From: Minisyncoccota bacterium
Lineage (GTDB): Bacteria; Patescibacteriota; Minisyncoccia; Phycocordibacterales; DASSSU01
Assembly: GCA_035708305.1 (NCBI GenBank)
Contig: DASSSU010000020.1
Coordinates: 8,481-72,480 of the forward strand
Length of the DNA stretch: 64,000 bases
Reading direction: 5' to 3'
Program-made: the position numbers and the translations under genes
Part shown: positions 1 through 64,000 of the stretch, piece by piece
Layout of the letters: every line of letters begins with the position of its first letter
Position numbering within the stretch: position 1 is the first letter of the stretch
The notes under the pieces: model-generated
The model's input: only the letters and a program-made list of their open reading frames with translations
What the model was told of the DNA's origin: nothing
Database searches by the model: none

Positions 1-1027
1 TTTCTTTTTTCAGCATGCCCCCGAACCACCAGGCAATGTTTTCATCCGAGGCGAAAAAAATTTTCTGCGGAGAAATTCCGCCACGCATAAAACGCCGTAT
101 TTCTTCCTGAAGCTTCGCCAGCCAGTCTTTCGCACAATTTTGAAGCGTTTTTTCCACCAGTACCGCGGTGTTCTTCTCCGCCCGCTCCGACGCTTGCATA
201 AAAAGCAGCGACTCCGCTTCCGGCAAACTCACGCGGAGTGTCTCGGCTATCCGCCGCAAAACGAAATTTTTCCCCAGCGGAAAAGCCGCGCTTTTTCGGA
301 CAATGCCATTTTCTACCCAGAGCATATCGGTCATCTCGCCGCTGATGTCAAGCAGTAAAAACGAGTGCTCACCGTGCAGAAGCATATCACGGATAATCAC
401 ATACGATGCAAACGGAAACGTGTGAAATCCCGTCTTTCGGTGATTAAAGCGACGGGAAACCTGTTCCGAGATATCATCGAGCACTCGGCCCGGAACCACG
501 CTTGCAAAAAACGCCACCTCTGCTTCCGTAATCATTTTCTTCTCGTAATCACTCACTTCATATCCGTTCAGACTGACGTGCATGCTTTCCTTTTCGATGA
601 GTTTGGGTGCACCAAGTTCTTCATCTTCGTATTTCTGTTTTTCTTCTTCTTCAAAATCCAACACTCTGGCGTTAATCGCATTCTCCAACAGCTGGTCCGT
701 CAAACGAAAAGGCTTATGCTTGGCAATCCGCGCGGCATCGTGCAAAGCGGCATACCATGGCGACGAAAAAAAGCACGCAACTTCGTCCACCACCTGCTTC
801 CCCGCCTTTCCCTCTAGTTTTTGCGAAACAGACTCAAACGCCTTTTTCATGGAAAGAAAAAAACGTCGGTGATCCAGCTTTTCCTGCGGATCAGTACTCT
901 CGCGAACCACTTGAAGAATTCTCGGCTTCATTCCGGGCTTGATTTCCGAAAGCGCAGCACCGACGGATGATGAACCGATATCAAAAACGGCAACAAGCTT
1001 TGTTCGTCCGCTTCCAAAGAATTTCAT
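1..1027 (-). CDS. Actin-like ATPase of the FtsA/PilM family, partial (C-terminus runs off the window start)
   Basis: Manual minus-strand translation from ATG at 1027 gives MKFFGSGRTKLVAVFDIGSSSVGAALSEI... with a second phosphate-like motif (LLLDISGEMTD). It is >340 aa open to position 1 and is not in the ORF track because no stop lies in the window. Confidence 0.5.
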   Translation of the reverse strand, partial: MKFFGSGRTKLVAVFDIGSSSVGAALSEIKPGMKPRILQVVRESTDPQEKLDHRRFFLSMKKAFESVSQKLEGKAGKQVVDEVACFFSSPWYAALHDAARIAKHKPFRLTDQLLENAINARVLDFEEEEKQKYEDEELGAPKLIEKESMHVSLNGYEVSDYEKKMITEAEVAFFASVVPGRVLDDISEQVSRRFNHRKTGFHTFPFASYVIIRDMLLHGEHSFLLLDISGEMTDMLWVENGIVRKSAAFPLGKNFVLRRIAETLRVSLPEAESLLFMQASERAEKNTAVLVEKTLQNCAKDWLAKLQEEIRRFMRGGISPQKIFFASDENIAWWFGGMLKKE

Positions 1028-1101
1028 AAAAACAGTATACCATCAAAAAAGCACACGCTTCTATTCGGAGCCGTGGATATCGAAACACTCCCAAAATTTT
1101 T

Positions 1102-2817
1102 TTAATTTGCCACCGCTGTCACCACGATTGTTGCCTGATAATTTCCACTCGGTGCAAAAATGTTGTTCTCTTCTGTGCCAAAGCAGATGGTGGTGTCCGC
1201 TCCGGCAGTGGTTGAGGAGACGGTCGAAGAATGAGCCACTTCGATTGAGCTCGTGCCGACAAATCCCCGCCATTTTAGATTTGAAGCGCCGGGATCGTTC
1301 AATGTTTCCGTACAACGAGTAGCATTCCCCCAAACAGAAGTATCCGTATCGGAACCAAAAGCACTGAATCCGAATTCAAAATCGCCACTGTTAACGTTCC
1401 AAAGCTCGGGAATTCCCGGACTCGTCTCGGAATAATCTGCAAAACTCTTTCCGTCTGCAAGATCTTTCATAGCAGGAGAAGAAGTCGCCTGCACCGTTAG
1501 TTGATAGCCGGTGGGGTTGTTCGTCACCACTCTCCACGTGGAAGATCCCACCGCACTTTGCACGGAAGTAGAGAGGTTCCGAAGTGAAACATCAACGGGT
1601 GCGGAAAGAGAAATTTCTGCCGGAATGTTGAGGTGTGCCAGAACAGCATCAGCACTCATACTGACTCCCGTCGGAGAAACTGCCACTTCCTCTTCGTTGC
1701 CGATCGTTTCAAAAGTCGCCGGGCTGCCTTGGTTGGCGTATGCCGTAGCAATCCATTCCGCAGACCGCGCAACAGATGAAATGCGGATCTCACCGACTCC
1801 ACCGGCATAATAAACGTTAGAATAAGTACCATACGATCGTATCAGTGCTCCAACTCCCAAGCTGTCAACACTTGTTGGAAAAGGATCTGTGTCCGTAGCC
1901 GTCGCTTCTGGAACCCCGTTGACATAGAGCCGCCTATCACTGCTGGATGAAGCAGTAAAGACCGCCAACACTTCTTCATTATCTGAAAGTGTCACACTGT
2001 TTGCTTCAAAACCATTGAAAACGGATGAATAAACAAAAGGACGCGGGTGGTTGTCACTGTGGAAGTTTATTCCAACGCTTTGATCATTAACCGTTGAATT
2101 CGAAACGATAACTCCGGCTGACGGAGTATTCACTTTGTGCCGCCCCCACACCAAGAAAGTAAACGGATAGCTTGTGATTGGTGCCGGCTGTATTTTGTAG
2201 TATGTCGATGACCCGTCAAAAATGTGCCCTTCGCCGATTCCAATATTTGCCGACGGAGGAGAGCCGTACTCTGTGATCGTATAAGCGTGACTGGTGCTTT
2301 CGCTCGCCCCACCGTCATGAGAAACGTATTGATACCCGCTGTTCCACACATTTTCTGATCCATATGTTGAAGAAGCAGCCGGCTCGCTCGCGCTGCTGTT
2401 GCCATAATACAAGTAAAAATCACTGTCCGTGGAGGAGGAGAGCGTTGGTGCTTCAAAATGGAGTTCTCCGGTCGAAGAAGCCGTGTTGATGGAAACCACC
2501 TCCCTCGGCACTTCCGTCACTCCGTCGCCTTCGGTCACGCGGATATCACCGCCACCTGACTGCACATGCTGGAAAAATCCTGCGGGCATCTTTGAGAGAT
2601 CGACATACACCGGAAAATCAGTGAGATCGGCTCCCACTTTTGTATGATCAATAGTGATCTTGACACGATAGTTCCAGGCGGAATCGTACCAATCAGGACT
2701 CCCGGCATGCGCAAAATGAAAATACGCCGCCAAAGACACACTGCCCATTACCACAACGAGGAAGAAAGAACCAAGAAATTTCTTGGAAAACGAAAAAGAA
2801 AAACACCGCGCAAACAT
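1102..2817 (-). CDS. Secreted/membrane-anchored DUF2341 + LamG (concanavalin-like) domain protein
   Basis: N-terminal hydrophobic segment, then WNYRVKITIDHTKVGADLTDFPVYVDL, which matches the DUF2341 consensus (W.YR..I.I...L.DFPVLV.L). The long Ser/Thr/Gly-rich beta-rich remainder is typical of LamG-like lectin folds. Confidence 0.5.
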   Translation of the reverse strand: MFARCFSFSFSKKFLGSFFLVVVMGSVSLAAYFHFAHAGSPDWYDSAWNYRVKITIDHTKVGADLTDFPVYVDLSKMPAGFFQHVQSGGGDIRVTEGDGVTEVPREVVSINTASSTGELHFEAPTLSSSTDSDFYLYYGNSSASEPAASSTYGSENVWNSGYQYVSHDGGASESTSHAYTITEYGSPPSANIGIGEGHIFDGSSTYYKIQPAPITSYPFTFLVWGRHKVNTPSAGVIVSNSTVNDQSVGINFHSDNHPRPFVYSSVFNGFEANSVTLSDNEEVLAVFTASSSSDRRLYVNGVPEATATDTDPFPTSVDSLGVGALIRSYGTYSNVYYAGGVGEIRISSVARSAEWIATAYANQGSPATFETIGNEEEVAVSPTGVSMSADAVLAHLNIPAEISLSAPVDVSLRNLSTSVQSAVGSSTWRVVTNNPTGYQLTVQATSSPAMKDLADGKSFADYSETSPGIPELWNVNSGDFEFGFSAFGSDTDTSVWGNATRCTETLNDPGASNLKWRGFVGTSSIEVAHSSTVSSTTAGADTTICFGTEENNIFAPSGNYQATIVVTAVAN

Positions 2818-2982
2818 ATCCTTCCGTCTATTATAAAGGATTTCATGTTTTTCAGCACGGGATAAAAAATTATTTGACCAGCAGTTCTTCTGGTTTTTTC
2901 TCTTTTTGGTAGGGTGTGAAAGAAAGATGTATCCCGATTTGTTGTAGTTTTTTTTCGCTTTGTTCCAGGAATTCCAGACGTT

Positions 2983-3828
2983 TTAAATGTTCTTCCTCAA
3001 TCGGCTGAGGATTCCCATCTGGTACGCTTCGTAGGCGCCCATACTGTACGCACCAGCAACATTGTTCTTGATCATAGTTTGAACATACTCCAACAACACA
3101 TCCCACCGTTCCCCACTCAAAAACATTTCATAAAATTCTGCTTTTGTTTTTATTCCTTTCACATACGGAGAAAAATCACTAAGCGAACCCGGCTCAATCT
3201 CCACATTCCAAACTCCGCCCGGATCAACCACCTCGAAAGAATATTTTTTCAGATTGGACTCAGAAGAGACTTGGTGCATCTGCAACCCGTACGCAGATGC
3301 ATGAATCGAGGCGCTCGCAATATCCACCGCACTGGGCGGGATGAGAATTGCCGGCATTTTCCCTTCTCTCATGAACTCTTCTTGTTGTTCTATGATTTCT
3401 TTGGGAACCTGAAATTGTGAAGGAACATCTTCTTCTGAACGATTATGATCCCACCACAATTCATCGGCAAGCGGGTGAGAATGAAAATCACAGACTTCAT
3501 TTGCGATACGAGCATTTTCGTTTCCGATATAAGGAATTCCAACCATAAAGTGATCTCCCTCTGAAAGTTTGACCAGATGCCATTTTCCGTCTTCCTGCCT
3601 AGCCAGCGAAAAAGACCATTCGTTGGGAAGATCATCGGCAAGCGCCCGGAACTCCTGGTGCAAAATGGTATTACATTCCCCTTCCACACCGGCGTTCACC
3701 TTTTCAAGCAGTTCCGCAACGGTAGGATTGTCAGCACGATCAAGGAGATCTTCATTCGTGTGAAGCGTCTGATGAGCACAGCCAGAGAGCATCGTAAGTG
3801 CGCCGGAAAAAACAGCCGCCCGGATCAT
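2983..3828 (-). CDS. Hypothetical lipoprotein (ORF runs to 4149 but the upstream part overlaps alaS; likely start at MIRAAVFSGALTMLSGC)
   Basis: Internal Met followed by a classic lipoprotein signal peptide and lipobox (LSGC). The upstream in-frame segment is acidic low-complexity and overlaps the alaS 3' end by >100 nt. Confidence 0.45.
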   Translation of the reverse strand: MIRAAVFSGALTMLSGCAHQTLHTNEDLLDRADNPTVAELLEKVNAGVEGECNTILHQEFRALADDLPNEWSFSLARQEDGKWHLVKLSEGDHFMVGIPYIGNENARIANEVCDFHSHPLADELWWDHNRSEEDVPSQFQVPKEIIEQQEEFMREGKMPAILIPPSAVDIASASIHASAYGLQMHQVSSESNLKKYSFEVVDPGGVWNVEIEPGSLSDFSPYVKGIKTKAEFYEMFLSGERWDVLLEYVQTMIKNNVAGAYSMGAYEAYQMGILSRLRKNI

Positions 3829-4040
3829 CTCACGGCGGCTTTCTTTGATTTCAAATTTTTTTTCCTCCGAAACTTCAGGTTTCAGTTTTTCAGAATCTCC
3901 TCGCGTTTCTTCCCCGTTTTTTCTTTCTGCATCACCGCCGTTTTCAGAAGAAATTTCTGCCGGCATTTCAAGAAGATTTTCCTCTTTCGGCTCTTCAGCT
4001 TGCGGACTTGAAAACGAAAATGATTCGAATCCCATTTGAT

Positions 4041-5843
4041 TTATTCTAGCACGGCTTTGATTCTCCGCACACCGGCAGAAGAGGCCTCTTCTTTCTTGAT
4101 TTTGAAGTGTCCGAGTTCCGAAGTATTTTTCACGTGCGGACCGCCGCAAAATTCCAAACTGTACTTTCCATCCGCTTCTCCGATCTGGTATACCCGAACT
4201 TTGTCGCCATATTTTTCTTCAAAAAGCCCGATAGCACCTCGCTTCTTCGCTTCTTCAAGCGGAATATCTTCGTAGAAAACCGGAAGCGCCGCCGTGATTT
4301 TTTCATTCACCAAATCTTCCACACGCTTCTTTTCTTCGTCACTCATCTTGTCCGGATGTGAAAAATCAAACCGCAAACGCTCCTTCGTGATGTTGCTTCC
4401 CTTTTGAAACACATGCTCACCCAAGACGTCGCGAAGTGCCTGATGCAGCAAGTGGGTCGCCGTATGGTACTTCACGGACATTTCGCTGTGGTCCGCCAGC
4501 CCGCCGTGAAATTTCTGCTCTGCACCTTTTCTTGATTTATCCTGATGCTCACGAAATGCGTGATCGAAGCTTTCACGATCGATACTGATATTTTTTTCAC
4601 GCGCAAGATCTTCCGTCATTTCGATCGGAAAACCGAAGCTCTGATACAGGTTGAACGCATCTTCGCCGGAAATACCGTCCGCTGAAAGCTTTTCAAATTG
4701 CTTCAAACCGTCTTTGAGCGTGCGGCGGAATTTTTCTTCTTCTTTCTGCACGACTCCGGCGATTGACTCAAAATCCTCAAGGTTCGGATATTGCTCGCGA
4801 TACATTTCCGACACAGTCTGGACGATCTCCTGAAGTTTTCCCGCTGGAAGGTGAAGCGCATCGGCAAATCGAATGCTCCTTCGCAAAAGCCGCCTGAGCA
4901 CGTAGCCCTGATCACGGTTCGAAGGCTCCACCCCGTCAGCAATGAGAAATGTCGCCGTGCGCATGTGGTCGGCAACAATTCTTTCCGCTTTTTCATTTTC
5001 CTTGGTCCTTTCAAAATTTCCAAGTGCTTGAATTTTCTCCCGGATCGAAACAAAAAAATCAACATCAAAAATCGTCTTCTTTCCGTTCACCACCATCGAC
5101 ACGCGCTCCAGTCCCGCGCCAGTATCAACGTTCTTCTGCTTGAGTTTGCCAATCACCTTGCCGTCTTTCTTCTCGTACTCCATGAAAACGTCATTCCAGA
5201 TTTCCACCACGTCCTGCCGGTCGTCCGCCGCCATGTATTCTTCTTTGGTGAGATCTCCCAAGCCATTTTCCGTCACGTCATAAAACATTTCCGTATCGGG
5301 ACCAGAGGGGCCATTGTCGCCCGGACTCCACCAGTTGGACTTGGCACTCATAAAGTAAATGCGGTTTTCCGGCACAAACTGCTTCCAGATTTCAAACGAC
5401 TCCGTATCTTTCGGGGCATTTTCGTCGCCTTCAAAAACCGTCACGTACAAACGTTTCGGATCAAGCCCTAAACCCTCTTCCCTGGACGTGAGAAATTCAA
5501 AGCTCCATGCGATCGCTTCTTTTTTAAAATACCCTTCCCCGATGCCGTCCGGCGCGGATGGATCGCCCAAGGACCAGTTGCCAAGCATCTCGAAAAACGT
5601 CGCGTGCGTATTGTCGCCAATCTCGTCGATGTCCACCGTACGTACGCATTTTTGTGCGTCTGCCAAACGCCTTCCTTGCGGGTGTTCTTGTCCCAGGAGA
5701 TACGGCACAAGCGGCTGCATCCCCGCCGTGTTGAAAAGCACGGAAGGATCGTTTTCCGGTACGAGCGGCGCAGAAGGAAGCACTGCATGTCCGCGCTTTT
5801 CAAAAAACGCCAAGAATCGCTTTCGTATTTCGTTTGAGGTCAT
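4041..5843 (-). CDS. alaS: Alanyl-tRNA synthetase, short form (catalytic + editing domains, no C-Ala domain)
   Basis: N-terminus MTSNEIRKRFLAFFEKRGHAVLPSAPLVPENDPSVLFNTAGMQPL is the canonical AlaRS start. The HTATHLLHQAL (HxxxH) motif and the C-terminal GGPHV motif mark the editing domain. Only 600 aa. Confidence 0.9.
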   Translation of the reverse strand: MTSNEIRKRFLAFFEKRGHAVLPSAPLVPENDPSVLFNTAGMQPLVPYLLGQEHPQGRRLADAQKCVRTVDIDEIGDNTHATFFEMLGNWSLGDPSAPDGIGEGYFKKEAIAWSFEFLTSREEGLGLDPKRLYVTVFEGDENAPKDTESFEIWKQFVPENRIYFMSAKSNWWSPGDNGPSGPDTEMFYDVTENGLGDLTKEEYMAADDRQDVVEIWNDVFMEYEKKDGKVIGKLKQKNVDTGAGLERVSMVVNGKKTIFDVDFFVSIREKIQALGNFERTKENEKAERIVADHMRTATFLIADGVEPSNRDQGYVLRRLLRRSIRFADALHLPAGKLQEIVQTVSEMYREQYPNLEDFESIAGVVQKEEEKFRRTLKDGLKQFEKLSADGISGEDAFNLYQSFGFPIEMTEDLAREKNISIDRESFDHAFREHQDKSRKGAEQKFHGGLADHSEMSVKYHTATHLLHQALRDVLGEHVFQKGSNITKERLRFDFSHPDKMSDEEKKRVEDLVNEKITAALPVFYEDIPLEEAKKRGAIGLFEEKYGDKVRVYQIGEADGKYSLEFCGGPHVKNTSELGHFKIKKEEASSAGVRRIKAVLE

Positions 5844-5923
5844 TGGGGTTTATCATACGGTTTTCCCCGATTCAAATCAAGAAAAAAGATATTTTGTAAC
5901 AAAGATATCTATACCCGATATCT

Positions 5924-6427
5924 TCAAACTCTCGGTTCTTCTTGTACCCACAGAGAAAAATCATCCAGCATATTTTCCCAAAGCTCTTTATTGTTCACTT
6001 TTGCAAGCACCTCTTGAATGGGGAGCATTTTTACCTCTGTCACTGTTTCATCCGGATCAACTTCCCTCGTCTCACTTTTTTTTACAATGCAAAAACAAAT
6101 GATCTGATTTTCTTCATGATCATTATCGAGAATACTTGAAATACAATAACGAGGTTCACAAAAAATTACATCAAAACCAGTTTCTTCGGACATTTCTCGT
6201 TTTATAGTTTGAGAAAAAGCCTCTCCTGACTCTCTGTGGCCACCAGGGAAACCCCATATGTTACGCTTTGAATTAAAAATCACCGGCACAAGGCCATCTG
6301 CCTGGTGAAAAGCAATCGCATAGACACGTGAGAAAGTTGAGGGCACTGCATTTTTCCCAAGAGCATAGACTTTTACAGGATGCTTTGTATCTTTGAGAAA
6401 TATTTCTTTTGTCTTTTCCATTTCCAT
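5924..6427 (-). CDS. NUDIX hydrolase
   Basis: Nudix box GFPGGHRESGEAFSQTIKREMSEETG (Gx5Ex7REUxEExGU) is present. 167 aa. Confidence 0.8.
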   Translation of the reverse strand: MEMEKTKEIFLKDTKHPVKVYALGKNAVPSTFSRVYAIAFHQADGLVPVIFNSKRNIWGFPGGHRESGEAFSQTIKREMSEETGFDVIFCEPRYCISSILDNDHEENQIICFCIVKKSETREVDPDETVTEVKMLPIQEVLAKVNNKELWENMLDDFSLWVQEEPRV

Positions 6428-6474
6428 AAAAAACGCTTGCCTTAGTATATATTAAACTAAGGCAAGCGAAAAGT

Positions 6475-7029
6475 TTACCGAGTTATAATTGCTTGAACTT
6501 TGGCAGCAACTTTAAGAAGATCTCCTTCATTGTCAATTGGTATAAGACCAAGTGAAGAATAGACTTCATCGGCTTTACGAATAAGATCTTCGTTACTCGT
6601 CACATAATCAAGAGCAGAGGCTTCTTTCTTTTTTTGTATGCGCCGTAAACGTTCCTCTTCTTTAACATAGACCATGATTGAGAAATCAGGTCTCAAGAAA
6701 AGCGGAAGAATAAATTCAGGAAACTGCAACTCAAATACCCTGGCTAAAACTAGTGTCGAGTAATAAGATCGATCCACAAGCACAAAGTCAACATGTCCCA
6801 AGACTTGGCTAATTTCTTTTTCTGTTATAAGCCAAGCGGAAATGTAAAACCAAACATTTTTTGAAACCTTTGAATGGTTCAGTCTCTCAGCATTAAAACC
6901 TCTTGTCATAGATCTCAATGTTGTAACAGTATAGCCGTCCTTAGTGAGACGATGAACAAGGGCGCTGATAAGTGAGGTCTTACCGACACAATCATGACCG
7001 TCAAAAGTTACCGTTATCGTTTTTGCCAC
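6475..7029 (-). CDS. Thymidylate kinase-like P-loop nucleotide kinase
   Basis: P-loop FDGHDCVGKTS at the N-terminus. VLVDRSYYSTLV aligns to the Tmk DRH/lid region and DFSIMVYVKEEERLRRIQ to the Tmk C-terminal region. The start overlaps the upstream radical SAM gene by 16 nt. Confidence 0.65.
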   Translation of the reverse strand: MAKTITVTFDGHDCVGKTSLISALVHRLTKDGYTVTTLRSMTRGFNAERLNHSKVSKNVWFYISAWLITEKEISQVLGHVDFVLVDRSYYSTLVLARVFELQFPEFILPLFLRPDFSIMVYVKEEERLRRIQKKKEASALDYVTSNEDLIRKADEVYSSLGLIPIDNEGDLLKVAAKVQAIITR

Positions 7030-8015
7030 GACACAAGCTCCTTTACTGTTAAGGGTTCCAAAACATCTAAAGTCGCGAAACGGTTATCAACTAAAGATTG
7101 GAATTCTGCATAAAGCTTGTGCTTTCTATTGTCTGGATTACCCATTTCGTGAAGCAGTTCTGCTTCAGTAAAAAGTGAAGATAAAGCTTTGCGCAGTTTT
7201 GCGGTATTTTCTCCCTCAACAGAAGGCAAAAGGTTAATGAGTTTAGAGCGTTGCCTGGAGTCAACGAAAGCCCCTCCGGTTGGCGTAATCCAGCATGAAT
7301 CCCAACTCGGCTTGTCTGTGCTCGTATGCGTCAACGCGACTTTCACTCCGTCTACTTTAAAAATCTGTTTTCTTTCTGTTGTGCCTATAATTTGACCACC
7401 AAATGAAGCCAAGTTCCACATGTCAACAGCCTTTGGGTGACTTCCCTGATCGGCTCCCATTTCCGACAGAAAGGAGAAATACCCTTCCTTGAAGACGCTA
7501 ATTTCTGCACTCACCTCTTGCGCTAAAGATAAGTACTGCTCTATTTCTTCAATGGTTGAATTTTGTGCCTCAGCCACAACATTAAGCTTGATCCTCATTG
7601 AAGGGTTAACTTGACGAGCAGCTATAAGGTTTTTCTTAACCCTTTCAGGTCCACCATGAACTTTTGTGATTCTTTGCCATTCTTCATCAGACATTGAATG
7701 ATAACTCACATGTAGCTCATCAATATCTCGAACAACATCGAGACGATTAATCAGTTTATAGCCATTACTAATCATCGTAATCCGACTCGAGAATGGTCGG
7801 ATATTAACGATAATATCCTTCAAATCCTTCCGAAGGGTTGGCTCTCCCCCTGTTATAGTGCAATCGGTTACAGCAAGAGACGCGGCAGCCTCCATGAGCA
7901 TTCCATAATGTGTAGGATAGAGTGAGAAAGCAGGCGATTTGGTTCCTACATATTCGTTCAAGCAGAAATAACAATCAGCATTACAATGAGTTACTGTCAC
8001 AAACCGAATTTCCAT
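7014..8015 (-). CDS. Radical SAM enzyme with no auxiliary Fe-S cluster (viperin/MoaA-like core; candidate prokaryotic viperin)
   Basis: CNADCYFC (Cx3Cx2C) at residues 11-18, GGEPTL glycine-rich SAM motif, and ISNG ribose motif. The C-terminal half has a single Cys, so there is no SPASM or MoaA-type auxiliary cluster. ~330 aa. Confidence 0.8.
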   Translation of the reverse strand: MEIRFVTVTHCNADCYFCLNEYVGTKSPAFSLYPTHYGMLMEAAASLAVTDCTITGGEPTLRKDLKDIIVNIRPFSSRITMISNGYKLINRLDVVRDIDELHVSYHSMSDEEWQRITKVHGGPERVKKNLIAARQVNPSMRIKLNVVAEAQNSTIEEIEQYLSLAQEVSAEISVFKEGYFSFLSEMGADQGSHPKAVDMWNLASFGGQIIGTTERKQIFKVDGVKVALTHTSTDKPSWDSCWITPTGGAFVDSRQRSKLINLLPSVEGENTAKLRKALSSLFTEAELLHEMGNPDNRKHKLYAEFQSLVDNRFATLDVLEPLTVKELVSWQKR

Positions 8016-8133
8016 TGGTATTCCTCCAGTGCATAAAGTTAATGTACTAGCTCCTTTAATCTTCTAACATAGACTATGTAAATAGTCAACTATTATCTTT
8101 AAATCAGCCAGAACTTGAATATACTCCTAAAAA

Positions 8134-9138
8134 CTACCACACCAAACCAACTAATTTTCTCGCTAACTTCATTTTTTCTTCTACGATTTCCCGGGCACGG
8201 GCGCCGCCTTCTTCGAGCATGTCCAGCACTGCTTGTTTGTCTTGGGCAATCTCGGCGCGTTTTTCTCGGAGTGGTGCGATGAACGCTTTGATGTCCGCGA
8301 TCAAAATATCTTTGGACTCTTTGTAGCCGATCCCGCCTTCCCGGTAGCGCGTTTCCAGCTCGGAAAGTCGTGGCTCCGGTGTGAAAAGTTTGTGGAGGGC
8401 GAAAAGATTGCTTTCGTTTGGATCTTTCGGTTCTTCGATCCCTTTCGAATCGGTCGGGATCTTCATCACCGCGCTTTCGATTTCCGCATCATCGGCGAAG
8501 AGCGGAATGATGTTGCCGTAGCTCTTGGACATTTTGCGCCCGTCGATCCCCGGAACCGTCTTCACCTCTTCCACGATCAGCGGCTCGGGAAGAACAAACG
8601 CTTCTCCAAAAATGCGATTAAATTTCTCCGCCGTGTCCCGCGCGTATTCCACGTGCTGCTTCTGGTCCTGTCCCACGGGAACCACGTTTGCATCATGCAC
8701 CAAAATATCCGCCGCCATGAGAATCGGATAATCAAACGTCCCCACATTGATTTCTTTCTTTTTTGCTACAGCGTCTTTGTACGCATGTGCACGCTCCAGG
8801 TACGGCACCGTCGTAAGACAGTTAAAGATCCACGTGAGCTCGGTGAGGGCGGGAACATCCGACTGCTTGAAGAGGAGCATTTTTTTTGGGTCCAGTCCGA
8901 TCGCAAGGTAGTCGATCGCCACCTCCAGACTCAACTGCCGCAGTTCTTCGCCATTTTGGATCCCCGTGAGCGCGTGATAGTCCGCGATGAAAATTCTTGA
9001 GTCGTATGCATCCTGAAAATCTACGAACTGCTTCATCGCGCCGAAATAGTTTCCGATGTGCACGGTTCCCGTCGGCTTCACTCCCGAAATGAGAATCTTT
9101 TTCTTTGTATTTTCTGTGTTTTTTGCTTCCATGGTCAT
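8134..9138 (-). CDS. trpS: Tryptophanyl-tRNA synthetase
   Basis: Class I HIGH motif (TGTVHIGNYFGA) and KMSKS motif are present. 334 aa. Confidence 0.9.
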   Translation of the reverse strand: MTMEAKNTENTKKKILISGVKPTGTVHIGNYFGAMKQFVDFQDAYDSRIFIADYHALTGIQNGEELRQLSLEVAIDYLAIGLDPKKMLLFKQSDVPALTELTWIFNCLTTVPYLERAHAYKDAVAKKKEINVGTFDYPILMAADILVHDANVVPVGQDQKQHVEYARDTAEKFNRIFGEAFVLPEPLIVEEVKTVPGIDGRKMSKSYGNIIPLFADDAEIESAVMKIPTDSKGIEEPKDPNESNLFALHKLFTPEPRLSELETRYREGGIGYKESKDILIADIKAFIAPLREKRAEIAQDKQAVLDMLEEGGARAREIVEEKMKLARKLVGLVW

Positions 9139-9142
9139 GAGA

Positions 9143-9379
9143 TTACTGCGGAGTTTTTTTCTGAGTTTCTTCTCTGGCCGCCTGAAGCGCCTTGCGGATT
9201 TTGAAATATTCGATGATCACAGCCTTGTGAGCAACCGCAACCAAAATCAAAAAGCCAAAGAGGATCGTCAGATCATTTTTCCCCGCGCGCGGAAAGCCGG
9301 TAAACGGAACAAGAATAATCAAAACGCTCAAAATTCCGATAAATAAACGAATGTGCTTGCCTTTTATCATATTTTTCAT
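9143..9379 (-). CDS. Small membrane protein, hypothetical
   Basis: 78-aa ORF with one or two hydrophobic helices, packed between trpS and rsmI. Confidence 0.35.
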   Translation of the reverse strand: MKNMIKGKHIRLFIGILSVLIILVPFTGFPRAGKNDLTILFGFLILVAVAHKAVIIEYFKIRKALQAAREETQKKTPQ

Positions 9380-9395
9380 GATTATAGCACGAAGT

Positions 9396-10079
9396 TTACT
9401 TCCGTCCCTCCACTAAAATCACAAATTCTCCACGCTGCTTTTCCGGATATACTCGAAGCTTCTCCAAGATTTCGTCCACGGTTCCAGACAAGAATTCTTC
9501 GTGGATTTTCGTCAGCTCTCGCGCAATTGCAATTTTTCGTTCCGGCTCTAGGTGCGAGCGCATTTCCTCAAGCGTCTTCATCACGCGATACGGAGACTCA
9601 TAAAAAGCCACCGTGCGCTTGGACCCTGCCGTTTCTTCAAAAAGCGTTTTTCGTCCTTTTTTCCGCGGCAAGAACCCAAGAAACAAAAAGTCCGACGCCG
9701 GAAGGCCAGAAAGGGCGAGCGCGGCAATGAGTGCCGAAGGACCGGGAATCACGCTGATCATCACTTCATCGCCAAAACGTTCACGCGCTTTTGACACCAA
9801 CTGCACGCCAGGATCGGAAATGCACGGCATCCCGGAATCCGACACAAGGGCAAGGTTTTTTCCTTCCGCGAGCATTGCAAGAATCCGGTCGCTCTTCGCT
9901 TCACGGCTGTTAGCATGGTAACTCATGGTTGCGGCATGAATGTCGTATCGCGAAAGAAGTTTTTTGGTCACGCGCGTATCTTCGCACAAAATTATATCCG
10001 CTTCCCGGAGTGTCCGAAGCGCGCGAGCGGAGATGTCTTCAAGGTTGCCGATCGGAGTTGCGACGATGGAGAGAGGCAT
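9396..10079 (-). CDS. rsmI: 16S rRNA (cytidine1402-2'-O)-methyltransferase
   Basis: N-terminus MPLSIVATPIGNLEDISARALRTLREADIILCEDTR is the RsmI/tetrapyrrole-methylase family signature. Confidence 0.85.
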   Translation of the reverse strand: MPLSIVATPIGNLEDISARALRTLREADIILCEDTRVTKKLLSRYDIHAATMSYHANSREAKSDRILAMLAEGKNLALVSDSGMPCISDPGVQLVSKARERFGDEVMISVIPGPSALIAALALSGLPASDFLFLGFLPRKKGRKTLFEETAGSKRTVAFYESPYRVMKTLEEMRSHLEPERKIAIARELTKIHEEFLSGTVDEILEKLRVYPEKQRGEFVILVEGRK

Positions 10080-10178
10080 GGATGAAAAAAATTAATTTGA
10101 GAAATTCGCAGAATGTTCCTTTCGAAATTTGCGGGTTCACAAGAAAAGAATATTCAGAATTTCTCCCGTAACTTTAAA

Positions 10179-10565
10179 TTAAAACTTTTCCTTGATCTTT
10201 TTGACGATGTCTTCAATGTCCCAGTCTGCCTTCACGAGATAGTCTACTAAGCCGTACTGCTGAGCAAAGGCCACATCCGTCAAACCGCTTGAGTTCGTGA
10301 GAAACATGACCTTGATCTTGTCACCCCAGAGCGAAGACTTCATCTCCTGGTACACCGCGAGACCGTTCTTCTTCGGCATGGCAATGTCCAGCAGCACCAA
10401 ATCCGGCCGGAGTTCTTCAAGCATCTGAAGCGCCTCTTCCCCATCCGCCGCTCCGAAAACCTCAAATTCCGGCTCCACTGAAAGACGATCTATGAGCGCC
10501 TCCCGAAGCGGATTTTCATCTTCTGCTACGAGAATTTTTCTTTTTTGCGGTTCTTCGTCAGCCAT
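10179..10565 (-). CDS. Single-domain response regulator (CheY-like receiver)
   Basis: KILVAEDENPLREAL...DLVLLDIAMPKKNG carries the receiver-domain acidic pocket and phospho-acceptor Asp context. 128 aa with no output domain. Confidence 0.8.
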   Translation of the reverse strand: MADEEPQKRKILVAEDENPLREALIDRLSVEPEFEVFGAADGEEALQMLEELRPDLVLLDIAMPKKNGLAVYQEMKSSLWGDKIKVMFLTNSSGLTDVAFAQQYGLVDYLVKADWDIEDIVKKIKEKF

Positions 10566-10708
10566 ATATTTGTTTTAATTACTTCGATTTATTGTAACAA
10601 AAAGGCTGGTAAAAAGATAGAAAGTGGCCTGCACACCAGAGATTACTGTCCTCAAAAATCCCAAAAAACCACGTGTGATATAATAGACACATAATTTCGC
10701 ATCTCACC

Positions 10709-11014
10709 ATGCTCCACGAAAAACGCGAACAATTGAGCGAATACACACAAGACATGAAACGTGCGGTGGATTCTTTGCGTGAAGAACTGGAAGCGATGGA
10801 CTGGTATCTGCAGCGCGCTGATGCGACGGAAGATGCGAACTTGAAAAAAATTTTGCTTCACAACCGCAAAGAAGAGAGTGAACACGCCGCGATGCTGCTT
10901 GAGTGGATTCGCCAACATGACGAGGATTTTGATCAGCACCTTCACGAATATCTTTTTTCTGATGCGGAGGATATCGCCGCCTCAGAAGAAAACAAGGATG
11001 ACGAAGACAAATGA
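10709..11014 (+). CDS. EncFtn-family ferritin-like protein (no obvious encapsulin targeting peptide)
   Basis: EELEAMDWY (Ex6Y) and EESEHAAMLLEW (ExxH) match the encapsulated-ferritin ferroxidase-site motifs. ~100 aa with an acidic C-terminal tail. Confidence 0.5.
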   Translation: MLHEKREQLSEYTQDMKRAVDSLREELEAMDWYLQRADATEDANLKKILLHNRKEESEHAAMLLEWIRQHDEDFDQHLHEYLFSDAEDIAASEENKDDEDK

Positions 11015-11041
11015 CCCTGAAACTTCAACTCTCAGAAACCT

Positions 11042-11653
11042 ATGACCAAGCAGGAAAAACTTGAAAAACTGAATCTTGAAATGAACGAAAGCTGTCTTTG
11101 CGAGTTGAAAGCCACAGCCAAAAACCCGGTACCGGGATTTGGAAACGCAAACGCAGAAATCATGTTCATCGGAGAAGCACCAGGAAAGACCGAGGACGAA
11201 CAAGGCCTCCCGTTCGTCGGTGCCGCAGGAAAATTTCTCGACACCATGCTTGCGTCGGTCAATCTGAAACGCGAAGATGTGTATATCACCAATGTCGTCA
11301 AATACCGCCCGCCGAACAACCGCGATCCATTTCCGGAAGAAGTGGAAGCCTGCTTTCCTTGGCTTCGGGCGCAGGTAGAGCTGATCGATCCTACACTTAT
11401 CGTGCTTCTCGGACGGCACGCCCTCATGCGATTCTTGCCGAAACTCAGGATCTCGGAAGTGCACGGAAAAATAGTGCACGCAAAAGTGCTCGGTTTAGGA
11501 CCACGAACATATTTTCCACTCTATCATCCCGCTGTCGCTCTCTACCAGGGCAACTCACGTGATCTACTCTTGGAAGACTTTTCCAAGATCCCAGAAATTT
11601 TGCAAAAAGAAAAACCCGCACGTGAATTGCGGGAAAATACGGAGAAAATGTAA
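11042..11653 (+). CDS. Uracil-DNA glycosylase, family 4
   Basis: GEAPG motif (IGEAPGKTEDEQGLPFVGAAGKFLD) and a C-terminal HPA-type motif region. 203 aa. Confidence 0.85.
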   Translation: MTKQEKLEKLNLEMNESCLCELKATAKNPVPGFGNANAEIMFIGEAPGKTEDEQGLPFVGAAGKFLDTMLASVNLKREDVYITNVVKYRPPNNRDPFPEEVEACFPWLRAQVELIDPTLIVLLGRHALMRFLPKLRISEVHGKIVHAKVLGLGPRTYFPLYHPAVALYQGNSRDLLLEDFSKIPEILQKEKPARELRENTEKM

Positions 11654-11679
11654 TTTTTTCAAAAAGAATTCTCACAAGA

Positions 11680-12060
11680 TCAAGGAATCAGCTGTCCTAC
11701 GCTCGCAAGTCCGGGAACCTGCGCGGTTTCGGTGCCAATGCCAAAAGTGGTTTGAAGCATGCCGACAATCCCCCAAAACGAAACCATAACAAACAGCACG
11801 AGGATTCCCATCAGCATAGTGTTGAACCCTGCTTTCCGCCCTTCGGGACTTCCCGCGTTTAAAATAAATTTCAGCATTCCAAAAATAAAGAAGACCACCG
11901 CAAGAGAGATGAAAAGCGGGATGATTTGCGAAAGCAGGCCGCCCACCGTAGCAAGCACGCCCGAGAGGTCGTCCGCCGCGAAAGCAAAAGACGGTGCCAA
12001 AACAGCACCCAAAAGTGAAAGATAAAAAAGTGGCTTTTTCATGGACTCAAACCATATCAT
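11680..12060 (-). CDS. Small secreted membrane protein (signal peptide + 2 TM; possibly TrbC/VirB2 pilin-like)
   Basis: Signal peptide ending AFAADD followed by two long hydrophobic helices. Size and topology resemble conjugative pilin-like proteins, but no diagnostic motif was seen. Confidence 0.3.
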   Translation of the reverse strand: MIWFESMKKPLFYLSLLGAVLAPSFAFAADDLSGVLATVGGLLSQIIPLFISLAVVFFIFGMLKFILNAGSPEGRKAGFNTMLMGILVLFVMVSFWGIVGMLQTTFGIGTETAQVPGLASVGQLIP

Positions 12061-12087
12061 CTTTCTCTTCTTTTTTCAAGTTTTCGC

Positions 12088-12123
12088 CCCAAAAAAGAAA
12101 AGCCCGTGGGAATTCCACGGGCT
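12088..12123 (-). terminator. Rho-independent terminator downstream of the 12155..12799 gene
   Basis: Perfect hairpin agcccgtggg-aatt-ccacgggct, followed on the minus strand by a T-run (tttcttttttgggg). Confidence 0.6.
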
Positions 12124-12154
12124 TTAAAAAAGGAACAGTAATATTGTCGGAATA

Positions 12155-12799
12155 CTACGGGTTCGTTTTGTAATAAAAAGAGGCAATTTTTTTGCCGTAT
12201 AAACCGATTCTCTCCGGCGAAATCTCTCCTTGGCGAAGTCGGTCGGTGAGCATGGAAATATATCGCGACCGGGATTCCGAGCTCTCTTCTTCTCTAATTT
12301 TTTTCAGAAAATGACGCGCATCCCGTCTACAACGCGCTACTCGAATTTTTTCAATTTTTTTAGAGCTCATTCTTACATCTGAAAGAGACAAACCACCATT
12401 CTGAAGAGTTGCATTCAGAAGATGAAGGTCTTTCCCAAACGTATGAGCACCGGCATTTCTTCTTCTCAATCGGTGCAAAAACCAAAAAGCCTCAAACCGA
12501 TACGCTTTCCTTCGAAGCTGGTGCAATTCCTCAGTGCTGGTACCAATACTTTCCAGAGTAAAGCCCTGTTCCCTGATGATTTGAAAAAAATCACGGAGTA
12601 CCCTATCGAACCATTCGGCTCTGAATTCACGATAACGCAGAGCACCCAAAATCCCGCGAACTTCTTCCTTGTAATTCCTCCTTTGTGATCGGAATTCTTT
12701 CGGATCCATGCCGAGTTGTTGACACCGCTCCATCCCTCTTTGAAAACCAGACTCAAATGGGCAATCACGCAGCTCTTGAAGAAAATCGTCGTACTCCAT
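12155..12799 (-). CDS. Hypothetical protein (214 aa, Arg-rich, no recognised motif)
   Basis: Clean ORF with its own terminator. No family signature is recognisable by eye. Confidence 0.4.
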   Translation of the reverse strand: MEYDDFLQELRDCPFESGFQRGMERCQQLGMDPKEFRSQRRNYKEEVRGILGALRYREFRAEWFDRVLRDFFQIIREQGFTLESIGTSTEELHQLRRKAYRFEAFWFLHRLRRRNAGAHTFGKDLHLLNATLQNGGLSLSDVRMSSKKIEKIRVARCRRDARHFLKKIREEESSESRSRYISMLTDRLRQGEISPERIGLYGKKIASFYYKTNP

Positions 12800-12873
12800 A
12801 GAGACTCCTTTCAGGATGTGCAGGATTTACTGAACCATGGAAACACTATCACTCAAATTTTTGTGTGTCAATC

Positions 12874-13665
12874 CTACACGTACGCTTTCATTTTCTCGAT
12901 GATTTCGTCGATAGAGAAGTTGGCCTTGATGAGAAAATCTGCCGCGCCGGAATTCTTGGCTTTCTCAATTTTTTCCGCGTCACCCAGGTTTGAGAGAATA
13001 ATCACGGGAATATGCAAGAGCTCAGGATTCTGCTTCAGCTGTTCCAAAACTTCAAAACCGCTCATGCCGGGAAGGATGAGGTCAAGTAAAATAATGTCCG
13101 GCCTCTCCTTTCCCGCGATCTCCAATGCGCTTTTTCCGTCCACCGCATAAAAAATATGATGCATTCTCTGGGAAAGCTTTTTCCCCATGAGGCTTCGCAA
13201 GAATTCATCGTCCTCCACCACAAGAATTTTGGCATTTTCGATGGTGCCTTCCGACATGCCGCCTTCTGAAGCCGTTTCTTCTCCCGGCATTTCTCCCAAA
13301 GCTTTTTTTACTTTTTCCAATACCTCATCAGGATTGAAATTGGCTTTGATCATGTAGTCGACCGCACCAAGCTGAAGCACGCGCTCTATTTCGATCGGCT
13401 CGCCGGAGTTGGAGATCACGATCACCGGTATATCTCGCAGCCCCACATCTGCTTTGCAGGATTCCAAGACTTCGTATCCGTTCATTTTTGGAAGAACAAT
13501 ATCTAAAAGGATCAAATCCGGCTTCCATTCCCGAATTTTCTGCAAACCCGACTCTCCGTCTCCCACCAAAACAGCCGTGTAGCCCAAATTTGAAAGTTTG
13601 TTCGTGAGAATCCCACCGAGAAATTCATTGTCTTCAACGATAAGAATTTTTTTTGAGGTTTCCAT
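12874..13665 (-). CDS. Response regulator with two tandem receiver domains
   Basis: Two REC domains (KILIVEDNEFLGGIL...DLILLDIVLPKMNG and KILVVEDDEFLRSLM...DIILLDLILPGMSG). No DNA-binding output domain. Confidence 0.8.
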   Translation of the reverse strand: METSKKILIVEDNEFLGGILTNKLSNLGYTAVLVGDGESGLQKIREWKPDLILLDIVLPKMNGYEVLESCKADVGLRDIPVIVISNSGEPIEIERVLQLGAVDYMIKANFNPDEVLEKVKKALGEMPGEETASEGGMSEGTIENAKILVVEDDEFLRSLMGKKLSQRMHHIFYAVDGKSALEIAGKERPDIILLDLILPGMSGFEVLEQLKQNPELLHIPVIILSNLGDAEKIEKAKNSGAADFLIKANFSIDEIIEKMKAYV

Positions 13666-13670
13666 AGAGG

Positions 13671-14588
13671 TTACTTTGCCTTGGGAATGGTGAAGAAGAA
13701 CGAGGTGCCCTTTGTTTTCCCCTCTTCAAACCAAATATTCCCGCCATGCTTTTTTACAATATCTGAAGCGATAAAAAGACCGAGACCAGATCCGTCTGTC
13801 CGCAGGCGCACGGCGTTTTCCGCACGGAAGAACTTGCCGAAGATTTTCTCCCGAGCTTCTTTCGGAATCCCGATTCCATCATCCGCTACCGTGATTTGGA
13901 GCATTTCCGCACCAGTATCTTCCACCCGCACGCTCACTGTTCCAGTATTCATTATATATCGCACGGCGTTCTCTACCAAGTTCTGTATCACCGCACGAAG
14001 TTTGCTTTTGTCCGCCCAGACATGCGGATAATCCTTGAAACGATCTTCAAAACGAAGCATCACGCCGCCGGCTTCCGCTTTCGGTTTGAGGTCAGAGAGA
14101 ACACTGTCAACCACTTCGCGGATGTCTACAGAAGCAAAACGGTAGGCATCCTTCCCGGCTTCAATATGGTCCACATCCAGCAAGTCATTCACCAAGGCAA
14201 TCATGCGATCATTGGACTCAATGCTTTTTTGGATGATGTTGCGCTGCTCGTCGTTCAGCTCGCCTGCCTCCCCTTGGACCAAAATGTCCAACCCCCACTT
14301 GATCCCGGAGAGCGGCGTTCGAAGCTGGTGCGCCGCCACGGAGACAAATTCCGATTTTGCCTGATCAAGCTTTTCAAGTTTTTCGTTCGCCTTTGAAAGT
14401 GCCAAGTCCCGCTGGATCAAGAGCCGCGCCGCAGTCTCCTGCTCTGCCAAAAGACCCAAAAGCCGCTTCATTTCTTTCTGAAGCTTTTCATTCTGAAGCT
14501 GCAAAGAGACAAGATCGTCCGTTTCCGGAAGATCTATTCCCCCAGTGCGCAGATCACGACCGTCCCGTTGTGAAATTCCGGATTGCAT
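13671..14588 (-). CDS. Cytoplasmic sensor histidine kinase (HisKA + HATPase_c)
   Basis: H-box SVAAHQLRTPL, N-box NLVENAVRY, G1 DDGIGIP and G2 GSGLGL are all present. No transmembrane segment. N-terminal coiled coil. Confidence 0.85.
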   Translation of the reverse strand: MQSGISQRDGRDLRTGGIDLPETDDLVSLQLQNEKLQKEMKRLLGLLAEQETAARLLIQRDLALSKANEKLEKLDQAKSEFVSVAAHQLRTPLSGIKWGLDILVQGEAGELNDEQRNIIQKSIESNDRMIALVNDLLDVDHIEAGKDAYRFASVDIREVVDSVLSDLKPKAEAGGVMLRFEDRFKDYPHVWADKSKLRAVIQNLVENAVRYIMNTGTVSVRVEDTGAEMLQITVADDGIGIPKEAREKIFGKFFRAENAVRLRTDGSGLGLFIASDIVKKHGGNIWFEEGKTKGTSFFFTIPKAK

Positions 14589-15745
14589 TGTTCTTGATTT
14601 TTTATTTCGCCGTTCATCGGTGCCTGCTCGCCGTAGGTATAAAACCCGATGATTGGCACATCAGCACCAAGCTCTTTTTGAATGGTGCGAATTTCTTCAT
14701 CGGCACGTTCACCAAAAAGCTTCCGCCGTGCCACTCCACTCCAGACAAACGCCACGCGCGGTTCCTTGCCGTCCAAATTTTTCTTTGCCGCTGCTGCTGC
14801 TACCCCCGCCATTTCGATCGCTTTTTCAACGCTCCCCACCATCAGCCGCACCTCCGCTCCTTCCGGCACTTCCGCTGCACAGGTGATCGCTCCATCCGCG
14901 TCCACCGTGAGCGGATCCCGGATGAGCAAATGCGCTTTCCCTTCCATACTCACGCCAAGCGGATACATGATAGCATTTTTTGCCAGCACATTTTCTTTGA
15001 GTTCCCGTGCATTTTCTTCTCCGAAATAATCTTCATACAAACGAATCGCCGGCTTTCCATCCAGTTCGTAGAGCACCGAACCTTCGCTCTTGGTCACCTT
15101 TTTTGGAAGTCCGATCGGTGTCCAGCCGTGCTCCACTGCAACCCCAAAAGAAAACTCTCCAGAAAAGCCAATCCCCACCACCGCCCCGGAATACACTTTT
15201 TCGCCGCAGTATTGATACGTTTTTTCAAAATGCAGATCATCCCCCGAGGCACCCCCCGCTACCGGGAAGTGCTCTCCCAAAGAGTCCAATACGCCGCGAA
15301 CGATCTCACTTCCGTTTCCCGCGCGGCCATCCGGAAACATCATGAAAAACCGAAGGTCTTCCCCCAGCTTCTCTGCATCTGCTTTCACCTGGTCCGCAAC
15401 CTGCTTTCCTGCTTCTCGAGAATGATCTTTCAAACCTTCCGCCACGGATAGAAAAAAATTCACGGTGTTCGACGCCAGCACCATCACCGCGACGGAATTT
15501 TTCTTCGATGAACCGGCACCGGTGATCTCACCCGCCGTGGAAGCTCCCGCAAGCGGGACTCCTCCGCTCACCGAACGAACCCCGCGAAGCACTTCCTCCT
15601 GGTCATATTTCACCGATGCAAAGACAATGATCAGCTTTGCAGCATGCGTATCCGCCCCCAACTTCAAAAATGCTTCTTGGCAGGCATTCACGCCCACCAG
15701 AAAAGCATCGTCTCCGTAGTTTATTCCAATTCCCGCACGCAGCAT
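14534..15745 (-). CDS. FIST domain sensory protein
   Basis: The N-terminal FIST_N-like region (GIGINYGDDAFLVGVNACQEA...IIVFASVKYDQ) and the overall ~400 aa architecture match FIST N+C domains. Overlaps the kinase start by ~55 nt. Confidence 0.65.
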   Translation of the reverse strand: MLRAGIGINYGDDAFLVGVNACQEAFLKLGADTHAAKLIIVFASVKYDQEEVLRGVRSVSGGVPLAGASTAGEITGAGSSKKNSVAVMVLASNTVNFFLSVAEGLKDHSREAGKQVADQVKADAEKLGEDLRFFMMFPDGRAGNGSEIVRGVLDSLGEHFPVAGGASGDDLHFEKTYQYCGEKVYSGAVVGIGFSGEFSFGVAVEHGWTPIGLPKKVTKSEGSVLYELDGKPAIRLYEDYFGEENARELKENVLAKNAIMYPLGVSMEGKAHLLIRDPLTVDADGAITCAAEVPEGAEVRLMVGSVEKAIEMAGVAAAAAKKNLDGKEPRVAFVWSGVARRKLFGERADEEIRTIQKELGADVPIIGFYTYGEQAPMNGEIKNQEQCNPEFHNGTVVICALGE

Positions 15746-15834
15746 GTTTATTGAGAGATTTATTTTATTCTAGCACATCTCTCATTTGCTTTTTGGAAGA
15801 TATCCACGCAAAAATTTTCCTCACCACAAATTAG

Positions 15835-16365
15835 CTAATAAAGCTCTTTGTTTTTGAATGGGATCAGAGAAAGGATGACCGCTTCCGTATAATATTTTGT
15901 TCTATCAATAGCATTGTCGGTCAAAATCCCCACCGCGCCATTTTGTTGCTTTGAGTTCGTTCTTCCAAAGACAATATCATCCGCTTCACCGAGCTCTTTT
16001 CCTTGTTTCACCAGCTCAACAATTTTTCTTGGCAAGAAAAAAGTACTCGTTCTTGCTTTTCCCAAAATGCCATCTTTTGATTTCACAACCACCCAAGCAA
16101 ACACTTCCATACCAGTGTCCCGCTCTTCAATTCCTCCTTCAATGCCAACCCAGAAATCCGCGTGAGGCACTTCTTGGCAAGCATTCTCAATTCTGTTGTG
16201 GGCACCGGAAAAAGTTTCTGCATCACTCTGCGGCTGTGCACTTACCCCGGAAGGCACCAATACTCCTTCAACCTCAAACTGCTCATCCGGAAACATTTTC
16301 TGAAAACCACCAAGAGCGGCATTTATCTTTACCGGGTTTTGAGAAGCAACAATAATTTTCTTCAT
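15835..16365 (-). CDS. Inosine/xanthosine triphosphatase (YjjX/Maf-Ham1-like)
   Basis: MKKIIVASQNPVKINAALGGFQKMFPDEQFEVEGVLVPSGVSAQPQSDAETFSGAHNRIENA...DFWVGIEGGIE aligns closely with E. coli YjjX. The ORF-track N-terminal extension (to 16473) overlaps the tRNA and was rejected. Confidence 0.75.
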   Translation of the reverse strand: MKKIIVASQNPVKINAALGGFQKMFPDEQFEVEGVLVPSGVSAQPQSDAETFSGAHNRIENACQEVPHADFWVGIEGGIEERDTGMEVFAWVVVKSKDGILGKARTSTFFLPRKIVELVKQGKELGEADDIVFGRTNSKQQNGAVGILTDNAIDRTKYYTEAVILSLIPFKNKELY

Positions 16366-16437
16366 AAAAAATTCTGCTGAACGCTTCAAAAGCATGAGCG
16401 AAAATGCTCTGAAGGTCTCATTTTCTCTTTTATTTTG

Positions 16438-16511
16438 TGCGCATGCCAGGACTCGAACCTGGGACCTCGTCATTATCAGTGACGCGCTCTAACCACCTGA
16501 GCTACACGCGC
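16438..16511 (-). tRNA. tRNA-Ile (anticodon GAU)
   Basis: Reverse complement reads GCGCGTGTAGCTCAGGTGGTTAGAGCGCGTCACTGATAATGACGAGGTCCCAGGTTCGAGTCCTGGCATGCGCA. It has a 7-bp acceptor stem, D-loop AGCTCAGGTGGTTAGAGC, anticodon loop CTGATAA and T-loop GGTTCGAGTCC. CCA is not encoded. Confidence 0.85.
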
Positions 16512-16577
16512 ATATCTACCAGAAATATACCAGAAACAAGCTTTTTTTCCAAGTTTCTGAAGGATTCCACCATATCC

Positions 16578-16832
16578 TTACAAAATTTCCTGCACCATTC
16601 CCATGGGGATGAAAAGAAAAGCAATCTTCTTCTCTTTTTCATGCTCCTTGAAATAATTTGCACTGGAATGAAGTCGGTGTGAAACTGGATTCTTGATGAT
16701 GAGGTATTCCTCTGCTTGTTCTTGGACAAAGCCCGTCGTTTTCACCAGCGGCAGTCCTGGAGAGACATCTCCGCGGCAATAATGCACCGCATCTTTCCAG
16801 ATGACAGTGATTTTTTGATGCTTATTTTTCAT
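16578..16832 (-). CDS. Small hypothetical protein, paralog A of a tandem pair
   Basis: 84 aa. Shares TVIWKDA/TIIFWRDA, PGL and TTGFV..EE.L motifs with the adjacent 84-aa ORF. Confidence 0.4.
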   Translation of the reverse strand: MKNKHQKITVIWKDAVHYCRGDVSPGLPLVKTTGFVQEQAEEYLIIKNPVSHRLHSSANYFKEHEKEKKIAFLFIPMGMVQEIL

Positions 16833-17076
16833 AGGTGATATCCTCTCGTTTTACAATAACATTTTTTGGAATCAAAAATCCGTCGACCACTTCCGAGCTT
16901 TTTTCTCCAGTTTCATCGTAGTCGAGATTTGTAGCAAGATTCACAAAATCCTCCGTTTCATTTACCACCACCCCAAACGTCACTTGAAGACCAGGACGGT
17001 CTTTCGGGAGTGTCTTCTTATACGAAAAACCGGCATCTCTCCAGAAAATAATCGTGAACTGAGATCTCTTCTTCAT
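16822..17076 (-). CDS. Small hypothetical protein, paralog B of a tandem pair
   Basis: 84 aa. Overlaps paralog A by 11 nt, with a homologous N-terminal ~50 residues. Confidence 0.4.
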   Translation of the reverse strand: MKKRSQFTIIFWRDAGFSYKKTLPKDRPGLQVTFGVVVNETEDFVNLATNLDYDETGEKSSEVVDGFLIPKNVIVKREDITYEK

Positions 17077-17142
17077 AAAAAATATTTTACCAAAAAAATA
17101 AGGGCATGCCCATATGACACGCCCACCTCCTTCAGTTAAATT

Positions 17143-17316
17143 TTATTTCTTTTTTCCAAAAACAGCGTCGATCAGGCTGTCAATTCCAGATTTTTTGTAT
17201 GGAATCTCACCTGAACGTCGCGCATCATTGCGTGCTTTGTGCCAGTTCTTGCTTACTTTTTTCGTGCCAACTCCTGTGTCTCTCGCTGCGTCTTTTTTAC
17301 CGTAACCTTTACCCAT
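17143..17316 (-). CDS. Small lysine-rich ORF (57 aa), hypothetical
   Basis: Manual translation gives MGKGYGKKDAARDTGVGTKKVSKNWHKARNDARRSGEIPYKKSGIDSLIDAVFGKKK. It is below the ORF-track cutoff and lies between map/ndk and the paralog pair, where infA/rpmJ would conventionally sit. Confidence 0.25.
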   Translation of the reverse strand: MGKGYGKKDAARDTGVGTKKVSKNWHKARNDARRSGEIPYKKSGIDSLIDAVFGKKK

Positions 17317-17415
17317 CACATTGCACCTCAGTAAAGTAGAGCATTTTAACCTGGCTTGTCGCCAAAACTAATTTAGCAAATCTCAATTTTTTTTTCAAGC
17401 TCTAGAGAATAAATT

Positions 17416-18078
17416 TTATTCCAAAATCCCATCCAAGTTTACGTCGTAGAGAATTGCCTCCTGGACCAGACGGTATTCAAGAATTTCGTTTTCTTTGAAC
17501 CAGAGTTTGATCTCTCGTTCCGCCTCTTCCGGAGAGTCCGAACAGTGAATGAGATTGCGGATGGCACGATCATCAACGGTAGAGATCTCGTAGGAATCTA
17601 CAGTATAGTCACCGCGAATTGTTCCCACATCAGATGTCGTCGGCTCCGTACCGCCCACGAGCTTTTTTACAATAGCAACGCTCCGATTTCCTTCGATGAC
17701 AAATGCGAGCACCGGACCCGACGTCATATAGTGGGCATTCGCGCGAATAATGTCCTTTCCATACTCGATCGCCTCTTTTTCCACCGGAAGACCGTGCTTT
17801 TCACGATCTTTTACGATGTTGCCGCCCTTTTCCGTAAACCACACATCATCTTTCTGATAATGATCCCAGCACTGTTGTTCATTCGGAATCAGAAATTTGA
17901 AAGCAATGAACTTCAGCCCTGTGCGTTCAAAGCGGCTCACAATTTCTCCCATAAGTGAACGCTGTACACCATCCGGCTTGATGATCACCAGCGTGCGCTC
18001 TTTTTTTGGATGTTTTTGCATAATATAAAAGAAAATAAAATATACGCACACTATAACAAGCATGCCGCTTTTTTTCAA
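17416..18078 (-). CDS. ndk: Nucleoside diphosphate kinase (long form; true start possibly the internal Met at ~18018)
   Basis: LVIIKPDGVQRSLMGEIVSRFERTGLKFIAFKF, NAHYMTSGPVLAFVIEG, GTIRGDY and NLIHCSDSPEEAEREIKLWF are the NDK signature blocks. There is an extra N-terminal hydrophobic segment and an internal insertion. Confidence 0.85.
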   Translation of the reverse strand: MKKSGMLVIVCVYFIFFYIMQKHPKKERTLVIIKPDGVQRSLMGEIVSRFERTGLKFIAFKFLIPNEQQCWDHYQKDDVWFTEKGGNIVKDREKHGLPVEKEAIEYGKDIIRANAHYMTSGPVLAFVIEGNRSVAIVKKLVGGTEPTTSDVGTIRGDYTVDSYEISTVDDRAIRNLIHCSDSPEEAEREIKLWFKENEILEYRLVQEAILYDVNLDGILE

Positions 18079-18089
18079 GATTTTTTTCT

Positions 18090-18875
18090 TTACTGAGTGT
18101 CCGAAACTGACTGTGTCATCACCTGTGCGCCGTCTTCTCCCACGAGAATCGTATGCTCAAAATGTGCACTCAGTGATCCATCCGCTGTGCGAATCGTATA
18201 GCCGTCTTCGTCCACTGTCAGATATCGCCCTCCGGCGTTCAGCATCGGCTCAATTGCCAAGACCATTCCCGGAACAATCTTTGGTCCGGTTCCCTGGTTG
18301 CCAAAGTTCGCGATGTACGGCTCTTCGTGCACGTGGTGCCCAACCCCATGACCGCCAAGTTCCCGAACAATGCTGTATCCGAAAGGCATAACGAAAGATT
18401 GGATCACAAAACCAATGTCGCCAATGTTTCCCCCAGGCACTGCCACCGCAATCGCACGCTCCAGCGCTTCTTTGGTAACATCCAAAAGCTTTTGTGCTTC
18501 GTACGAGATTTTTCCGACCGGAACCGTCCGCGCACTGTCGGTGATCATTCCGCCGTGATTCACCCCGAGATCAAGCCCGACAATGTCGCCTTCCTGCAAG
18601 ATTCGCGTTTCAGAAGGAATCCCGTGAACAATCTCGTCGTTGACGGAAATACACAAGGAGGCAGGAAAAGGTGTAGTCGCCCCTTCGGGAGAATATCCAA
18701 GAAAGGCAGGCTCATCTCCACGGCTGCGGATCATGCCCTCCGCAATGCGATCCAGCTCTTTTGTGCTCACTCCAGGGCGCACCGCCGCGGCAACTGCATC
18801 GAGCGCAAGCGAAAGCCTCCGCCCACTTTCTCTCAAAAGCTCCGCGTCCTCCTGTGTTTTGATGATCGTTCCCAT
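18090..18875 (-). CDS. map: Methionine aminopeptidase, type I
   Basis: Metal-binding blocks HGIPSETRILQEGDIVGLDLGVNHGGMITDSART and HHVHEEP...LAIEPM are present. 261 aa. Confidence 0.9.
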   Translation of the reverse strand: MGTIIKTQEDAELLRESGRRLSLALDAVAAAVRPGVSTKELDRIAEGMIRSRGDEPAFLGYSPEGATTPFPASLCISVNDEIVHGIPSETRILQEGDIVGLDLGVNHGGMITDSARTVPVGKISYEAQKLLDVTKEALERAIAVAVPGGNIGDIGFVIQSFVMPFGYSIVRELGGHGVGHHVHEEPYIANFGNQGTGPKIVPGMVLAIEPMLNAGGRYLTVDEDGYTIRTADGSLSAHFEHTILVGEDGAQVMTQSVSDTQ

Positions 18876-18879
18876 ATTT

Positions 18880-19467
18880 TTATACTTGCGAACCTAACTT
18901 TTCGATGATTTCCTCAAAGACCTGCTCGGCACTCTGTTCTCCGTTCACCTCCAAAAGTGTTCCATGTTTTCGAAAAATTTCCACGGCCGGAAGCACTTCT
19001 TTCTGAAAATTGTCAAAGCGTGTTTTGATTGCCGCTTCTTCATCATCCTTCCGATGCTGAATGTCTTTGCGTTTCAGCAGTCGATGGATCGCTTCTTCAT
19101 CCGACACATCAATGTAAAATGCCACATACGGACGCCCCAGCCAAGTCATCACATCGTGGAAAAGTTCCGCTTCCGGCGCTTTTCTCGCCACACCGTCAAA
19201 GATAATTCCTTTGTCACTGTGCGTATACAGAGCTTTTTCCTCAAAAACAAACGAGGCAAACCAGTACGGCATCAATCCGCCATTGTCCAAAACATTTCCG
19301 ATTCTTTCACCCAGCGGGCCGCCCTCTGCTGCCAAATCACGGAAACGCTGACCACTGGAATAGGTGTCGTAACCGGTTACCTTTGAGAGGAGCGCGCTCT
19401 GAGTCCCCTTTCCGGATCCAGGCTTTCCAAGCATCGCAAACGCCTTGTACTTTTGAAGTATATCCAT
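18880..19467 (-). CDS. adk: Adenylate kinase
   Basis: P-loop MLGKPGSGKGTQSALL and NMP-binding/LID-region motifs. 195 aa, adjacent to map as in spc-alpha operons. Confidence 0.9.
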   Translation of the reverse strand: MDILQKYKAFAMLGKPGSGKGTQSALLSKVTGYDTYSSGQRFRDLAAEGGPLGERIGNVLDNGGLMPYWFASFVFEEKALYTHSDKGIIFDGVARKAPEAELFHDVMTWLGRPYVAFYIDVSDEEAIHRLLKRKDIQHRKDDEEAAIKTRFDNFQKEVLPAVEIFRKHGTLLEVNGEQSAEQVFEEIIEKLGSQV

Positions 19468-19633
19468 TATTTCATAACCTTAATGCTAATGCAGTCTTTT
19501 CGAAAAACGAACGCTTCCTACAGCTTATCATAAAGTTTCAAAAAAGGTAAAATTTCCGTGAAATATGAGCAATCCTGAAAGGAGCCATCCTGGTACTCAA
19601 ATCCAGGCACACTTTTCCTTTATTTTCATAGAA

Positions 19634-20905
19634 TTATTCTGAAGCTTTATACAGATCATACACGAGGCCGTCATAATCATCCGTAATGAAAATATCGCCA
19701 TTTGAATTTTCCAAAATGCCCGCTGCTCTGCCCGCGCGTTTTCCATCTTTCAAAAATCCGCTCACGATCGGAGTGACAGTCGCCCCATCTTTCGAAACAC
19801 GGACAACAGCATTGCCGGTTCCGATCGAGACATTCCCAGAACCGTGAAGTGCCACAAGAAATGAATTTTGAAGTACACTTCCTGCTTTCGAATCTACAAA
19901 TTCAATCCCCAACGGCGCACTGTGTGGCGGAAGATCGGTAAAAGCAGCAGGAACAACAGAGCAATCGAAAGAATTTTTCCAATTCTCGGTTGTATCAGGC
20001 AGAACTTTTCCATTGAGATAATAGCAATACGGCCAGCCGTAATTTGCTCCCGCTTGTATTTTCAAGACCACGTCATTTGGCGCACCGTTCCCCAAATGAT
20101 CGACCCCCATGTCGGTGGCGTAAAGCGAATCGCCCACAAAGTCGAGTCCGACAGCATTGCGAAGACCGTTTGCATACACCTTGAGGTTTTTACCATCCGG
20201 ATCCATCAGAAGGATACTTGCTCGCTTGAAATTCATCTCTTCGCATCCATCACAGCTTGAACCGACAGAGACATAGATTTTATCGTCGTGAATCGCAAGA
20301 GTTCGCGTGAGGTGCCAGCCGCCTTCCGAAGCAGGATTCCCAAAATCAGGAAAGGTGGCAATCGTCTGCGGGTCGCCCAGCGGTTGCATATCGCCCGCAT
20401 GATATGGATAACGGATGAGTTTATCCGTAAGCGCAATGTAGATCCATTCTTTTCCGCTCGTGTCTTTATAGAATGTGACACTGTTTGGATTGCGGAGATT
20501 GGAAAGATAAACACTCTTTAATCCGAACGTGTGCGTTTCGGAATTGAAGCCGCTCAAAATGTAGATCTTTCCATTATCAGTGTCGCCGGCGTTGATCATA
20601 TCGGGAACAAACAATCGCCCATCGGGAGAGAGCGCCATAAAGCGCGGCTTTGTCATTCCGTTTGCGGCGACAGAAATGTGATAGCCATCTGGAATCGTGA
20701 GACCAAATGACCCAAGTGGAAGACCGGGAGCAGAAATTGTTTCCGTGTGATAAGAAAGATTCCGTATCGGTGAGCTGCTCCCTTCATTCTGATTCTCACT
20801 CGTTTGACCGGATGGATTTTCGGCAGGAGAAAATTCATTTTTGTACACGAAAAATCCCGCGCCAATAATGATCAGAACAATGATGGTGGTCCAAAAAGTT
20901 TTCAT
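19634..20905 (-). CDS. Secreted beta-propeller protein, soluble glucose/sorbosone dehydrogenase (GSDH)-like
   Basis: N-terminal TM/signal. Repeated blade-like segments (ALSPDGRLFV, GKIYIL, DGKNLKVYANGLRNAVGLDF, NYGWPYCYY) resemble the PQQ-dependent sugar dehydrogenase fold. Assignment is by pattern only. Confidence 0.4.
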   Translation of the reverse strand: MKTFWTTIIVLIIIGAGFFVYKNEFSPAENPSGQTSENQNEGSSSPIRNLSYHTETISAPGLPLGSFGLTIPDGYHISVAANGMTKPRFMALSPDGRLFVPDMINAGDTDNGKIYILSGFNSETHTFGLKSVYLSNLRNPNSVTFYKDTSGKEWIYIALTDKLIRYPYHAGDMQPLGDPQTIATFPDFGNPASEGGWHLTRTLAIHDDKIYVSVGSSCDGCEEMNFKRASILLMDPDGKNLKVYANGLRNAVGLDFVGDSLYATDMGVDHLGNGAPNDVVLKIQAGANYGWPYCYYLNGKVLPDTTENWKNSFDCSVVPAAFTDLPPHSAPLGIEFVDSKAGSVLQNSFLVALHGSGNVSIGTGNAVVRVSKDGATVTPIVSGFLKDGKRAGRAAGILENSNGDIFITDDYDGLVYDLYKASE

Positions 20906-20920
20906 TCAAAAAAAGAATCA

Positions 20921-21256
20921 TTACATCGGCCTTGTTTCCATGATTTCGATCGTTGCCCCTGGAATGTCGAAATGCGGATGACCCTTGAAGGCTTCTGCTG
21001 CCGCTTCGAGGGATTCGGCCACAACATATGACGAGAGCATCATGTCGTTCTTTACATCTTCAACTCCGTCTGCACTCACCCGTTTTGTTTTTCCAAGTGC
21101 GATCGTATTTTGCACAAGATCGGTATGATTCGCCATCCATTCATCCCATTTTTTCTTCATGTCCGCCTCCCCGGTCTTTCGCTCGGCTTCCGGCTTTTGC
21201 ATCCATTTCTCCATCTCGCTTACCGGCGCCATATATATTGCTGTGAAATATTTCAT
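20921..21256 (-). CDS. Hypothetical small protein (111 aa)
   Basis: Clean ORF with no recognisable motif. Possibly a dimeric alpha/beta barrel. Confidence 0.35.
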   Translation of the reverse strand: MKYFTAIYMAPVSEMEKWMQKPEAERKTGEADMKKKWDEWMANHTDLVQNTIALGKTKRVSADGVEDVKNDMMLSSYVVAESLEAAAEAFKGHPHFDIPGATIEIMETRPM

Positions 21257-21282
21257 ATTATTTTTTAAATTATTTTAATAAA

Positions 21283-22170
21283 TTACACGTTCTGTAATTT
21301 TTCTATATCGATCTTTTTCATCTTCATCATCGCGTTCATCGCTGCAGGTTTGTTCATCACGAGCTCGCCCATGTTTTTCGGAATGATTTGCCATGACACG
21401 CCGTACTTGTCTTTCAGCCATCCGCACTGTTCGGACTCCGGTACAGCCGAGAGCTTTTCCCAGTAGTAGTCAATTTCCGCTTGGTCGTCGCAATTCACAA
21501 TGAACGAAACCGCTTCGTTCAAATCAAATTGGTGCATATCGCGGCCGGAATCCATAGCCGCAAACCAAACACCAAGAAGCTGGAAGTCGAGATAAGCAAT
21601 CTTGCTTGCGTCGTCCGGCGCCGTGCCCGGTTCATACGGAAACGTATTCCCTTTCTGGAAATCTTTGAAAACGGAAAGATAAAAATCACGCGCCTCTTCC
21701 GCTTTCCCGGCATTCTCATGAATGAACATGATCGATGGAGTAATCTTCGGCCGAGGATCGCCTTCAGGATTCGTGAGTATAAGCTGCCAAGAAAGGCCGT
21801 ATTTATCTTCAACCCACCCATACCACGGACTGAACGGATACTCGCCAAGCTCCATCAAAACTTTGCCGCCGTCCGAGAGTTTCTCCCAATACCCATCAAC
21901 TTCTTCCCTGCTCTCACAATTTACAAGAAATGATTTGGAGGGGTTGAACCTGAATATCGGGCCGCCATCGAGCGCGAAAAAAGATTGGCCAAAAAGTTCG
22001 AAGAACCCGTTCAAAACTTTTCCATCCATCCCCTGCAAATGTTTGTCCTCGGCATTTTCCGGATAATACACCGTGTCGACAATCTTCGAGTCTGGAAATA
22101 CCGACACATAAAAGTTCATCGCTTCTTCGCAATTTTTATCAAACCACAATCCTGGTACGATTTTTTGCAT
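21283..22170 (-). CDS. Tandem VOC-family protein (PhnB / 3-demethylubiquinone-9 3-methyltransferase-like, two repeats)
   Basis: Two ~140-aa repeats, each starting like PF06983 proteins (QKIVPGLWFDKNCEEAMNFYVSVFPDSKI and KITPSIMFIHENAGKAEEARDFYLSVFKD). Confidence 0.6.
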   Translation of the reverse strand: MQKIVPGLWFDKNCEEAMNFYVSVFPDSKIVDTVYYPENAEDKHLQGMDGKVLNGFFELFGQSFFALDGGPIFRFNPSKSFLVNCESREEVDGYWEKLSDGGKVLMELGEYPFSPWYGWVEDKYGLSWQLILTNPEGDPRPKITPSIMFIHENAGKAEEARDFYLSVFKDFQKGNTFPYEPGTAPDDASKIAYLDFQLLGVWFAAMDSGRDMHQFDLNEAVSFIVNCDDQAEIDYYWEKLSAVPESEQCGWLKDKYGVSWQIIPKNMGELVMNKPAAMNAMMKMKKIDIEKLQNV

Positions 22171-22192
22171 ATTTTTTATTTAAATAATAACT

Positions 22193-22786
22193 TTAAACTT
22201 CAATCGTGCCTGTTTTGACTTCTCCTGCCCGTTTGTATGACGCGATGATTATACCAGTTGTCGTGACTTCACATTCCAGCAATTTAAATGCTGCGGGAAT
22301 CGCACCATTGTCAAACAACTTCTTTCCTGAACCGAGCGTCAGCGGGTAAATTTTGAGCCGAAGTTCATCCACCAAATCGTTCGCAAGAAGTAACTGAACG
22401 AGTTTGCTGCTACCCCAAACTTGAATGTCGCGACCATTTCCCTCTTTGAGCCTTTTGATATCTTCCACACTTTTGATAAATACGGTGTTTTCCCAATCTG
22501 TCTCTTCTACGGTATTGGACAGAACATATTTTGTCCCATCCGTGATTGCCAGCCAAAAATCCGTATGCTTCGGCCAGTATGGTTCCCAAATTCCGAAAGT
22601 TTTTCTTCCTAAAAGATAATCGGCGGGTTCCATCTCCTTTTTCACGATCTTTCCCGAGACCTCATCCGCATACGAGGCTGTCCAGCCGCCATACTTAAAC
22701 CCGCCCGATGTATCTTCCTCAGGCCCACCGGGCGCTTGCATGACTCCGTCGAGCGTTATCATTTCTATGACAATGATTTTTCTCAT
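22193..22786 (-). CDS. RibD C-terminal domain / dihydrofolate-reductase-like reductase (YwjB family)
   Basis: MRKIIVIEMITLDGVMQAPGGPEEDTSGGFKYGGWT is the RibD_C family N-terminus. 197 aa. Confidence 0.7.
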   Translation of the reverse strand: MRKIIVIEMITLDGVMQAPGGPEEDTSGGFKYGGWTASYADEVSGKIVKKEMEPADYLLGRKTFGIWEPYWPKHTDFWLAITDGTKYVLSNTVEETDWENTVFIKSVEDIKRLKEGNGRDIQVWGSSKLVQLLLANDLVDELRLKIYPLTLGSGKKLFDNGAIPAAFKLLECEVTTTGIIIASYKRAGEVKTGTIEV

Positions 22787-22944
22787 AGTTTACTCATTGC
22801 TCTTAAATTATTAAAATACTGCCGCACGAGTCCGGATTATTTACCGCGAAACTGCTGAATGCTTTCGTGTCCTTAGGTACAGTATATCAAATTAAGAATT
22901 TTTAATCCCAGGTTCCTGTGAACCGTCGGCTTATGCCGAATATA

Positions 22945-22982
22945 ACAAAATACGTCCCTAAAAGGACGTATTTTGTGTTTTG
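22945..22982 (-). terminator. Rho-independent terminator immediately downstream of secY (hairpin also usable on the + strand)
   Basis: tacgtcc-ctaaaa-ggacgta hairpin with T-runs on both sides. It separates secY from the downstream accessory genes. Confidence 0.55.
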
Positions 22983-23030
22983 CTTTGAGGATATAAATTC
23001 TTTGAACTATTTCAGAAATCAAGATTCTGT

Positions 23031-24302
23031 TTAGTACTCGCGCATAGTAATCTGTGCATCTACTTTCTTCACCACGTCCAGGATAACATTCACGACGATC
23101 AGCACTGCCGTACCACCGATCGCAAGCGTGGAGTTCCCCGTCGCCGCCTGCATGGCGAGCGGAAGCACTGCCAGGAGCGAGAGAAATGCCGCTCCTACCA
23201 AGGTCACCCGGTTTGAAATTTGGCCGATGTATTCTGCTGTGGTTTGTCCCGGACGAACTCCCGGAATGAACGCACCGCTTTTCTGCAGATTCGTCGCTAC
23301 CGTATCTGGCTCAAACATGATGGACTTGTAGAAGAAGGTGAAGAGGAACACCAAGATGAAGTAGAAAATAGAGTAGAACCAGCCATTCTGGAAAAGATTC
23401 AAAACCGTCTGCCCGATGTGCTGCGCGGTCGGACTTTGCATTTTTACCAGGAAGTTCGCACCGATTCTCGGAAACAAAAGCAAGGAGAGGGCGAAGATAA
23501 TCGGCATGACACCTGCCTGGTTCACTCGGATCGGGAGATACGTGGAAATACCGCTCGAAGATTTGGCTCCGCGAACTCGCTTGGCGTAAATAATCGGTAC
23601 CGGACGTTCCGCCTCAGTGACCAGTGTCGCTCCAGCAATGATCGCAAGTGCGGCAGCAATGAAACCGGCATAGACCGGAATTTGAGAAGGATCATAGGTA
23701 AAAAGTATTTGACTGATGCTTCCCGGAATAGCGGCAACGATTCCGGCAAAGATGATGATCGAAACACCGTTGCCGATGCCAAATTCTGTGATCAATTCTC
23801 CTATCCACATAAGCAAAATCGAGCCGGCAGAAATGACGATCACGTTGAGCAGTGTTTCAAAAGGCGTAAACGGGGGCAAAACACCGTTGGTCTGAAGCAG
23901 CGTGATCAAACCAAACGCTTGCACCAGTGCCAAAGGAAGCGTCAAAATGCGCGCGTACTGGTAAAACCTTCTTCGGCCAATGTCTCCTTCTTCATGAAGC
24001 AATGCCTTCAGCTTTGGAGAAAGTACCGTCAAAAGCTGCATGATGATGGAAGCGGTAATGAAAGCCGCTACTCCCACCATAACGATCGACATGTTTGCCA
24101 AGCCGCCACCAGAAAAAATATTTAAAAGACCAAGAAACTGGCTCTGCGACAAGAAAGCCTGAAGACGGCTCGGATCCATACCCGGAATCGGAATATTTGC
24201 GAGCGCGCGAAAAAAAACAATCGCCACGAAAATAAAAAGGATCTTTTTTCGAAGAGATTGATCTTTCAGCGCCGCTTGAACCTTTCTGAAAAATTCTTCC
24301 AT
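23031..24302 (-). CDS. secY: Preprotein translocase subunit SecY
   Basis: 423 aa, 10 TM. The N-terminal LRKKILFIFVAIVFFRALANIPIPG is a SecY hallmark, and it lies in canonical position after rplO. Confidence 0.95.
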   Translation of the reverse strand: MEEFFRKVQAALKDQSLRKKILFIFVAIVFFRALANIPIPGMDPSRLQAFLSQSQFLGLLNIFSGGGLANMSIVMVGVAAFITASIIMQLLTVLSPKLKALLHEEGDIGRRRFYQYARILTLPLALVQAFGLITLLQTNGVLPPFTPFETLLNVIVISAGSILLMWIGELITEFGIGNGVSIIIFAGIVAAIPGSISQILFTYDPSQIPVYAGFIAAALAIIAGATLVTEAERPVPIIYAKRVRGAKSSSGISTYLPIRVNQAGVMPIIFALSLLLFPRIGANFLVKMQSPTAQHIGQTVLNLFQNGWFYSIFYFILVFLFTFFYKSIMFEPDTVATNLQKSGAFIPGVRPGQTTAEYIGQISNRVTLVGAAFLSLLAVLPLAMQAATGNSTLAIGGTAVLIVVNVILDVVKKVDAQITMREY

Positions 24303-24320
24303 ACGAGAAATTTAAGGGAA

Positions 24321-24749
24321 TTATACCACCTTTCCGCCTGCACTCTCTATTTTCTTCTTCGCACTCTCCGAAACTTCACATTTGGAAATTTCGAGCTTTT
24401 TGGAAAGATCCCCTCCTCCCAAAATTTTCACCTGCGGAAGCTTGCCATCCCGCTTGCGAATAATGTTTTTGTTCAGAAGCACCGTAGGAGTGACACGCTC
24501 TCCTGAGTTGAAGCTCTCCAAAACAGAAACATTCACCACTTCTGGATGAGCACTGCGCGAATGGAATCGATATCCTCGCTGCTTCGGGATCTTTTTGATG
24601 AGGTCTCGCAATTCCGGGCGAAGTTTTGCACCAGCGCGCGCTTTCTGCCCCTTTGTTCCGCGTCCGGAAGTTTTTCCGCGCTTTCCGCCGCGTCCTACTC
24701 GCTTTTTTGTGCTGTTTGGATGCTCTCTGGTAATGTTGTGAATCTGCAT
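24321..24749 (-). CDS. rplO: 50S ribosomal protein L15
   Basis: GRGGKRGKTSGRGTKGQKARAG glycine/lysine-rich N-terminus typical of L15. 142 aa. Confidence 0.9.
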   Translation of the reverse strand: MQIHNITREHPNSTKKRVGRGGKRGKTSGRGTKGQKARAGAKLRPELRDLIKKIPKQRGYRFHSRSAHPEVVNVSVLESFNSGERVTPTVLLNKNIIRKRDGKLPQVKILGGGDLSKKLEISKCEVSESAKKKIESAGGKVV

Positions 24750-24770
24750 GGTTCTTTGAATTAATCGAAA

Positions 24771-25466
24771 TTATTTTTTGGCTTCTGCCGTGTCCGCCGC
24801 TTTCGCCTTTGTGGACGTGTGGCTTTCGCGCCCTTCCTTGGAAGATCTTTTCTCTTCGCCCGAAAGTCGGGAAAGTGCCAAAACAGCGGCCCGAGCGTTG
24901 TTCAGGGAATTCTTACTTCTGGAGAGAATTTTTGCCGACACGTCATGCACGCCGCCAAGGTCAAGCACGCTTCGTACGGCGCTTCCTGCCACCAAGCCCT
25001 TTCCTGGAGCTGGCATGATCACCAAACGCGAACTGCAATACTTTGCTTCCACTTCGTGAGGAATGGACATGTTTTTCTGGAGAGAAAGCTTCAACATGTT
25101 TTTCTTGGCATTGTTGAATGCTTTTTCGATCGCAATGGCGGTATCTGCACCCTTGCCCAAACCAACCCCCACCCGGCCTTTTCGGTCTCCGGCGGCAAGC
25201 GTCACGCTGAAACTAAAGCGGCGGCCTCCTGCCATCACACGGGTCACACGGCGGATATCCAGAATTTTTTGATCAAATTCCGGCTTGAATTTTTCAGCGT
25301 TCCTTCTTCCTCGAGGATTTCTTCCTCCCATCGGTGAACGTCTTCGATCCCGCCCATCTCGCGAGCCATTGAAACGATTCTGAGGAGCACCTTCACGGCC
25401 TGAAGCCACGGAAGCGGTTCCTCCTTCTTTTCTCTCCTGTACTTTTGTAATATTTTCGTCTGCCAT
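24771..25466 (-). CDS. rpsE: 30S ribosomal protein S5 with N- and C-terminal extensions
   Basis: Core RVTRVMAGGRRFSFSVTLAAGDRKGRVGVGLGKGADTAIAIEKA, plus an RG-rich ~60-aa N-extension and a KA-rich C-tail. 231 aa. Confidence 0.9.
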   Translation of the reverse strand: MADENITKVQERKEGGTASVASGREGAPQNRFNGSRDGRDRRRSPMGGRNPRGRRNAEKFKPEFDQKILDIRRVTRVMAGGRRFSFSVTLAAGDRKGRVGVGLGKGADTAIAIEKAFNNAKKNMLKLSLQKNMSIPHEVEAKYCSSRLVIMPAPGKGLVAGSAVRSVLDLGGVHDVSAKILSRSKNSLNNARAAVLALSRLSGEEKRSSKEGRESHTSTKAKAADTAEAKK

Positions 25467-25492
25467 AATTTTATTCCAACCTTTATAAATAT

Positions 25493-25849
25493 TTAAAATT
25501 CAAGTCCTCCTTCACGGGCCGCCTCGGCAAGAGCCTTGATTCTCCCGGTGTAGATAAAGCCACCACGATCAAACACCACCTGTTTGATGTTTTTCTTCGC
25601 TGCTTTCCCGGCAATATCCTTCCCGATTGCTTCCGCTTTTTTGCGAAGGTTACCGGAAATATGAAGTTCCAGATCGGAAGAAGATGCCAACGTTTTGCCC
25701 TGTTCATCATCGATGACCTGAGCGTAGAGGTGGCGGTTGGAACGGAACACAGAGAGTCGCGGGTACGAAGCAGTACCATTCACGTGTCCGCGGATTCGTC
25801 GATGTCTCCGCTCTCTTTTTGCATTTTTGATTTGTGTTTTTGAAGTCAT
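25493..25849 (-). CDS. rplR: 50S ribosomal protein L18
   Basis: [45 protein letters not shown] matches the L18 consensus. Confidence 0.9.
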
Positions 25850-25876
25850 GATATTGCTTTTAAAAATGAAAAAGTT

Positions 25877-26413
25877 TTATGCGCTCTTCTTTCCTTCCTT
25901 TCGGCGGATCACTTCGTTTTCGTAACGGATGCCTTTGCCCTTGTACGGTTCCGGCTTCTTCAAAGCACGAAGCTGTGCAGAAAAAGCTCCGACCATTTCC
26001 TTGTCAATTCCAGTTACCGTGATTACATTTTTCTCCGCCGTTACCGTCAGACCTGTTGGAATGTTTTTCTCCACCGGATGAGAAAAGCCGATGTTAAGCA
26101 CGAGTTTGTCGCCGGAAACCTGAGATCGAAAACCAACTCCCTCCACGATCAGCTTTTTCACAAACGGCTCGTTCACGCCAGCAATCATATTTTTCACATG
26201 AGAAGCGTATGTCCCCCAAAGAGCACGTCCAAACTGTGTTTCCTTTTTTGGAGAAAGCTTTACCTCACCGTTTTCCACGGCAATGGTGATCGTTGGGCGA
26301 AAAGTTCGCTGCAATTCCCCATGCGGACCTTTTACGGACAAAACACCTTCGTCCGAAATCGTAACTTCGGTTTTCTGTGGTATCTCAATAACTTGTTTTC
26401 CAATTCGCGACAT
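25877..26413 (-). CDS. rplF: 50S ribosomal protein L6
   Basis: MSRIGKQVIEIPQKTEVTISDEGVLSVKGPHGEL is the L6 N-terminus. 178 aa. Confidence 0.9.
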   Translation of the reverse strand: MSRIGKQVIEIPQKTEVTISDEGVLSVKGPHGELQRTFRPTITIAVENGEVKLSPKKETQFGRALWGTYASHVKNMIAGVNEPFVKKLIVEGVGFRSQVSGDKLVLNIGFSHPVEKNIPTGLTVTAEKNVITVTGIDKEMVGAFSAQLRALKKPEPYKGKGIRYENEVIRRKEGKKSA

Positions 26414-26477
26414 ATTTTTAAAACTATTTGTTTTGTTTGTGAGCTGTGGTTTGATGTTGAATTATGTATTTTGTGTC

Positions 26478-26660
26478 AGCCAAGCTTCCCTGCGTCAGCC
26501 AAGAGTTTCTTTTTGAGTGCAGTTCAAGGCGTGATTGAGATCTTTGATGTGAGCCGTACTCGTGCGTACGGTGAATGTCAAAATCTCAATCACAACGCAG
26601 AAATGTGCCAAAAAGGGACTCTTGGGGCTACCAGATTTCAAAAAGGGACTCCCCTCCCAC
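26478..26660. repeat. Structured intergenic repeat element, copy 1 (between rplF and rpsH; 3' end overlaps the rpsH stop region)
   Basis: ~170 bp with a 13-bp outer stem (gcgtgattgagat ... atctcaatcac) enclosing a ccgtac..gtacgg palindrome and a tttga..tcaaa stem. Homologous to copy 2 at 27080-27265, and contains a local direct repeat aaaaagggactc x2. Confidence 0.6.
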
Positions 26661-27020
26661 TCTCATTTTTCTCGCCTCATCCCCGGTCATGACCCCCTTT
26701 GAAGTGGAGACAACCAACATTCCATATCCATGCTTCACTGGATAAATATCCGCAGCATGAATGTACACTCTCTTGGAAGGTTTGGAATGTCTTTTGACTC
26801 CCTTAATCTTTGAAACAGCTGCTCCTTTTTTTAATTCAACTTCAAGCCACGTTCGTTTGTCTTTATCGGTTTTCTTTGTCTGTGATTCGATGTACCCGTT
26901 TTTCTGAAGTACTTCAGCGATGTTTTGCAAAATCTTTGAATACGGAACGAGCACGGTGTCTTTGCCCGCGTTCGTTGCGTTTTTCAACCGAATGATGAAA
27001 TCTGAAATAGAATCTTGCAT
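26628..27020 (-). CDS. rpsH: 30S ribosomal protein S8 (ORF track extends to a TTG at 27080; ATG at 27020 gives the canonical MQDSISDFIIRLKNA start)
   Basis: MQDSISDFIIRLKNATNAGKDTVLVPYSKILQNIAEVLQKNGYI and the C-terminal GGESLFEIW match S8. Confidence 0.9.
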   Translation of the reverse strand: MQDSISDFIIRLKNATNAGKDTVLVPYSKILQNIAEVLQKNGYIESQTKKTDKDKRTWLEVELKKGAAVSKIKGVKRHSKPSKRVYIHAADIYPVKHGYGMLVVSTSKGVMTGDEARKMRVGGESLFEIW

Positions 27021-27079
27021 ATGATTAATTATTTTTTTCTTTGCTTGCGTCAACGGGTTCCGATTCCTTGCACCAGCCA

Positions 27080-27265
27080 AGCTTTCATTTCAATCTTGGC
27101 ACGTCAGCCGAACTTTCATTTCTGAGTGCTATTCGAAGGCAAATGTTTTCTTTTGGTGATGAGCCGTACTCTTCCGTACAGTGAATGCCAAAATGAAACA
27201 TTTGCCAAAGAAGAGTGCCAGAGATGAAAGTTCGGAGCTACCAGGAGGATTTGCGCACTCCCGGC
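27080..27265. repeat. Structured intergenic repeat element, copy 2 (between rpsH and rpsZ; 3' end overlaps the rpsZ stop region)
   Basis: Homologous to copy 1 (shared gtcagcc, gagtgc, gagccgtact, gtgaatg.caaaat, ctaccag and ctcccctcc blocks). Its outer stem is a different sequence (ggcaaatgttt ... aaacatttgcc) and its inner stem tttgg..ccaaa has compensatory changes. Confidence 0.6.
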
Positions 27266-27423
27266 ACCTTCCCCTCCACCGCCAATTCCCGAAAGCAAAT
27301 TCTGCACAAATCAAAATCCCGCATATAACCATGCTTGCGCCCGCACTTAAAACACCGCCGCACGAGACGCGTGCTAAACTTTGGTTTTTCCTGAGATCTT
27401 GCAACAACTGATTTCTTTGCCAT
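27238..27423 (-). CDS. rpsZ: 30S ribosomal protein S14, type Z (zinc-binding, 61 aa), embedded in a longer artefactual ORF in the track
   Basis: MAKKSVVARSQEKPKFSTRLVRRCFKCGRKHGYMRDFDLCRICFRELAVEGKVPGVRKSSW has the 4-Cys (CxxC...CxxC) S14-Z signature. The upstream in-frame 119 aa have no ribosomal-protein similarity. Confidence 0.85.
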   Translation of the reverse strand: MAKKSVVARSQEKPKFSTRLVRRCFKCGRKHGYMRDFDLCRICFRELAVEGKVPGVRKSSW

Positions 27424-27550
27424 AGGTACTTCTACAAATAAAGAAAGCCCAAACGAGCTTTCAAATATCCTATCAGAGAAAGCCTCTTTGTCAAATTTTT
27501 CTCCTGTTTTTCTGCATTTTGAGGCAAAATTTCCATGCTTTTTCTCTGAT

Positions 27551-28681
27551 TTATTCTGATTCCCACATTCCCAGCCACATCCAGGCGAGATTGTAGAAGT
27601 CGTATTTCGACGGATCGGCTCCGGAGAGCTTCTGCACGTACATGGTATGCGTCGCATTCGGATACAGGATTCTCCATACCGGCAGAAGCGCTGCATAGTG
27701 CGCACCCGACTCATAGCTGACCGAAGCGGTTCCGTTGGAACGATACGTCGCAAAAATTTCTCCTTTCTTGTTCCAATCAAATGCCAATGGAACGGTCATA
27801 CTTTTTAAGAATGACAGAGCCCGCGGATCCTTTGAATATTCGTAGTCAAGCGCCACTCGGTATGGTACGCGGATCGCATCCCAATCGTACCCAGATGCCG
27901 CCTCGCCGTTCATTTGGAAATTGGTCGTGAAGTTCCCATGGGAATCAACCCGGCACCAGTCCGTCGGAAGCCCTGCCGATCCGCGGCATTCCGAATAAAT
28001 TTTGTAGGAAGAATCTACGAGCTCCATCCAATCATGACTGGGATCCATTTGTGCAAACACACGATACGCATACGGTGCCAAGTATGAAGGGTTCAAAGTT
28101 GCTCCACTTTCGCCCGCCGTCCAGTTGCCGGCAGTGACATACCGAGTACCCGCAACTTTTTTTGTCTCGTTGTTCCAAATCCCCTGAAGGATTTTTTTGG
28201 ATTCCTGATCATACTGCGGCATGTTCCACCTTCGCGCCGCCAAGTGAAGCGCATACGCAATATCGGTATCAGCATCCGTCGCAGCATTCCAGTCTGTGAC
28301 TTTGCCATTTGAGTACTGCCAAGCAAAGAGCCCATCACCGCGCTGCAAATGAGTCTTTGTCCAATTCCAGACATGTCGGAACACTGTTCGGTCGTTCTCT
28401 CCAACCGCGATCAGCATCATGTATGCCTGACTTTCCGAGACAGTGCCATTAGGACGGGTCTCAACAAAACCGCTCCAATGCACATACCTGTCCAAAGTGT
28501 AGAGATAAACAGAGTCTTCTTTTTTGTGAATACCAGAACCAAAAAGATCCTGCCATGTAAACTGCACCTGATGCCCAAGGAATCCAAAGAATCCTCCTGC
28601 TGCCATCAGTGTTCCCGCAAAGAATACTTTCACTTTACCTGCTTTTTTCTGAGAGTTTCCCCGTCTCAAACGATCCAACAT
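27551..28681 (-). CDS. Glycoside hydrolase family 8 (endo-beta-1,4-glucanase, BcsZ/CelY-like), membrane-anchored/secreted
   Basis: N-terminal TM. SESQAYMMLIAVGENDRTVFRHVWNWTKTHLQ, then DGLFAWQY, then DWNAATDADTDIAYALHLAARRW parallels the BcsZ blocks SEGQGYGM / NWT / AW / DAD. 376 aa. Confidence 0.7.
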   Translation of the reverse strand: MLDRLRRGNSQKKAGKVKVFFAGTLMAAGGFFGFLGHQVQFTWQDLFGSGIHKKEDSVYLYTLDRYVHWSGFVETRPNGTVSESQAYMMLIAVGENDRTVFRHVWNWTKTHLQRGDGLFAWQYSNGKVTDWNAATDADTDIAYALHLAARRWNMPQYDQESKKILQGIWNNETKKVAGTRYVTAGNWTAGESGATLNPSYLAPYAYRVFAQMDPSHDWMELVDSSYKIYSECRGSAGLPTDWCRVDSHGNFTTNFQMNGEAASGYDWDAIRVPYRVALDYEYSKDPRALSFLKSMTVPLAFDWNKKGEIFATYRSNGTASVSYESGAHYAALLPVWRILYPNATHTMYVQKLSGADPSKYDFYNLAWMWLGMWESE

Positions 28682-28802
28682 TTTTTTCCATTATAGCATG
28701 TTTTTTTAAAATGCAAAATTTATTTTTTCCGCTTTTGTTCTGCGCGTATTTTTTCTTTTTTGCGTTCGAAATTTACAATAAAAAAATCTAAAAATAAAAA
28801 AA

Positions 28803-31022
28803 TTATTTTTTTGAACTCTCAATAGTTTTCCATAAAGTTGTCGTTGCCGGCGTTCGCTTCGCCATTAACCACGTCACAAAAAATATTGCCACATAAAGAA
28901 AAAGAGAAAACGGAAACTGAAAAAAAGTTTTAAAAAATTCTTTTACGACTAAAAATTTTGGAAGATAACTTTCTTTTTTGACCAGTTCTTCGCCAAAAAT
29001 ATCGCGATGCCGTGTCTGATTCTGCATGACGCGGATCCCTTGCTTGAGGTGATCGGAAAAATTATCAGGAAGTGTGAAGTACGTGAGCACACCTCTCGCA
29101 TAGCCATATTTGAAGCCATTTTTTTTCGAAAAAAGAAACGAATACACATCTTCACCCGGACGTTCCACGATATTTAATTTTTTGTAAAGTTTTTGGTGAA
29201 AAGCTCTTTGCGCTCCGTAGCACGTGTAACGGTTATTTCCTCCGGCATACGAAAGGTAAACGGCATACTTCAAACGGCATCCGGCATAGAGCGCTTTTTC
29301 TATCAGCGTTCGGGGAGGGGTGGGTGTGGGAAGCGCGGAAGTAAAGTCCGCTTCCCCGAGAACAATCGGCCGCGTGAGATTTTCGAGCACCATATCGTTT
29401 CCCAGCTGAATATCCGCATCAAACACCACAGCAACATCCGCGCTGGTGAGCTGAAAAAATTGATTCACTCTTGCAGCTTTCCCTCTTCGCATCTTCTCAT
29501 CCAAAATAATGATCTTGTGAGAACCGAGGGATGCCGCTTCTCGTACGGTACCATCGGTGCTTCCATCGGAGAAAAGAAAAATTTTGTCTAACACAAAATG
29601 CTCCTGCCGCTGATGAAGAATTGACTGGAGGAATTCTTTAATATTTTTCTCTTCATTCAAAGCAGAGATACCGACGGAAACACGTGGAGGTGTCGGAACT
29701 CTGGCTGCCTCTGATCGAGAAATATACTCCGCTCTCTCCCGTTCTTCTTTTTGCAACGCAGCACGCTCCTGAAAGGCTCTGAAAAAATGCATTGAAAAAA
29801 TTGTTACCGTATGCAAAAGTGCCGTAAAGAAAAAAACGAGGAGAAATTCTCCAATACGGTGATGAAAAACAAGCGTTCCGACAAAGAAAATCAGCGCAGA
29901 CAGAAGCGCGGCGAAAGTAAACTGAAATTCCTTTTTTGCGTGGTGATACAGCACAACAGTGTAAGAAATCGTAAAGCCTGTCATAGCAAAAATGTACCAG
30001 GGTAAAAGCGGCAAAACAGCAGCCACTTTACTTCCATAAATCGCGGTAAAAAACCACTTCCCAAAAAAGATAAAAAACACCGCGCCAAGTGTGACAAAAG
30101 CAACCGTTGCAGCAAGTAACCATCGAAAGATGCCGCGTGTGTCCTTTCCTTCGCGCGTAAAGTTTGAAATTACCGAGATCATAACCGCAGAGAGGAGTGA
30201 ACCCGAAAAGAAAAGCATTTTGCCGCAGAGGGTAATAAGCGCGTACGCCCCGGCAGTTTCCGGATCAAAAAAAGCTTTCGCGAGAAAAATATCGAACGTC
30301 AAAAAGGTGAGCGTCGTCAAGCCAAGGAGAACAGTAAAAAAGAAAAATGCGCTGGGAAAAGGGATCGAATCTTTCGTAATATTTTCTTGCGGCAAATTTC
30401 CCGCGCGAACTTTCCAAAGAAAAAACAGCCCAAGAAAACACGAGAGGATCACCGAAATTGGAATGCTCAAATACGCCAGCGGTGCCAGACCCCAAACGGT
30501 GAACATTACTGCACCGATCAGCTTAAAGAGCGATTCAGAAAAAAAAATAATTCCTGCGATCGCAAAATACAAACCGCCTTGGAAAATTCCGCGAAGCAAA
30601 AATGTCAATCCTCCGAACAAAAAAATCGGGAGAAAAAACATAAGTGGCACTGCACCAGTCTCCCAGATACGGGCGAGAACGGGCAGAGCCGCGAGCCACA
30701 CAACAGACAAGATTCCCGCAAACGCCGCCACCTGCTTTCCCCAAGTGCGGAAGAAGAAAAATCCTGAAGTTTCCGGCCGCCCGCCATACCAGCCAACGCC
30801 GTGCCCTACGCTCGAAGACAGTGCGTTTAAAAAAACACTCGCCGTAGTGAGCAACGCCAAAAAAACCGCCACCAAGCTAAAATCGCCCGGCGTCAGATGG
30901 CGCCCCAAATACAGGTAAAAGATAAAATTCAAAATATTGCCAAACACCAACGCGAGACTGAAAACGGCACCCTCCCGAATTGTCTGCGGCAAAAAATTTT
31001 TTATTTTTTCCAAAGTAAGCAT
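28803..31022 (-). CDS. Fusion protein: multi-TM polysaccharide-flippase-like (Wzx/MOP-type) N-domain + GT2 glycosyltransferase C-domain
   Basis: ~14 predicted TM helices in the first ~440 aa. The C-terminal part has GT2 motifs (VSVGISALNEEKNIKEFL, FLFSDGSTDGT, VVFDADIQL). 739 aa. Confidence 0.55.
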   Translation of the reverse strand: MLTLEKIKNFLPQTIREGAVFSLALVFGNILNFIFYLYLGRHLTPGDFSLVAVFLALLTTASVFLNALSSSVGHGVGWYGGRPETSGFFFFRTWGKQVAAFAGILSVVWLAALPVLARIWETGAVPLMFFLPIFLFGGLTFLLRGIFQGGLYFAIAGIIFFSESLFKLIGAVMFTVWGLAPLAYLSIPISVILSCFLGLFFLWKVRAGNLPQENITKDSIPFPSAFFFFTVLLGLTTLTFLTFDIFLAKAFFDPETAGAYALITLCGKMLFFSGSLLSAVMISVISNFTREGKDTRGIFRWLLAATVAFVTLGAVFFIFFGKWFFTAIYGSKVAAVLPLLPWYIFAMTGFTISYTVVLYHHAKKEFQFTFAALLSALIFFVGTLVFHHRIGEFLLVFFFTALLHTVTIFSMHFFRAFQERAALQKEERERAEYISRSEAARVPTPPRVSVGISALNEEKNIKEFLQSILHQRQEHFVLDKIFLFSDGSTDGTVREAASLGSHKIIILDEKMRRGKAARVNQFFQLTSADVAVVFDADIQLGNDMVLENLTRPIVLGEADFTSALPTPTPPRTLIEKALYAGCRLKYAVYLSYAGGNNRYTCYGAQRAFHQKLYKKLNIVERPGEDVYSFLFSKKNGFKYGYARGVLTYFTLPDNFSDHLKQGIRVMQNQTRHRDIFGEELVKKESYLPKFLVVKEFFKTFFQFPFSLFLYVAIFFVTWLMAKRTPATTTLWKTIESSKK

Positions 31023-31025
31023 ACC

Positions 31026-32783
31026 CTATTTATTATTCACCAGTCCCATTTTCTGTTCTATCGTTTTTGGATCCCAAGTCTGCATGTTTGGATGAAGTGA
31101 CGGAACATACGCTTCATTGAGATGATTTTCCTGGATATATTTTTCCACGGCAGGAATTTTGAGCTGATAGAGAACTGTTTCTGGAGTTTTGTATACCATC
31201 GTGTAGAAGTTTTTGAAATACACACTCCCTTCCCATTTGTCAGACACCGGATCTTTTGCGCGCACTCGATCGGGACTGGTCGGGTTGGTCATGATCACCC
31301 ACGGTGTGTAGAGCCATGGACGCCCAAGCACTTCGTCAAAATAGATAAAGTTTCCTTCATAAATATAATTCTTGAGCGGAATGTCGCTATCAAGAAGCGT
31401 GTAGTCATGGTTAAAGCGAGTGGCGAGAATTTTCCCTCCGGTGTAATGCTCTTTGAGGTACACGGCCACCGGGTTCTTTTGATCACGCGATGTAGCACTT
31501 AAGTCATCCCGAATCACAGAAAAATTACTGGCAAAAGCGGTGCGATAAAAGTGCACACCGGTAATCGTAAAAACAAAAATCGCAAACACCGGAATGACAA
31601 GAACCGAAACCCATTTTTGCCGAACGTGAACGGCAAGATATTCCCGAACCCCGACAGCCATGAGCGTGACCGCCGCCACGGCAAACCCGATCCAGGTCAA
31701 CCCGTAGCGGGTATTGTGAAAGCCCACGTACGAGAGGAATTCAGGCGTGTAAATTGCCGCCGAACCGCGATATAAGCTGGAAACCACCGCCGCAAACGGA
31801 ACCAGCAGCGCCACAAATGCCGCGGCGACAATTGTTTTTTTCTTCACCAGCGCAATGGCAAGAATGGCACAAAAGAGAGAGAGTGGAACAAAAAACTTCC
31901 CCAGCATGTAAAAAGACGCATGCAGAAAAAAATTGACGGAGGAAAGTACGCTGTGCTGCGTCAGATCCGAGTTGATGGAAAGGTTCCAAACCTCGCCATT
32001 TCCGATACCAGCAAATGCAAGCGGACTTCCGGCGAACGCCCAGCTATTCAGTACGATCAGAACCATTCCCACCGCCGCAAGAACGCCATAGAGTACCGTG
32101 AGTGCTTCAGATTCGGAGTATGTTTTTTTCTTGCGGTACATTTGCACCCATAGCATGAACACCAAAACCGGAATGAGCAGCAGACCTTCATACCTCGAAA
32201 GACAGGTGAGCGTAACAAAGAGTGCCGTAAGCAAGATATATCTCAGACGCTCATACTTCATCCAGAGCGTGAAGAAGTACGCGGTTCCAAAAAGCATGCT
32301 CATGAAGAGGATTTCTGTCATTGGCACAGACGCGTAGTAGAGAACAAAAGGATTAAAGACGTATAGCAACGTTCCCAAGAAACTCAATATTTTTCGTCCA
32401 CTGAGTTCCAGCAGTAAGCGATACAGAAACACGCTTCCCATGGCAAAAAAGGGAATGAGCGCCGCAGCCCCCATGAGTCCCGTACGAAACAAAAAATCCG
32501 ACAGAGAAAATGGCGCCATGACCACGTGTAAAAGCGGCGGCCACGTACCGAGCTGGCTGACTCCCGGCGTCATGCTGTCGATCAGGATCCGAGCGAAAAT
32601 CATATGTGCCACTTCATCAGCAAGTGCTGTGGTTAAGTGTTTCGTGGAAACATACCACGCCATAAGCGAAGCTGAGGTGACCGAGATCAACACCAGCGCG
32701 CACTCGTAACGATATCGCGCAAAAAAATCCAAAAACCCGCCGCGCTCAGTATTTTCTCTGTTTGTGTTTGTATGCATGTTCAT
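31026..32783 (-). CDS. GT-C fold glycosyltransferase, PMT/GT39-like (protein O-mannosyltransferase-like) integral membrane protein
   Basis: First extracytoplasmic loop carries LADEVAHMIFARIL, resembling the PMT/ArnT catalytic DE(VHF) motif. ~11 TM followed by a large C-terminal soluble domain. 585 aa. Start overlaps the next gene's stop by 4 nt. Confidence 0.5.
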   Translation of the reverse strand: MNMHTNTNRENTERGGFLDFFARYRYECALVLISVTSASLMAWYVSTKHLTTALADEVAHMIFARILIDSMTPGVSQLGTWPPLLHVVMAPFSLSDFLFRTGLMGAAALIPFFAMGSVFLYRLLLELSGRKILSFLGTLLYVFNPFVLYYASVPMTEILFMSMLFGTAYFFTLWMKYERLRYILLTALFVTLTCLSRYEGLLLIPVLVFMLWVQMYRKKKTYSESEALTVLYGVLAAVGMVLIVLNSWAFAGSPLAFAGIGNGEVWNLSINSDLTQHSVLSSVNFFLHASFYMLGKFFVPLSLFCAILAIALVKKKTIVAAAFVALLVPFAAVVSSLYRGSAAIYTPEFLSYVGFHNTRYGLTWIGFAVAAVTLMAVGVREYLAVHVRQKWVSVLVIPVFAIFVFTITGVHFYRTAFASNFSVIRDDLSATSRDQKNPVAVYLKEHYTGGKILATRFNHDYTLLDSDIPLKNYIYEGNFIYFDEVLGRPWLYTPWVIMTNPTSPDRVRAKDPVSDKWEGSVYFKNFYTMVYKTPETVLYQLKIPAVEKYIQENHLNEAYVPSLHPNMQTWDPKTIEQKMGLVNNK

Positions 32784-35071
32784 ATTTGGTCGCGAAGATT
32801 AACCGGATTATTTTGGGAAGGCTGATTTTCCGCCGCTCTCATTTTCACCGGAGCGGTTTGAGGAGCTTCTGAGCGCACCCCGTGTTTCGTTTTGTCCCAG
32901 TAATACGGATTGGTAATGAACTGGACAGCACCGCGCGTGGTGGCGTACGCGAGCATCACCCAGTAAAAAATCGAAAGCAGGTTGTATTTCACCAATGAAT
33001 ACCGCCCGCGCTGGTATGAAGAGAGCAAGTTGAGATACGTGAAAACGAAATTCCCCGTTAAAAAAGTGAAGACGGAAATATAGAGCACGACCTTTGGAAA
33101 AAGTTCCTGCACAAAAAGCGGCTGAAAAATGAGCCACACGAGAAATATGATCCAAAAGAAAAGATTGAGGATGTTGATGAGCACGGTCCCAGGAACCACA
33201 AACAAGAACCCGAGAAACGCTCCCCAACCGCCGATCTCATCTTTGAAACGAAGCGGGTGGCGCAAGTGCACGATACTGGTTTGGATAAACCCCTTCATCC
33301 AACGCGATCGCTGGTTGGCCCAAGCGCGAAACGTGCTCGTCGCCTCTTCCCGACTCACAGAGTTGAGCAACCCGGTCTGAAAGCCTCGTCGATGGAGACG
33401 GATACCCAGATCACAGTCTTCTGTGACATTGTACGGATCCCAGCCGCCGATCTCGCGAAGCATATCCACCCGAAAATGTGTGCTGTGTCCTGACAGCGGA
33501 AGCGGAATGCCCATTTTATGAAGTCCGGGAAGAAAATAGTCGTAGTGGAAAGAAAACTCAGAGTTGAAAAGCCTCGTGATCACGCCATCATCAGAGTTGT
33601 AATGATCAAGCCGTGTCTGCAACACTCCTAAGTGCGGTTTTTTTTGAAACGCCAAAACCGCTTTTTTAAGCTGGTCCGGATCGGGAATAATTTCCGCATC
33701 ATAGATAGAGAGAAAAACTCCTCTCGTGTGAAGCAGCGCGACATTCAGCGCCTTTGGCTTCGTCTTTGGCTTCACATCCGGCAAAATCAGCATCTTCATG
33801 TGCCCAGGGAGTTCGGCGTTTTCAAGCGCATGGATGGTTTCTGTATCGTATTCTTCAAGCGTGATAATCATCTCAAGTTTTTCCGGTGGATAATCAATCG
33901 ATGTCATGGCACGGACAATCTGATCCACCACTTCCGATTCCTGGTAGAGCGGAATCAAAACCGTATACAGAGGAAGGTCTTCATCCCGAAGCGCAGCAAT
34001 TTCTTCCCGTGAGAAATCCAAGACATTATCAGAACGCACTGCTTTCCAAACCACCAAAAGCTTGAAGAGCAAAATAAAAAAATAAAAAAACGCGGAAATT
34101 CCCACCCACACCACCAGCAAGGGAACATGAAAAGCTTTGGATAAGAAGAGACTGATGCCAATGAATACTGCTAAAAGTATGACGATGAGTGAAACAGTTT
34201 CAAAGTAAAAGTGCTTTTTCGCGCTCATGATGTCCGAAAGGAAAAGGAAATCTTTTGTGTTTTCAAAATCATTTTCAAATCGCTCGGAGTGGTGCGGATA
34301 ATCCAAAAATTTAAAAAACGCCAAAAGGAAATACTCGCATCGAAGTGCGATTCCGCCAAACAGAAGTTCGAAACCGGTACCCAGGGCATTGACCTTGCTC
34401 TTGCCGCTTTCGCGTGCCGCAAAATGGATCGGCACTTCTGTAATGCGCCATTTCATATGACTCGCCTTGTAGAGAAATTCATAATCAAACCCCCACTTTG
34501 AAGGAGAGAGCGGCACACTCTCCACCACCCTTCTCCGAAACACCTTCAAGCCGGACTGCACATCTATCGGTGTCCCCAGAAGCAGCCTGCCAAAAACATT
34601 TCGAAAAACCCTGCTCAGAAAGCTTCGTACACTTTTTTCTTCCGTTCTTGTCTTTCGGTTCGCCACCACAATGTCGGCTGACTCCAATTTTTTTATCATT
34701 TCCGGAATAGTCTCCGGCGGATACTGGAGATCAGCATCGATCATAGCAATAATACCGGTATCTGCGTGAGTTATTCCTTCAAGCAACGAGTAGGATTTTC
34801 CCTTCTTCCCCTTCTTGCGATACAACCCCATCGGGAAAGATGGCTGATAATGTTCCAGGTACTCAAACGTTCCATCTGAAGAATGGTCGTCAATAAAAAT
34901 CACCTCGTAGTTGATGCAAGCGTTTTCAAAAGTACGATCCAAACGCTCCAGAAACAGTGGAAGATTCCCCCGTTCATCGAGAACTGGAACAACAACAGAA
35001 ACTTCAGGCTTTGCGTAAATGATCTGGTCAGTAAATTTTCGTGAAAGAGCGCGTTTTTTTTGAACATCCAA
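32780..35071 (-). CDS. Double glycosyltransferase family 2 protein: DPM1/GtrB-like polyprenyl-phosphate glycosyltransferase + processive cellulose-synthase-like GT2 (D,D,D,QxxRW)
   Basis: N-domain: VSVVVPVLDE...IFIDDHSSDGT...IAMIDADLQYPPE (DPM1/ArnC-like). TM block. Second domain: LYTVLIPLYQESEVV...SIYDAEII...NVTEDCDLG...ANQRSRWMKG (DxD, TED, QRxRW), then C-terminal TMs. 763 aa. Confidence 0.75.
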   Translation of the reverse strand: MDVQKKRALSRKFTDQIIYAKPEVSVVVPVLDERGNLPLFLERLDRTFENACINYEVIFIDDHSSDGTFEYLEHYQPSFPMGLYRKKGKKGKSYSLLEGITHADTGIIAMIDADLQYPPETIPEMIKKLESADIVVANRKTRTEEKSVRSFLSRVFRNVFGRLLLGTPIDVQSGLKVFRRRVVESVPLSPSKWGFDYEFLYKASHMKWRITEVPIHFAARESGKSKVNALGTGFELLFGGIALRCEYFLLAFFKFLDYPHHSERFENDFENTKDFLFLSDIMSAKKHFYFETVSLIVILLAVFIGISLFLSKAFHVPLLVVWVGISAFFYFFILLFKLLVVWKAVRSDNVLDFSREEIAALRDEDLPLYTVLIPLYQESEVVDQIVRAMTSIDYPPEKLEMIITLEEYDTETIHALENAELPGHMKMLILPDVKPKTKPKALNVALLHTRGVFLSIYDAEIIPDPDQLKKAVLAFQKKPHLGVLQTRLDHYNSDDGVITRLFNSEFSFHYDYFLPGLHKMGIPLPLSGHSTHFRVDMLREIGGWDPYNVTEDCDLGIRLHRRGFQTGLLNSVSREEATSTFRAWANQRSRWMKGFIQTSIVHLRHPLRFKDEIGGWGAFLGFLFVVPGTVLINILNLFFWIIFLVWLIFQPLFVQELFPKVVLYISVFTFLTGNFVFTYLNLLSSYQRGRYSLVKYNLLSIFYWVMLAYATTRGAVQFITNPYYWDKTKHGVRSEAPQTAPVKMRAAENQPSQNNPVNLRDQI

Positions 35072-35344
35072 AAACCTCTTTCTTTTTTTGTGAAAAAGTT
35101 TATTTTTAATAATAAGTCTTTGTTTTTACGGGAGATTCCGCCGTTTTTCTTTCGTCTTCAGCTGGTTAATAAAGACGTGCGGTGATACGAGGGCTTACAG
35201 GAATTTTGTATTGCACTTTAAAAGAGTGTACACGCGGAGAGATTAAGAAAAGATGATACTGGTATTTTTAAGAGAGAAAAATTTTTGTCAGCTCAAATTT
35301 TAAGAATTTTTGAGAGAAAAAAGAAAATTTAAAAAACGAAAAAC

Positions 35345-35380
35345 AAAAAAATCTTGCTGAATGCAAGATTTTTTTGTTTC
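35345..35380 (-). terminator. Rho-independent terminator downstream of secF
   Basis: atcttgc-tgaa-tgcaagat hairpin flanked by A-run/T-run (tttttttgtttttcg on the minus strand). Confidence 0.6.
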
Positions 35381-35397
35381 TGAAATTTGAAAAGTGA

Positions 35398-36414
35398 TTA
35401 AGCTTTTTTGGTTTTTTCAGCAAGCGCTTTTTTTTCCTGAAACTTCTGCACGGTAATCAAAAGCGGGGTAGCAACACAGATGGAAGAATACGTTCCGACA
35501 AAAATTCCGAGTGCAAGCGTCAGTGCAAAGTTCTGCGTGGAAGCACCGCCAAAGAAATAGTATACCAGGATCGCAAGAATCGCTGTCAACGAAGTGTTGA
35601 TAGAGCGTGTGATCACCTGCCGCAAACTGTCACCCACCACGTCGGAAAAGGATTCTGAGGTGTATTTGGCATGACCCTTTTTCCCTTCCGTGTGGAGGCG
35701 GAGATTTTCGCGAACTCGGTCAAACACAATGATCGTATCATGAACAGAATAGCCCAAGACTGCCAAGAGTGCCGTGACAAAGAGGATATTGATCTCAAAA
35801 CCCGCCACCAGACCAAGGAAGGCAAAGACGCCGGTTGGAATGAGGATGTCATGCAGCAGCACCGTAACCGCGATCACGCCATATTTCCAGGAAGAAACCG
35901 GTTCGGACACTTGCCGAAAAGCGTAGGCAATGAAAAGAATGATCGCCAAAAGCACAATACCGATCGCATACGCGGACTTAGTGCTGAGTTCCGATCCGAT
36001 GGTTGGACCGATGAAGTTGAAGCGCTCCTGATGAACGTCCACCGCGCCGCCAAGTGAAAGCGTTTGAAGAAGCACCTGTCGGTCACTCTCTTCGATTTTC
36101 TTCGTGCGAACCACAAATCCTTCTTTCCCCACCGGCTGAATGAGGAGGTCGCCAATTTTTTCACGTTCTGCCGAAGCAACATGCGAAGTAAAGTATTGCT
36201 GTACAGCGGAAGCTTGCGGGCGCGTTTGTGGTGCAGTTTTTCCCCCGACTGTATGCGTCGCCGGATAAGAGACTTCTAGAAGCGAACCTCCCGTAAACTC
36301 AATTCCGAGGGGCAAGCCCTTGTAGAAAATCACAAACAGAGAAAGCGCTACAAGGATTCCCGAGAGAGCGTAGAAAAATTTTCGATATTGAATGATAAAC
36401 ATAGAATTCAGCAA
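35398..36414 (-). CDS. secF: Protein-export membrane protein SecF
   Basis: 338 aa, 6 TM, SecD/SecF C-terminal TM bundle motifs (NILFVTALLAVLGYSVHDTIIVFDRVRE). Directly follows secD. Confidence 0.9.
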   Translation of the reverse strand: MLNSMFIIQYRKFFYALSGILVALSLFVIFYKGLPLGIEFTGGSLLEVSYPATHTVGGKTAPQTRPQASAVQQYFTSHVASAEREKIGDLLIQPVGKEGFVVRTKKIEESDRQVLLQTLSLGGAVDVHQERFNFIGPTIGSELSTKSAYAIGIVLLAIILFIAYAFRQVSEPVSSWKYGVIAVTVLLHDILIPTGVFAFLGLVAGFEINILFVTALLAVLGYSVHDTIIVFDRVRENLRLHTEGKKGHAKYTSESFSDVVGDSLRQVITRSINTSLTAILAILVYYFFGGASTQNFALTLALGIFVGTYSSICVATPLLITVQKFQEKKALAEKTKKA

Positions 36415-37914
36415 TTAAGATTCCGTCCTCTTCTTTTTGAAGTGAAACCCGCTTCCAAAAAGAAATTTCGCCGTCGGACTGGTTTCCCGGTCGGACAAAC
36501 CAATAGCAAAAAGCAGAATACGGGTAAGAGTGACAGCAGAGAAAAGCGAGACCACGACTCCCAGCCCAAAAACAAGTGCAAAGCCCTTCACGATAGACGT
36601 TCCTAGCCAAAAGAGCACAATTGCCGTGATAATACTTGAAAGGTGACTGTCTCGGATAGACGGCCAAGCGCGGAGGAAGCCTTCATGTGTTGCATCATGG
36701 AGCGTCTTTCCTTTGCGCATTTCTTCCTTGAGACGCTCAAAGATCAGGATGTTGGCATCCACGGCCATACCGATGGAGAGAATGAACCCGGCAATCCCCG
36801 CTGCGGTCAAAGTTACTGGAATGAGCCGGAAAAAGGCCACGGTTGCTGCTGCGTAAAATGCCAGTGCAAACACCGCAACCAAGCCCGGAAGACGGTACCA
36901 CAAGAGCATGAAAAACGCCACCAGAAGAAACGCGATAATTCCCGCCGTGATACCGTCATTAAAAGCTTTTCCTCCCAAGGTTGCTCCCACTGTTTCGCTG
37001 GAGAGAAGCTGAATAGGAACCGGGAGAGCCCCGGCGTTCAAGCGCCCTACCAGCGTCCGTGCTTCCTGCGGCGTAAAATTTCCTTCAATCACCGCCTGTC
37101 CTCCGGTAATTTTTTCATTGATCACCGGCGTGGAAATAGGCGCACCATCAAGAAAGATAGCGAGGACTTTACCAATATTGTTTCCCGTGATTTGTTCGAA
37201 AAGCTTTGATCCCTGGCTGTTGAACTTGAGTGCTACGATTGGACTGCCTGAAACCTGGTTGAACTGCAAACTTGCGCCGGTGAGGTATCGCCCAGTAAGG
37301 CCGGTTGCGAGATACTGAGGAATGCTCGTACTTGCAGTACTGGTTACTGTGGAAGAAGAAACAGCGGAACTCGAAGCGGAAGTGCTGGCAACGTGGGGAG
37401 TTTGCGGTGCGTTTGGAGTTAAGCTAAACGAAAGCCCGTCAGCGGTGGTGCTTCCCGTTTCAGAAGAAGAAGCAGTGGTGCTTGTGGACTGTGCCGCTAC
37501 AAATTTTGGATTCTCCAGTTTGAACTCCAGAACCGGAGTTTTTCCGATGAGCGCTACCGCCTGATCTACATCAGTAATTCCCGGCAACTCCACCAGCAGG
37601 CGCTGCTGGTTTGCGGTTCCGGCTACCAGACTCCCCCGTTCCACCTGCACAACCGGTTCAGATACGCCGAAGAGATTCACACGCCGTTCGATCACATCCC
37701 GAAGTGCCGCCATGGAGGCATCTACTTCCGACGGATCCAGTTTTGAAACATCCGCCTTGTACGTCAGCTGCGTTCCGCCCGAGAGGTCAAGTCCCAGCTG
37801 AAGCGGAAAGGCTTTTAAAAATCCGGGTTTAGCAGACATCGGCGCAAAGCTGAAGTATGCCACCAGAATACCAAACACAATAAGTCCGATCGCCAATAGT
37901 CTGATTTTTGCCAT
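36415..37914 (-). CDS. secD: Protein-export membrane protein SecD (with Ser/Thr-rich low-complexity insertion)
   Basis: 499 aa. N-terminal TM plus periplasmic domain. The C-terminal TM bundle carries LGLDLSGG and GIAGFILSIGMAVDANILIFERLKEE. Insert STSTTASSSETGSTTADG...SSAVSSSTVTSTASTS. Confidence 0.9.
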   Translation of the reverse strand: MAKIRLLAIGLIVFGILVAYFSFAPMSAKPGFLKAFPLQLGLDLSGGTQLTYKADVSKLDPSEVDASMAALRDVIERRVNLFGVSEPVVQVERGSLVAGTANQQRLLVELPGITDVDQAVALIGKTPVLEFKLENPKFVAAQSTSTTASSSETGSTTADGLSFSLTPNAPQTPHVASTSASSSAVSSSTVTSTASTSIPQYLATGLTGRYLTGASLQFNQVSGSPIVALKFNSQGSKLFEQITGNNIGKVLAIFLDGAPISTPVINEKITGGQAVIEGNFTPQEARTLVGRLNAGALPVPIQLLSSETVGATLGGKAFNDGITAGIIAFLLVAFFMLLWYRLPGLVAVFALAFYAAATVAFFRLIPVTLTAAGIAGFILSIGMAVDANILIFERLKEEMRKGKTLHDATHEGFLRAWPSIRDSHLSSIITAIVLFWLGTSIVKGFALVFGLGVVVSLFSAVTLTRILLFAIGLSDRETSPTAKFLFGSGFHFKKKRTES

Positions 37915-37968
37915 GATTTCGGATTATAGACTGATTTTTTTCCAAGAGCAAGGAATTTTCCACAATTT

Positions 37969-40506
37969 CTATGGTTTTTTCACCTGTGATGTTCCGGAAG
38001 CAGAGCTTTCGGTAGAGTTTGGGATGCTTTCTGTAGAATTGACAGCCGCATGAGTGAAGGGTGATTTCCCCGCTTTCAGATCCCCAAGAATGTTTTTTAC
38101 ATCTGCACTGTCCGGATTCATTTTTTGAAGATTTTCAAAAATACTGACCGCCTGCTGATGTTCGCCCAATCGCTCATACGAAAGTCCGAGATAGTATTCC
38201 GCATTGGCGTATGTCGGGACAAGAGCAATGGACTGCAAGAGCGCCTTCTCTGCCATGTCATATTCCCCATTTTGATATTCCAAAAATCCCAGCTGGAACC
38301 AAAGCGTTGGATCGTTCTGTACCAAAGAAGCAGCGTGTGCGAGAGAATCAGCTGCACCCTGCGTGTCGTTCAAAGCAATCTGGAGACTCGCCTGCTCCAC
38401 ATAGGCATCTGCATAGTTAGATTTTTCTCGGAGAGCATTTTTCAGGTATGTTTGTGCCTGAGCGGTGTTGTTTTGCGTACGTTCCAAACGTGCCATGTCC
38501 AGATATGCCTCCGGAGAATACGGAGAGAAAGTAAAGACATGGGAATAAAAGGCGTTTGACGCTTCATACGCGCCGGAGACGTGAAGTGAGGCGAAAAAAC
38601 GGTAGAGGTTTCCGAGGAAGAGCCAGTTTTGGTAATTGGTCGGATCAAGGTCTTTCGCCGTCTGCGCATCTGTGATCGCCTGTTCAAAGATCTTCTGGAA
38701 ATTATCCATGTCAACCGACTTGCCAGAAGCAGAAGCCTGCTGTTCGATCTGCTGCATTTGCATGACGCTAATTTCTGAAAGTCCGCGGTAGTATGCATCG
38801 ACTTTATCAAGCTTGGCGGCTTTTGAAATTTCCGCCCGTGCCTCCGCGAGATTCTTATTTTGGGTGTAGGCAGTGGTACCTTTTTGAAAAGCTACGGCGG
38901 CACGGTATTTTTGTACGGTCAGATAGATACCGCCAAGAGAGACAATGAGCAGCACAACGAGAATACCGGTGAATGCTGTTTTCGTTTTGCCGGGCACAGA
39001 AAATTCACATTGAGAGAGTTTGACAATCTGCTCCTGCCCCAGAAAAGCAATCAGCATACCCAGCAAGGCAAATGCCAAAGCAGTTACTGCAAGTCCCGGC
39101 GTATAAAACAAAAGCACTCCCCACAGATACCAGACCATCAGATACAAGGTAAGAAACATTTTTTTGCCGGAAGAAGACAGTGCTCGCGAGAAAAACCCCC
39201 GCTTCCCTTCGTAGATCATTCCTGCAAGAAGAACAAGCAGTGAAAAAATCCCGAGCCACCCTTGCGTAATCCCGCGCGTTCCAAAGAAACTGACGGCTGA
39301 CTGGAAATCTACGTTCCACCACGGGGTCAAATTCACCGCTTGGGACTTGTACTGCGCCCAGTCTTTGAAAAATGTTCCCGGACCAGTGCCAAACAGCGCG
39401 TGGGTTATCCCCGTATGTGCAACGTCTCCCGAAATTTGAACCGTGGTCTTCCACGATGGCCGCGCTTGAGCGGTGCTATCCATTCCGGTCAAATGCGAAA
39501 GAGCGGGGTTGATGCGCGGACCAAATACCAGAAAAATTATGGAAAAAAGAAAAACAAAAGCGGGAAAAAATACCGAGCGAAGAAAAATACCCTGCTTTGT
39601 TTTTGGGGTGTGCTCTCTCTTTTTTACCAGCCAAGAAAAAAGGAAAGGGATGGAAACTCCCTCTTGCGACAAGCCAGTGAGTAAAAGAACAGCCGAAAAG
39701 AACACGAGCAGCCAGAGCACCACCGGCAGCGAAAAAACTGCCAGAGCAATGAGTGATATCACCACCATAAGAGATGCTGCGATTTGCAACGCACTTTTTT
39801 TCCAGAAAAACTGCTGAAGACACAGCCCTACCAAAACCGAAAAGCCGAAGAAAACCGGCACGTCATACCATCCGCCAAAAATCGTTTGATACGCCCCGGT
39901 AAAGTATCCCAAAGAAAGAAACGAAGCTCCGAAGATCAAACGAAGCGCATGAAAGAGCGTTAGCAAGAGGAATAGAAGAAAAAAAGCGAAGAAAAAAACT
40001 TGAACATGCTTCCGTTCAAAGTACCGTGCCGAAAGAAAAGCGAGAAGCGAAAAAATTACCGTAAAAAGAAAGGTGTCTGTCTGGATTCCCCGTCCAAAGA
40101 GCGCATAACTCCACGAGGAAGAAACAAGTGAAGAAAGAAATGCTGAGAACACCAGAAGTACCAAACCTACCCACACAAAGCTTTTTGGGAACGAAAAACG
40201 CAAAGCTCTGAGACTGGAAAAAATCCACAGACAAAAAGCCGCTAAGATGAGAATCCCCAGCAAAGCCCCCTTTGAAGTCTCAAGCAAAAGTCCGGGAATT
40301 GGTACAAAAAAAATCGAAACAAAAAAAACCGCTGCCCACAAGCATCCGCTCGAAATCTTTTCCAATAGCGTCTTCGTGTGTATTCGCGAAGAAGGGGGCA
40401 CTCGATGTGAGTGTTCGGAAATTTCTGAAAGCTCTTCTCGCGAATGTTCGTGCGCCGAAGCTCTCACCTTTTTTTCATAAATGCTCTGTATTCTTCTTTC
40501 GTTCAT
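37969..40506 (-). CDS. O-antigen ligase-like (Wzy_C) polytopic membrane protein fused to C-terminal TPR repeats
   Basis: ~12 TM helices over ~500 aa, then ~300 aa of TPR-like repeats (YYRGLSEI..., AKDLDPTNYQNWLFLGNLY, AEYYLGLSYERLGEHQQA). 845 aa. Confidence 0.55.
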   Translation of the reverse strand: MNERRIQSIYEKKVRASAHEHSREELSEISEHSHRVPPSSRIHTKTLLEKISSGCLWAAVFFVSIFFVPIPGLLLETSKGALLGILILAAFCLWIFSSLRALRFSFPKSFVWVGLVLLVFSAFLSSLVSSSWSYALFGRGIQTDTFLFTVIFSLLAFLSARYFERKHVQVFFFAFFLLFLLLTLFHALRLIFGASFLSLGYFTGAYQTIFGGWYDVPVFFGFSVLVGLCLQQFFWKKSALQIAASLMVVISLIALAVFSLPVVLWLLVFFSAVLLLTGLSQEGVSIPFLFSWLVKKREHTPKTKQGIFLRSVFFPAFVFLFSIIFLVFGPRINPALSHLTGMDSTAQARPSWKTTVQISGDVAHTGITHALFGTGPGTFFKDWAQYKSQAVNLTPWWNVDFQSAVSFFGTRGITQGWLGIFSLLVLLAGMIYEGKRGFFSRALSSSGKKMFLTLYLMVWYLWGVLLFYTPGLAVTALAFALLGMLIAFLGQEQIVKLSQCEFSVPGKTKTAFTGILVVLLIVSLGGIYLTVQKYRAAVAFQKGTTAYTQNKNLAEARAEISKAAKLDKVDAYYRGLSEISVMQMQQIEQQASASGKSVDMDNFQKIFEQAITDAQTAKDLDPTNYQNWLFLGNLYRFFASLHVSGAYEASNAFYSHVFTFSPYSPEAYLDMARLERTQNNTAQAQTYLKNALREKSNYADAYVEQASLQIALNDTQGAADSLAHAASLVQNDPTLWFQLGFLEYQNGEYDMAEKALLQSIALVPTYANAEYYLGLSYERLGEHQQAVSIFENLQKMNPDSADVKNILGDLKAGKSPFTHAAVNSTESIPNSTESSASGTSQVKKP

Positions 40507-40608
40507 AGGAGTATGCCGTTGTCATTATCATACCGTATATTTCCCTTCCGCAATAGCTGAACAAAATCCACAGTGGGGATTCTCTGGCTTCAGCGTTTTT
40601 TATCTTCT

Positions 40609-41727
40609 TTAGCGTTCGTTCAAAGAGAGCTCCATGTTTTCGCGGTGCGTCACGCGGCCATATTTGCGCATTCCCATTAAAATACCGAGTGCCCCCATTT
40701 CTGTCACCAAGTGCGAGCCCCCATACGAGAGAAACGGAATGGTTGTTCCTGTTACCGGCAGAAGTCCAATGTTGATTCCCACATGCACGATAATGTGCGC
40801 CATGAGGAGGATGGCCACACCTGCACCATAGAGGATTTCAAAGTTCGTCTCCCCTAGCATGGCGTTGTGAAGAATCCGCCAAATCACGATGCCGAATAGC
40901 AGAAAAAGAATCAGCACGCCGAGAAACCCCCATTCCTCCGCAAAAGAAGCAAAAATAAAGTCGGTCTCATGCTCTGGCAAGAAGTTAAGCCGAGACTGCG
41001 TGCCATAACCGATTCCTTCTCCCAAAAGCTCGCCGGAACCGACCGCGATCATGGACTGGTACGCGTTATATCCTGCCCCACGCGTGTCCGACATCGGATG
41101 AAGAAAGGTCAAGATACGCGCTTTTTGGTAATCCTTAAAAAGAAAGAGCCATGCGCCTCCGAGTGCTACCGCTCCGATGAGCACCACCGCCAAAAGATGC
41201 TTTTTTGAAATTCCCGAGACCAGCACCATGCCAAACCAGATCGCGGCAATGATGATCGCTGAGCCAAAGTCCGGCTGGAGCGCGATCAAGGCAAACAAGA
41301 TGAGAGTATATGCGCCGGAGACAAGAATATGCCGGATATTTGCAATGTCCACATGGCGCCGGGAAAAATATTTCGCAAGGACCAAAATTAAAACAATTTT
41401 GATCGGATCCGTCGGTTGGATAGAAAAGAGACCAATACTCACCCAGCTCTGTGCTCCGTTCACCACTCTTCCAAAAACCAGCAAAACCGCCAAAATACCG
41501 CAACCGGCAGCGTAGAGTGAAACAAGCACTCCGGTTCTCCTCAAAAAACGAAAATCCATGAAAGAGAACGCAAAAAAAACCACAAAAGAAACTCCAATCC
41601 AAAAAAGCTGCTTGGTAAAAAAGCTGGACTGGCCGCTGAAAGAGTTCATTGTAATCAGTCCCGCCAGCATAAGCGGTATGATCGCCGCCACCAGCAGCCA
41701 ATCGATTTTTGCTCGAAATGAAAACAT
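40609..41727 (-). CDS. SEDS family peptidoglycan glycosyltransferase (FtsW/RodA)
   Basis: 372 aa, 10 TM. DFIFASFAEEWGFLGVLILFLLFGIVIWR and PFLSYGGSHLV are SEDS signatures. Confidence 0.85.
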   Translation of the reverse strand: MFSFRAKIDWLLVAAIIPLMLAGLITMNSFSGQSSFFTKQLFWIGVSFVVFFAFSFMDFRFLRRTGVLVSLYAAGCGILAVLLVFGRVVNGAQSWVSIGLFSIQPTDPIKIVLILVLAKYFSRRHVDIANIRHILVSGAYTLILFALIALQPDFGSAIIIAAIWFGMVLVSGISKKHLLAVVLIGAVALGGAWLFLFKDYQKARILTFLHPMSDTRGAGYNAYQSMIAVGSGELLGEGIGYGTQSRLNFLPEHETDFIFASFAEEWGFLGVLILFLLFGIVIWRILHNAMLGETNFEILYGAGVAILLMAHIIVHVGINIGLLPVTGTTIPFLSYGGSHLVTEMGALGILMGMRKYGRVTHRENMELSLNER

Positions 41728-41783
41728 TTTTTCTCTATATTTTTCTACTGTTCAATCCAACTTCCCAACATTATTCCGAAATT

Positions 41784-42566
41784 CTAATCCAAATTTTGTA
41801 TTTCAAAAACATTCACACGCGGAATGATTTCAATCCTTGAAGCTTGTCCAGAAAAAGGCTGAGGCCAGGTGAAGTATGCCTGCGCATCGGAGGTGCGCGG
41901 AAAATTGTCAATGTAGGTTGAAGATGAACCAATCGCGTTTCCGTTGATATCATACACCACCGCCACGACCTGGATGTTGCTGATGTCTGTAAGTGCCGGG
42001 TTATGGAGTGTGACCGTGAGCCGCGGAGCGGTATCAGCATCCGTGAGCGTGCGGCTGACGACTTCGATTTTCGGGGCAGCCTGTGGTGCCCTCTCCCAGG
42101 TGGGCGAACTCTCGAATTCCAGGAAGGTACGTGCAGGAATCTGGTATTTCGTATCAATCCGCGGTTCAAAGATCACAAACCGCTCTCCCGGATTGACAAA
42201 GGTAGTGCCACTGCGGGTGGTAATGAGAATGTTGTTTTGATCGTAAATTTTAAAGGTATAGTGCACCTGCTCAATACCCGCTTGATCATTTTTGTTTTCC
42301 ACGTAGGCAACGGCATTGTACACACCATCAGACACCTGGAATGTTCGATCCCAGTCCACCACGAGATCACCGTTTCCTTTGGCACACAAAAGCTCGCAAG
42401 GACCGCCGCAGTCCGGGCCTTCCTCGCCCTGATTTTGCTTGTGGTCAAAGCACGACGGCGGGCGGTAAGTTTTGACCAACGTGAAGGCTGTCACCGGAAG
42501 AAAAATGAGCAAGAAAACCGCAAGAAAGTAGAGGAATTTTCTTTTTGCTGCCCAAGAGATTGTCAT
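41784..42566 (-). CDS. Hypothetical membrane-anchored secreted protein (Cys-rich N-terminal motif CGGPCELLC)
   Basis: N-terminal TM helix, then a beta-rich domain. No recognisable family. Confidence 0.4.
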   Translation of the reverse strand: MTISWAAKRKFLYFLAVFLLIFLPVTAFTLVKTYRPPSCFDHKQNQGEEGPDCGGPCELLCAKGNGDLVVDWDRTFQVSDGVYNAVAYVENKNDQAGIEQVHYTFKIYDQNNILITTRSGTTFVNPGERFVIFEPRIDTKYQIPARTFLEFESSPTWERAPQAAPKIEVVSRTLTDADTAPRLTVTLHNPALTDISNIQVVAVVYDINGNAIGSSSTYIDNFPRTSDAQAYFTWPQPFSGQASRIEIIPRVNVFEIQNLD

Positions 42567-42639
42567 AGAAATATTGTATCAAAAACCAAGCCGCTCTTCC
42601 ATTTCTTCGCTTCCGATCTTCAGCCGTTTTCTACTTGCG

Positions 42640-43419
42640 TTATTTTTTCGCAGCAACACGGTCACCGATTTCCATAATTTTGCCAAAAATTTCGGCACTG
42701 AGACTCGCCCGTCCCACCAAAAGTCCATCCGCCTGCCCATCGCCCAAGAATTCTTCCGTGTTTTTGTCATCCACTGAACCGCCGTAGAGAAACATCGTTT
42801 GGTCGGCATTTTCTTTTCCAAATTTATCTGTGAGAACACGTTTAACGAAAATCTTCATTTCAAAGACATCTCCCGGAGTTGCCGGACGAAGGGCGTTCTT
42901 CCCGATCGCCCAAATCGGCTCGTACGCGATCACCAGCTGGCTGAGATCCGTTTTGGCAATTTTTGAAAGATCGTTCAGAAGCTGCATCTCTACCGTGCGA
43001 AGGTATTTTCCATCACGATCACGCTTCTCTTCCCCTACGCAAAGAATTACCTTAAGACCGCTCGCCATTGCTGCCTTTATTTTCTGTGAAATATCTTCAT
43101 CGCCCTCCCCAGCAGCGCGGCGTTCGGAATGTCCCAAAATCACGTACGGCACCTTCATACTCGCAATCTGTACAGCTGAGATCTCGCCGGTGTGTGCTCC
43201 GGATACCGCCGCATGGCAGTTTTGCGCACCCAGCACACAGCGCTTTCCAGTAACCAGCTTTCGCAAATCTCCCAAAAAAAGAGATGGCGGACAAATCACC
43301 GTGTCGGCATTTTTGAGCTTTGCCGCTTTGGTTTTTATTTTCGTAAAGGTGGTTCGCGCTTCGGCTGCGGTCTCCGGGTTCATCTTCCAGTTGCCGACGA
43401 TGAGTTTCTTTTTTGTCAT
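42640..43419 (-). CDS. tpiA: Triosephosphate isomerase (start taken at MTKKKLIVGNWKMN; ORF track extends to 43473)
   Basis: LIVGNWKMN, AQNCHAAVSGAHTGEIS, ILGHSERR and YEPIWAIG are the TIM catalytic blocks. Confidence 0.9.
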   Translation of the reverse strand: MTKKKLIVGNWKMNPETAAEARTTFTKIKTKAAKLKNADTVICPPSLFLGDLRKLVTGKRCVLGAQNCHAAVSGAHTGEISAVQIASMKVPYVILGHSERRAAGEGDEDISQKIKAAMASGLKVILCVGEEKRDRDGKYLRTVEMQLLNDLSKIAKTDLSQLVIAYEPIWAIGKNALRPATPGDVFEMKIFVKRVLTDKFGKENADQTMFLYGGSVDDKNTEEFLGDGQADGLLVGRASLSAEIFGKIMEIGDRVAAKK

Positions 43420-43475
43420 ATGTCTGCCAGTATAACACGAATCAGAAACGAAGAAGCAGAAAAATTTGTCCAAAT

Positions 43476-44807
43476 TTACTCTACTTCTTTCCAGGAAGAA
43501 ATTCCCCAGGAACCTTGTGCGCCGGGAAACGTGATGGATTTCAAGCCGTCTTCATACACCAAATCCGCCCCTCCGGACATGACGATGGAATATCCGGTGA
43601 TTTCATGCACACTCACACCGCCACTCAACGAAATATTTCCATGAGGCGCGTATAAAACTACTCCACCCAGTGCCCCACCGCTGATGTTGATCGCGTTCAC
43701 ACTTCCGCCATCTTCACCGCTCTGATTTTGCGAAACAAAAATCACGTACGAACCCTCCGTTCCCGAACCATAAATCTTCGCCCCGCCACTCGCATTGATC
43801 GTGCCATCAGAACCTGGATTGGAAGTGTCATCCGCAATAATCGGCACACTCGCTGTCCCGAGACTTGGATCAACTTTTATCTCTCCTCCTCCCCCAACCG
43901 AAATATTGCCGTTCACCCACACCGGACCAGTGAGAACCAGTACTGCGCTACCCGCAAGGCTTACATTACAATTGATTTTTATATTTCCGATCGTCGTCGT
44001 GGAAGTCGGACTGTACGGACAAGGACCATTGTATACACTGCCGCTTTCGGCTTCTTGCTCCCACCCATCGATCGTCGCGTCCGAAATTGGCATCGTCGCA
44101 AGCGGCTGATCTGGACTGTCCGGATGCTTAGCACCATACACCAAAACATTCGTAAGGTTTTGGGAATAAAATGCATCGCCGGAGATGTTGGAGTTGTCGA
44201 TGCTGTGGGCATACACGTTCCCCCCGGCATCCACATGAGAAACACTTCCCTCCGGACCCGCGGAAACCACATCTCCCGAGATCGAAAGACGATAGCCACC
44301 TCCCGTTACCAGACCGTTTGAATATACATTGCCGGTAATGGTGGCGCCGCCCTTGATATAAATTCCGCCCTCTCCTGCCTGAGCACCCGAACCAAACGAC
44401 GTTCCTGCGCCAACTGTTCCATCTGCCGACACTTTGCGCACCGCATCTCCCGCAAGCGCACTGGAGAGGAGACCTACTTCCGTTGCAGAAATCGACTGCA
44501 CCGTGGTGGTTGCGACCGTTCCGTTCAAACTCAAAACTTCCGTATCCTGATCCGGTATGTCCGAGTGATCCAGACGGTACAGAGCATCTTCCATTCCCGA
44601 TTGCGCCGTGTAGAAAGCCTGGTCGGAATCCATGTTTTCCCGAGTGTTCTGTGCCCGAGACCCCAGTACCCCCGAAAAGCCGATGACCACGGCGGTGAAA
44701 AACGCAAGAAAGAAAAACACGACCAGCAGAAGCGCAAACCCTCCGTCTGTTCTCGGATGATTTTGTTTTGGCTTATCGTGCCTTAAGTGCTGATGTTCTT
44801 TTTTCAT
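43476..44807 (-). CDS. Large pilus-associated protein, PilX-like N-terminal helix + Gly-rich beta-helical domain (putative minor/tip pilin)
   Basis: N-terminal hydrophobic helix GGFALLLVVFFFLAFFTAVVIGF without the Glu+5 (PilX_N-like). Repetitive GGxxxxGNVYSNG/ISGDVVSAG-type beta-helix repeats. Immediately upstream of four pseudopilin genes. Confidence 0.4.
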   Translation of the reverse strand: MKKEHQHLRHDKPKQNHPRTDGGFALLLVVFFFLAFFTAVVIGFSGVLGSRAQNTRENMDSDQAFYTAQSGMEDALYRLDHSDIPDQDTEVLSLNGTVATTTVQSISATEVGLLSSALAGDAVRKVSADGTVGAGTSFGSGAQAGEGGIYIKGGATITGNVYSNGLVTGGGYRLSISGDVVSAGPEGSVSHVDAGGNVYAHSIDNSNISGDAFYSQNLTNVLVYGAKHPDSPDQPLATMPISDATIDGWEQEAESGSVYNGPCPYSPTSTTTIGNIKINCNVSLAGSAVLVLTGPVWVNGNISVGGGGEIKVDPSLGTASVPIIADDTSNPGSDGTINASGGAKIYGSGTEGSYVIFVSQNQSGEDGGSVNAINISGGALGGVVLYAPHGNISLSGGVSVHEITGYSIVMSGGADLVYEDGLKSITFPGAQGSWGISSWKEVE

Positions 44808-44827
44808 GCTCTTTGATTTTCCGCGGT

Positions 44828-45409
44828 TTATGATTCCTGATTCCTGAACAGAATCGTATTTTCAAAATGTTCGGCAGATGCTCCCTCTCCGCCCAAGGTC
44901 AAATCAACCTTCACTCCACTCCCGTGTTTGGCAGAAAGTTCGTTCACTGAAAATTGTGTCACGGGCGTATCGTTTCGCGTGAGCGCCACCCCCGCCGCAT
45001 CACCTTCAGAAATTTCAAGCATGCCGTTTTGTAGAAAAAAACTGATGGTTGTATCACTTCCTTGATCGTCCGTTGTATTTAAAACCAGTTTTCCCGTATT
45101 CGTCCCAAAAGTGCTCTTGCTCTCGTCTACGGATTTCGCTCTTCTGATTTCGTACGCCATTCGATCCATCCCCACTTGTGCAGAAGACAAAATATGCTCC
45201 GAAACACGAAGATCGGAAAAATTTTTCATAGAGGATACGAGCGATTCGATTGCCAAAACTGAAACTGCGCTAAAAATTGCCAAGTATGCAACAAGTTCAA
45301 TCACGGTAAAACCACCACAAAATTTTTTTTGCGGATTTCCTTCGCGAGAAATTAGATTTCCAGAAGGAAAGTTTGAAGAACGAAATGGCTTTTTTTTCAT
45401 ATCAATCAT
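44828..45409 (-). CDS. Prepilin-type N-terminal cleavage/methylation domain protein (pseudopilin)
   Basis: Class III signal G|FTVIELVAYLAIFSAV with Glu+5. Confidence 0.7.
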   Translation of the reverse strand: MIDMKKKPFRSSNFPSGNLISREGNPQKKFCGGFTVIELVAYLAIFSAVSVLAIESLVSSMKNFSDLRVSEHILSSAQVGMDRMAYEIRRAKSVDESKSTFGTNTGKLVLNTTDDQGSDTTISFFLQNGMLEISEGDAAGVALTRNDTPVTQFSVNELSAKHGSGVKVDLTLGGEGASAEHFENTILFRNQES

Positions 45410-45902
45410 TGTACAAATCCATCACATACGCCTGAAGTGACCGCGTACTCGTGCTTTGCCCGGAGGAATTCTTCCACGCTACCGACACGGTCACTTTTTT
45501 GGCGCCGGGATCAAGCGCTCCCGAGGAAGCGATATTTCCGTTCGCATCACGGTATACGTCTTCGAGTTCAAATGTCCGCGACAGCTTTCCGTCGATCACC
45601 ACAGGCGTCGTGGTCGCTGTCCAGTCGGTGCCGTCAAAAATGAGAAAATACGGTGTGCTGGTGGCAAGTGAAGCAAGATTCCCACGAAAGCTCTCGTTCC
45701 GGAGAAACTGTACCGCCTCCATTCCTTCTTCAAGCAAATACCCGGCCTTGCTTTCCAAAAGCGCCTGACTCTCCTGCTTCGCCGCAACGGAAAAGTATTT
45801 TGCGATCGCCAAGAAAAGAATCGTGAGTACCGAAACCGCCACAATGATCTCGATCATGCTGAAGCCGGCTGTTTGAGAATTTTGCAAATTTTTCTTCATC
45901 AT
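45402..45902 (-). CDS. Prepilin-type N-terminal cleavage/methylation domain protein (pseudopilin)
   Basis: AG|FSMIEIIVAVSVLTILFLAIA prepilin motif. 8-nt overlap with the downstream gene. Confidence 0.7.
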   Translation of the reverse strand: MMKKNLQNSQTAGFSMIEIIVAVSVLTILFLAIAKYFSVAAKQESQALLESKAGYLLEEGMEAVQFLRNESFRGNLASLATSTPYFLIFDGTDWTATTTPVVIDGKLSRTFELEDVYRDANGNIASSGALDPGAKKVTVSVAWKNSSGQSTSTRSLQAYVMDLYND

Positions 45903-46384
45903 TCGTTTTCTTGAAGTTCCACTTTTCCGGTGGTAGCAATTTCAAAAACCACCTTTTCGGTCGGATCGGTAACTACCCGAAGTGTGAAAGTCCCCGCATT
46001 TTTTGTCGTCCCTGTGAGCCGGTCAAACACCACATCCGAACCGCCGCCCGCAAGCGAAATATTGGCGATCTCAAGCGACGCCGGAAGCGCCGTGGTTTCT
46101 GTAGAAGTGGAAGTGTCAAACGCCGTTCCGCGGAAAAGCGAAATACTGGAAGTTGCCAAATGCACGCCGTAGTTCTCGCCGTTTTTTGATGCAAGCGTAT
46201 CCGTCCGTGCCTGGTCGAAAAGGGAGAAAAAAATCTCCGTTTGATTGTCCAAAATGCGCGCTGTGCGAAAGTGCGAAAGTGCGGCAATTCCTCCCGCAGC
46301 AAGCAACACGGCAATCCCCAAAACCGCCAGAAGTTCGATCAAGGTAAATCCACGCGAACGAGTTTTTTGGTTTTTGTGCCACAT
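45899..46384 (-). CDS. Prepilin-type N-terminal cleavage/methylation domain protein (pseudopilin)
   Basis: RG|FTLIELLAVLGIAVLLAAGG prepilin motif. 4-nt overlaps on both sides. Confidence 0.7.
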   Translation of the reverse strand: MWHKNQKTRSRGFTLIELLAVLGIAVLLAAGGIAALSHFRTARILDNQTEIFFSLFDQARTDTLASKNGENYGVHLATSSISLFRGTAFDTSTSTETTALPASLEIANISLAGGGSDVVFDRLTGTTKNAGTFTLRVVTDPTEKVVFEIATTGKVELQENE

Positions 46385-46386
46385 TT

Positions 46387-46884
46387 TTATAAGCTCGTTT
46401 CCACTTTTCCGTCTTGGTCAATTTGGATGACGGATTTGAAAACCCGATTTTTTTTTGCCTCGATGGAAAATGATCCGTAGTTTGTCGTTTGACCAGACGG
46501 ACTCAGATACACGATGTCATTTTTGTCCGTACGAAGCGCCACTTCGGAAATCTGGAAAAGCGGGTTGATCGACCACACAATATTGCCTGGATCATTCGGA
46601 ACGTAGGAATCACCTTTGAAAAATACCAATGTGGAAGTTGCCAAATGCACGCCGTAGGTGTTTTGCGCCGGGGAGTGCATGGCTTGCAGCCGCGCCTGAA
46701 TGAGGATGGCCGAAGCATTCTGGGTCTCCTGCTCAAGCGCACGCGTCAGGTGAATATGCGAGAAAGATACGTACGCAATCAGCAGCACCATCGCGGTCAT
46801 TCCCATGAATGCAAACAATTCAATTACGGTAAAACCGCGGGAAAATGCTGCCTCTCGCTCAAGTTTTTTCTGCTGTGTATTCAT
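46387..46884 (-). CDS. Prepilin-type N-terminal cleavage/methylation domain protein (pseudopilin/major pilin candidate)
   Basis: RG|FTVIELFAFMGMTAMVLLIAYV prepilin motif. First pilin gene after pilC. Confidence 0.7.
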   Translation of the reverse strand: MNTQQKKLEREAAFSRGFTVIELFAFMGMTAMVLLIAYVSFSHIHLTRALEQETQNASAILIQARLQAMHSPAQNTYGVHLATSTLVFFKGDSYVPNDPGNIVWSINPLFQISEVALRTDKNDIVYLSPSGQTTNYGSFSIEAKKNRVFKSVIQIDQDGKVETSL

Positions 46885-46895
46885 GGCGTTTGAAA

Positions 46896-48107
46896 TTAAA
46901 TGCTGTTGGACAGCGAGTAAATCGGCGTAATCATCGAAACGGCAAAAAATCCAACGGCAGAAGCAATGACCAGCATGAGGATCGGCTCGATAATCGTAGA
47001 CATGTCCTTCGTTGCAATCTCCACTTCTCCTTCATAAAAAATCGCCAAGCGCTCCAGCATTTTGATCAGCTGCCCGGTTTCTTCTCCCACTTCCATCATT
47101 TCTCCCACCAAAAGCGGGAAGAGGTTGTCGTGCTCAGCAAACGCCTGGTGGATCGGCTCGCCCTTTTCCACACAAATGATCGCCTCGTCAATCACCTTTC
47201 GAAAGTACACGTTTGGCACCACTTGCCGGGTGATTTTCAGCGCTTCGATAACCTCCACTCCGGAAGCGAGCAGAGATGAAAACGTGCGGCTCATGTAGGC
47301 GGCATTCGATTCCTTCACGATGTTTTTGATCACCGGCACATACAAAACACAGAAGTGATACGTTCGCTTGCCTCTTTCCGTACGGAAGAACAAAAAAACC
47401 CCGATGATCACGGCAATAATGAGACCCAAGGCAAGAACCGTGTCTTTCGCCAAAAAGTTGGAAACGGCAATGATCATTCTCGTGGACGCCGGAAGCTGTG
47501 CGCCCAGAGAACTGAAAGTAGAAGTCAAGGTTGGGACCACAAAGATGAACATGAGAATTCCAATAACGACCATGGCAGAAATTACGATCGACGGATAGAT
47601 CATCGCACCGGTGATTTTTTTTCGCATGTTGTAGCTTTTTTCCAGCTGATTGCCCACTACTTCAAGTGATTGTGGAAGCGTTCCCGACTGTTCACCTGCG
47701 CGCACCATTGCCACAAAAAGCTCCGGAAATATTTTGGGGTATTTCGCCAAACCGGAGGAAAGTGTATTGCCGCTCTCAATGTTCTGCGCAAACTCGTCCA
47801 GCATTTTTTGCATTTTCGCGTTTTTGGTCTGGCGCCGAAGCACGCTGAGTGCGCGCGACATCGGAAGCCCTGCCTCCACCATCGCGGCAAGATTTCGCGC
47901 AAAAATAATTTTTTCACGCAGCTTGACCGTCGCGAGGAGATTGTTGAGGTCTTTGAAGTTCCATTTTTTTTCTTTGACTTCATGAATGGAGATGAGTTCC
48001 GTCCCGGCTTTTTTGAGATCCTCCTGAAGCGTGTAACGGTCTTTTGCCACCGTGGTCTTTTCCACCACAGCTCCGTTCACCGCTGCCTTGTACATAAACG
48101 TCGGCAT
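46896..48107 (-). CDS. pilC: Type IV pilus / type II secretion platform protein (GspF/PilC family)
   Basis: 403 aa with two GspF-type repeats and 3 TM. N-terminus MPTFMYKAAVNGAVVEKTTVAKDRYTLQEDLKKAG is typical of PilC. Confidence 0.85.
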   Translation of the reverse strand: MPTFMYKAAVNGAVVEKTTVAKDRYTLQEDLKKAGTELISIHEVKEKKWNFKDLNNLLATVKLREKIIFARNLAAMVEAGLPMSRALSVLRRQTKNAKMQKMLDEFAQNIESGNTLSSGLAKYPKIFPELFVAMVRAGEQSGTLPQSLEVVGNQLEKSYNMRKKITGAMIYPSIVISAMVVIGILMFIFVVPTLTSTFSSLGAQLPASTRMIIAVSNFLAKDTVLALGLIIAVIIGVFLFFRTERGKRTYHFCVLYVPVIKNIVKESNAAYMSRTFSSLLASGVEVIEALKITRQVVPNVYFRKVIDEAIICVEKGEPIHQAFAEHDNLFPLLVGEMMEVGEETGQLIKMLERLAIFYEGEVEIATKDMSTIIEPILMLVIASAVGFFAVSMITPIYSLSNSI

Positions 48108-48267
48108 AAAGAAGCTTTTTTGATACTTCCATTATGACATAAACTTTGAAAATAAACGGGGTGTTGATTGCGAAATGTGTGGAAAAGTGATAAAGTTGAG
48201 CCATTCACAAGTTTTCCACCAAGCAATTCAATATTTCTTTTTGTGAACGAGTCTTGGCTAAAGAGGC

Positions 48268-48921
48268 TTGTTTTTGTTTTTCTCTATGAAACGCGGACGA
48301 AGAAAACCATCACGCCGACCAGATGGAACACGGATTAACGAATACATCCGTGTGCCTGAAGTGCGTCTTTTTGATGAAAACGATCAGATGATCGGCATCG
48401 TGCCAATTGCTGAAGCACTGAGACAAGCACGAGAATCCGAGGTGGATTTGATCGAAGTGGTTCCCGGAGCCGTTCCCCCTATTGCAAAACTGATGGATTA
48501 TGGTAAATTTCAGTACGAAAAGAAGAAAAAAGAGCGCGACGCGCGTGCAAAGCAGAAAAGCACCGAAACCAAGTCCCTTCAGGTAAAAATCGGCACTGGT
48601 GAGCACGACTTGAACCTCAAGGCAAAGCGAGCCTCCGAATGGCTGAAAGAAGGACACCGGATCAAGCTTGACCTTTATCTCCGCGGACGCTCCAAGTACC
48701 TTGACCAGAACTTCCTGCAGAGCCGTCTTGATCGCCTTTTGCATCTTCTCACCACGGATTACAAAATCGCCACACCGCCCAAAAAAAGTCCAAAGGGGCT
48801 GAGCGTGATTCTTGAACACTCCTCCCGACCAAAAACACCGGAGGGCGAGAAAAAAGAAATTTCCGCAGAAAAAGCCGAGAAAACCAAACCAGAAATCAAC
48901 CAAAACCATGAAAACCAATAA
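48268..48921 (+). CDS. infC: Translation initiation factor IF-3 with Lys/Glu-rich C-terminal extension
   Basis: INEYIRVPEVRLFDENDQMIGIVPIAEALRQARESEVDLIEVVPGAVPPIAKLMDYGKFQYEKKKKE matches the IF3 N-domain and linker. The actual start may be a non-ATG codon inside the ORF. Confidence 0.85.
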   Translation: MFLFFSMKRGRRKPSRRPDGTRINEYIRVPEVRLFDENDQMIGIVPIAEALRQARESEVDLIEVVPGAVPPIAKLMDYGKFQYEKKKKERDARAKQKSTETKSLQVKIGTGEHDLNLKAKRASEWLKEGHRIKLDLYLRGRSKYLDQNFLQSRLDRLLHLLTTDYKIATPPKKSPKGLSVILEHSSRPKTPEGEKKEISAEKAEKTKPEINQNHENQ

Positions 48922-49129
48922 ATCCATCACCAAAAGATTTAAAATCACCAAAAACGGTAAGATGTTGACCCGAAAGGGCGGCGGAAATCACTTCAACGCC
49001 AAAGAAAGCCGAGAAAAGCAGCTCTCTCGCAAAACACAGCGGCCGATCACACTCAAGAACAAGGTCCGCGGACGCTTTCTGCCGGGACTCCGGGTGAAAT
49101 CCAAAGCATCCACAAAGGAAACCAATTAA
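48908..49129 (+). CDS. rpmI: 50S ribosomal protein L35 (embedded in longer track ORF 48812..49129)
   Basis: MKTNKSITKRFKITKNGKMLTRKGGGNHFNAKESREKQLSRKTQRPITLKNKVRGRFLPG is L35-like (MPK.KTKS..KKRFK.T..GK). Classic infC-rpmI-rplT order. Confidence 0.8.
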   Translation: MKTNKSITKRFKITKNGKMLTRKGGGNHFNAKESREKQLSRKTQRPITLKNKVRGRFLPGLRVKSKASTKETN

Positions 49130-49139
49130 CCATAAAATT

Positions 49140-49487
49140 ATGCCAAGAGTAAAACGAGGAACCATTAAAGCAAAGCGGCGACGAAACCTTTTGAGTCAAG
49201 TGAAAGGCTATCAGTTCGGACGCAGCACGAAGAAGCGCCAAGCACGCGAAGCGATCTTTCACGCAGGAAACCATGCCTTCGCTCACCGGCGTGACAAAAA
49301 GAACGATTACCGCCGCCTCTGGCAGGTTCAGATCAATGCCTATTTGCGCGAACTTGGCGCACCCTCCTACAGCAAATTTATGGGGCTTTTGAAAAAGAAA
49401 GAAATCGGAGTGAACCGAAAAATGCTCGCTCTCCTCGCAAGAGAAAATCCAGAAGCCTTTCAGGCAATCATCGAAAAAACAAAATAA
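49140..49487 (+). CDS. rplT: 50S ribosomal protein L20
   Basis: MPRVKRGTIKAKRRRNLLSQVKGYQFGRSTKKRQAREA matches the L20 consensus. Confidence 0.9.
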   Translation: MPRVKRGTIKAKRRRNLLSQVKGYQFGRSTKKRQAREAIFHAGNHAFAHRRDKKNDYRRLWQVQINAYLRELGAPSYSKFMGLLKKKEIGVNRKMLALLARENPEAFQAIIEKTK

Positions 49488-49489
49488 AA

Positions 49490-49535
49490 AAATAAAAACC
49501 GCTTGTGGGCGGTTTTTATTTTTTTATTTTTCTTA
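49490..49535 (+). terminator. Rho-independent terminator after rplT
   Basis: aaccgc-ttgtgg-gcggtt hairpin followed by tttatttttttattttt. Confidence 0.65.
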
Positions 49536-49574
49536 TTTTTGAGATTTCTTTCTTCCCTGCTCTTTCGCCGGGAA

Positions 49575-50069
49575 TTATTCTGTCTCTTTCAGTTTAATCG
49601 CATTTCCCATCTTCAGCGAGAGAAAGAAAATACCCGCTACAAAGGCACCGACTGTATCAAAAAATAGATCACCTAAAGTATCCAAAATGTTATTTGCTCC
49701 TCCCACCGGCATAATTTGATAGAGGTAGAGCAGAAGTTCAAAGACTTCCCACAAAACCCCGATCAGCAAACCGGAGAGAATGCCGGTCGCCAAAACGGAG
49801 AAGATTCCCGACTGATGTACCCTCCTTGGTCCCTGCTTTGTTTTTTCGATTCTTGACTCTTCCGGGAGACGCAAAAGGAAAAACCACAGGCCAATAGAAC
49901 CGGACCACAACCCGCCCAAGAAGTGCATCGGCATGTCAAACCATGGAAAATCCCAATACAAATGCACTTCCATAGCGAAAAAATTCACCACCCCGATAAA
50001 CACCAAAAGCCAAAAAAGCAAGAGCAGATATGTCCTTTTTTCCATGGGCATCATTATACCGCAAGGCAC
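49575..50069 (-). CDS. Small polytopic membrane protein (possibly VanZ-like), hypothetical
   Basis: 164 aa with 4 predicted TM helices. No clear motif. Confidence 0.35.
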   Translation of the reverse strand: MPCGIMMPMEKRTYLLLLFWLLVFIGVVNFFAMEVHLYWDFPWFDMPMHFLGGLWSGSIGLWFFLLRLPEESRIEKTKQGPRRVHQSGIFSVLATGILSGLLIGVLWEVFELLLYLYQIMPVGGANNILDTLGDLFFDTVGAFVAGIFFLSLKMGNAIKLKETE

Positions 50070-50139
50070 TTTTTTCGTAAATTTATAGAAGAAAATCTAC
50101 CCAAAGGTATAAGATTCTCGCCTTAACTTTAATTTTTAT

Positions 50140-50180
50140 ATTAAAAACAAAACAAAATCCCCTTTCGGGGATTTTGTTTT
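50140..50180. terminator. Bidirectional rho-independent terminator hairpin
   Basis: aaaatcccc-tttc-ggggatttt perfect hairpin flanked by A/T runs on both strands. Confidence 0.6.
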
Positions 50181-50306
50181 GGGCGGTTATGAGATATTAC
50201 CTAGCAAATTGCCAGGTGGGTGTCCTCCACTTTATGCCAATGGCGCAAAGTGAGTCGGGCTCCCTATAAAAACATAACCTAGTTAATATACAGCCATAAC
50301 CGCTCC
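50181..50306. ncRNA. Candidate structured small RNA (~125 nt) of unknown class
   Basis: 5' GCGGTTATG (50183-50191) pairs perfectly with 3' CATAACCGC (50295-50303) as a 9-bp closing helix. Internal GTGG/CCAC hairpin. It lies in a ~280-bp non-coding gap directly abutting a terminator hairpin. No ORF. Confidence 0.3.
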
Positions 50307-50352
50307 TTCATTATATGATACTTCTGCTGAAGTTCCAATGAATTTAGCTTTT

Positions 50353-51360
50353 TTACAAAAAAGAAAAAGTTTGCACGATGGATTGGAGGGATGATTCAAG
50401 TTTTTGCTTATCCTGGTCAGTGAACTTTTGAATGGTTCCCGTCGCATACACTTCGTAAACACTCGAGGTCAGGCGGGCATCAATCTGGAAACATTGATTG
50501 TTGTGCCAAACCTGGTAGAGGATATCGTCACTTTGGTGACTCATTGCCGCGTCACCGCTTTCAAAAACAAAAAAGTTCTGCCCGTTGATAGATTCTTGGT
50601 GTGTGGCCGTTTTCACCGGAACGTTTTCACCAGCTTCACATTCTTGCTCTGTGGTAGCATTCTTGAGCACTTGTACCGATACACCCGCACTGCCAAAGTT
50701 CGTTCCAGAATATTCCTTCCCCGTGAAATACACACAGCCGAGAAAATCTCCCGATCCTTCTCCGCACGGCGGAATATAGCTAGAAAACTCTGCAGAGATC
50801 TTTTCACTCTTTTTCACCACCGCGAAATCGTCGGATGGGTACGCAAGACGAAAACCGTCTGCTTCATCTGAAAAAACAGTCCAACCATTCGGAACAGATG
50901 AAGCTGCAATGCTCTGACTCGTGCCGCTTGCGTTTTGGTTTTGAGCAGATTGATTCACCACTTCAACGGAAGAAACATCGATCGTCCCAACCGTGTTGTA
51001 TTTGTTCCCCGCTTCTGGTTCTTGAAGCACCCCCGTTACGCGTACGGTTTTCCCGGTTTCAAATGACGGCACTCCCAATCCCGGATTCGAAGCCTGCAAC
51101 CCAAAATACATACCGTCGTCCCCTTTCAGCCCAATAGCGCATTCAAGTGTCTGTGGACCTGTGGTGTCTTTGTGCGGCAGACATGCCACCGTTCCACTTT
51201 GGACAATTTCTGTGCCAAATTTATCAGCAAACGGCGAGCCGGTCTGTGGTGAGCCTGGTTTTCCTTTTTCAAAAAGCGTGATTCCGCCAATCGCGATCAC
51301 AATCAGTAAAAATATAATAATAATTCCCCATGTTTTTTTCATACCCCTATGGTACCACAT
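50353..51360 (-). CDS. Secreted hypothetical protein (N-terminal TM anchor)
   Basis: 335 aa with N-terminal hydrophobic helix MKKTWGIIIIFLLIVIAIGGITLF. No recognisable family. Confidence 0.4.
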   Translation of the reverse strand: MWYHRGMKKTWGIIIIFLLIVIAIGGITLFEKGKPGSPQTGSPFADKFGTEIVQSGTVACLPHKDTTGPQTLECAIGLKGDDGMYFGLQASNPGLGVPSFETGKTVRVTGVLQEPEAGNKYNTVGTIDVSSVEVVNQSAQNQNASGTSQSIAASSVPNGWTVFSDEADGFRLAYPSDDFAVVKKSEKISAEFSSYIPPCGEGSGDFLGCVYFTGKEYSGTNFGSAGVSVQVLKNATTEQECEAGENVPVKTATHQESINGQNFFVFESGDAAMSHQSDDILYQVWHNNQCFQIDARLTSSVYEVYATGTIQKFTDQDKQKLESSLQSIVQTFSFL

Positions 51361-51419
51361 TTTAAAAACATTGCGGATAGTTTTTTTGCTTTTGAGGGAT
51401 TTTTTTCTTCAGGAATCTC

Positions 51420-52637
51420 CTACGATTTCCCAAAAATTTCACGAAAGCTCAAGCGGCGGCTGTACTCAAGCGCGCCGTAACGAAAGGCGCGCGCCGCACT
51501 GAAGAGCACGGTCATCATGCAGACCGTGAGAATAAAAAGCCCAAGCGCAGTTTCCCAGGATGCGAGATTGCCCGCGGCATTTCGAAGCAAGAGCGTGACC
51601 GGAGCGGTTGTCGGAAAAAAGCTGAAAACCTTCACAATGATCTGGCTCGGATCCGAAAGGATCGCCTGCACCGCATAGAGCGGGATGAACATGGAAAACA
51701 TCACCAGGCCAAAAAATCTCGCCGCTTCTTTCCCGGTCGGCATCACTGCACCGATCGTGACTAAAAGTCCGGTAAAGAGAAAGAACGCGAGGACAAAAAT
51801 TGCTGCCGCAATCGCAATCGGCCCCGGGGAGAGGTCAATGTTCACCAGCCATCCGGCCGGAAGAGCAGAACCCTTTCCAAAATACACAAAGCCGATAATG
51901 ATCGGAACGAGCATCACAGCGATCCGCACCAGTGCCAAAAGAATGAGTGAGATAATTTTTCCAAAAAGAAGCGTCTGAGAAGTCACCGTCGTGAGAATCA
52001 TTTCGATCACGCGATTTTCTTTTTCCTCTGTCGTACTGGCGAGCATTTCGTTTCCCATCAGCATGATAAGCAGGAAAAACAGTACCAGAAACAGCCCCGG
52101 AGCGATTACACTTTCAAAGCCTTTCGCCTTCTCACCGTTTTCGTAGGTGATGAGCGCAGTGGTAACCGCACTGCTGTCGTTCACGATCGCGAGTCTCACC
52201 GGAGAAGTGATCTCGCTTTCGGCACTCAGACGAAGGAGCTTTTGCGCAAAACTCTCGTATTTGCCGTTGTTGAAGAGACCAACATCCTTCGCATAAATTT
52301 GCACCGGCTCTTTCGTCGGGTCTTCTGGGTAAATAATAAATTCATCCAATACGCCGGATTTTACGCGGCTGATCCCCTCCTCTTTGTTTTCTATATCAGA
52401 AATGCTGAACTGCTTTTTTGCCACCTCGGTGATAATTCCGGACTGGTCTAAAATCGCCACTTTCAAAGGCGCCTGCAGTGCGGCTTCTTGCGCATTTGAT
52501 GCCGCTTGTGCGGAGAGAAAAGAAATTCCTCCCACCACTCCCACGAGAAGCGGAATGGCAAGAATGCTCACCCAGAACGATTTCTTTTTGATCGCTCGGA
52601 TGAATTCAAACAAAATTACCGTTCTCAGGTTATGCAT
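51420..52637 (-). CDS. ABC-2 family transporter permease (start taken at MHNLRTV; track ORF extends to 52706)
   Basis: N-terminal TM, large extracytoplasmic loop, then a 5-TM C-terminal bundle typical of ABC-2 permeases. Lies downstream of the ATPase. Confidence 0.65.
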   Translation of the reverse strand: MHNLRTVILFEFIRAIKKKSFWVSILAIPLLVGVVGGISFLSAQAASNAQEAALQAPLKVAILDQSGIITEVAKKQFSISDIENKEEGISRVKSGVLDEFIIYPEDPTKEPVQIYAKDVGLFNNGKYESFAQKLLRLSAESEITSPVRLAIVNDSSAVTTALITYENGEKAKGFESVIAPGLFLVLFFLLIMLMGNEMLASTTEEKENRVIEMILTTVTSQTLLFGKIISLILLALVRIAVMLVPIIIGFVYFGKGSALPAGWLVNIDLSPGPIAIAAAIFVLAFFLFTGLLVTIGAVMPTGKEAARFFGLVMFSMFIPLYAVQAILSDPSQIIVKVFSFFPTTAPVTLLLRNAAGNLASWETALGLFILTVCMMTVLFSAARAFRYGALEYSRRLSFREIFGKS

Positions 52638-53586
52638 AAGAAGTTTTTTCGTTTTCGCTGTAAATGTCCACAAAGAGATCTTCAAGGGATGCACGCCCGG
52701 CTTCAAAAGAAGCTAGCTTTATCCCCGGCATATTAGCTAAAAATTTCAAAACCGCTTCGCTCTCCACGTTGTCCGCCACCAGAAGCTCCGCCCCGGACAT
52801 TCCCTCTCGCGAACGAACGCGGTACAAGTCAGTACGTTCCGGAAGCGTTCCCGAAAAGCGCACACGAACCGTGTTACCACCATACGTTTTGCGAATTTCT
52901 TCAAGCGTTCCATAGAGACGGCGAAAACCGTCCTTCAGCAGCATGACCCGATCACAGAGACGCTCCACTTCGTCCATGTGGTGCGTGACCAAAATCACCG
53001 TCGCACCATCCTTCACCCGTTCGTTCACCATGTCCACCATGAGACGGCGGTTCACCGGATCCAGCCCTTTGGTTGGCTCATCGAGGATAAGCAGCGCTGG
53101 GTGGTTCATCATCGTCACGCCAAGCTGAATCTTTTGCTGCTGACCACCCGAAAGGCTTCCCAGCTGTTTGTGCGCTTTGTCTGCCAAGCCAACGCGGTCA
53201 AGATATTCCAAAGAAGTTTTCCGTGCTTCAGTACGAGAGAGATTTTTCAGCTCGCCGAAATACACCATGGTATCAAGCACGGATTCTTTTTTGTAGAGTC
53301 CTCGCTCCTCAGGAAGATATCCCAGAAAGGCGCTTTCGGAAGAGTCAAAACGTTTGCCGTTTATCAGCAGCTTGCCGCGCGTGGGCTCATAAATCCCGAG
53401 AAGTGTGCGAATGGTTGTTGTTTTTCCAGATCCGTTTGAACCAAGAAATCCAAAAACTTCCCCCGAAAAAACCTCAAAAGACAAATCTTCGATGACGGTC
53501 CTTTTGCCAAACTTCATCTGAAAATTTTCTACCGCGACAATGGATTCTGAATTCATAGAAATTCTTATTGTATCACACCATATCAC
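52630..53586 (-). CDS. ABC transporter ATP-binding protein
   Basis: Walker A GFLGSNGSGKTT, signature LSGGQQQK, Walker B LLILDEPTKGLD, and H-loop. The true start is possibly MNSESIV at 53556. Confidence 0.85.
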   Translation of the reverse strand: MIWCDTIRISMNSESIVAVENFQMKFGKRTVIEDLSFEVFSGEVFGFLGSNGSGKTTTIRTLLGIYEPTRGKLLINGKRFDSSESAFLGYLPEERGLYKKESVLDTMVYFGELKNLSRTEARKTSLEYLDRVGLADKAHKQLGSLSGGQQQKIQLGVTMMNHPALLILDEPTKGLDPVNRRLMVDMVNERVKDGATVILVTHHMDEVERLCDRVMLLKDGFRRLYGTLEEIRKTYGGNTVRVRFSGTLPERTDLYRVRSREGMSGAELLVADNVESEAVLKFLANMPGIKLASFEAGRASLEDLFVDIYSENEKTSYA

Positions 53587-53613
53587 GGACCATTTTCTGG
53601 TCCAATGAAGAAA

Positions 53614-54615
53614 TTAACGTGCCGCAAACCAGATGAATGTTCCTATTTGGGAAAGCACGAAAATGGCGTACACACTTACCAGCACCACCCCTTCTTTTCG
53701 AGAAATATCGTTTTTGGTATTGGCAAAAAAGTAAAAAAGCACAAAGCCAATGGTCATCAAACCTGCCGGAAAAAAGAAGCTCGCCCTTTCAACCGGAAAT
53801 GGACCGTTAAAAATGGCAAGAAATCCGAAAATAAGCGAGTTGGTTACTGCCGAACCAAAATAATCTCCAAAGGCAATGCTGATTTTTGCTTTTTGTACCG
53901 AGCGCACCGCAATGACCAGTTCCGGCATATTGGTGCCGATGGAGATCACGAGAAGCCCGATCAACGAACTCGGAACGTGAAGCAAACCGGAAAAGTAAAC
54001 AGTTTCGTGCACCAAAAGGCTGCTGGCAAAAAAAATAATGATCGCTCCGCCGATAATTTTAAATACATCAATCTCTGTCGCATGCCGCTTCGATACCAGT
54101 TCTTCCCCCACTTCCTCGAAGACTTCCGGTGCAGAATCGGATTTTTTTTGCCACCACCATTTTCCTTTTCGGATAAAGTACAGAAGTGCGGCGTACGCGA
54201 GGAGACAAATCCAACCTTCACGGGCATGGATCGTGCCATTGAGCGTAAAGAGCGCCGGGAGCAAAATCACAAAAAGCGCTGCCATGAGTTGGGGCTTGCT
54301 GAGTGTGTCTTTCAGCCGCACACCATTCCCGACAATCGCAAGCACGGGGACAATAAAAAGCAGCACTACGAAAGATCCGCCGATCAAGTTACCCACCGAA
54401 ACTTGCGGCACATGCCCCAAGGTCGAACTTATCATTACTGAAATTTCACTCACCGACGTCAAAAAGCCAAGTACAAAAAATGCCACCGTAAAGCCACTTC
54501 GATGCAACCGCGCCGCTACCTTATCCACCGCTTCAATCAAAAGCCCCGAGATAATCCAGAGGATCGCTGCAGAAAAAATAAAAAGCAGAAGATTCAGAAA
54601 AATCGAGAATGCCAT
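53614..54615 (-). CDS. Ca2+/cation antiporter (CaCA family, YrbG-like)
   Basis: Two alpha-repeats (G.F.LGFLTSVSEISV and GTNMPELVIAVRSVQKAKISIAFGDYFGSAVTNSLIFG). ~10 TM, 333 aa. Confidence 0.65.
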   Translation of the reverse strand: MAFSIFLNLLLFIFSAAILWIISGLLIEAVDKVAARLHRSGFTVAFFVLGFLTSVSEISVMISSTLGHVPQVSVGNLIGGSFVVLLFIVPVLAIVGNGVRLKDTLSKPQLMAALFVILLPALFTLNGTIHAREGWICLLAYAALLYFIRKGKWWWQKKSDSAPEVFEEVGEELVSKRHATEIDVFKIIGGAIIIFFASSLLVHETVYFSGLLHVPSSLIGLLVISIGTNMPELVIAVRSVQKAKISIAFGDYFGSAVTNSLIFGFLAIFNGPFPVERASFFFPAGLMTIGFVLFYFFANTKNDISRKEGVVLVSVYAIFVLSQIGTFIWFAAR

Positions 54616-54675
54616 AAAAATGGGATTAAAAAAGGAATTCCATCAGTCAGACTTTTTCAGCATACCATGAAAACT

Positions 54676-55788
54676 TCAAAAACCGTGTGGAAATACTTCC
54701 CCGGGCACAGAGTACGCTTCGCCGTTTTGAAGCGCGAGAAACGGCGTGGACGGATCGGCTTTTGCACGGACAATTTGCGCACCTTCATCCTGCCCGTCCG
54801 CCGTGAGCCGAAAGGTGCCGAAGTGAATACCAATCGCCGTTTGCGCGCGAATCTTTTTTTGGATCAGAAGCGCTTCTTCGGGTGAAATATGCACGTCCCG
54901 GAAAAACACCCGCGGTCGAAAAGCCCCGATCGGAAGCAGTGCCAAACGAAAACCGTCCGGAAAACACGCAACAACTTTTTCCACCCACGGACCGTAGCCG
55001 GTATCACCCGCAAAGTAAATATTGCCGTGAGCGGTTTTTATGACAAACCCCGCCCAGAGCGTATTCATGCGATCCGAAATGGCGCGTGCCGAAAAATGCT
55101 GCGCAGGAACGGCAAAAATACCCATTCCACTTTCGAGTACCTGTCCGTCTTTCCAATCCATGTCCACCGCCCCGGAAATTCCGCGTTTTTCGAGATAAGC
55201 AACATTTCCCAGCGGGACATATATTTTGGGATCATGAACTTTGTGAAGTTTGCGAAGGGTCGGAATATCCATGTGGTCATAATGGTTATGCGAAATCAAA
55301 ACCACGTCGATTGGCGGTAGATCCTCGAAACGCACACCCGGATTGCGGTACCTTCTTGGACCAAGGAAAGATAAGGGGCTTGCGCGATACGAGTAAATCG
55401 GATCCGTCAAAATATTTACCCCCTCCGTCTGAATCAATACCGTCGCGTGATTGATGAACGTCACCAAAAGTTCCTCGCCCTCTACTCGCTTCGGCGGAAT
55501 ACTCGTTTCCACCGTTTCCATTTTCCACGCGCTTCGGTCAAACAAAGATCGGAAGCGCACTAAAAGATTTTTTTCAGCGAGAAGTTCATCCTCTCCCGGC
55601 TCGGGAATGTCCAATTTCTGGGAAGCATCTGCCAGAATGTTGAAAAACTTTTTGCCGTCGAAATGGTCGCTCATCGCACCATTATATTTTTTTGAACGCA
55701 AAAGGTGATCCATCACTGTCAGAAACACGATGAGAATCAAAAGCGCTCCGAAAAAAATCGCAAGAAAAATCATAATAAAATGCATCAA
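54676..55788 (-). CDS. MBL-fold metallo-hydrolase (NAPE-PLD/Zn-dependent hydrolase-like) with N-terminal TM
   Basis: VVLISHNHYDHMD (HxHxDH) zinc-binding motif. 370 aa. Confidence 0.7.
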   Translation of the reverse strand: MMHFIMIFLAIFFGALLILIVFLTVMDHLLRSKKYNGAMSDHFDGKKFFNILADASQKLDIPEPGEDELLAEKNLLVRFRSLFDRSAWKMETVETSIPPKRVEGEELLVTFINHATVLIQTEGVNILTDPIYSYRASPLSFLGPRRYRNPGVRFEDLPPIDVVLISHNHYDHMDIPTLRKLHKVHDPKIYVPLGNVAYLEKRGISGAVDMDWKDGQVLESGMGIFAVPAQHFSARAISDRMNTLWAGFVIKTAHGNIYFAGDTGYGPWVEKVVACFPDGFRLALLPIGAFRPRVFFRDVHISPEEALLIQKKIRAQTAIGIHFGTFRLTADGQDEGAQIVRAKADPSTPFLALQNGEAYSVPGEVFPHGF

Positions 55789-55819
55789 AAACTTCCGCGA
55801 GGTTTGAAGAAACGGGAAG

Positions 55820-57025
55820 TTATTGATACTGAATGTAAATCGGCTTTGGCTCCAAGTTCAGAACTTCTTCCGGCGTCATCATGCCCGTGCTCGGCGGCCG
55901 CAAGTCGTTCTTGTAAAACAGCTTAAACCCGGTGAACTGAACCGGCTCGGAATAGATCACGCGCTGATACGTGTTTTTCTTTTTTGCGGGCGAACCCCAG
56001 CCGTCCATATCCATGACAATCTGCACTTCTGGAAGCGGCTTGATGTCTTCTGCGTCGGTTACCATGGCCGGAGTGAAGCGATGCACCACGAGGATTTTTG
56101 GCGGGAGGTTGTTTTCCTGCACGAGCTTTGCCAAGTACTCTGCCGCGCGATTCACGTCAGCAGCATCAACCGTGCCGATGTATTCCCCGGGCTTGTGGCC
56201 ATATTTCATCCGAAACTCCGGATCAATGGCCAGATGCACTTTCGGCATTTTCAGATATGGCTCTAGGCTTTCGATCTCGGTTTGAAGGTTCGCCAGCCCC
56301 ACCTGCACATCCAAAATCACGATCCCGTTCACCTGGTTGGCCAGATCAATCGCGTGATCAATCTGGTCGTCCGGCATATGAAGGTTGTAATCCCCGTCGG
56401 GGCCGGGACTTCCCTGCGCCGTAATGGCAATGTACTCGATCGCGGGCATTACCGGCGTGTTCGGGTCTGCCGCCTCCCATTTTTGCACTTCGTTGTCGAG
56501 CTTACTGATCATCTGGTCAGCTGGGTACTCGCCCAGCACGCCCATGTTTTTGGAATAAAAATTTCCGTAATACGCCACCACGCGGTAAAACGGCAAGATC
56601 GCCCCGACGTTCGGATATACATCGTTCTCTGCCGGCCAAAGATAGTGAATCGGCTTCTCAGGAATTGAAGAAGAAGCCGTGGATGAAGCGGTAGAAGTAG
56701 CGGCAACCGGAGGAACTGGGCGGTTGGCCAATGCCAAAACCCGCGCGTCATAATCCGCTTTGTTCAAGGTCGGCTTCGGAGGGGGCGGCGGTGGGTCATT
56801 TTTTTCAGAGACGCTTCCTTCTGTTTCCGCCGTATTCGCGTTGTATTTGATAGGAAAAAGATGCGGATATCCGATTATGGCGACAAGGACCACCAGTCCT
56901 GCAAGGAGGAGCAAATGATTGAGATTGTCTTTGTTTTCCATCTCGGCAGCGCCCACCCGGCGAACTTTTTCCTGCTTTTTTTCTTTCCGTCGAAAGGCGT
57001 GTTTCATGTCCCCACATTCTAACAC
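55820..57025 (-). CDS. Hypothetical membrane-anchored extracytoplasmic protein (Pro-rich linker)
   Basis: N-terminal TM, PPPPPKPT linker, and a ~300-aa C-terminal domain with no recognised motif. Confidence 0.4.
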   Translation of the reverse strand: MLECGDMKHAFRRKEKKQEKVRRVGAAEMENKDNLNHLLLLAGLVVLVAIIGYPHLFPIKYNANTAETEGSVSEKNDPPPPPPKPTLNKADYDARVLALANRPVPPVAATSTASSTASSSIPEKPIHYLWPAENDVYPNVGAILPFYRVVAYYGNFYSKNMGVLGEYPADQMISKLDNEVQKWEAADPNTPVMPAIEYIAITAQGSPGPDGDYNLHMPDDQIDHAIDLANQVNGIVILDVQVGLANLQTEIESLEPYLKMPKVHLAIDPEFRMKYGHKPGEYIGTVDAADVNRAAEYLAKLVQENNLPPKILVVHRFTPAMVTDAEDIKPLPEVQIVMDMDGWGSPAKKKNTYQRVIYSEPVQFTGFKLFYKNDLRPPSTGMMTPEEVLNLEPKPIYIQYQ

Positions 57026-57065
57026 AAAAGCCGTTTATTTATAGCCCAAATCATTTCCAGACGGT

Positions 57066-57707
57066 CTAATACTCCACGGTAATCGGAAGCGAAACAGAAG
57101 CGTCATTTTGTGGGAGTCCTGAGGGATTGTCTTTTTTGAGAACGAGTGTGGCGGGGCCGATGTAAGAGTCCGGCGCTTTGAGATCCACTTCAAACGGCAC
57201 GAAATTTTCCGTCATCCATTCTCCTTGCGCTTGTACCACACCACTCACGAGGGTTTTGCCATTCTTATCCAAGAGTGTCACCGGAAATGATCCTTCAAAA
57301 TACCACCCGCCGCGCGCCTGTCCTTTCACTTTGAAATCCTTTCCTACCACCGCACCGGGAGACGGAAGCGCCACCGTGATCATGTCTGCCGTGGCGTTTT
57401 GATACGTCGCTTTTTCTGGAATTTCTTCAGCATACCGTCTTCCATCCGGAGTGGTGCATTGCCGTGGCGGACCGGGAACCACCGGGTACCCGGCAGCAAC
57501 ACAATCCGCAAGCGATGCCACTGACGCTCCATGGGTAGTAGTTTCATTTGAACTTGTAGCAGAAGATGCCGATGATGAAGCCGGAGATGAAGATGCATAT
57601 TTTCCATTTTGCCCGGCTTTCGGGAAACCGTAAAAAAACACCGCCCAGATTACCAGAGCGACAATCACCAAAACCGCACCAAAAACGACAACAAGACGTG
57701 TTTTCAT
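57066..57707 (-). CDS. Secreted hypothetical protein with Ser-rich linker
   Basis: Signal/TM, SSPASSSASSATSS linker, ~130-aa C-terminal domain. Confidence 0.4.
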   Translation of the reverse strand: MKTRLVVVFGAVLVIVALVIWAVFFYGFPKAGQNGKYASSSPASSSASSATSSNETTTHGASVASLADCVAAGYPVVPGPPRQCTTPDGRRYAEEIPEKATYQNATADMITVALPSPGAVVGKDFKVKGQARGGWYFEGSFPVTLLDKNGKTLVSGVVQAQGEWMTENFVPFEVDLKAPDSYIGPATLVLKKDNPSGLPQNDASVSLPITVEY

Positions 57708-57783
57708 AGTGAGACATTATATCATACTTGCATTTTTAAATTTCCTTCATTCAACTTGTCGTCGTTTTCGCATTTTGAATTTC

Positions 57784-57812
57784 AAAAACAAAAAAGGCGG
57801 CCGAAGCCGCCC
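57784..57812 (-). terminator. Rho-independent terminator after the 57818..58297 gene
   Basis: ggcggc-cgaa-gccgcc hairpin, then on the minus strand tttttgtttttg. Confidence 0.6.
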
Positions 57813-57817
57813 TGGAT

Positions 57818-58297
57818 TCACACGAAAGTGTATTTTGGTTTGTATTGCTGAGAATGAATCTTTTTAGATTTTTCAGAAAACCGTGAGCAACGGCATACCT
57901 GAAGATTCTTCGTTTTCAAAGGTTTCGGTATTTTTGCCGATGCAAGGCACTTAAGACATTTGAAACAAAAGTTATCTCCCGCAGAAAGTTTTTCTAAAAC
58001 AGATACTTTTCTATGAAGAGTCTTCTGCCAACGGGATCGAGAAATTGTCGGCTGAAGAGACAGTATTTTTTCCTCGGTAGTGATTTTCTGTACATATGTC
58101 CGAAGCGGTTCCCACTTCTTTTCTCTCCAAAAACCCGTTGCAATCACAATTTGGAGACATTTCGTTGGAAAAAATTTTATGAACGCGTGTTCATTGTCTC
58201 TCAGCATGAAATGTTCATATCCACGCTGCTCACAAAGATTCTGCAATTCACGAAAAGTAATTTCCGTATAATCAGCCGGCATTTTGGTTCCTCTCAA
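57818..58297 (-). CDS. Hypothetical Cys-rich protein (possible zinc ribbon), 159 aa
   Basis: C-terminal CFKCLKCLA...CRC cysteine cluster. Sits in a lower-density region. Confidence 0.3.
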   Translation of the reverse strand: MRGTKMPADYTEITFRELQNLCEQRGYEHFMLRDNEHAFIKFFPTKCLQIVIATGFWREKKWEPLRTYVQKITTEEKILSLQPTISRSRWQKTLHRKVSVLEKLSAGDNFCFKCLKCLASAKIPKPLKTKNLQVCRCSRFSEKSKKIHSQQYKPKYTFV

Positions 58298-58378
58298 AAG
58301 GAAAACAACTTGATCCCATCAGAACTTATGCTTTTCTTTTCTCTTTGTCAATAACTTTCAATTCTGAAAAATCCAGAA

Positions 58379-59212
58379 TTATCGTTTCAAAAACGCCAGT
58401 GCACCGTAGAGTCCGCCGAAGTCGTCAAGCTCCGCGTGCTTGATTTCTGGAAGTGTTGGATAAATATGCATGATCTTTTTCAGATGCTTCTCTACATCCG
58501 GAATATGAATTCCCACTTCTTTCATCATAGAACCACCGAGTACCAGCACGTGCGGCGACCAGTGTAAGATGGTGTTGTTCAAACCGCACGCGAGAAAACC
58601 CGCGAGCTTGTCCCAGTACGCTTCATCGTGTATTTCAAACGGCTTCTTGCCCGTTTGCTTTTCGACCGCCCGGCCAGAAATGAAGTCGATCAGGTAGCCG
58701 CTTTTGTTTTCCTCCGGAGAGAGCGTACCATCCGCATCAATCACCTGCCATCCCGGCTCAAAGCCATACACGCGATCGTCGATTTCGCCGTTTACAATTC
58801 GTGCACCTCCTACGCCGGTAGAAACCGTCATGTACACCACGATCTCATGCCCCCGCCCTGCGCCGTACACCGCCTCGCCGAGTCCGACCAACGCCGCGTC
58901 GTTCACCGTTTGGGCCGGTGCTTCCAGTGCATCCTCCAGAGCTTTTCGGATCAAAATGTTTTCTCCCCACTCCGGAATTGATGGCATACGGAAAAGTGTC
59001 GAACGGTCTTCCATAAATGGCCCCGCTGCATCCCCCGCTGCACGTTGGATTTTTTCTCCTTCCGCAATCAAAAGCGCCGCATCCCGAAACTTCCCCACAA
59101 ACTCGGAAAAATTTTTCGGCGTTTCAAAAACCACCGGCGTACTAAACGTATCCAAATTTCTCGATCCGGCAATGCGGGTTTTGGTTCCTCCGATATCAAA
59201 GACGATGTGCAT
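58379..59212 (-). CDS. ROK-family sugar kinase (glucokinase-like)
   Basis: MHIVFDIGGTKTRIAG N-terminal phosphate-1 motif and ASKHA-fold layout. 277 aa. Confidence 0.6.
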   Translation of the reverse strand: MHIVFDIGGTKTRIAGSRNLDTFSTPVVFETPKNFSEFVGKFRDAALLIAEGEKIQRAAGDAAGPFMEDRSTLFRMPSIPEWGENILIRKALEDALEAPAQTVNDAALVGLGEAVYGAGRGHEIVVYMTVSTGVGGARIVNGEIDDRVYGFEPGWQVIDADGTLSPEENKSGYLIDFISGRAVEKQTGKKPFEIHDEAYWDKLAGFLACGLNNTILHWSPHVLVLGGSMMKEVGIHIPDVEKHLKKIMHIYPTLPEIKHAELDDFGGLYGALAFLKR

Positions 59213-59231
59213 GTTTTTGCAACTTTAAACT

Positions 59232-60146
59232 TTACGGTCTTGCTTTTCCGGCGGAGTTGAACGCGGCAAGCTTGCTTTCCACCACTTCCTGCACCACGCC
59301 CACCACGTATTTGTCGATCAGTTTCGAAACAGAATATTCATCAGGGTGATCCGCCAAGGCTTTTTCAAGCGCCTTTCGGTACGCAATCCGCATATCGGAA
59401 TTGATATTGATCTTTGTCACGCCAATACGCACCGCATCTTCAAAGTAGTGCCCTGGCGTATCGCTCCCGCCGTGAAGGCTGATGTTGCAGGGAATGGTAT
59501 TTCGAATCTTCTCCAAAAGCTCGAGATCCAGCTGCTTGGGTACCGGATACTTTCCATGCAGATTTCCTACAGCAGCTGCAAAGGTGTCTATTCCTGTTGC
59601 CTCCACAAAAGCCCGCGCCCCTTCGGGAGTGCTGAACGTTTTTTTGATTTCTTCGTAGTCAATCGTTTCGGTGTGGAGGTTGGAACTTCCGCTGAAATAG
59701 TGCGGCTCGGACTCCACCAGAGCGCCGGTTTTTTTGGCATATTCCACCACTTCTTTGGTTGCTGCAATGATTTCCTCATCCGTCGCATCGTGATTTGCCT
59801 GCGAAACATCGATATGGATAAACTCAAAACCCGCGTCAATGCCTTTCTTCGCCGCTTCCACGCTTGGTGAATGATCCAGGTTTACGTACATCTCAAGGCC
59901 ATACTCAGCTTTGAAGTTGTCTACCATGTCCCGCACATTCTGAAGACCTAAAACATCCACTTCCCCCTGACTCACCTCCACCAAAACCGGTGCATTTTTT
60001 GCGGCAGCGACGCGCGACACAGCTTTGAGCGTCGCTTCGTCATCGAGATTGAAAGCGCCAAACGCGTAGTGCTCCGTCCGCGCTCGCGACATGCTTTCTC
60101 TTGCTTTCGCACAATTTGCCTGCATTTGGTCGAGTGTTAATTCCAT
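59232..60146 (-). CDS. fba: Class II fructose/tagatose-bisphosphate aldolase
   Basis: GAFNLDD, VNLDHS, IHIDVS and ISLHGGSD blocks match PF01116. 304 aa. Confidence 0.85.
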   Translation of the reverse strand: MELTLDQMQANCAKARESMSRARTEHYAFGAFNLDDEATLKAVSRVAAAKNAPVLVEVSQGEVDVLGLQNVRDMVDNFKAEYGLEMYVNLDHSPSVEAAKKGIDAGFEFIHIDVSQANHDATDEEIIAATKEVVEYAKKTGALVESEPHYFSGSSNLHTETIDYEEIKKTFSTPEGARAFVEATGIDTFAAAVGNLHGKYPVPKQLDLELLEKIRNTIPCNISLHGGSDTPGHYFEDAVRIGVTKININSDMRIAYRKALEKALADHPDEYSVSKLIDKYVVGVVQEVVESKLAAFNSAGKARP

Positions 60147-60254
60147 GATTTCAGATTGAAAAATTCAGATTTGAAAAATTAAAAATTGTTTCCTTCCTTT
60201 TCTTCTCTTCCCTTCTTTTATTTCCAGCTTTTTGACTGTTCTCACACCTCCAAA

Positions 60255-60887
60255 CTACATCACATAAATCCGCAGACGAGCCGCAACCGCTTTCTGGGCG
60301 TGGTCCCGCGTCTTTGCTTCCGCAAGTGCCTGAGCGCAATCACCGTCGCAAAGCACTTCTTCCACCCATTTTGCAAAATCATTGCTCTCGCCTTCCGCGT
60401 GGTAGGCATACTGATCATCAGAAATAGCACCAAGTGCATCATGGAGATCGCGAAGGTTTTTTAAAATCGGGCCGTCATTTACCCAAAAAGCGGCATCGTC
60501 GGCAGCGTAGACCAGAGTAAGCTTTTGCGGTTCTTTCTTTTCTTTTCCGGCTACTCCGCTCTCTCTGTTCGTGTCATGCTTTTCTTTGTCACTCGCCCGT
60601 TTGACCTTGAGCCAAACTTTCGCCCCGCCTTTCTTCTCCCTCACTTCTGATTTTTCGTTTTTCTCAGATTTTTGTGTTCCGGAAATTTTTACCGGAAGTT
60701 TTTTGACGGTTTTTGCAGATCGCACAGAAACTTTTCTGGAAGGAAGAACCCCTCCCGCGGCTTTTTTCACGCGAGAAACGGTTTTTGGAGCACTTTTTGA
60801 AACGGCACGCGAATCCGCTGCCGGTGTTTTGGTTTTTTTCGTTGGCATAATCTTAAGTTTAAACATAGCACAAGAAAAATGAGCCAC
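60255..60887 (-). CDS. Hypothetical protein with lysine-rich (histone H1-like) N-terminal region and C-terminal globular domain
   Basis: PTKKTKTPAADSRAVSKSAPKTVSRVKKAAGG... low-complexity basic tail, then ~90 aa unknown. Confidence 0.4.
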   Translation of the reverse strand: MAHFSCAMFKLKIMPTKKTKTPAADSRAVSKSAPKTVSRVKKAAGGVLPSRKVSVRSAKTVKKLPVKISGTQKSEKNEKSEVREKKGGAKVWLKVKRASDKEKHDTNRESGVAGKEKKEPQKLTLVYAADDAAFWVNDGPILKNLRDLHDALGAISDDQYAYHAEGESNDFAKWVEEVLCDGDCAQALAEAKTRDHAQKAVAARLRIYVM

Positions 60888-60994
60888 GCCCTGATGTTTT
60901 CATTATACTCTCTCCGGCTTTTTTTCGAAACTGGATATCCACGCAAACTTTCCGCCCATTTTCTTTTCTGTTTTTTTGCGCTAGTATACAAAGC

Positions 60995-62749
60995 ATGAAA
61001 GATCCAGAAAAAGAAGCCCGGCTAAGCCATATTCGTCATTCCTTGGCGCACCTTTTGGCCATTACCGCGAAAGACTACGACCCGGAAGCGCGCCTCACGA
61101 TCGGACCCCCCACCCGAAACGGTTTTTATTACGATATTGAATTCCAAAAAGAAGCGCCGTCGAAAAAGGATTTGAAAAACTTTGAGAAAAAAATGCGCTC
61201 GCTGATCCGCGAAGGACTCGGCTTCAAGAGAGAAGAAGTCTCCGAAGAAAAGGCACGTGACTTTTTCGGGAAGAATCCCTACAAACTCGAGATCATTAAC
61301 GGCATTGTCGCAGAAAAGCAGCCGATTTCTTTCTACCACACGGGCAACTTCACCGACCTCTGCCGCGGCGGACATGTGGAAAGCACCGCGGAAATCAGCC
61401 CGGAAGCGTTCAAACTCACCGACATTTCCGGCGCATACTGGCGCGGGGACGAGAAAAACCCGATGCTCACCCGTATTTCCGGGATTGCGTTTGAAAGCAA
61501 AGAAGAGCTTGAGGATTTCCTCACACTCCAAGAAGAAGCAAAAAAGCGCGACCACCGCAAACTCGGCAAAGAGCTCGATCTCTTCACTTTCTCCGATCTC
61601 GTCGGTCCCGGACTTCCCCTTTTCACCCCCAAGGGCACGGCCATGCGGGAAGCGATCGTGGAAAAAATCCAGAGTATTCAAAAGCCGCTCGGATATCAAA
61701 ACGTCTGCATTCCCCACATCACAAAAAACGACCTCTACAAAAAATCCGGCCACTGGGAAAAGTTTGGCGATGAACTTTTCAAAGTAAAAGGCGGAAGCAG
61801 TAACACGGAGTTTGTGATGAAGCCGATGAACTGCCCGCATCACACGCAGATTTACGCCAGCTCACCAAAGAGCTACCGCGATCTTCCCGTGCGATACGCT
61901 GAAATCACCATGGTCTACCGCGACGAACAAGCCGGTGAACTCCTCGGACTCTCCCGCGTGCGCTCGATCACTCAGGATGACGCGCATATTTTCTGCACCG
62001 AAGACCAGATCGAAGACGAGATCAAAAAAATCATTTCTGTCGCCAAAGACTTTTATACTTCCCTCGAACTCTGGAGTGAAGAAAGCGTGTTTCTTTCCGT
62101 TTCGGTACGCGATCCGAAAACTCCTGAAAAATATCTGGGGGATGAAAAAACTTGGGATCAGGCCGAAATGATCCTTGAAAACCTCGCCGAGAAAACCGGA
62201 ATTCCATGGGAAAAAGTCGAAGGTGAAGCCGCCTTTTACGGTCCAAAGCTGGACTTCATGCTGAAAGACGCGCTCGGTCGGGATTGGCAGCTTGCCACCA
62301 TCCAGCTCGATTTCGTCCAGCCGGTTCGCTTCGGACTTGAGTACACCGCTTCCGACGGCACCAAAAAAACACCGGTCATGATCCACCGTGCGATTGCCGG
62401 ATCGCTTGAACGATTTCTTTCCGTGATCATTGAGCATTTCGCCGGAGCATTTCCTTTCTGGCTCGCGCCGGTGCAAGCTGCCGTCCTTCCCATTTCTGGA
62501 GAGCAAAACGAGTACGCGGAAAAAGTCGCGGAAGAACTCAGGGTAAAAAACATCCGCATAGAATCCTGGACCGGAAATGATTCCCTCGGCAAAAAAATAC
62601 GCGAAGGCAAAAAGCAAAAAATCCCCTACCTGCTCGTGGTAGGAAACAAAGAAAAAGATTCCGAAACCGTTTCCGTCGAAAGCCGCGATAACGGCGCGCT
62701 TGGAAATCAGACGATTGAAGAATTTCTTAAGGCCATGACAGAGAAATAA
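60995..62749 (+). CDS. thrS: Threonyl-tRNA synthetase (short form lacking the N-terminal TGS domain)
   Basis: HIRHSLAHLLA (HxxxH of the second additional domain), KPMNCPHHTQIY class II motif region, and the C-terminal anticodon-binding domain. 584 aa. Confidence 0.9.
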   Translation: MKDPEKEARLSHIRHSLAHLLAITAKDYDPEARLTIGPPTRNGFYYDIEFQKEAPSKKDLKNFEKKMRSLIREGLGFKREEVSEEKARDFFGKNPYKLEIINGIVAEKQPISFYHTGNFTDLCRGGHVESTAEISPEAFKLTDISGAYWRGDEKNPMLTRISGIAFESKEELEDFLTLQEEAKKRDHRKLGKELDLFTFSDLVGPGLPLFTPKGTAMREAIVEKIQSIQKPLGYQNVCIPHITKNDLYKKSGHWEKFGDELFKVKGGSSNTEFVMKPMNCPHHTQIYASSPKSYRDLPVRYAEITMVYRDEQAGELLGLSRVRSITQDDAHIFCTEDQIEDEIKKIISVAKDFYTSLELWSEESVFLSVSVRDPKTPEKYLGDEKTWDQAEMILENLAEKTGIPWEKVEGEAAFYGPKLDFMLKDALGRDWQLATIQLDFVQPVRFGLEYTASDGTKKTPVMIHRAIAGSLERFLSVIIEHFAGAFPFWLAPVQAAVLPISGEQNEYAEKVAEELRVKNIRIESWTGNDSLGKKIREGKKQKIPYLLVVGNKEKDSETVSVESRDNGALGNQTIEEFLKAMTEK

Positions 62750-62920
62750 GTTTATTAAAATGAAATTCTTGCTTAACTTCAAAAACGTATAAATTAAATT
62801 CCTACCTGAGGCCTTAAACAAATTAAAGGGGATAACGCCAATTACCCTCTTTAATTTTTAAGATGATGCGTTTATCAAGCAATTTCCGAATATCAAAGAA
62901 TATCGGTCTTTCGCCCAACC

Positions 62921-62956
62921 AACAGAAAAACCCCGCGTGATTAGTTCACGCGGGGG
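62921..62956 (-). terminator. Rho-independent terminator downstream of the 62980..63288 gene
   Basis: ccccgcgtga-ttagt-tcacgcgggg 10-bp hairpin followed on the minus strand by tttttctgtt. Confidence 0.65.
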
Positions 62957-62979
62957 TGAAGATGAAGAAGATGCAATTC

Positions 62980-63288
62980 TTATGATTGCTTAATGACCAA
63001 ATAAAGCCATCGAAAAACAGCACCCCAAAAAGCTACCATCGCCACACCGAACAGCGCTGTTGAGCTCCAGTCAAAGTCCAGATGGAACATGAGAATTATG
63101 GAGACTATGAGTAAGGCGAGTAGTGTAAAGAAGAAACCGTATTCATCAGAACTCCACTTTTTAAACTCCTCAAATACTTTCTTTTCTACCATTTCATTCT
63201 CCTCGGTCAAATGATTTTCCCTGCTTGAAAAAACAAGGCTACCCATTGTTAAAAAGCAATCCAGGAAGGAGAATAGCACGCTTTTCAA
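62980..63288 (-). CDS. Small membrane protein, hypothetical
   Basis: 102 aa with two hydrophobic helices. Confidence 0.35.
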   Translation of the reverse strand: MKSVLFSFLDCFLTMGSLVFSSRENHLTEENEMVEKKVFEEFKKWSSDEYGFFFTLLALLIVSIILMFHLDFDWSSTALFGVAMVAFWGAVFRWLYLVIKQS

Positions 63289-63436
63289 AGGTTTTCAAGA
63301 TTGCACTTCAGAGGCGAATGTTGCCCCGGTTTTTTAAACTCTTGTTTTTTCCTTTTCATGAATTTATGATACCTCACGGAGGACAAAAGCAAAAAACCTC
63401 TGTAATTTATTTTCTGTAACCGAAAAAGCGTAGCAC

Positions 63437-63961
63437 GTGGAAGGAGAACTGTTTATGGACTGCATTTTCTGCAAAATCGAAAGTGGTGAGGCGCCGGCGC
63501 ATAAAATTTGGGAAGATGAAAAGCATCTTGCCTTCCTTTCCATCTTTCCAAATACTGAAGGATTTTCCGTGGTCATCACAAAAGAGCATTATCCGTCATA
63601 CGTTTTTGATTTGCCGGATGATGTGCTGGAAGGTCTCGTTCGCGCCGCGAAGCAAACGGCGAAATTGCTTGATGAAAAGCTGAAAGACGTGGGAAGAACA
63701 GGAATGATCTTTGAGGGTTTTGGGGTTGATCATATCCATGCGAAGCTTTTCCCCATGCATGGAACCAAAATGCCGGAGTGGCAGCCGATTGAATCAAACG
63801 TCGATAAGTACTTTGAAAAATATGAGGGATATATCTCCTCTCATGATTACCGGCGAGAGAGTGATGAGAAGCTCCGGAATTGGCGAAGAAGATCGCACGA
63901 TAGACCAATAAAAAGCCTCGGCCATTTTAAGAAAAAAATCCTAGAAGCTCAACTTCTATAA
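63437..63961 (+). CDS. HIT (histidine triad) family nucleotide hydrolase
   Basis: CIFCKI N-terminal zinc-binding motif and VDHIHAKLFP histidine triad. Confidence 0.8.
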   Translation: MEGELFMDCIFCKIESGEAPAHKIWEDEKHLAFLSIFPNTEGFSVVITKEHYPSYVFDLPDDVLEGLVRAAKQTAKLLDEKLKDVGRTGMIFEGFGVDHIHAKLFPMHGTKMPEWQPIESNVDKYFEKYEGYISSHDYRRESDEKLRNWRRRSHDRPIKSLGHFKKKILEAQLL

Positions 63962-63971
63962 AAATGAAAAA

Positions 63972-64000
63972 GTAACCCCGGAGATTTAGTCTCCGGGGTT
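63972..64000 (+). terminator. Terminator hairpin after the HIT gene (T-run cut by the window end)
   Basis: aaccccggagatttagtctccggggtt hairpin. Confidence 0.5.

What the first reader, a model, noticed from the sequence alone, without database searches (positions are those of the whole stretch)
32780..35071. Unusual single-polypeptide fusion of a DPM1/GtrB-like GT2 and a cellulose-synthase-like processive GT2
The first ~250 aa carry the DxD/DDHSSDGT motifs of polyprenyl-phosphate sugar synthases. After a TM block, the second domain carries DxD, TED and QRSRW, hallmarks of processive beta-glycan synthases, followed by further TM helices. A fusion of lipid-linked donor synthesis with a processive polymerase in one protein is uncommon. 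It suggests either a lipid-primed polymer or a bifunctional enzyme.
Basis: seen in the sequence. Interest (0 to 1): 0.5.

Follow-up and report, generated by a model that had tools for sequence, protein, structure and literature searches.

The report
Lipid-sugar synthase fused to glucan synthase
One real gene in an ultra-small (CPR/Patescibacteria) bacterium joins an enzyme that loads a sugar onto a membrane lipid carrier to a cellulose-synthase-like polymerase; with a neighbouring outer-face transferase and a cellulase-like enzyme it forms a conserved, unstudied kit, most likely for a cell-surface beta-glucan.

Summary
Window 32780-35071 (minus strand) is one 763-aa ORF. Residues 23-252 are a DPMS/GtrB/ArnC-type polyprenyl-phosphate glycosyltransferase (PI-GT) with no transmembrane (TM) helix of its own. 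Residues 253-733 are a BcsA/PgaC-like membrane synthase carrying DAE, TED and QRSRW. It is not a frameshift: 54 of 80 related species-level loci carry the same fusion, all or nearly all labelled CPR, so it is common in that lineage. In other genomes a free-standing ortholog of the N-domain lies beside a synthase-type GT2 in 7 of 8 contexts examined. The gene heads a four-gene unit: fusion, GT-C-fold transferase, flippase-like domain fused to a GT2, and a cellulase-like GH8. GT-C follows the synthase in 38/38 close loci, and GH8 is often fused to it. Best reading (about 0.4): the synthase makes a beta-1,4-glucan-like backbone, and the N-domain supplies a lipid-linked sugar that GT-C adds outside the membrane. 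Main rival (about 0.3): the lipid-sugar primes the synthase. No publication was found. It is a new variant of known enzyme kinds.

The parts
32780..35071 (-). Whole fused gene, 763 aa: PI-GT domain plus BcsA/PgaC-like synthase module
   Evidence: Single ORF. Identical NCBI protein. AlphaFold2 (AF2) model pLDDT 86.9, pTM 0.83.
34316..35005 (-). N-domain (residues 23-252): polyprenyl-phosphate glycosyltransferase GT-A domain with two interface helices (147-165, 229-252) and no TM helix of its own
34724..34738 (-). DADLQ (residues 112-116), the metal- and diphosphate-binding motif of PI-GTs
   Evidence: Equals 89-DADLQH-94 of PfDPMS and 94-DADLQD-99 of GtrB (alignment; PMC5526996). D114 invariant; D112, A113, L115 and Q116 at least 90% conserved.
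34394..34657 (-). Candidate acceptor-phosphate and A-loop residues: R139, R149-x3-S153, R220..G223-x-S225-K226
   Evidence: R139 aligns with PfDPMS Arg117, and R220/K226 with Arg202/Lys208. R149-x-x-x-S153 repeats the Arg131-x3-Ser135 spacing on interface helix 1, but HMMER places it 4 residues off. R139, R149, R220 and S225 are at least 90% conserved.
34205..34315 (-). Conserved juxtamembrane segment (residues 253-289, FKFLDYPHxSER...DFLFLxxIxSAKKH). It belongs to the synthase module, not to the N-domain.
   Evidence: Present at the N-terminus of synthase-only homologs. D274 invariant. pLDDT about 88-94.
34034..34204 (-). TM1-TM2 (residues 290-346), a helical hairpin between the two catalytic domains
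   Evidence: Hydropathy. AF2 helices 290-314 and 318-346. An even number of TM helices puts both GT domains on the same, cytoplasmic side.
33266..34024 (-). Synthase GT-A domain and interface helix (residues 350-602), with KPKALN, D458-A-E460, QTRLDHYN, SGHSTHFR, TED 550-552 and QRSRW 587-591
32912..33226 (-). TM3 (616-649), TM4 (660-687) and a less hydrophobic helix (691-720), probably interface-type. Conserved N633, N636, W640, W646, N674, N681, Y703 and W704.
32873..32911 (-). C-terminal invariant motif W725-x-K727-T728-x-H730-G731. It is cytoplasmic and a candidate equivalent of the BcsA gating loop FxVTxK.
   Evidence: Invariant in fused and split homologs. In P0163 a cytoplasmic GT4 domain follows this motif with no hydrophobic segment in between. 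Equivalence to the gating loop rests on order and spacing only.
31026..32783 (-). Partner gene: GT-C-fold glycosyltransferase, 585 aa. Its start overlaps the fusion's stop by 4 nt.
   Evidence: AF2 pLDDT 91.9, pTM 0.92. All significant Foldseek hits are GT-C enzymes: DPY19, STT3/OST, PglB, AglB, ALG12, AftA/B, ArnT. Pfam PMT_2 scores 25.6 bits against a 26.1 cutoff. NCBI name 'GT family 39'. Immediately downstream of the synthase in 56 of 69 loci, and in 38/38 of the close subfamily.
28803..31022 (-). Third gene: roughly 12-TM MOP-flippase-like domain (residues 1-430) fused to a cytoplasmic GT2 (431-739)
   Evidence: Pfam GT2 8e-16; Polysacc_synt weak. Among homologous TM domains, 5 of 19 hit NCBIfam 'MOP flippase family' (best 3.3e-6) and 1 hits Oglyco_Wzx. 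In Microgenomates this domain is fused behind the synthase.
27551..28681 (-). Fourth gene: GH8 glycoside hydrolase with an N-terminal membrane anchor
   Evidence: Pfam GH8 1.8e-38. The nearest solved relatives are endo-beta-1,4-glucanases (CelA 1.9e-23; BcsZ/CMCax types), ranking above chitosanases and xylanases. N-terminal hydrophobic stretch FFAGTLMAAGGFFGFLG.
35339..35381 (-). Terminator-like hairpin after secF. With the 325-nt gap it marks the upstream boundary of the unit.
   Evidence: 19-bp stem followed by a T run.
27443..27462 (-). Terminator-like hairpin after GH8, the downstream boundary of the unit

Best explanation
The gene encodes a genuine bifunctional membrane enzyme at the centre of a CPR-specific pathway for an envelope beta-glycan.

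Shown:
- The C-terminal module is a cellulose-synthase-type GT2, with four TM helices plus interface helices and the motifs DAE, TED and QRSRW.
- The N-terminal domain is a polyprenyl-phosphate glycosyltransferase that has no membrane anchor of its own and uses the synthase as its anchor.
- Both catalytic sites face the cytoplasm.

Inferred:
- The synthase module polymerises a beta-linked glycan from a UDP-sugar and passes it outward. The glycan is most likely beta-1,4-glucan-like, judged from the GH8 partner.
- The N-domain makes polyprenyl-P-sugar at the same spot in the membrane.
- That lipid-linked sugar is moved to the outer face. In this operon and in some lineages it may first be extended by the GT2 or GT4 fused to the MOP-like flippase domain.
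- The GT-C enzyme encoded immediately downstream uses it as donor to add a side-branch or cap to the nascent glycan.
- The membrane-anchored GH8 trims or releases the chains, as BcsZ does for cellulose.

In short, a synthase-dependent backbone track and a three-component (PI-GT / flippase / GT-C) decoration track are wired together by gene fusion.
For: N-domain is a PI-GT:
- Best sequence and fold matches are PfDPMS, ArnC and GtrB.
- It has the DADLQ motif. R139 aligns with Arg117 and the A-loop R220/K226 with Arg202/Lys208.
- All NCBIfam hits that span the whole domain are PI-GTs.
- A TM-less DPMS variant is still membrane-targeted and active (PMC5526996).

C-module is synthase-like:
- Conserved Asn, Trp and Tyr in the TM helices.

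Same side of the membrane:
- Two TM helices lie between the domains.
- The C-terminus is cytoplasmic, because in P0163 a GT4 domain follows it directly.

The partner is a true GT-C fold, and the solved GT-C enzymes it matches use polyprenyl-P(P)-linked donors (established family knowledge):
- Fold evidence.
- Its Pfam type is PMT_2, the family of ArnT and the PMTs (single-sugar donors per PMC3485146 and from my knowledge of ArnT/PMT).
- A GT-C plus a lipid-linked donor is the stated hallmark of three-component glycosylation (PMC11127046).

Synteny:
- GT-C lies immediately downstream in 38/38 close loci and in 56/69 overall. GH8 is present in 23/38 and is fused to GT-C in at least 15 loci.
- Free-standing N-domain orthologs (41-50% identity, 228-260 aa, no TM) lie beside a synthase-type GT2 in 7/8 contexts, and with both GH8 and GT-C in 5/8. 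Some of those synthases and GT-Cs are not orthologous to the window's.

The N-domain is more variable than the synthase GT domain (47% vs 66% identity) and is replaced by divergent GT2s in some loci, as expected for a variable decoration.
Against: - No enzymatic or chemical data exist. The sugar, the polymer and the GT-C acceptor are all inferred.
- The minimal four-gene clusters (PI-GT, GH8, synthase, GT-C) contain no recognisable flippase for the lipid-linked sugar.
- Gene fusion usually joins consecutive steps. In this model the step after the N-domain is the flippase or GT-C, not the synthase.
- The most frequent partner seen for the N-domain family is a synthase. GT-C is nearly as frequent but was not recognised in some loci (L091, L092).
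- The synthase module has only 4 TM helices, fewer than the 6-TM minimal cellulose-synthase core (PMC8892547), so autonomous export is not assured.
- The cytoplasmic GT2 or GT4 domains fused to the flippase-like domain need the extra assumption that the branch is an oligosaccharide.
- GH8 also contains chitosanases and xylanases, so 'glucan' is not proven.
Confidence: 0.4

Rival explanations
1. Lipid-primed synthesis. The N-domain makes polyprenyl-P-glucose (or another sugar). The adjoining synthase module uses this as the primer and elongates it processively. The lipid-linked glycan crosses the membrane through or along the 4-TM synthase module, which would be open to the bilayer, helped by the MOP-like domain where one is present. 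The GT-C then transfers the chain from the lipid carrier to its final acceptor (another chain, peptidoglycan or a protein). The GH8 edits or releases it.
For: - The fusion joins what would be consecutive steps. The most frequent partner of the N-domain family is a synthase-type GT2, fused in 54/80 loci and adjacent in 7/8 split cases, across at least two non-orthologous synthase families.
- The minimal four-gene cluster is self-sufficient in this model, because no separate flippase is needed.
- The synthase module lacks the last two TM helices of the 6-TM minimal core. This could leave a lateral opening for a lipid-linked acceptor.
- In Microgenomates the PI-GT, synthase, MOP-like and GT4 domains form one polypeptide of about 1580 aa, like an assembly line for one lipid-linked glycan.
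- N-domain orthologs are also fused to an extracellular GH12.
- Lipid-linked primers for cellulose synthesis were proposed long ago for Agrobacterium and cotton (PMC8892547).
Against: - To my knowledge, no characterised bacterial PI-GT product serves as a cytoplasmic elongation primer. Characterised bacterial cases are donors for GT-C enzymes (PMC11127046; PMC3485146).
- BcsA needs no lipid primer in vitro: purified BcsAB is active with UDP-glucose, c-di-GMP and Mg2+ (PMC8892547).
- The GT-C is of the PMT_2 type, and ArnT and the PMTs in that family transfer single sugars.
- The N-domain is less conserved than the synthase and is sometimes swapped for a divergent GT2, which is odd for a primer-maker that must match the synthase's acceptor site.
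- Twenty-six of 80 loci have no fused N-domain, and some have no PI-GT nearby.
Confidence: 0.3
2. Two independent activities sharing a scaffold. The N-domain and the GT-C form a protein (or peptidoglycan or lipid) O-glycosylation system of the PMT type, unrelated to the polymer. The fusion only anchors a TM-less PI-GT to a convenient membrane protein, as Ppm1-D2 is anchored to D1 in M. tuberculosis.
For: - NCBI names the GT-C 'GT family 39' (protein O-mannosyltransferase family) and Pfam gives PMT_2.
- Many N-domain orthologs carry their own extracytoplasmic Ser/Thr/Pro-rich region. The neighbouring SecD has a Ser/Thr-rich insert. Such regions are O-glycosylated by a GtrB-type enzyme with a GT-C in streptococci (PMC12041528; abstract only).
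- There is a precedent for an anchoring-only fusion (PMC3485146).
Against: - It does not explain why the GT-C is welded to GH8 in at least 15 loci, or why it follows the synthase in 38/38 close loci even where no N-domain is fused.
- It does not explain why non-orthologous synthase/GT-C pairs recruit the same PI-GT and GH8.
Confidence: 0.12
3. Dual-domain copolymerase. Both GT2 domains add sugars alternately to the same growing chain, as in chondroitin polymerase K4CP and the Pasteurella hyaluronan and heparosan synthases.
For: - Two GT-A domains lie in one polypeptide.
- Foldseek aligns the model to K4CP (2z86) and PmHS2 across both domains, with low TM-scores of 0.21-0.26.
Against: - The N-domain has the PI-GT-specific features: DADLQ, the A-loop R..G.SK and two interface helices. 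Its best matches are DPMS, ArnC and GtrB, not polymerase domains.
- It has free-standing orthologs that JGI names dolichol-phosphate mannosyltransferase.
- In BcsA-type enzymes the acceptor end sits inside the synthase's own active site at the channel entrance (PMC8892547), out of reach of a second domain.
Confidence: 0.04
4. Artefact: two adjacent genes joined by a sequencing or assembly frameshift.
For: None found. The TTG start and the unconserved first 22 residues are the only soft spots.
Against: - The reading frame is continuous.
- The same architecture occurs in 54 independent species-level genomes and about 58 protein clusters from NCBI, JGI, ENA and Logan.
- AF2 gives a confident two-domain model, pTM 0.83.
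- Still larger fusions exist.
Confidence: 0.01

Closest known systems
Polyprenyl/dolichyl-phosphate glycosyltransferases: PfDPMS (5mlz), GtrB (5ekp), ArnC. The closest case in architecture is M. tuberculosis Ppm1 (Rv2051c).
   Same: The N-domain has the same GT-A fold, the DADLQ motif, the Arg117- and A-loop-equivalent residues and two interface helices. Like Mt-Ppm1, a TM-less PI-GT catalytic domain is fused to a different integral membrane protein, and the two parts are separate adjacent genes in related organisms (PMC3485146).
   Different: The fusion partner here is a processive-synthase-type GT2, not an Lnt-like domain, and the PI-GT is N-terminal. GtrB, ArnC and PfDPMS carry their own 2-4 TM helices; this domain has none. 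The sugar specificity is unknown.
Bacterial cellulose synthase BcsA with the GH8 endoglucanase BcsZ
   Different: Identity is only about 20%. The NCBIfam CelA score is 72 bits against a 699 cutoff. There is no PilZ domain and no BcsB or BcsC. The module has 4 TM helices rather than 8, or the 6 of the minimal core, and ends right after the candidate gating loop. DAE replaces DxD.
PNAG synthases PgaC/IcaA (with PgaD/IcaD)
   Same: This is the highest-scoring NCBIfam model (106.9 bits), aligned across residues 356-712. That span includes all helices after the GT domain, so the layout of two N-terminal helices plus three C-terminal helices is the same. I recall that these enzymes need a small membrane partner; this was not checked here.
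   Different: The score is far below the 422-bit cutoff. No deacetylase/hydrolase of the PgaB/IcaB type is in the unit; the partners are GT-C and GH8. The GT-domain motifs (VTEDxD..IRLHRRGF) are closer to BcsA.
Three-component extracytoplasmic glycosylation systems (GtrB/GtrA/GtrC; also GacI/GacK/GacL, CsbB/GtcA/YfhO and the archaeal AglD/AglR/AglS, these last three recalled from memory)
   Same: A PI-GT and a GT-C-fold transferase are encoded together, with a flippase-like membrane domain in the operon. The hallmark is a GT-C plus a lipid-linked donor (PMC11127046).
   Different: The PI-GT is fused to a polymer synthase. The putative flippase is MOP-like rather than GtrA-like and is itself fused to a cytoplasmic GT. 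The presumed acceptor would be a synthase-made glycan, which I am not aware of having been described for such systems.
PcManGT of Pyrobaculum calidifontis (6yv7), described in its paper title as a 'minimal cellulose-synthase-like fold' enzyme of N-glycan biosynthesis
   Different: The primary paper was not read here; only its title and secondary mentions were seen. The window protein also has two extra N-terminal TM helices, a fused PI-GT and a conserved C-terminal W-x-K-T-x-H-G motif.
Two-GT-A-domain polymerases (K4CP chondroitin polymerase, PmHS2)
   Same: Two GT2-type GT-A domains in one chain; Foldseek aligns both.
   Different: These are not known as integral membrane synthases (from my knowledge), and both of their domains extend one chain. 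Here the first domain has PI-GT hallmarks and the second is an integral membrane synthase. TM-scores are only 0.21-0.26.

Membership tests
Polyisoprenyl-phosphate glycosyltransferases (GT2; DPMS/GtrB/ArnC) | GT-A fold with the DADLQ-type metal/diphosphate motif | tested here: met
   D112-A-D114-L-Q116 aligns with 89-DADLQH-94 of PfDPMS. D114 is invariant and the others at least 90% conserved. Fold match to 5mlz, ArnC and GtrB.
Polyisoprenyl-phosphate glycosyltransferases (GT2; DPMS/GtrB/ArnC) | Residues that position the lipid phosphate (PfDPMS Arg117, Arg131, Ser135) | tested here: inconclusive
   R139 aligns with Arg117 and is at least 90% conserved. R149-x3-S153 has the Arg131-x3-Ser135 spacing on interface helix 1, but the HMMER alignment is offset by 4 residues.
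Polyisoprenyl-phosphate glycosyltransferases (GT2; DPMS/GtrB/ArnC) | Acceptor (A-) loop with conserved Arg and Lys, followed by amphipathic interface helix 2 | tested here: met
   R220 and K226 align with Arg202 and Lys208. Helix 229-252 follows. Interface helix 1 (147-165) has a hydrophobic moment of 0.36.
Polyisoprenyl-phosphate glycosyltransferases (GT2; DPMS/GtrB/ArnC) | Own C-terminal TM domain (2 helices in GtrB/ArnC, 4 in PfDPMS) | tested here: not met
   Synthase-only homologs start at about residue 250, so the TM helices belong to the synthase module. This is not disqualifying: Mt-Ppm1/D2 lacks TM helices, and truncated PfDPMS is still active.
Polyisoprenyl-phosphate glycosyltransferases (GT2; DPMS/GtrB/ArnC) | Transfer of a sugar from an NDP-sugar to polyprenyl phosphate | not testable with these tools
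   Needs a biochemical assay.
Membrane-integrated processive GT2 synthases (BcsA/CesA, PgaC, HAS) | Catalytic signature D, DxD, TED, QxxRW | tested here: met
   D409, D458-A-E460 (a DxD variant), T550-E551-D552 and Q587-R-S-R-W591 are invariant or nearly so, and align with the BcsA motifs.
Membrane-integrated processive GT2 synthases (BcsA/CesA, PgaC, HAS) | GT domain inserted between TM helices, with the QxxRW interface helix at the membrane surface | tested here: met
Membrane-integrated processive GT2 synthases (BcsA/CesA, PgaC, HAS) | Minimal 6-TM core: 2 TM + GT + 2 TM + gating loop + 2 TM (PMC8892547) | tested here: not met
   Only 2 + 2 strongly hydrophobic TM helices, then one intermediate helix. 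The chain ends after the W-x-K-T-x-H-G motif, which is cytoplasmic.
Membrane-integrated processive GT2 synthases (BcsA/CesA, PgaC, HAS) | Gating loop motif (FxVTxK in cellulose synthases) | tested here: inconclusive
   The invariant W725-x-K-T728-x-H730-G731 is in the right order, on the right side and with the right spacing. No residue-level alignment to BcsA covers it: HMMER alignments stop at about residue 688.
UDP-forming cellulose synthase BcsA proper | Equivalog-level similarity, C-terminal PilZ domain, BcsB partner | tested here: not met
   TIGR03030 scores 72 bits against 699, and NF008558 70 against 992. No PilZ in Pfam. No BcsB-like gene in the unit.
PNAG synthase PgaC/IcaA | Equivalog-level similarity and a PgaB/IcaB-type deacetylase partner | tested here: not met
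   TIGR03937 scores 106.9 bits against 422.3. No deacetylase among the four genes.
Three-component extracytoplasmic glycosylation system | PI-GT and a GT-C-fold transferase encoded together | tested here: met
   N-domain as above. The neighbour has a GT-C fold. Adjacency holds in 56 of 69 loci.
Three-component extracytoplasmic glycosylation system | Dedicated flippase for the lipid-linked sugar | tested here: inconclusive
   The window has a MOP-like domain in gene 3, with only weak family hits. The minimal clusters in other genomes have none. No GtrA-type gene was seen among the window ORFs scanned.
Three-component extracytoplasmic glycosylation system | Transfer of the sugar to a defined extracytoplasmic acceptor | not testable with these tools
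   The acceptor is inferred only from synteny and from the GT-C~GH8 fusions.

The most novel reading that the evidence does not exclude
The fusion is a natural 'Rosetta stone' for lipid-primed beta-glucan synthesis. The N-domain makes polyprenyl-P-glucose. A stripped-down, laterally open 4-TM cellulose-synthase-like module elongates it and carries the lipid-linked chain across the membrane. A GT-C enzyme then ligates the chain to its acceptor, and GH8 edits it. This would be a pathway type not yet demonstrated in bacteria. It would give the decades-old, unresolved proposal of lipid-linked intermediates in cellulose synthesis (Agrobacterium, cotton) a directly testable system.
Probability: 0.3. 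Interest if true: 0.8.

Novelty: new variant of a known kind. Interest (0 to 1): 0.55.

Why it matters
CPR/Patescibacteria are a very large, mostly uncultured part of bacterial diversity that live attached to other cells, and their surface polymers are almost unknown. This locus defines a widespread kit conserved in that lineage: a lipid-sugar synthase, a cellulose-synthase-like polymerase, a GT-C transferase and a GH8. The kit is repeatedly reinforced by gene fusion, and it predicts a specific envelope beta-glycan.

For polysaccharide biochemistry it joins two routes that textbooks keep apart, the synthase-dependent route and the lipid-carrier/GT-C route. Either outcome would be new: a GT-C decorating a synthase-made polymer, or a lipid-primed synthase. 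The small four-gene unit is suitable for heterologous expression and cryo-EM.

Tried and rejected
- Frameshift or assembly artefact: rejected. The ORF is continuous and the architecture is conserved in 54 species-level loci.
- Membership of BcsA or PgaC proper: rejected. Scores are far below the curated cutoffs, and there is no PilZ, BcsB or deacetylase.
- 'GtrB-like gene near split synthases is the ortholog of the N-domain': the L001 neighbour is only 26% identical and has its own TM helices, so it is a paralog. True orthologs (41-50% identity, no TM) were found later with an N-domain-only search.
- The synthase and GT-C in clusters L085-L088 were assumed to be orthologous to the window's. 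They are not: 21% identity and no significant similarity respectively. These clusters are analogous, not identical.
- MOP-domain identity by PDB profile search gave only spurious GPCR hits. The label rests on weak Pfam and NCBIfam hits.
- The GT2 fused to the flippase-like domain could not be typed beyond generic GT2.
- The afdb50 fold library was unavailable, so the domain order could not be surveyed in UniProt.
- Model coordinates are not exposed. The distance between the two active sites, any lateral opening or channel, and a direct gating-loop superposition could not be examined.
- Literature searches for this fusion or cluster in CPR found nothing relevant.
- Sigma-70-type promoter and terminator counts in the region are not above shuffled expectation. 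Only the two strongest hairpins at the unit's ends are used, as weak support.

Full report
**Observation**

Window 32780-35071 is one uninterrupted minus-strand ORF of 763 aa. It has a TTG start preceded by AGAGG, and lies 325 nt downstream of a strong hairpin terminator that ends secF. An identical 763-aa protein is deposited at NCBI as 'glycosyltransferase [Candidatus Paceibacterota bacterium]' from a 73-kb contig.

Pfam finds two separate GT2-type domains: PF00535 at residues 25-184 (3e-32) and PF13641 at 369-594 (4.5e-36). A hydrophobic hairpin at 290-346 lies between the domains, and more hydrophobic helices follow at 613-720.

One correction is needed. The functional 'DxD' of the second domain is D458-A-E460, which aligns with FDCD of BcsA.

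**The N-terminal domain**

All NCBIfam models that match the whole domain are polyprenyl-phosphate glycosyltransferases (ArnC, PgfS, AglJ, PpgS). Other GT2 models match only the nucleotide-binding half.

At residue level:
- DADLQ equals 89-DADLQH-94 of PfDPMS.
- R139 aligns with Arg117.
- R220 and K226 align with the A-loop residues Arg202 and Lys208.
- R149-x3-S153 repeats the Arg131-x3-Ser135 spacing, although HMMER offsets it by four residues (PMC5526996).

Synthase-only homologs begin at about residue 250 of the query. The two TM helices and the conserved segment 253-289 therefore belong to the second module, and the N-domain has no TM helix of its own. That is compatible with activity. 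A PfDPMS truncation without its TM domain is still membrane-targeted and active, and the catalytic domain D2 of M. tuberculosis Ppm1 likewise has no TM helices (PMC3485146).

**The C-terminal module**

A profile of 53 homologs hits E. coli BcsA at 4e-24. Motifs correspond one by one:

| Window protein | BcsA |
|---|---|
| KPKALN | HAKAGNIN |
| YDAE | FDCD |
| QTRLDHYN | QTPHHF |
| SGHSTHFR | FCGSCAVIRR |
| VTEDCD..IRLHRRGF | VTEDAH..LRLHRRGY |
| QRSRW | QRIRW |

It is not a member of BcsA or PgaC proper. The NCBIfam scores are 72 and 107 bits against cutoffs of 699 and 422, and there is no PilZ domain.

The helix order is TM1, TM2, GT domain, QRSRW interface helix, TM3, TM4, a less hydrophobic helix (691-720), and then an invariant W725-x-K-T-x-H-G motif and a disordered tail. 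In the homolog P0163 a GT4 domain, expected to be cytoplasmic because it uses nucleotide sugars, follows this motif with no intervening hydrophobic segment. The motif is therefore cytoplasmic and the module has four TM helices.

This is two fewer than the '6-TM minimal core' of cellulose synthases, whose last two helices follow the FxVTxK gating loop (PMC8892547). By position and spacing the C-terminal motif looks like that gating loop, but I could not align it residue by residue. The helix count matches PgaC/IcaA, whose model aligns to residues 356-712.

Because two TM helices separate the domains and the C-terminus is cytoplasmic, both catalytic domains face the cytoplasm.

**Not an artefact, and not rare in its lineage**

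About 58 of the best 120 protein clusters (90% identity level) have the full two-domain architecture at 44-59% identity. The rest are synthase-only proteins of about 500 aa.

A scan of one genome per species found 223 genomes with a relative. Of the best 80 loci, 54 carry the fusion. Almost all are labelled Patescibacteria: Paceibacterota, Peribacteria, Saccharibacteria, Doudnabacteria, Roizman-, Gottesman- and Levybacteria, Kerfeldbacteria. Both domains are under constraint, but the N-domain less so (47% vs 66% mean identity to the query).

**Context**

The gene heads a four-gene minus-strand unit bounded by terminator-like hairpins:
1. The fusion.
2. A 585-aa protein whose start overlaps the fusion's stop by 4 nt.
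3. A 739-aa protein with a multi-TM domain plus a GT2.
4. A membrane-anchored GH8.

Gene 2 has no sequence-detectable solved homolog. Its AF2 model (pLDDT 91.9, pTM 0.92) matches only GT-C enzymes at significant E-values: DPY19, STT3/OST, PglB, AglB, ALG12, AftA/B and ArnT. Pfam gives PMT_2 just under threshold, and NCBI names it GT39. The solved GT-C enzymes it matches use polyprenyl-P(P)-linked donors (established family knowledge; PMC11127046).

The nearest solved relatives of the GH8 are endo-beta-1,4-glucanases, including BcsZ/CMCax-type enzymes. These rank ahead of chitosanases and xylanases.

The TM domain of gene 3 is probably a MOP-type flippase, but only weak hits support this.

**Comparative genomics**

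Of 69 related loci with enough downstream sequence, the GT-C ortholog lies immediately downstream of the synthase in 56. In the close subfamily the figure is 38 of 38, whether or not the N-domain is fused (17 fused, 21 not). GH8 is present in 23 of those 38 loci, and it is fused to the C-terminus of the GT-C in at least 15 loci.

In Microgenomates the fusion grows to proteins of about 1580 aa with four parts: PI-GT, synthase, MOP-like domain and GT4. Elsewhere one finds synthase + MOP-like + GT4, MOP-like + GT4, and MOP-like + GT2 + GT4.

The closest free-standing relatives of the N-domain are TM-less proteins of 228-260 aa (41-50% identity) that JGI names dolichol-phosphate mannosyltransferase. 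Eight of their genomic contexts were examined. Seven lie within a few genes of a synthase-type GT2, and five have both GH8 and a PMT_2 GT-C.
- In L090 and L091 the neighbour is an ortholog of the window's synthase module. These are true split forms of the fusion.
- In L085-L088 the synthase is a different, Cellulose_synt-type GT2 (21% identity), and the GT-C is not detectably related to the window's. There the same PI-GT and GH8 are combined with analogous, non-orthologous partners.
- In L092 the associated hydrolase is GH81 instead of GH8.
- One N-domain ortholog is fused to an extracellular GH12.

The functional link between this PI-GT family, a beta-glucan-synthase-type GT2, a GT-C and an endoglucanase is therefore robust and arose more than once.

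**Mechanism**

Shown by computation: the domain identities, the topology and the conserved quartet. Everything about substrates is inferred.

I favour the decoration model at about 0.4. The synthase module makes and passes out a beta-1,4-glucan-like backbone. The N-domain, anchored on the synthase, makes polyprenyl-P-sugar. After flipping, and possibly after extension by the GT2 or GT4 fused to the MOP-like domain, the GT-C adds it to the nascent chain. GH8 trims the product. This follows the only established use of bacterial PI-GT products that I know of, as donors for GT-C enzymes. It fits the PMT_2 type of the GT-C and the greater variability of the N-domain.

The N-domain makes the primer, the four-TM synthase elongates it and translocates it while it is still lipid-linked, and the GT-C ligates it to an acceptor. 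Several observations favour this rival:
- Fusions usually join consecutive steps.
- The minimal four-gene clusters contain no flippase.
- The module has fewer TM helices than the minimal synthase core.
- It is structurally close to PcManGT.
- The four-domain giant proteins look like assembly lines.

Against it, to my knowledge no bacterial example has been demonstrated, and BcsA needs no lipid primer.

Minor rivals are an independent PMT-like protein O-glycosylation system that merely uses the synthase as an anchor (about 0.12), an alternating copolymerase (about 0.04) and an artefact (about 0.01).

**Comparison with known systems and novelty**

Each part belongs to a known superfamily, and the whole works like parts of known systems: Bcs with BcsZ, three-component glycosylation, and the Ppm1 D1-D2 fusion. 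The combination is a TM-less PI-GT fused to a reduced BcsA/PgaC-like synthase and tied to a GT-C and a GH8. I found no publication on it in five literature searches, and public records name it only 'glycosyltransferase'. I rate it a new variant of a known kind.

It is of moderate-to-good interest for two reasons. It predicts an uncharacterised envelope glycan across a huge bacterial radiation. Whichever mechanism is right, it also links the synthase-dependent route and the lipid-carrier route of polysaccharide assembly in a way not yet demonstrated.

**Limits**

- There is no biochemistry.
- The polymer and the sugars are unknown. GH8 is suggestive, not proof.
- The flippase assignment is weak.
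- The gating-loop equivalence is unverified.
- AF2 coordinates and the afdb50 library were not available.
- Taxonomic labels on some MAGs (Gammaproteobacteria, Binatia, two DPANN archaea) are probably binning or labelling errors and were not checked.

Noticed in passing
L040:5213-9958, L047:9959-14719 (also L043, L055, L068, L071, L076, L084): Microgenomates encode single polypeptides of about 1580 aa with four parts: PI-GT, synthase-like GT2, a roughly 12-TM MOP-like domain and GT4 (Glycos_transf_1, 1e-43). L035:882-5090 has the same without the PI-GT.
   Followed up: partly
L004:10183-12948; also L007, L008, L010-L012, L015-L017, L019, L020, L026, L033, L037, L042: The GT-C partner is fused at its C-terminus to the GH8 domain, giving proteins of about 920-970 aa. 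A lipid-donor transferase and a glycoside hydrolase would then sit together on the outer face in one protein.
   Followed up: partly
window 28803-31022 (-): The third gene of the unit is itself a fusion: a multi-TM domain weakly matching the Polysacc_synt/MOP flippase families, plus a cytoplasmic GT2 ending in one TM helix. The GT2 could not be typed beyond generic GT2.
   Followed up: partly
L085/L086/L088 about 2690-7690; L087 7001-12099: Other CPR genomes, including a 1.29-Mb Saccharibacteria contig, carry an analogous quartet: GH8, a Cellulose_synt-type GT2, a PMT_2 GT-C and a TM-less PI-GT. The synthase and GT-C are not orthologous to the window's, but the PI-GT and GH8 are.
   Followed up: yes
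L092:2726-7717: A variant cluster: Cellulose_synt-type GT2, an HlyD/membrane-fusion-like protein, GH81 (a family I know as endo-beta-1,3-glucanases) and an N-domain ortholog. This may be a beta-1,3-glucan version of the same idea.
   Followed up: no
proteins P0164, P0175, P0182, P0201 (about 440-470 aa) and P0219 (568 aa): Many close N-domain orthologs continue into one TM helix, a long Ser/Thr/Pro/Gln-rich low-complexity stretch and a C-terminal TM helix. P0219 instead carries an extracellular GH12 domain.
   Followed up: partly
window 36415-37914 (-), residues about 140-200: SecD, encoded just upstream, has a Ser/Thr-rich low-complexity insert (57% S/T over 30 aa) in its extracytoplasmic domain. 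This is the kind of region that GtrB/GT-C systems O-glycosylate in streptococci.
   Followed up: no
window 37969-40506 (-): An 845-aa protein with many N-terminal TM helices and C-terminal TPR repeats, lying between FtsW (40609-41727) and SecD. Only the TPR part has family hits, and its role is unknown.
   Followed up: no
L001:1938-5854: In a split-form locus, a second large synthase-like GT2 (766 aa) lies beside a GH18 chitinase with a CBM5_12 module. This is another synthase/hydrolase pair, possibly chitin-type. A LPG_synthase_TM gene lies between the GtrB-like GT2 and the synthase (7041-7946).
   Followed up: no
L004:6066-7538: A GH6 gene (a family I know as cellulases) lies divergently upstream of the fused synthase gene in one locus.
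   Followed up: no
L081, L082; L014; L026, L032, L033, L037, L041 and others: Some related loci come from MAGs labelled Woesearchaeota or Aenigmatarchaeota (DPANN), Binatia or 'Gammaproteobacteria'. These are probably binning or labelling errors, but horizontal transfer to DPANN archaea was not excluded.
   Followed up: no
window 44828-48107 (-): A T2SS-F/PilC-type platform gene (46896-48107) is followed by four consecutive ORFs of 161-193 aa. The one scanned against Pfam (44828-45409) had no hit; the other three were not scanned. They are possibly a type IV pilus (pseudo)pilin set.
   Followed up: no

Follow-up and report, generated by a model that had tools for sequence, protein, structure and literature searches.

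The block of six genes described here is a genuine and widely conserved part of the type IV pilus genes of an ultrasmall Patescibacteria bacterium. It probably (roughly 70% probability) encodes the PilC platform together with the complete core set of minor pilins that would prime and cap the Paceibacterota type IV pilus, with a beta-solenoid presented at the tip. Nearly all Patescibacteria have type IV pili, to which both host attachment and DNA uptake are attributed. The machine encoded here is of a known kind; the block provides a candidate for the part of the pilus that grips its target.

Gene block and platform protein

All six open reading frames lie on the minus strand of the window, as the whole 64-kb stretch of analysed DNA is called here, and confirm the type IV pilus-like cluster of the original prediction (Table 1). 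An identical copy of the sequence was assembled independently. The genes follow the order of the H-I-J-K series, with the gene of the large 443-residue pilin last. Coupling of the small genes by overlaps of 4–8 nt, as originally proposed, applies to two junctions, 161/166 aa (4 nt) and 166/193 aa (8 nt), whereas the remaining junctions are gaps of 11 nt (pilC/165 aa), 2 nt (165/161 aa), and 20 nt (193/443 aa).

Table 1 Genes of the block and domains of the large pilin (arrows mark putative cleavage sites; domains and folds of the 443-aa protein are from the predicted structure)
Feature	Positions	Strand	Properties
pilC	46896-48107	-	403 aa; GspF/PilC-family polytopic inner-membrane platform protein
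Extra GspH-like minor prepilin	46387-46884	-	165 aa; G↓FTVIE; weak GspH match
Putative GspH/FimU-class minor prepilin	45899-46384	-	161 aa; G↓FTLIE; N_methyl, GspH TIGR01708
PilV/GspI-class minor prepilin (class weak)	45402-45902	-	166 aa; G↓FSMIE; N_methyl, PilV TIGR02523
GspJ/PilW-class minor prepilin	44828-45409	-	193 aa; G↓FTVIE
ComZ-like, putative GspK-class large tip pilin, whole gene	43476-44807	-	443 aa
Leader and alpha-1, residues 1-80	44568-44807	-	basic leader to Gly23; Glu5-less helix 22-80
Pilin head, residues 81-135	44403-44567	-	four-stranded sheet
Ice-binding-protein-like beta-solenoid, residues 136-420	43548-44402	-	one long side helix 243-256
Linker and conserved C-terminal strand, residues 421-443	43479-43547	-	strand 434-442, W434/W439; secondary structure, pLDDT profile

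The identification of a platform gene ahead of the pilins was borne out. The pilC product matches Pfam T2SSF in two stretches (E 1.6e-54) and aligns end to end with the NCBIfam models of GspF (298 bits) and Thermus-type PilC (295 bits), with every NCBIfam score under the equivalog cut-off. Two T2SSF domains, a polytopic topology, and a length of about 400 residues are the features of a PilC/GspF protein, and the pilC product has them. The gene is kept at the corresponding position in 73 related loci.

Pfam scans of sizeable open reading frames and tblastn with the PilB of a relative revealed no PilB, PilT, PilD, or clear PilM in the 64-kb window, and neither an A24 peptidase (Pfam scans) nor a major pilin is encoded there. 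The original prediction had noted the lack of an adjacent ATPase or prepilin peptidase and proposed that the cluster relies on distant genes. The relatives support this proposal: in 47/47 relatives with enough flanking sequence, pilB precedes pilC and shares its strand, and it is missing here, where an infC-rpmI-rplT unit on the opposite strand occupies the expected site. The actin-like gene at the left edge of the window, suggested previously as a possible distant partner, has weak FtsA (E 2e-4) and PilM-like (E 4e-4) matches, both far under the cut-offs.

Conservation of the block in relatives

In 80 related genomes the block has the order pilB-pilC-H-I-J-ComZ-like-tpiA, often continued by pgk-recJ-rnh-comEC. 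Across Paceibacteria, the H-I-J-K priming module is kept together with pilB and pilC. Of 56 relatives, 37 have recJ within 10 kb downstream, and 36 of 49 have comEC there, whereas neither is near the block in this genome. The window departs from the usual arrangement by the absence of pilB and the presence of an additional H-like paralogue. Four small pilins, as in the original description, are not the norm, because the H-I-J-K order with three small pilins is found in 54 of 62 related loci. Four members were counted in two of the 62 loci, one of which is the organism's own Logan contig and the other (L056) has a second ComZ-like gene as the fourth, so that four small pilins occur in no other genome analysed.

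Small prepilins

The class III motifs reported in the four successive small genes are present, and each precedes a hydrophobic helix. All four proteins have the basic leader ending in Gly, a hydrophobic residue at +1, Glu at +5, and a helix of about 20 residues that characterize class III signal peptides. When the 64-kb window was scanned for prepilin motifs on both strands, exactly four were identified, all in this block; the run is far beyond chance, because there are no others anywhere in the window. The motifs are clipped in the current gene calls, an annotation problem that is corrected here. The Pfam N_methyl model recognizes the 161-aa and 166-aa proteins above its cut-off (26.5 and 21.7 bits, respectively) and the 193-aa protein under the cut-off, and does not match the 165-aa protein.

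The 161-aa protein matches GspH (TIGR01708, E 2.3e-7) in an alignment that extends past the helix. In its family, 38/42 members match GspH and 39/42 match the PpdA-type model PRK10506, with the best E values of about 1e-11, although all these matches are under the curated cut-offs (31 versus 80 bits for the protein from the window). Profile comparison by hhalign with Escherichia coli GspH gave 95.5% probability over 77 columns, and GspG scored equally. The 165-aa protein has a weak GspH match (E 0.0044) and is 28% identical to the product of the neighbouring 161-aa gene; this extra GspH-like prepilin is a lineage-specific paralogue. The 166-aa protein aligns with nearly the full PilV model TIGR02523 (E 4.7e-5, under the cut-off), and the commonest matches in its family are PilV (14/41), ComGE (12/41), and XpsI (6/41), which weakly suggests a minor prepilin of the PilV/GspI class. 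The 193-aa protein is predicted to have a lollipop fold with a helix of residues 35–89 and six strands (pLDDT 86.5), as in GspJ-type pilins. The H, I, and J classes thus appear to occur in that order in the block, judging by sequence, with the predicted fold as additional support for J.

Large pilin with a predicted beta-solenoid

The original prediction of a PilX-like, Glu-less helix at the N-terminus of the large protein and of a beta-helix following it agrees with the predicted structure. The N-terminus, ...RTDGG↓FALLLVVFFF, lacks Glu at +5 and enters a predicted helix of residues 22–80, which together with a four-stranded sheet forms the lollipop of a GspK-like pilin domain; a large triangular solenoid resembling ice-binding proteins (IBPs) is predicted in the same chain, as in ComZ. 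The elements of the model are ordered as helix, four strands, solenoid, and a single conserved C-terminal strand with the aromatic residues W434 and W439. This order would fit a solenoid placed between the penultimate and last strands of the pilin sheet; by analogy to ComZ, the C-terminal strand may return to that sheet. The invariant Arg124 at the domain junction and Lys277 hint indirectly at DNA binding, to which the acidic overall charge is opposed. Among 66 homologues the Gly of the cleavage site is kept, position +1 is mostly Gln, and position +5 is Thr, Leu, Ile, or Val and never Glu, which gives the consensus RG↓QAxI..V.FFL.

The relationship is visible in the predicted structure, and sequence searches did not detect it. 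The top full-length structural match of the model is the DNA-binding competence pilin ComZ. However, a scan of Pfam and NCBIfam at E ≤ 0.1 returned no match, including T2SSK, PilX_N, GspK, and the Pfam ice-binding family; hhalign against E. coli GspK gave a probability of only 1.2%; and a search of all PDB chain sequences with a 66-sequence profile came back empty, without a match to ComZ even at E ≤ 10. The model suggests that the protein is a sequence-orphan member of the ComZ/GspK tip-pilin class. Patescibacteria pilins are so divergent that most are annotated as hypothetical proteins. The family of the 443-aa protein, which at E ≤ 1e-30 comprises about 990 clusters and has no Pfam or NCBIfam model, can now be placed in this class on the grounds of the predicted structure.

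In Thermus thermophilus, the competence pilus is capped by the DNA-binding protein ComZ (TTC0857/TTHA1220; PDB 6QVI; PMC6561018). Its GspK-like pilin domain is joined to a beta-solenoid, large and triangular, whose relatives are the DUF3494 ice-binding proteins, and ComZ also binds a GspI-like partner pilin. The 443-aa protein shares with ComZ the hydrophobic N-terminal helix and, as predicted, the pilin domain and IBP-like solenoid. Its gene directly follows that of a GspJ-class pilin, itself preceded by a putative GspI-class pilin, as in the Thermus order TTHA1218 (GspI-like), TTHA1219 (GspJ-like), and TTHA1220 (ComZ). In contrast to ComZ, it has no detectable sequence similarity, is shorter (443 versus more than 500 residues, with a solenoid of about 280 versus about 380), is strongly acidic, and belongs to a family with a conserved Gly-Gln putative cleavage site. 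The organism is a monoderm CPR bacterium, and therefore its pilus has no secretin to pass.

Like GspK, XcpX, and PilX of Pseudomonas aeruginosa, the protein is encoded last in an H-I-J-K series and lacks Glu5. Its family shares the N-terminus RG↓(Q/V)A-hydrophobic with the GspK class (RG↓VALLIVL in E. coli GspK), whereas the additional domain is, as predicted, a beta-solenoid instead of the alpha-helical domain of GspK, and the ComZ-type insertion point, reported after the penultimate strand, differs from that of the GspK/XcpX/PilX class. DUF3494 ice-binding proteins (7BWX, 3WP9, FfIBP) are stand-alone secreted proteins without a pilin domain, unlike the 443-aa protein, and the genomic context does not suggest a role in ice binding.

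Proposed assembly and alternative functions of the block

From the motifs, gene order, predicted folds, and conservation, we infer the following course of processing and assembly. The alpha-1 helices would anchor the small prepilins in the membrane, and a prepilin peptidase encoded elsewhere would cut these proteins after the conserved Gly. The helices of the GspI-like, GspJ-like, and large GspK-class subunits would then bundle into a priming complex, which one or more GspH-like subunits would join to the major pilin. The large subunit would form the top of the stack; it may lack Glu5 because nothing sits above it. PilB, adjacent in relatives and presumably encoded elsewhere in this genome like the major pilin, would drive PilC so that major pilin is added underneath, and the priming complex would therefore reach the tip of the pilus. 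There, the 443-aa subunit would cap the fibre and present its solenoid as a distal binding module.

Export of folded proteins by a type II secretion pseudopilus of GspF and GspH-I-J-K might explain why GspF is the best-scoring model for the pilC product and why T2SS pseudopilin families and structures are among the matches of the minor pilins. However, the minor pilins of the Thermus type IV pilus are likewise closer to T2SS pseudopilins than to other pilins, the NCBIfam scores all fall under equivalog cut-offs, and neither the window nor the conserved neighbourhood of the 80 related loci contains a secretin, GspC, GspL, GspM, or other T2SS-specific gene. The absence of GspD from the window and the predicted pilin-type helix of the large protein, which had been named as points on which the original interpretation could fail, both agree with it. 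CPR cells are regarded as monoderm, and thus lack the outer membrane that a T2SS would have to cross. Secretion is therefore highly improbable. A Firmicute-type ComG pseudopilus (ComGB with ComGD/E/F/G), serving DNA uptake only, would share the layout of a platform gene followed by pilins, the last of them Glu-less, and many family members have weak ComGD, ComGE, and ComGF matches. It is nevertheless improbable: with the ComGB model, whose cut-off is 240, the pilC product reaches 137.8 bits, far less than with the GspF and PilC models; the pilin gene next to pilC encodes a GspH-like protein instead of a ComGC-like major pilin; and the PilB of relatives (583 aa, T2SSE family) has an MshEN N-domain, as is typical of T4aP/MSHA/T2SS motors. 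ComGG is not known to have a beta-solenoid of the kind predicted for the 443-aa protein. The loss of pilB, with infC-rpmI-rplT in its place, could also mean that a rearrangement left a decaying, non-functional remnant in this genome. This is very unlikely, since the six reading frames are intact and of family-typical lengths with preserved motifs, the identical copy was assembled independently, and type IV pilus genes of Patescibacteria are commonly dispersed across several loci (PMC11623550).

Ligand of the solenoid

For the type IV pilus tip favoured here, it is possible, at somewhat less than even odds, that the ligand of the solenoid is DNA, captured for ComEC-dependent uptake as in Thermus ComZ; we prefer this reading to the binding of a host surface. 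The ComZ precedent, the proximity of recJ and comEC in most relatives, and the conservation of the solenoid above that of the pilin domain (class-wide majority-residue frequencies of 0.56–0.59 versus 0.41–0.46) point to DNA. The strong acidity of the protein (pI 4.2, family median 5.0, net charge about -12) and the separation of comEC and recJ from the block in this genome count against it. The synteny also includes tpiA and pgk, and so the proximity of recJ and comEC may reflect only a conserved backbone.

Alternatively, the solenoid may be an adhesin for a host glycan or envelope component that attaches the epibiont to its host, with the role in assembly unchanged; this is also possible, at odds only slightly lower than those for DNA. 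PilX1 and PilX2 of the Saccharibacteria strain TM7x are large minor pilins and predicted tip proteins that standard predictors do not recognize as PilD substrates, and carry C-terminally appended accessory domains, a beta-jelly-roll and a seven-bladed beta-propeller (PMC11623550). PilX2 is required for host binding and has no role in competence (PMC11623550), and T4P-2 mutants keep wild-type competence. In S. epibionticum, type IV pili are essential and comEC is not; in Saccharibacteria, the essentiality of the pili is unrelated to competence. The 443-aa protein is likewise a patescibacterial large minor pilin with a bulky accessory domain, but that domain is predicted to be an IBP-like solenoid. 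Its acidic surface and an LVIVD/beta-propeller insert of about 325 residues, which a subset of the family carries in one solenoid loop where other inserts are also found, fit adhesion. However, no other part of the protein is as well conserved across the diversity of the class as the solenoid, a pattern unexpected for a host-specific adhesin, and both the ComZ-like model and the neighbourhood of comEC and recJ in most relatives favour DNA.

The two functions may be combined, although we consider this unlikely. The class-wide, sequence-orphan family of about 1,000 clusters would then be the ComZ counterpart of Paceibacteria, a DNA receptor at the pilus tip that feeds ComEC in cells unable to make nucleotides, and one loop of the solenoid would accept exchangeable, host-specific adhesin modules, beta-propellers among them. 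If so, the scavenging of DNA and the recognition of the host would be linked in one and the same tip subunit. The ComZ-like family offers a concrete protein for tests of DNA and host binding and a hint at what these pili grab, and the insertion hot spot in the solenoid loop may encode their specificity.

Organization of the gene block

The pilus gene block is read as encoding the platform of a type IV pilus together with its priming and tip complex, based on predicted folds, motifs, gene order, and conservation. The six ORFs of the block are packed tightly, and tpiA is the next gene after that of the 443-aa protein (see table). The original prediction of four consecutive prepilin-motif genes after pilC was borne out: PilC contains T2SSF domains, and each of the four small proteins has a G/F motif followed by a hydrophobic helix. 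Under a strict motif scan, the two strands of the 64-kb window contain exactly four prepilin motifs, all of them in the block. In order from pilC, the junctions are a gap of 11 nt, a gap of 2 nt, an overlap of 4 nt, an overlap of 8 nt, and a gap of 20 nt. Therefore, the earlier claim of 4–8-nt overlaps holds for two junctions only, and the other three are gaps. An independent Logan assembly has the same block.

Public gene calls cut the prepilin motifs of two of the genes. NCBI VFM02_02245 (158 aa), corresponding to the 193-aa gene, starts at Val36 within GFTVIE, and the Logan call of the 166-aa gene (151 aa) starts at Met16 within GFSMIE. The longer starts of both genes are backed by the conservation of the motifs among relatives. 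Promoter and terminator consensus sites in the region 41500-48400 were no commoner than in shuffled sequence.

Positions of features of the window, the 443-aa protein, and related loci
Feature	Position	Strand	Details
pilC	46896-48107	minus	403 aa; Pfam T2SSF x2, E 1.6e-54
Small prepilin gene, 165 aa	46387-46884	minus	motif G/FTVIE
Small prepilin gene, 161 aa	45899-46384	minus	motif G/FTLIE
Small prepilin gene, 166 aa	45402-45902	minus	motif G/FSMIE
Small prepilin gene, 193 aa	44828-45409	minus	motif G/FTVIE
Large gene, 443 aa	43476-44807	minus	
443-aa protein, predicted helix	residues 22-80		AlphaFold2
443-aa protein, predicted four-stranded sheet	residues 88-132		AlphaFold2
443-aa protein, predicted beta-solenoid	residues 142-417		AlphaFold2; interrupted by one long helix (243-256)
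443-aa protein, predicted conserved C-terminal strand	residues 434-442		AlphaFold2
infC-rpmI-rplT	48108-49487	plus	divergent
Envelope-glycan genes	28803-40506	minus	3-15 kb downstream of the block
T4SS_pilin ORF, 126 aa	11680-12060	minus	Pfam PF18895, E 5.9e-7, 29.9 bits (cut-off 26.6)
Laminin_G_3 gene, 571 aa	1102-2817	minus	N-terminal membrane/signal segment; ConA-like lectin domain, E 3.6e-12
pilB-pilC gap genes of related loci	L039 4108-4762, L010 5887-6498, L046 6771-7268	minus	
Single pilB-pilC ORFs of related loci	L015 3404-6436, L025 2227-5160	plus	about 1,000 aa
Tandem ComZ-like genes of a related locus	L056 3147-5812	plus	447 and 451 aa

Conservation of the block in relatives

Related loci were searched for in one genome per GTDB species with a 12-sequence alignment of the 443-aa family as the query. 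The search identified 150 loci encoding a relative of the 443-aa protein, all from Patescibacteria and mostly from Paceibacteria lineages, of which 80 were fetched. The commonest gene order is pilC, three pilins, the large protein, and tpiA, with three small pilins in 54/62 loci and tpiA directly downstream in 47/71. Upstream of pilC, the relatives encode a T2SSE ATPase of 583 aa that includes an MshEN domain (E 1e-127). In all 47 loci whose flank is long enough, this gene shares the strand of pilC; in 33 it is the immediate neighbour of pilC, and in the others toxin-antitoxin-like or other inserted genes separate the pair. Within 10 kb downstream, the relatives carry pgk (52/64), recJ (37/56), and comEC (36/49). 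Apart from this organism, no genome among the 62 loci has four small pilins; two four-member counts are explained by its own Logan contig and by locus L056, where the fourth member is a second ComZ-like gene, a homologue of that of the 443-aa protein.

As originally noted, no PilB/PilT ATPase or prepilin peptidase lies beside the block. Pfam scans of the sizeable ORFs of the window detected no PilB, PilT, PilD, secretin, or clear PilM, and tblastn with PilB, Pgk, RecJ, and ComEC of a relative gave no match in it. Comparison of the window with the order conserved in relatives therefore shows that it holds the conserved core of the locus, which lost its pilB and pgk-recJ-comEC flanks by rearrangement and gained an H-like paralogue.

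The infC-rpmI-rplT genes sit where all of the analysed relatives have pilB, at a rearrangement breakpoint. In two related loci, pilB and pilC form a single ORF, which reflects either a true fusion of the ATPase with the platform protein or an artefact of assembly or frameshift. Small genes in pilB-pilC gaps have N-terminal sequences that appear, by eye, toxin-antitoxin- or nucleotidyltransferase-like, and the gap of L046 contains, on the opposite strand, the gene of a PulG-like prepilin (N_methyl E 1.2e-8, weak T2SSG) that may be a major pilin. The tandem ComZ-like genes of L056 follow three small pilins, and one other locus has a ComZ-like gene on each side of the pilins.

Class assignment of the small pilins

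The small pilins have weak, below-cut-off NCBIfam matches, to GspH for the 165- and 161-aa proteins, PilV/GspI types for the 166-aa protein, and GspJ for the 193-aa protein, giving the order GspH, GspH, PilV/GspI, GspJ along the block. Orthologues gathered from the 80 related loci were each scanned singly for class. At the first pilin position 38/42 matched GspH and 39/42 the PpdA-type PRK10506 (best E about 1e-11); the commonest matches at the second were PilV (14/41), ComGE (12), and XpsI (6). The hhalign comparisons of the four family alignments with E. coli GspG/H/I/J/K, PpdA, PpdB, YgdB, and PpdC aligned mostly the N-terminal helix and added no certainty; the longest alignments nonetheless fell in H, I, J order. 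Profiles of three small-pilin families matched only N-terminal helices of assorted pilins among PDB sequences. Queried against the database as a single sequence, the 193-aa pilin returned only itself, so that a profile search was required. A second, divergent H-like copy is represented by the 165-aa protein, with 28% identity to the 161-aa protein, and inspection by eye found no C-terminal GRxR FimT-type DNA-binding motif in either.

Sequence family and predicted fold of the 443-aa protein

The N-terminus of the 443-aa protein is MKKEHQHLRHDKPKQNHPRTDGG/FALLLVVFFF, with a residue other than Glu at +5. The protein is identical to VFM02_02240, annotated 'hypothetical protein', from a 73-kb contig of a Candidatus Paceibacterota MAG, and neither Pfam nor NCBIfam has a match to it. 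The 88 homologues from a first search all come from Patescibacteria and are all annotated 'hypothetical', and an exhaustive profile search of 1.84 billion representatives yielded 992 clusters at E<=1e-30, a number that rises to 1,665 at E<=1e-10. The N-terminal consensus of the family, RG/QAxIxxVxFFL, in which the Gly is retained, 44/58 sequences have Gln at +1, and Glu never occurs at +5, resembles the RG/VALLIVL of E. coli GspK.

The AlphaFold2 model, computed from an alignment of 66 sequences, has high confidence (pLDDT 88.5, pTM 0.73), and its helix and solenoid agree with the Glu-less N-terminal helix and beta-helix originally proposed for this protein. In a Foldseek comparison with the PDB, the top three matches are chains of ComZ, the DNA-binding pilus-tip protein of Thermus thermophilus (6QVI; E 9.5e-8 to 3e-7, prob 1.0), and ice-binding proteins rank after them. 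This pattern reproduces the one reported for ComZ. The GspK-like pilin domain of ComZ accommodates an FfIBP-like solenoid between its penultimate and last strands (PMC6561018). The tip position of ComZ was argued on steric grounds, its partner is the GspI-like PilA2, and it binds DNA through K98 and K233 (PMC6561018). The affinity of ComZ for PilA2 corresponds to a Kd of about 0.7 uM. The I-J-large gene order of the block is that of TTHA1218 (GspI-like), TTHA1219 (GspJ-like), and TTHA1220 (ComZ) in Thermus (PMC5131608). The family profile gave chance matches only among PDB sequences (E about 0.09 to KEOPS TPRKB). An ice-binding function of the solenoid was set aside, since ComZ shares the similarity without functional meaning there and the context is a pilus operon.

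Alternative systems and proposed role

A T2SS pseudopilus is unlikely, as neither a secretin nor GspC/L/M was found in the window or among the conserved neighbours and the source lineage (Patescibacteria/CPR) is regarded as monoderm, in keeping with the earlier preference for a pilus. A ComG-type system is also unlikely, as the ComGB score of PilC is well below the cut-off, the first pilin is not ComGC-like, and the motor in relatives is of the PilB type. The block is unlikely to be a dead remnant because each ORF is intact and family-typical in length. Full-text literature searches found no paper combining ComZ with Patescibacteria terms and none tying DUF3494-like folds to CPR pilins, but previous work has described type IV pili in CPR as well as large 'PilX' tip pilins of Saccharibacteria. 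Therefore, the 443-aa family is a new sequence-orphan relative within a known kind and not a new type of system. The value of the finding lies in annotation and targeted experiments.

In T2SS and type IV pili, minor pilins include a GspIJK trimer, and the core minor pilins prime assembly and finish at the tip. The pilins of the block would be processed by PilD, form a helix-bundle complex, and be located at the tip, where the ComZ-like 443-aa subunit would cap the pilus. The ligand of its solenoid may be DNA, an assignment that is tentative (probability roughly 0.4). The ComZ precedent, recJ and comEC near the block in relatives, and the better conservation of the solenoid than of the pilin domain (majority-residue frequency 0.56-0.59 vs 0.41-0.46) argue for DNA. 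However, the 443-aa protein has a pI of 4.2 (family median 5.0, median net charge -12) and no residues alignable with the DNA-binding lysines of ComZ, and tpiA and pgk belong to the same synteny, so the gene order is possibly just conserved backbone.

Alternatively, the solenoid could bind the host surface, which is possible and rated only slightly below DNA. Among Saccharibacteria, the large minor pilin PilX2 of TM7x is required for host binding but dispensable for competence, and in S. epibionticum type IV pili are essential whereas comEC is not. An insertion hot spot at one solenoid loop (residues about 170-176) also points to the host surface. Insertion at this loop accounts for the length of 590-780 aa of a subset of the family (P0054, P0027, P0049, P0053, P0129, P0131, P0132, P0199, P0203, and others). 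The insert of P0054, roughly 325 aa, has LVIVD/beta-propeller Pfam domains, and many other members have inserts of various sizes, some smaller, at the same loop. DNA and host-surface binding may occur together.

Surroundings of the block

Pfam shows housekeeping genes among the other sizeable ORFs of the window, including aminoacyl-tRNA synthetases, ribosomal proteins, secY, secDF, ftsW/rodA, glycosyltransferases, an ABC transporter, and a FIST/two-component cluster. The truncated gene at the left edge, whose downstream side extends beyond the window, is actin-like, with weak FtsA (PF14450, E 2e-4) and PilM-like (E 4e-4) matches far below the cut-offs. It adjoins the gene of the 571-aa Laminin_G_3 protein, which is likely a surface protein. 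The T4SS_pilin ORF, which neighbours a response regulator and the gene of a uracil-DNA glycosylase, may encode a pilin of a type IV secretion system of the Patescibacteria type, with no relation to the type IV pilus block. The large envelope-glycan genes encode a GT2 protein of 739 aa, a PMT_2-like protein of 585 aa, a double-GT2 protein of 763 aa, and an 845-aa polytopic protein with C-terminal TPRs, with secDF among them. This run may be connected with the glycosylation of pilins or of the cell surface. In one related locus, the gene just upstream of pilC encodes a homologue of the 845-aa protein.

Follow-up and report, generated by a model that had tools for sequence, protein, structure and literature searches.

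A small structured RNA gene widespread in Paceibacteria is most likely a miniaturised and divergent 6S RNA

What is encoded in the gap of about 280 bp between VFM02_02285 and VFM02_02290 of this Minisyncoccota bacterium? The two NCBI locus tags are consecutive, so the NCBI record annotates no gene between them. By the names given to the two flanking proteins, the genome is a Candidatus Paceibacterota (CPR) MAG. Nearly all genes of the window, by which we mean the whole 64-kb stretch of DNA analysed here, lie on the minus strand. The sequence-only reading of the window had described the gap as non-coding, and we likewise found no convincing open reading frame between 50070 and 50352. It had also placed there a candidate for a structured small RNA, about 125 nt long, whose ends form a 9-bp terminal helix, with short hairpins in its interior and a strong terminator hairpin adjoining it. 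Two questions follow: is this element a gene and, if so, to which class of RNA does it belong?

The repeat underlying the proposed terminal helix is exact, with GCGGTTATG (50183-50191, plus strand) being the reverse complement of CATAACCGC (50295-50303). By itself this pairing is not evidence for a structured RNA, since perfect 9-bp inverted repeats separated by 60-150 nt occur 45 times in the 64-kb window compared to about 18 times in shuffles. Conversely, the fold as a whole is significant. The element alone has a minimum free energy of -44.7 kcal/mol (z = -4.6 against mononucleotide shuffles), and when the terminator is included, z against shuffles falls to -7.0 for the minus strand and to -6.6 for the plus strand. 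The adjoining hairpin at 50148-50181 is 15 bp long and G+C-cored, with A- and T-runs on its flanks. The element also has further hairpins in its interior.

Relatives of the element were sought through its neighbouring genes and through its own sequence. On the upstream side, the 335-aa protein is poorly conserved; its best relative was 40% identical and the genome scan was empty. Homologues of this protein at two loci (L001 and L002) had no such element downstream, and exact-protein look-ups returned the identical strain only (L003 and L004). A phage origin was considered and rejected, the phage collection holding no similar DNA. On the downstream side, an alignment of homologues of the neighbouring protein was used to fetch 80 loci from species-representative genomes, all of which belong to Paceibacteria or other Patescibacteria. 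A short-word BLAST of the element gave matches in 3 of these 80 loci, just upstream of the gene, and the three matches have GGGAG…GGACACCCACCU and the terminal helix in common with the window. A covariance model built from those four sequences, the window included (R1), identified the element in 75 of the 80 loci, always upstream of the gene and on the same strand.

Because this gene-anchored set is biased toward loci with the DUF2238-like neighbour, we compiled a gene-independent set by scanning metagenome contigs with the DNA pattern AGGGTTATN{28,35}GGGAN{36,42}ACCCACNTRG, which yielded at least 120 loci. When R1 was run on the first 100 of them, 98 were confirmed with one copy each in 674 kb, and the two that failed are false positives in coding sequence. 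Altogether, the covariance models give at least 173 homologues in Paceibacteria genomes and metagenomes. A second model, R2, was built from the 98 metagenome members alone with the window excluded. Its sole match in the 64 kb is the window element (50176-50307, minus strand; 69.5 bits, E = 1.2e-11), which shows that the window copy truly belongs to the family. Judged by these sequence models, the RNA family is widespread in Paceibacteria.

The alignments of these homologues support a common secondary structure. For 28 modelled pairs, about 90-91% of the cells are paired in both model-derived alignments compared to 32-48% in controls in which the 3' partners were slid. Compensatory changes are found at 19-24 of the 28 pairs, and none of 500 shuffles was as good as the observed pairing and covariation. 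As a structure-blind check, we used a MAFFT alignment of 103 non-redundant members, in which slid controls were 15-55% paired. In this alignment, pairing reaches 94.5% for the outer closing stem, 85.9% for the inner closing stem, 83.0% for the apical stem and 94.4% for the 3' hairpin. Across the same 103 homologues the closing stem comprises 23 pairs, which are 86-95% paired and of which 20 are compensated. Thus, the long-range pairing proposed from the single sequence is kept in about 170 homologues, with compensatory changes.

In the window, the 5' strand of the closing stem (50284..50303, minus strand) consists of an outer part, GCGGUUAUGG (50303-50294), and an inner part, AUAUUA (50289-50284), which pair with the 3' strand UAAUAU-CUC-AUAACCGC at 50183..50199. 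The closing stem measures about 17-23 bp, with about 20 bp in the consensus, and the outer stem 17-28 bp in the single-sequence minimum free energy folds of most members. The closing stem opens into a large asymmetric central bubble whose 5' strand, ACUAGGUUAUGUUUUUAUA (50265..50283, minus strand), is unpaired. The consensus strand is 16-19 nt long and starts with a conserved YCUAG that adjoins the closing stem. In the window this strand also holds GGUUAUG (50279-50273), which repeats the 5' strand of the closing stem inside the bubble. The apical stem follows at 50218..50264 (minus strand), with the base GGG-A-GCCC … GGAC-A-CCC, an internal loop, a distal helix and a UUGG loop. Its base, GGG-A-G…C-A-CCC, is invariant across the family, as are the GGG/CCC pairs. 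The next three pairs covary with four to six pair types each, and the distal helix is variable, covaries at 8 of 8 pairs and carries a loop of the CUUG/UUCG type. After one or two unpaired bases comes a small hairpin in the 3' strand of the bubble (YUAG…CUAG; CCUGGCAAUUUGCUAGG at 50200..50216 in the window, minus strand), which has 88-94% of its cells paired and returns to the closing stem. Core length is 121 nt for the window copy, and most relatives have 130-140 nt. In some members (L015, L029, L016, L010, L071, L080, L064 and L077, with RNA instances of 157-167 nt) the distal apical stem is enlarged by about 25-35 inserted nt; the core of relatives with this insertion is given as 160-167 nt.

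Transcription signals flank this structure on both sides. The promoter scan places a sigma-70-type promoter, TTGGAA-17-TATAAT, which matches at 10 of 12 positions, at 50338..50310 on the minus strand, with the -35 hexamer TTGGAA at 50333..50338 and the -10 hexamer TATAAT at 50310..50315. The predicted start, around 50303-50304, falls on the first base of the terminal helix (~50303). Of 163 homologues, 162 have a -10-like hexamer, which in 151 of them ends 6-7 nt ahead of the first paired base of the closing stem; the spacing in the window is the same. A -35 hexamer with at least four of six matches, mostly TTGCAA, is found in 79 of 163 relatives. The fixed spacing of the -10 in 151 homologues suggests that the RNA starts exactly at the closing stem.

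At the other end, the terminator scan lists an intrinsic terminator (50143..50181, minus strand) with a 15-bp stem at 50181-50148 and a U-run at 50147-50143. A hairpin followed by a U-run lies directly after the closing stem in all 163 homologues with enough downstream sequence, 100 of which were scored by an automatic test and 63 by eye. The hairpin had been taken for an adjacent bidirectional terminator. The scan lists it on the minus strand only, which argues that it acts as the element's own terminator. These predicted signals delimit the RNA as its own transcription unit running from ~50303 to ~50143, about 160 nt in length with a structured core of about 121 nt. Between closing stem and terminator lies an A-rich linker (50176-50182 in the window; in most members UAAGAAR). 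Its sequence is complementary to that of the U-rich tail (50138-50147), and the two change jointly, as CAUCAA/UUGAUG in L133 and ACGAGAG/CUCUCGU in L139. This complementarity implies that the terminator helix takes in the linker too, an extension that may shield the 3' end. With its own promoter and terminator, covariation and more than 170 related loci, the structured RNA of about 125 nt proposed for the gap holds up: the element is a small structured RNA gene on the minus strand.

We then asked which class of RNA this gene represents. 6S RNA, which binds and regulates RNA polymerase, controls bacterial transcription on a global scale and is typically about 180-200 nt long. At gathering thresholds, Rfam reports a single tRNA in the 64-kb window and nothing else. 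The window copy has no match to the Rfam 6S family (RF00013) either at the gathering score or at E <= 10, and permissive scans of the element return terminator-driven noise only. The sequence-only reading had seen no 6S motif by eye, but the relatives tell otherwise. RF00013 matches 7 of the 28 relatives scanned with 24.6-34.3 bits, all below the gathering score of 46.4 bits, a curated cut-off and not a biological property. The best match is L015:459-622, a member with the apical insertion, which scores 34.3 bits (E = 1.3e-5 when 301 nt are searched, 0.0016 for 37 kb). Scanning 20 further loci gave six more 6S matches at the element's coordinates and strand, with 24.6-33.4 bits. In the larger searches of 37-66 kb, the best relatives have E-values of 0.0016-0.0048. 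RF00013 is the sole Rfam family that matches the element repeatedly, on the right strand and at the right coordinates. The longer, insertion-bearing forms such as L015 and L029 are the best scorers against the Rfam 6S model.

In the cmscan alignment of L015, the invariant core lies on the 6S consensus 'GGGagccc … gggcaCCCACCUggaAcagCaGGuUCaAggg', the apical core aligns with 'GGGagccc…gggcaCCC', and the small 3' hairpin aligns to 'ACCUggaAcagCaGG' in the 3' bubble. The unpaired 5' strand coincides with the 5' side of the central bubble of 6S RNA and the terminal helix with the inner closing stem; the alignment has a deletion in place of the model's outer closing stem. The Rfam consensus flanking the bubble reads GGGagccc … gggcaCCCACCUgga…GGuUCaA, with the core of L015 in register, and the corresponding bubble-flanking sequence of the window is GGGAGCCC … GGACACCCACCUGG. 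The family core GGGAGCC…GGCACCCACCUGG…(G)UCAA thus coincides with the Rfam consensus.

The architecture points in the same direction. 6S RNAs form a rod made of a closing stem, a central bubble and an apical stem, and B. subtilis 6S-1 has a pre-formed small hairpin in the 3' bubble (PMC8876501). The family shares with the 6S-1 type an independent gene, a closing stem formed from both ends, an apical stem-loop and a large central bubble whose 5' strand is unpaired and whose 3' strand contains a small hairpin. It differs from 6S RNA in size, with a core of about 121-135 nt against about 180-200 nt and both arms shorter, in having an intrinsic terminator directly after the closing stem, and in being linked to a DUF2238-like gene and not to fau/ygfA. 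Ganapathy et al. (2022, PMC8876501) reported that 6S-1 truncated to the bubble and two short arms still goes through the complete 6S cycle in vitro, which makes a natural 6S RNA of about 125 nt mechanistically plausible. Those truncated molecules share with our element the bubble and short helical arms. They are laboratory constructs with roughly 10-fold lower polymerase affinity, whereas the element described here is a natural conserved gene.

Besides the short core, some results weigh against this identity. None of the family members tested reaches the Rfam gathering score, and the reciprocal search of E. coli ssrS with the family model gave no detection, including with filters off. No published 6S sequence with the CACCCACCU core was found in the literature searched or in the supplements of PMC8414754. 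In favour of the identity, no canonical 6S gene was found at the gathering score in the window or in 138 kb of related contigs, so that the element has no competitor for the 6S role there. Taken together, the comparison of sequences and predicted structures leads us to regard the element as most likely a 6S RNA (SsrS), miniaturised and divergent, rather than a new class of RNA. For the window copy, the link to 6S RNA as drawn from these alignments is a transitive one, running through its relatives.

If the element is a 6S RNA, its mode of action can be outlined after the known members. By analogy with the 6S cycle (PMC8876501), the rod with its open bubble would mimic an open promoter and sit in the active site of the RNA polymerase holoenzyme carrying the housekeeping sigma factor, so that transcription would be damped in slow growth. 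Upon nutrient upshift, the 5' bubble strand and the inner closing-stem strand would template a short product RNA, which would unzip the inner closing stem, cause the RNA to refold and free the enzyme (PMC8876501). The conserved YCUAG at the border of stem and bubble is a candidate start site for such a product RNA. In B. subtilis 6S-1, refolding involves a 'central bubble collapse helix', for which the distal part of the 5' bubble pairs with the inner closing stem's 3' strand (PMC8876501). In the window, GGUUAUG (50279-50273) could similarly capture the freed 3' strand; its complementarity to CAUAACC amounts to -8.9 kcal/mol (p ~0.02 against shuffles). Among 162 members, 25 have significant complementarity of this kind; the window copy is one of them, as are 18 of the 19 members of one clade, in which UUGAC/GUCAA covaries with UUGGC/GCCAA. 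We also considered the collapse helix as a family-wide feature and rejected it; it is confined to that clade and the window and is absent in the majority clade.

The neighbourhood of the RNA raises an alternative. In the window, the next gene downstream on the same strand (49575..50058, outside the RNA) encodes a small DUF2238-like membrane protein. In the Lipocone superfamily, DUF2238 is equivalent to the 'Wok' family, whose members are predicted to be membrane enzymes that modify or otherwise act on lipid head groups (bioRxiv 10.1101/2025.01.14.632903). The downstream protein family (49575-50054 on the minus strand in the window; P0044-P0084) is labelled PF09997 (DUF2238) in precomputed tables. 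In a Pfam scan, the window protein was unrecognised at E <= 10 and P0045 scored only 19.8 bits, which is below the cut-off. Members have invariant D, H, E and D residues (DMPMHFLGG … WExFE … DTxxD). Among the matches listed, a DUF2238-like gene lies directly downstream in 96 of the 120 pattern loci. The remaining loci, again among the matches listed, comprise about ten that end before any gene, about ten (including L087, L109, L128, L157, L170, L173, L187, L193 and L198) with a beta-CASP metallo-beta-lactamase RNase of about 455 aa (PF10996, PF07521), and a few with other genes. This tight linkage with its fixed orientation is not accounted for by 6S function.

Other features of these neighbourhoods vary from locus to locus. 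In two loci (L015:625-1460 and L057:590-1400), about 800 nt devoid of a credible open reading frame separate the RNA terminator from the DUF2238-like gene. This stretch is conserved, with similar spurious peptides in both, and has no Rfam match. A shorter, hairpin-rich insert is found between RNA and gene in L031 and L007. In 6 of 10 long metagenome loci, a tmRNA gene occurs within a few kb of the RNA (L087:6235-6635, L093:2784-3182, L130:790-1181, L135:7171-7550, L174:12267-12675 and L131:12734-13080), and SmpB is found 608 nt downstream of it in L181. The 64-kb window itself contains no tmRNA.

Structured RNAs encoded beside a protein partner are known, such as OLE RNA with the membrane protein OapA and Y RNA with Rsr. 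The RNA described here could by the same token be a lineage-specific stable small RNA that is not 6S but the partner of the adjacent protein, for example in a ribonucleoprotein with the DUF2238-like (Wok/Lipocone) membrane protein. The same-strand arrangement directly upstream of that gene in 75 of 80 gene-anchored loci and in the 96 pattern loci above speaks for this explanation, as do the RNA-handling enzyme downstream in about ten loci, the predicted nature of the RNA as an independent and fully structured transcript, and Rfam 6S scores below the curated threshold. The family also shares with OLE/OapA and Y RNA/Rsr the conserved linkage of a structured RNA to one protein gene, here that of a small multi-pass membrane protein. 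On the other hand, it resembles neither OLE RNA nor Y RNA in sequence or structure and has no Rfam match to them, and its linkage is not absolute: the RNA occurs also in the absence of a DUF2238-like gene within several kb, as in the four beta-CASP loci checked. Moreover, the 6S sequence and structure match lies exactly in the conserved core. Adjacency to a fixed gene is itself found for bona fide 6S RNA, as E. coli ssrS adjoins fau, which provides a precedent. We therefore consider a non-6S RNA with a protein partner rather unlikely, and a 6S RNA remains the preferred identification.

The two explanations may also be combined. A natural 'minimal 6S', or an RNA that has diverged from 6S, might, in these ultra-small and host-dependent bacteria, have its function coupled to the adjacent Wok/DUF2238-type lipid-head-group enzyme or to the beta-CASP RNase, which we consider unlikely. 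The RNA could in such a case tether or regulate the protein, or tie polymerase control to the membrane or to nucleotide scavenging. RNase J1, a beta-CASP enzyme, is reported to process 6S RNAs in B. subtilis (PMC10578484). With this precedent in mind, the association with beta-CASP genes may perhaps not be accidental. Should the coupling be true, it would constitute a new RNA-protein partnership and not merely another ssrS.

A cis-acting role has to be weighed as well. The element could be a riboswitch or attenuator for the DUF2238-like or beta-CASP RNase gene, with a three-way junction as aptamer and the terminator as expression platform. Like transcription-terminating riboswitches, the family presents a multi-helix junction that lies close to the promoter and has a terminal helix at its base, then an intrinsic terminator and a same-strand gene, an order conserved in more than 85% of the loci, and the RNA model ends a median of only about 64 nt from the ATG. 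What decides against this role is that the downstream gene appears to have a promoter of its own. In the window, a second promoter-like site, TTTACG-17-TATAAT (50081..50053, minus strand), lies ahead of the DUF2238-like gene, with its -10 TATAAT at 50058-50053, 7 nt before the ATG at 50045. In 134 of 143 homologous loci an in-frame ATG is preceded by a -10-like hexamer at a distance of 5-9 nt, compared to 19% of control ATGs, and in 97 of the 143 the distance is exactly 6 nt. A -10 so near the ATG implies a separate leaderless mRNA for the downstream gene. The beta-CASP loci are alike, their downstream gene having its own -10-like box before the ATG. Throughout the window, Shine-Dalgarno sequences are few and TATAAT-like boxes 6-8 nt before an ATG are many (for instance at the minus-strand starts 28681, 37914, 42566, 57707 and 50045). 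The genome would accordingly seem to make common use of leaderless mRNAs.

The helices of the RNA also speak against such a switch. Unlike that of a riboswitch, the closing helix, about 17-28 bp long, is constitutively stable and needs no ligand. A linker parts it from the terminator, and no conserved antiterminator pairing was seen in about 80 loci inspected by eye. The core, furthermore, matches 6S RNA. Given the leaderless promoter of the downstream gene (134 of 143 loci) and the long stable closing stem, we rejected the riboswitch as highly improbable. Finally, the chance of a fortuitous fold in an intergenic spacer that happens to hold a terminator is negligible, since, ordinary as the 9-bp inverted repeat is (45 in the window against 18 in shuffles), the comparative data, namely some 170 homologues with covariation, a fixed promoter spacing and an independent model with E = 1e-11, rule it out.

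In the literature searched, we found no paper on 6S RNA in the Candidate Phyla Radiation, and nothing relevant on DUF2238 riboswitches or on non-coding RNAs in this group. Annotation at Rfam thresholds appears to miss the Paceibacteria family. The near-obligate linkage to the DUF2238-like gene is a secondary lead. If the 6S assignment is right, the models described here would provide a covariance model for annotating 6S RNA across Paceibacteria. It would also mean that nature has a 6S RNA of about 125 nt, not far from the engineered minimal 6S-1 constructs, and would point to polymerase sequestration as a regulatory layer that has been kept in organisms with very few regulators.
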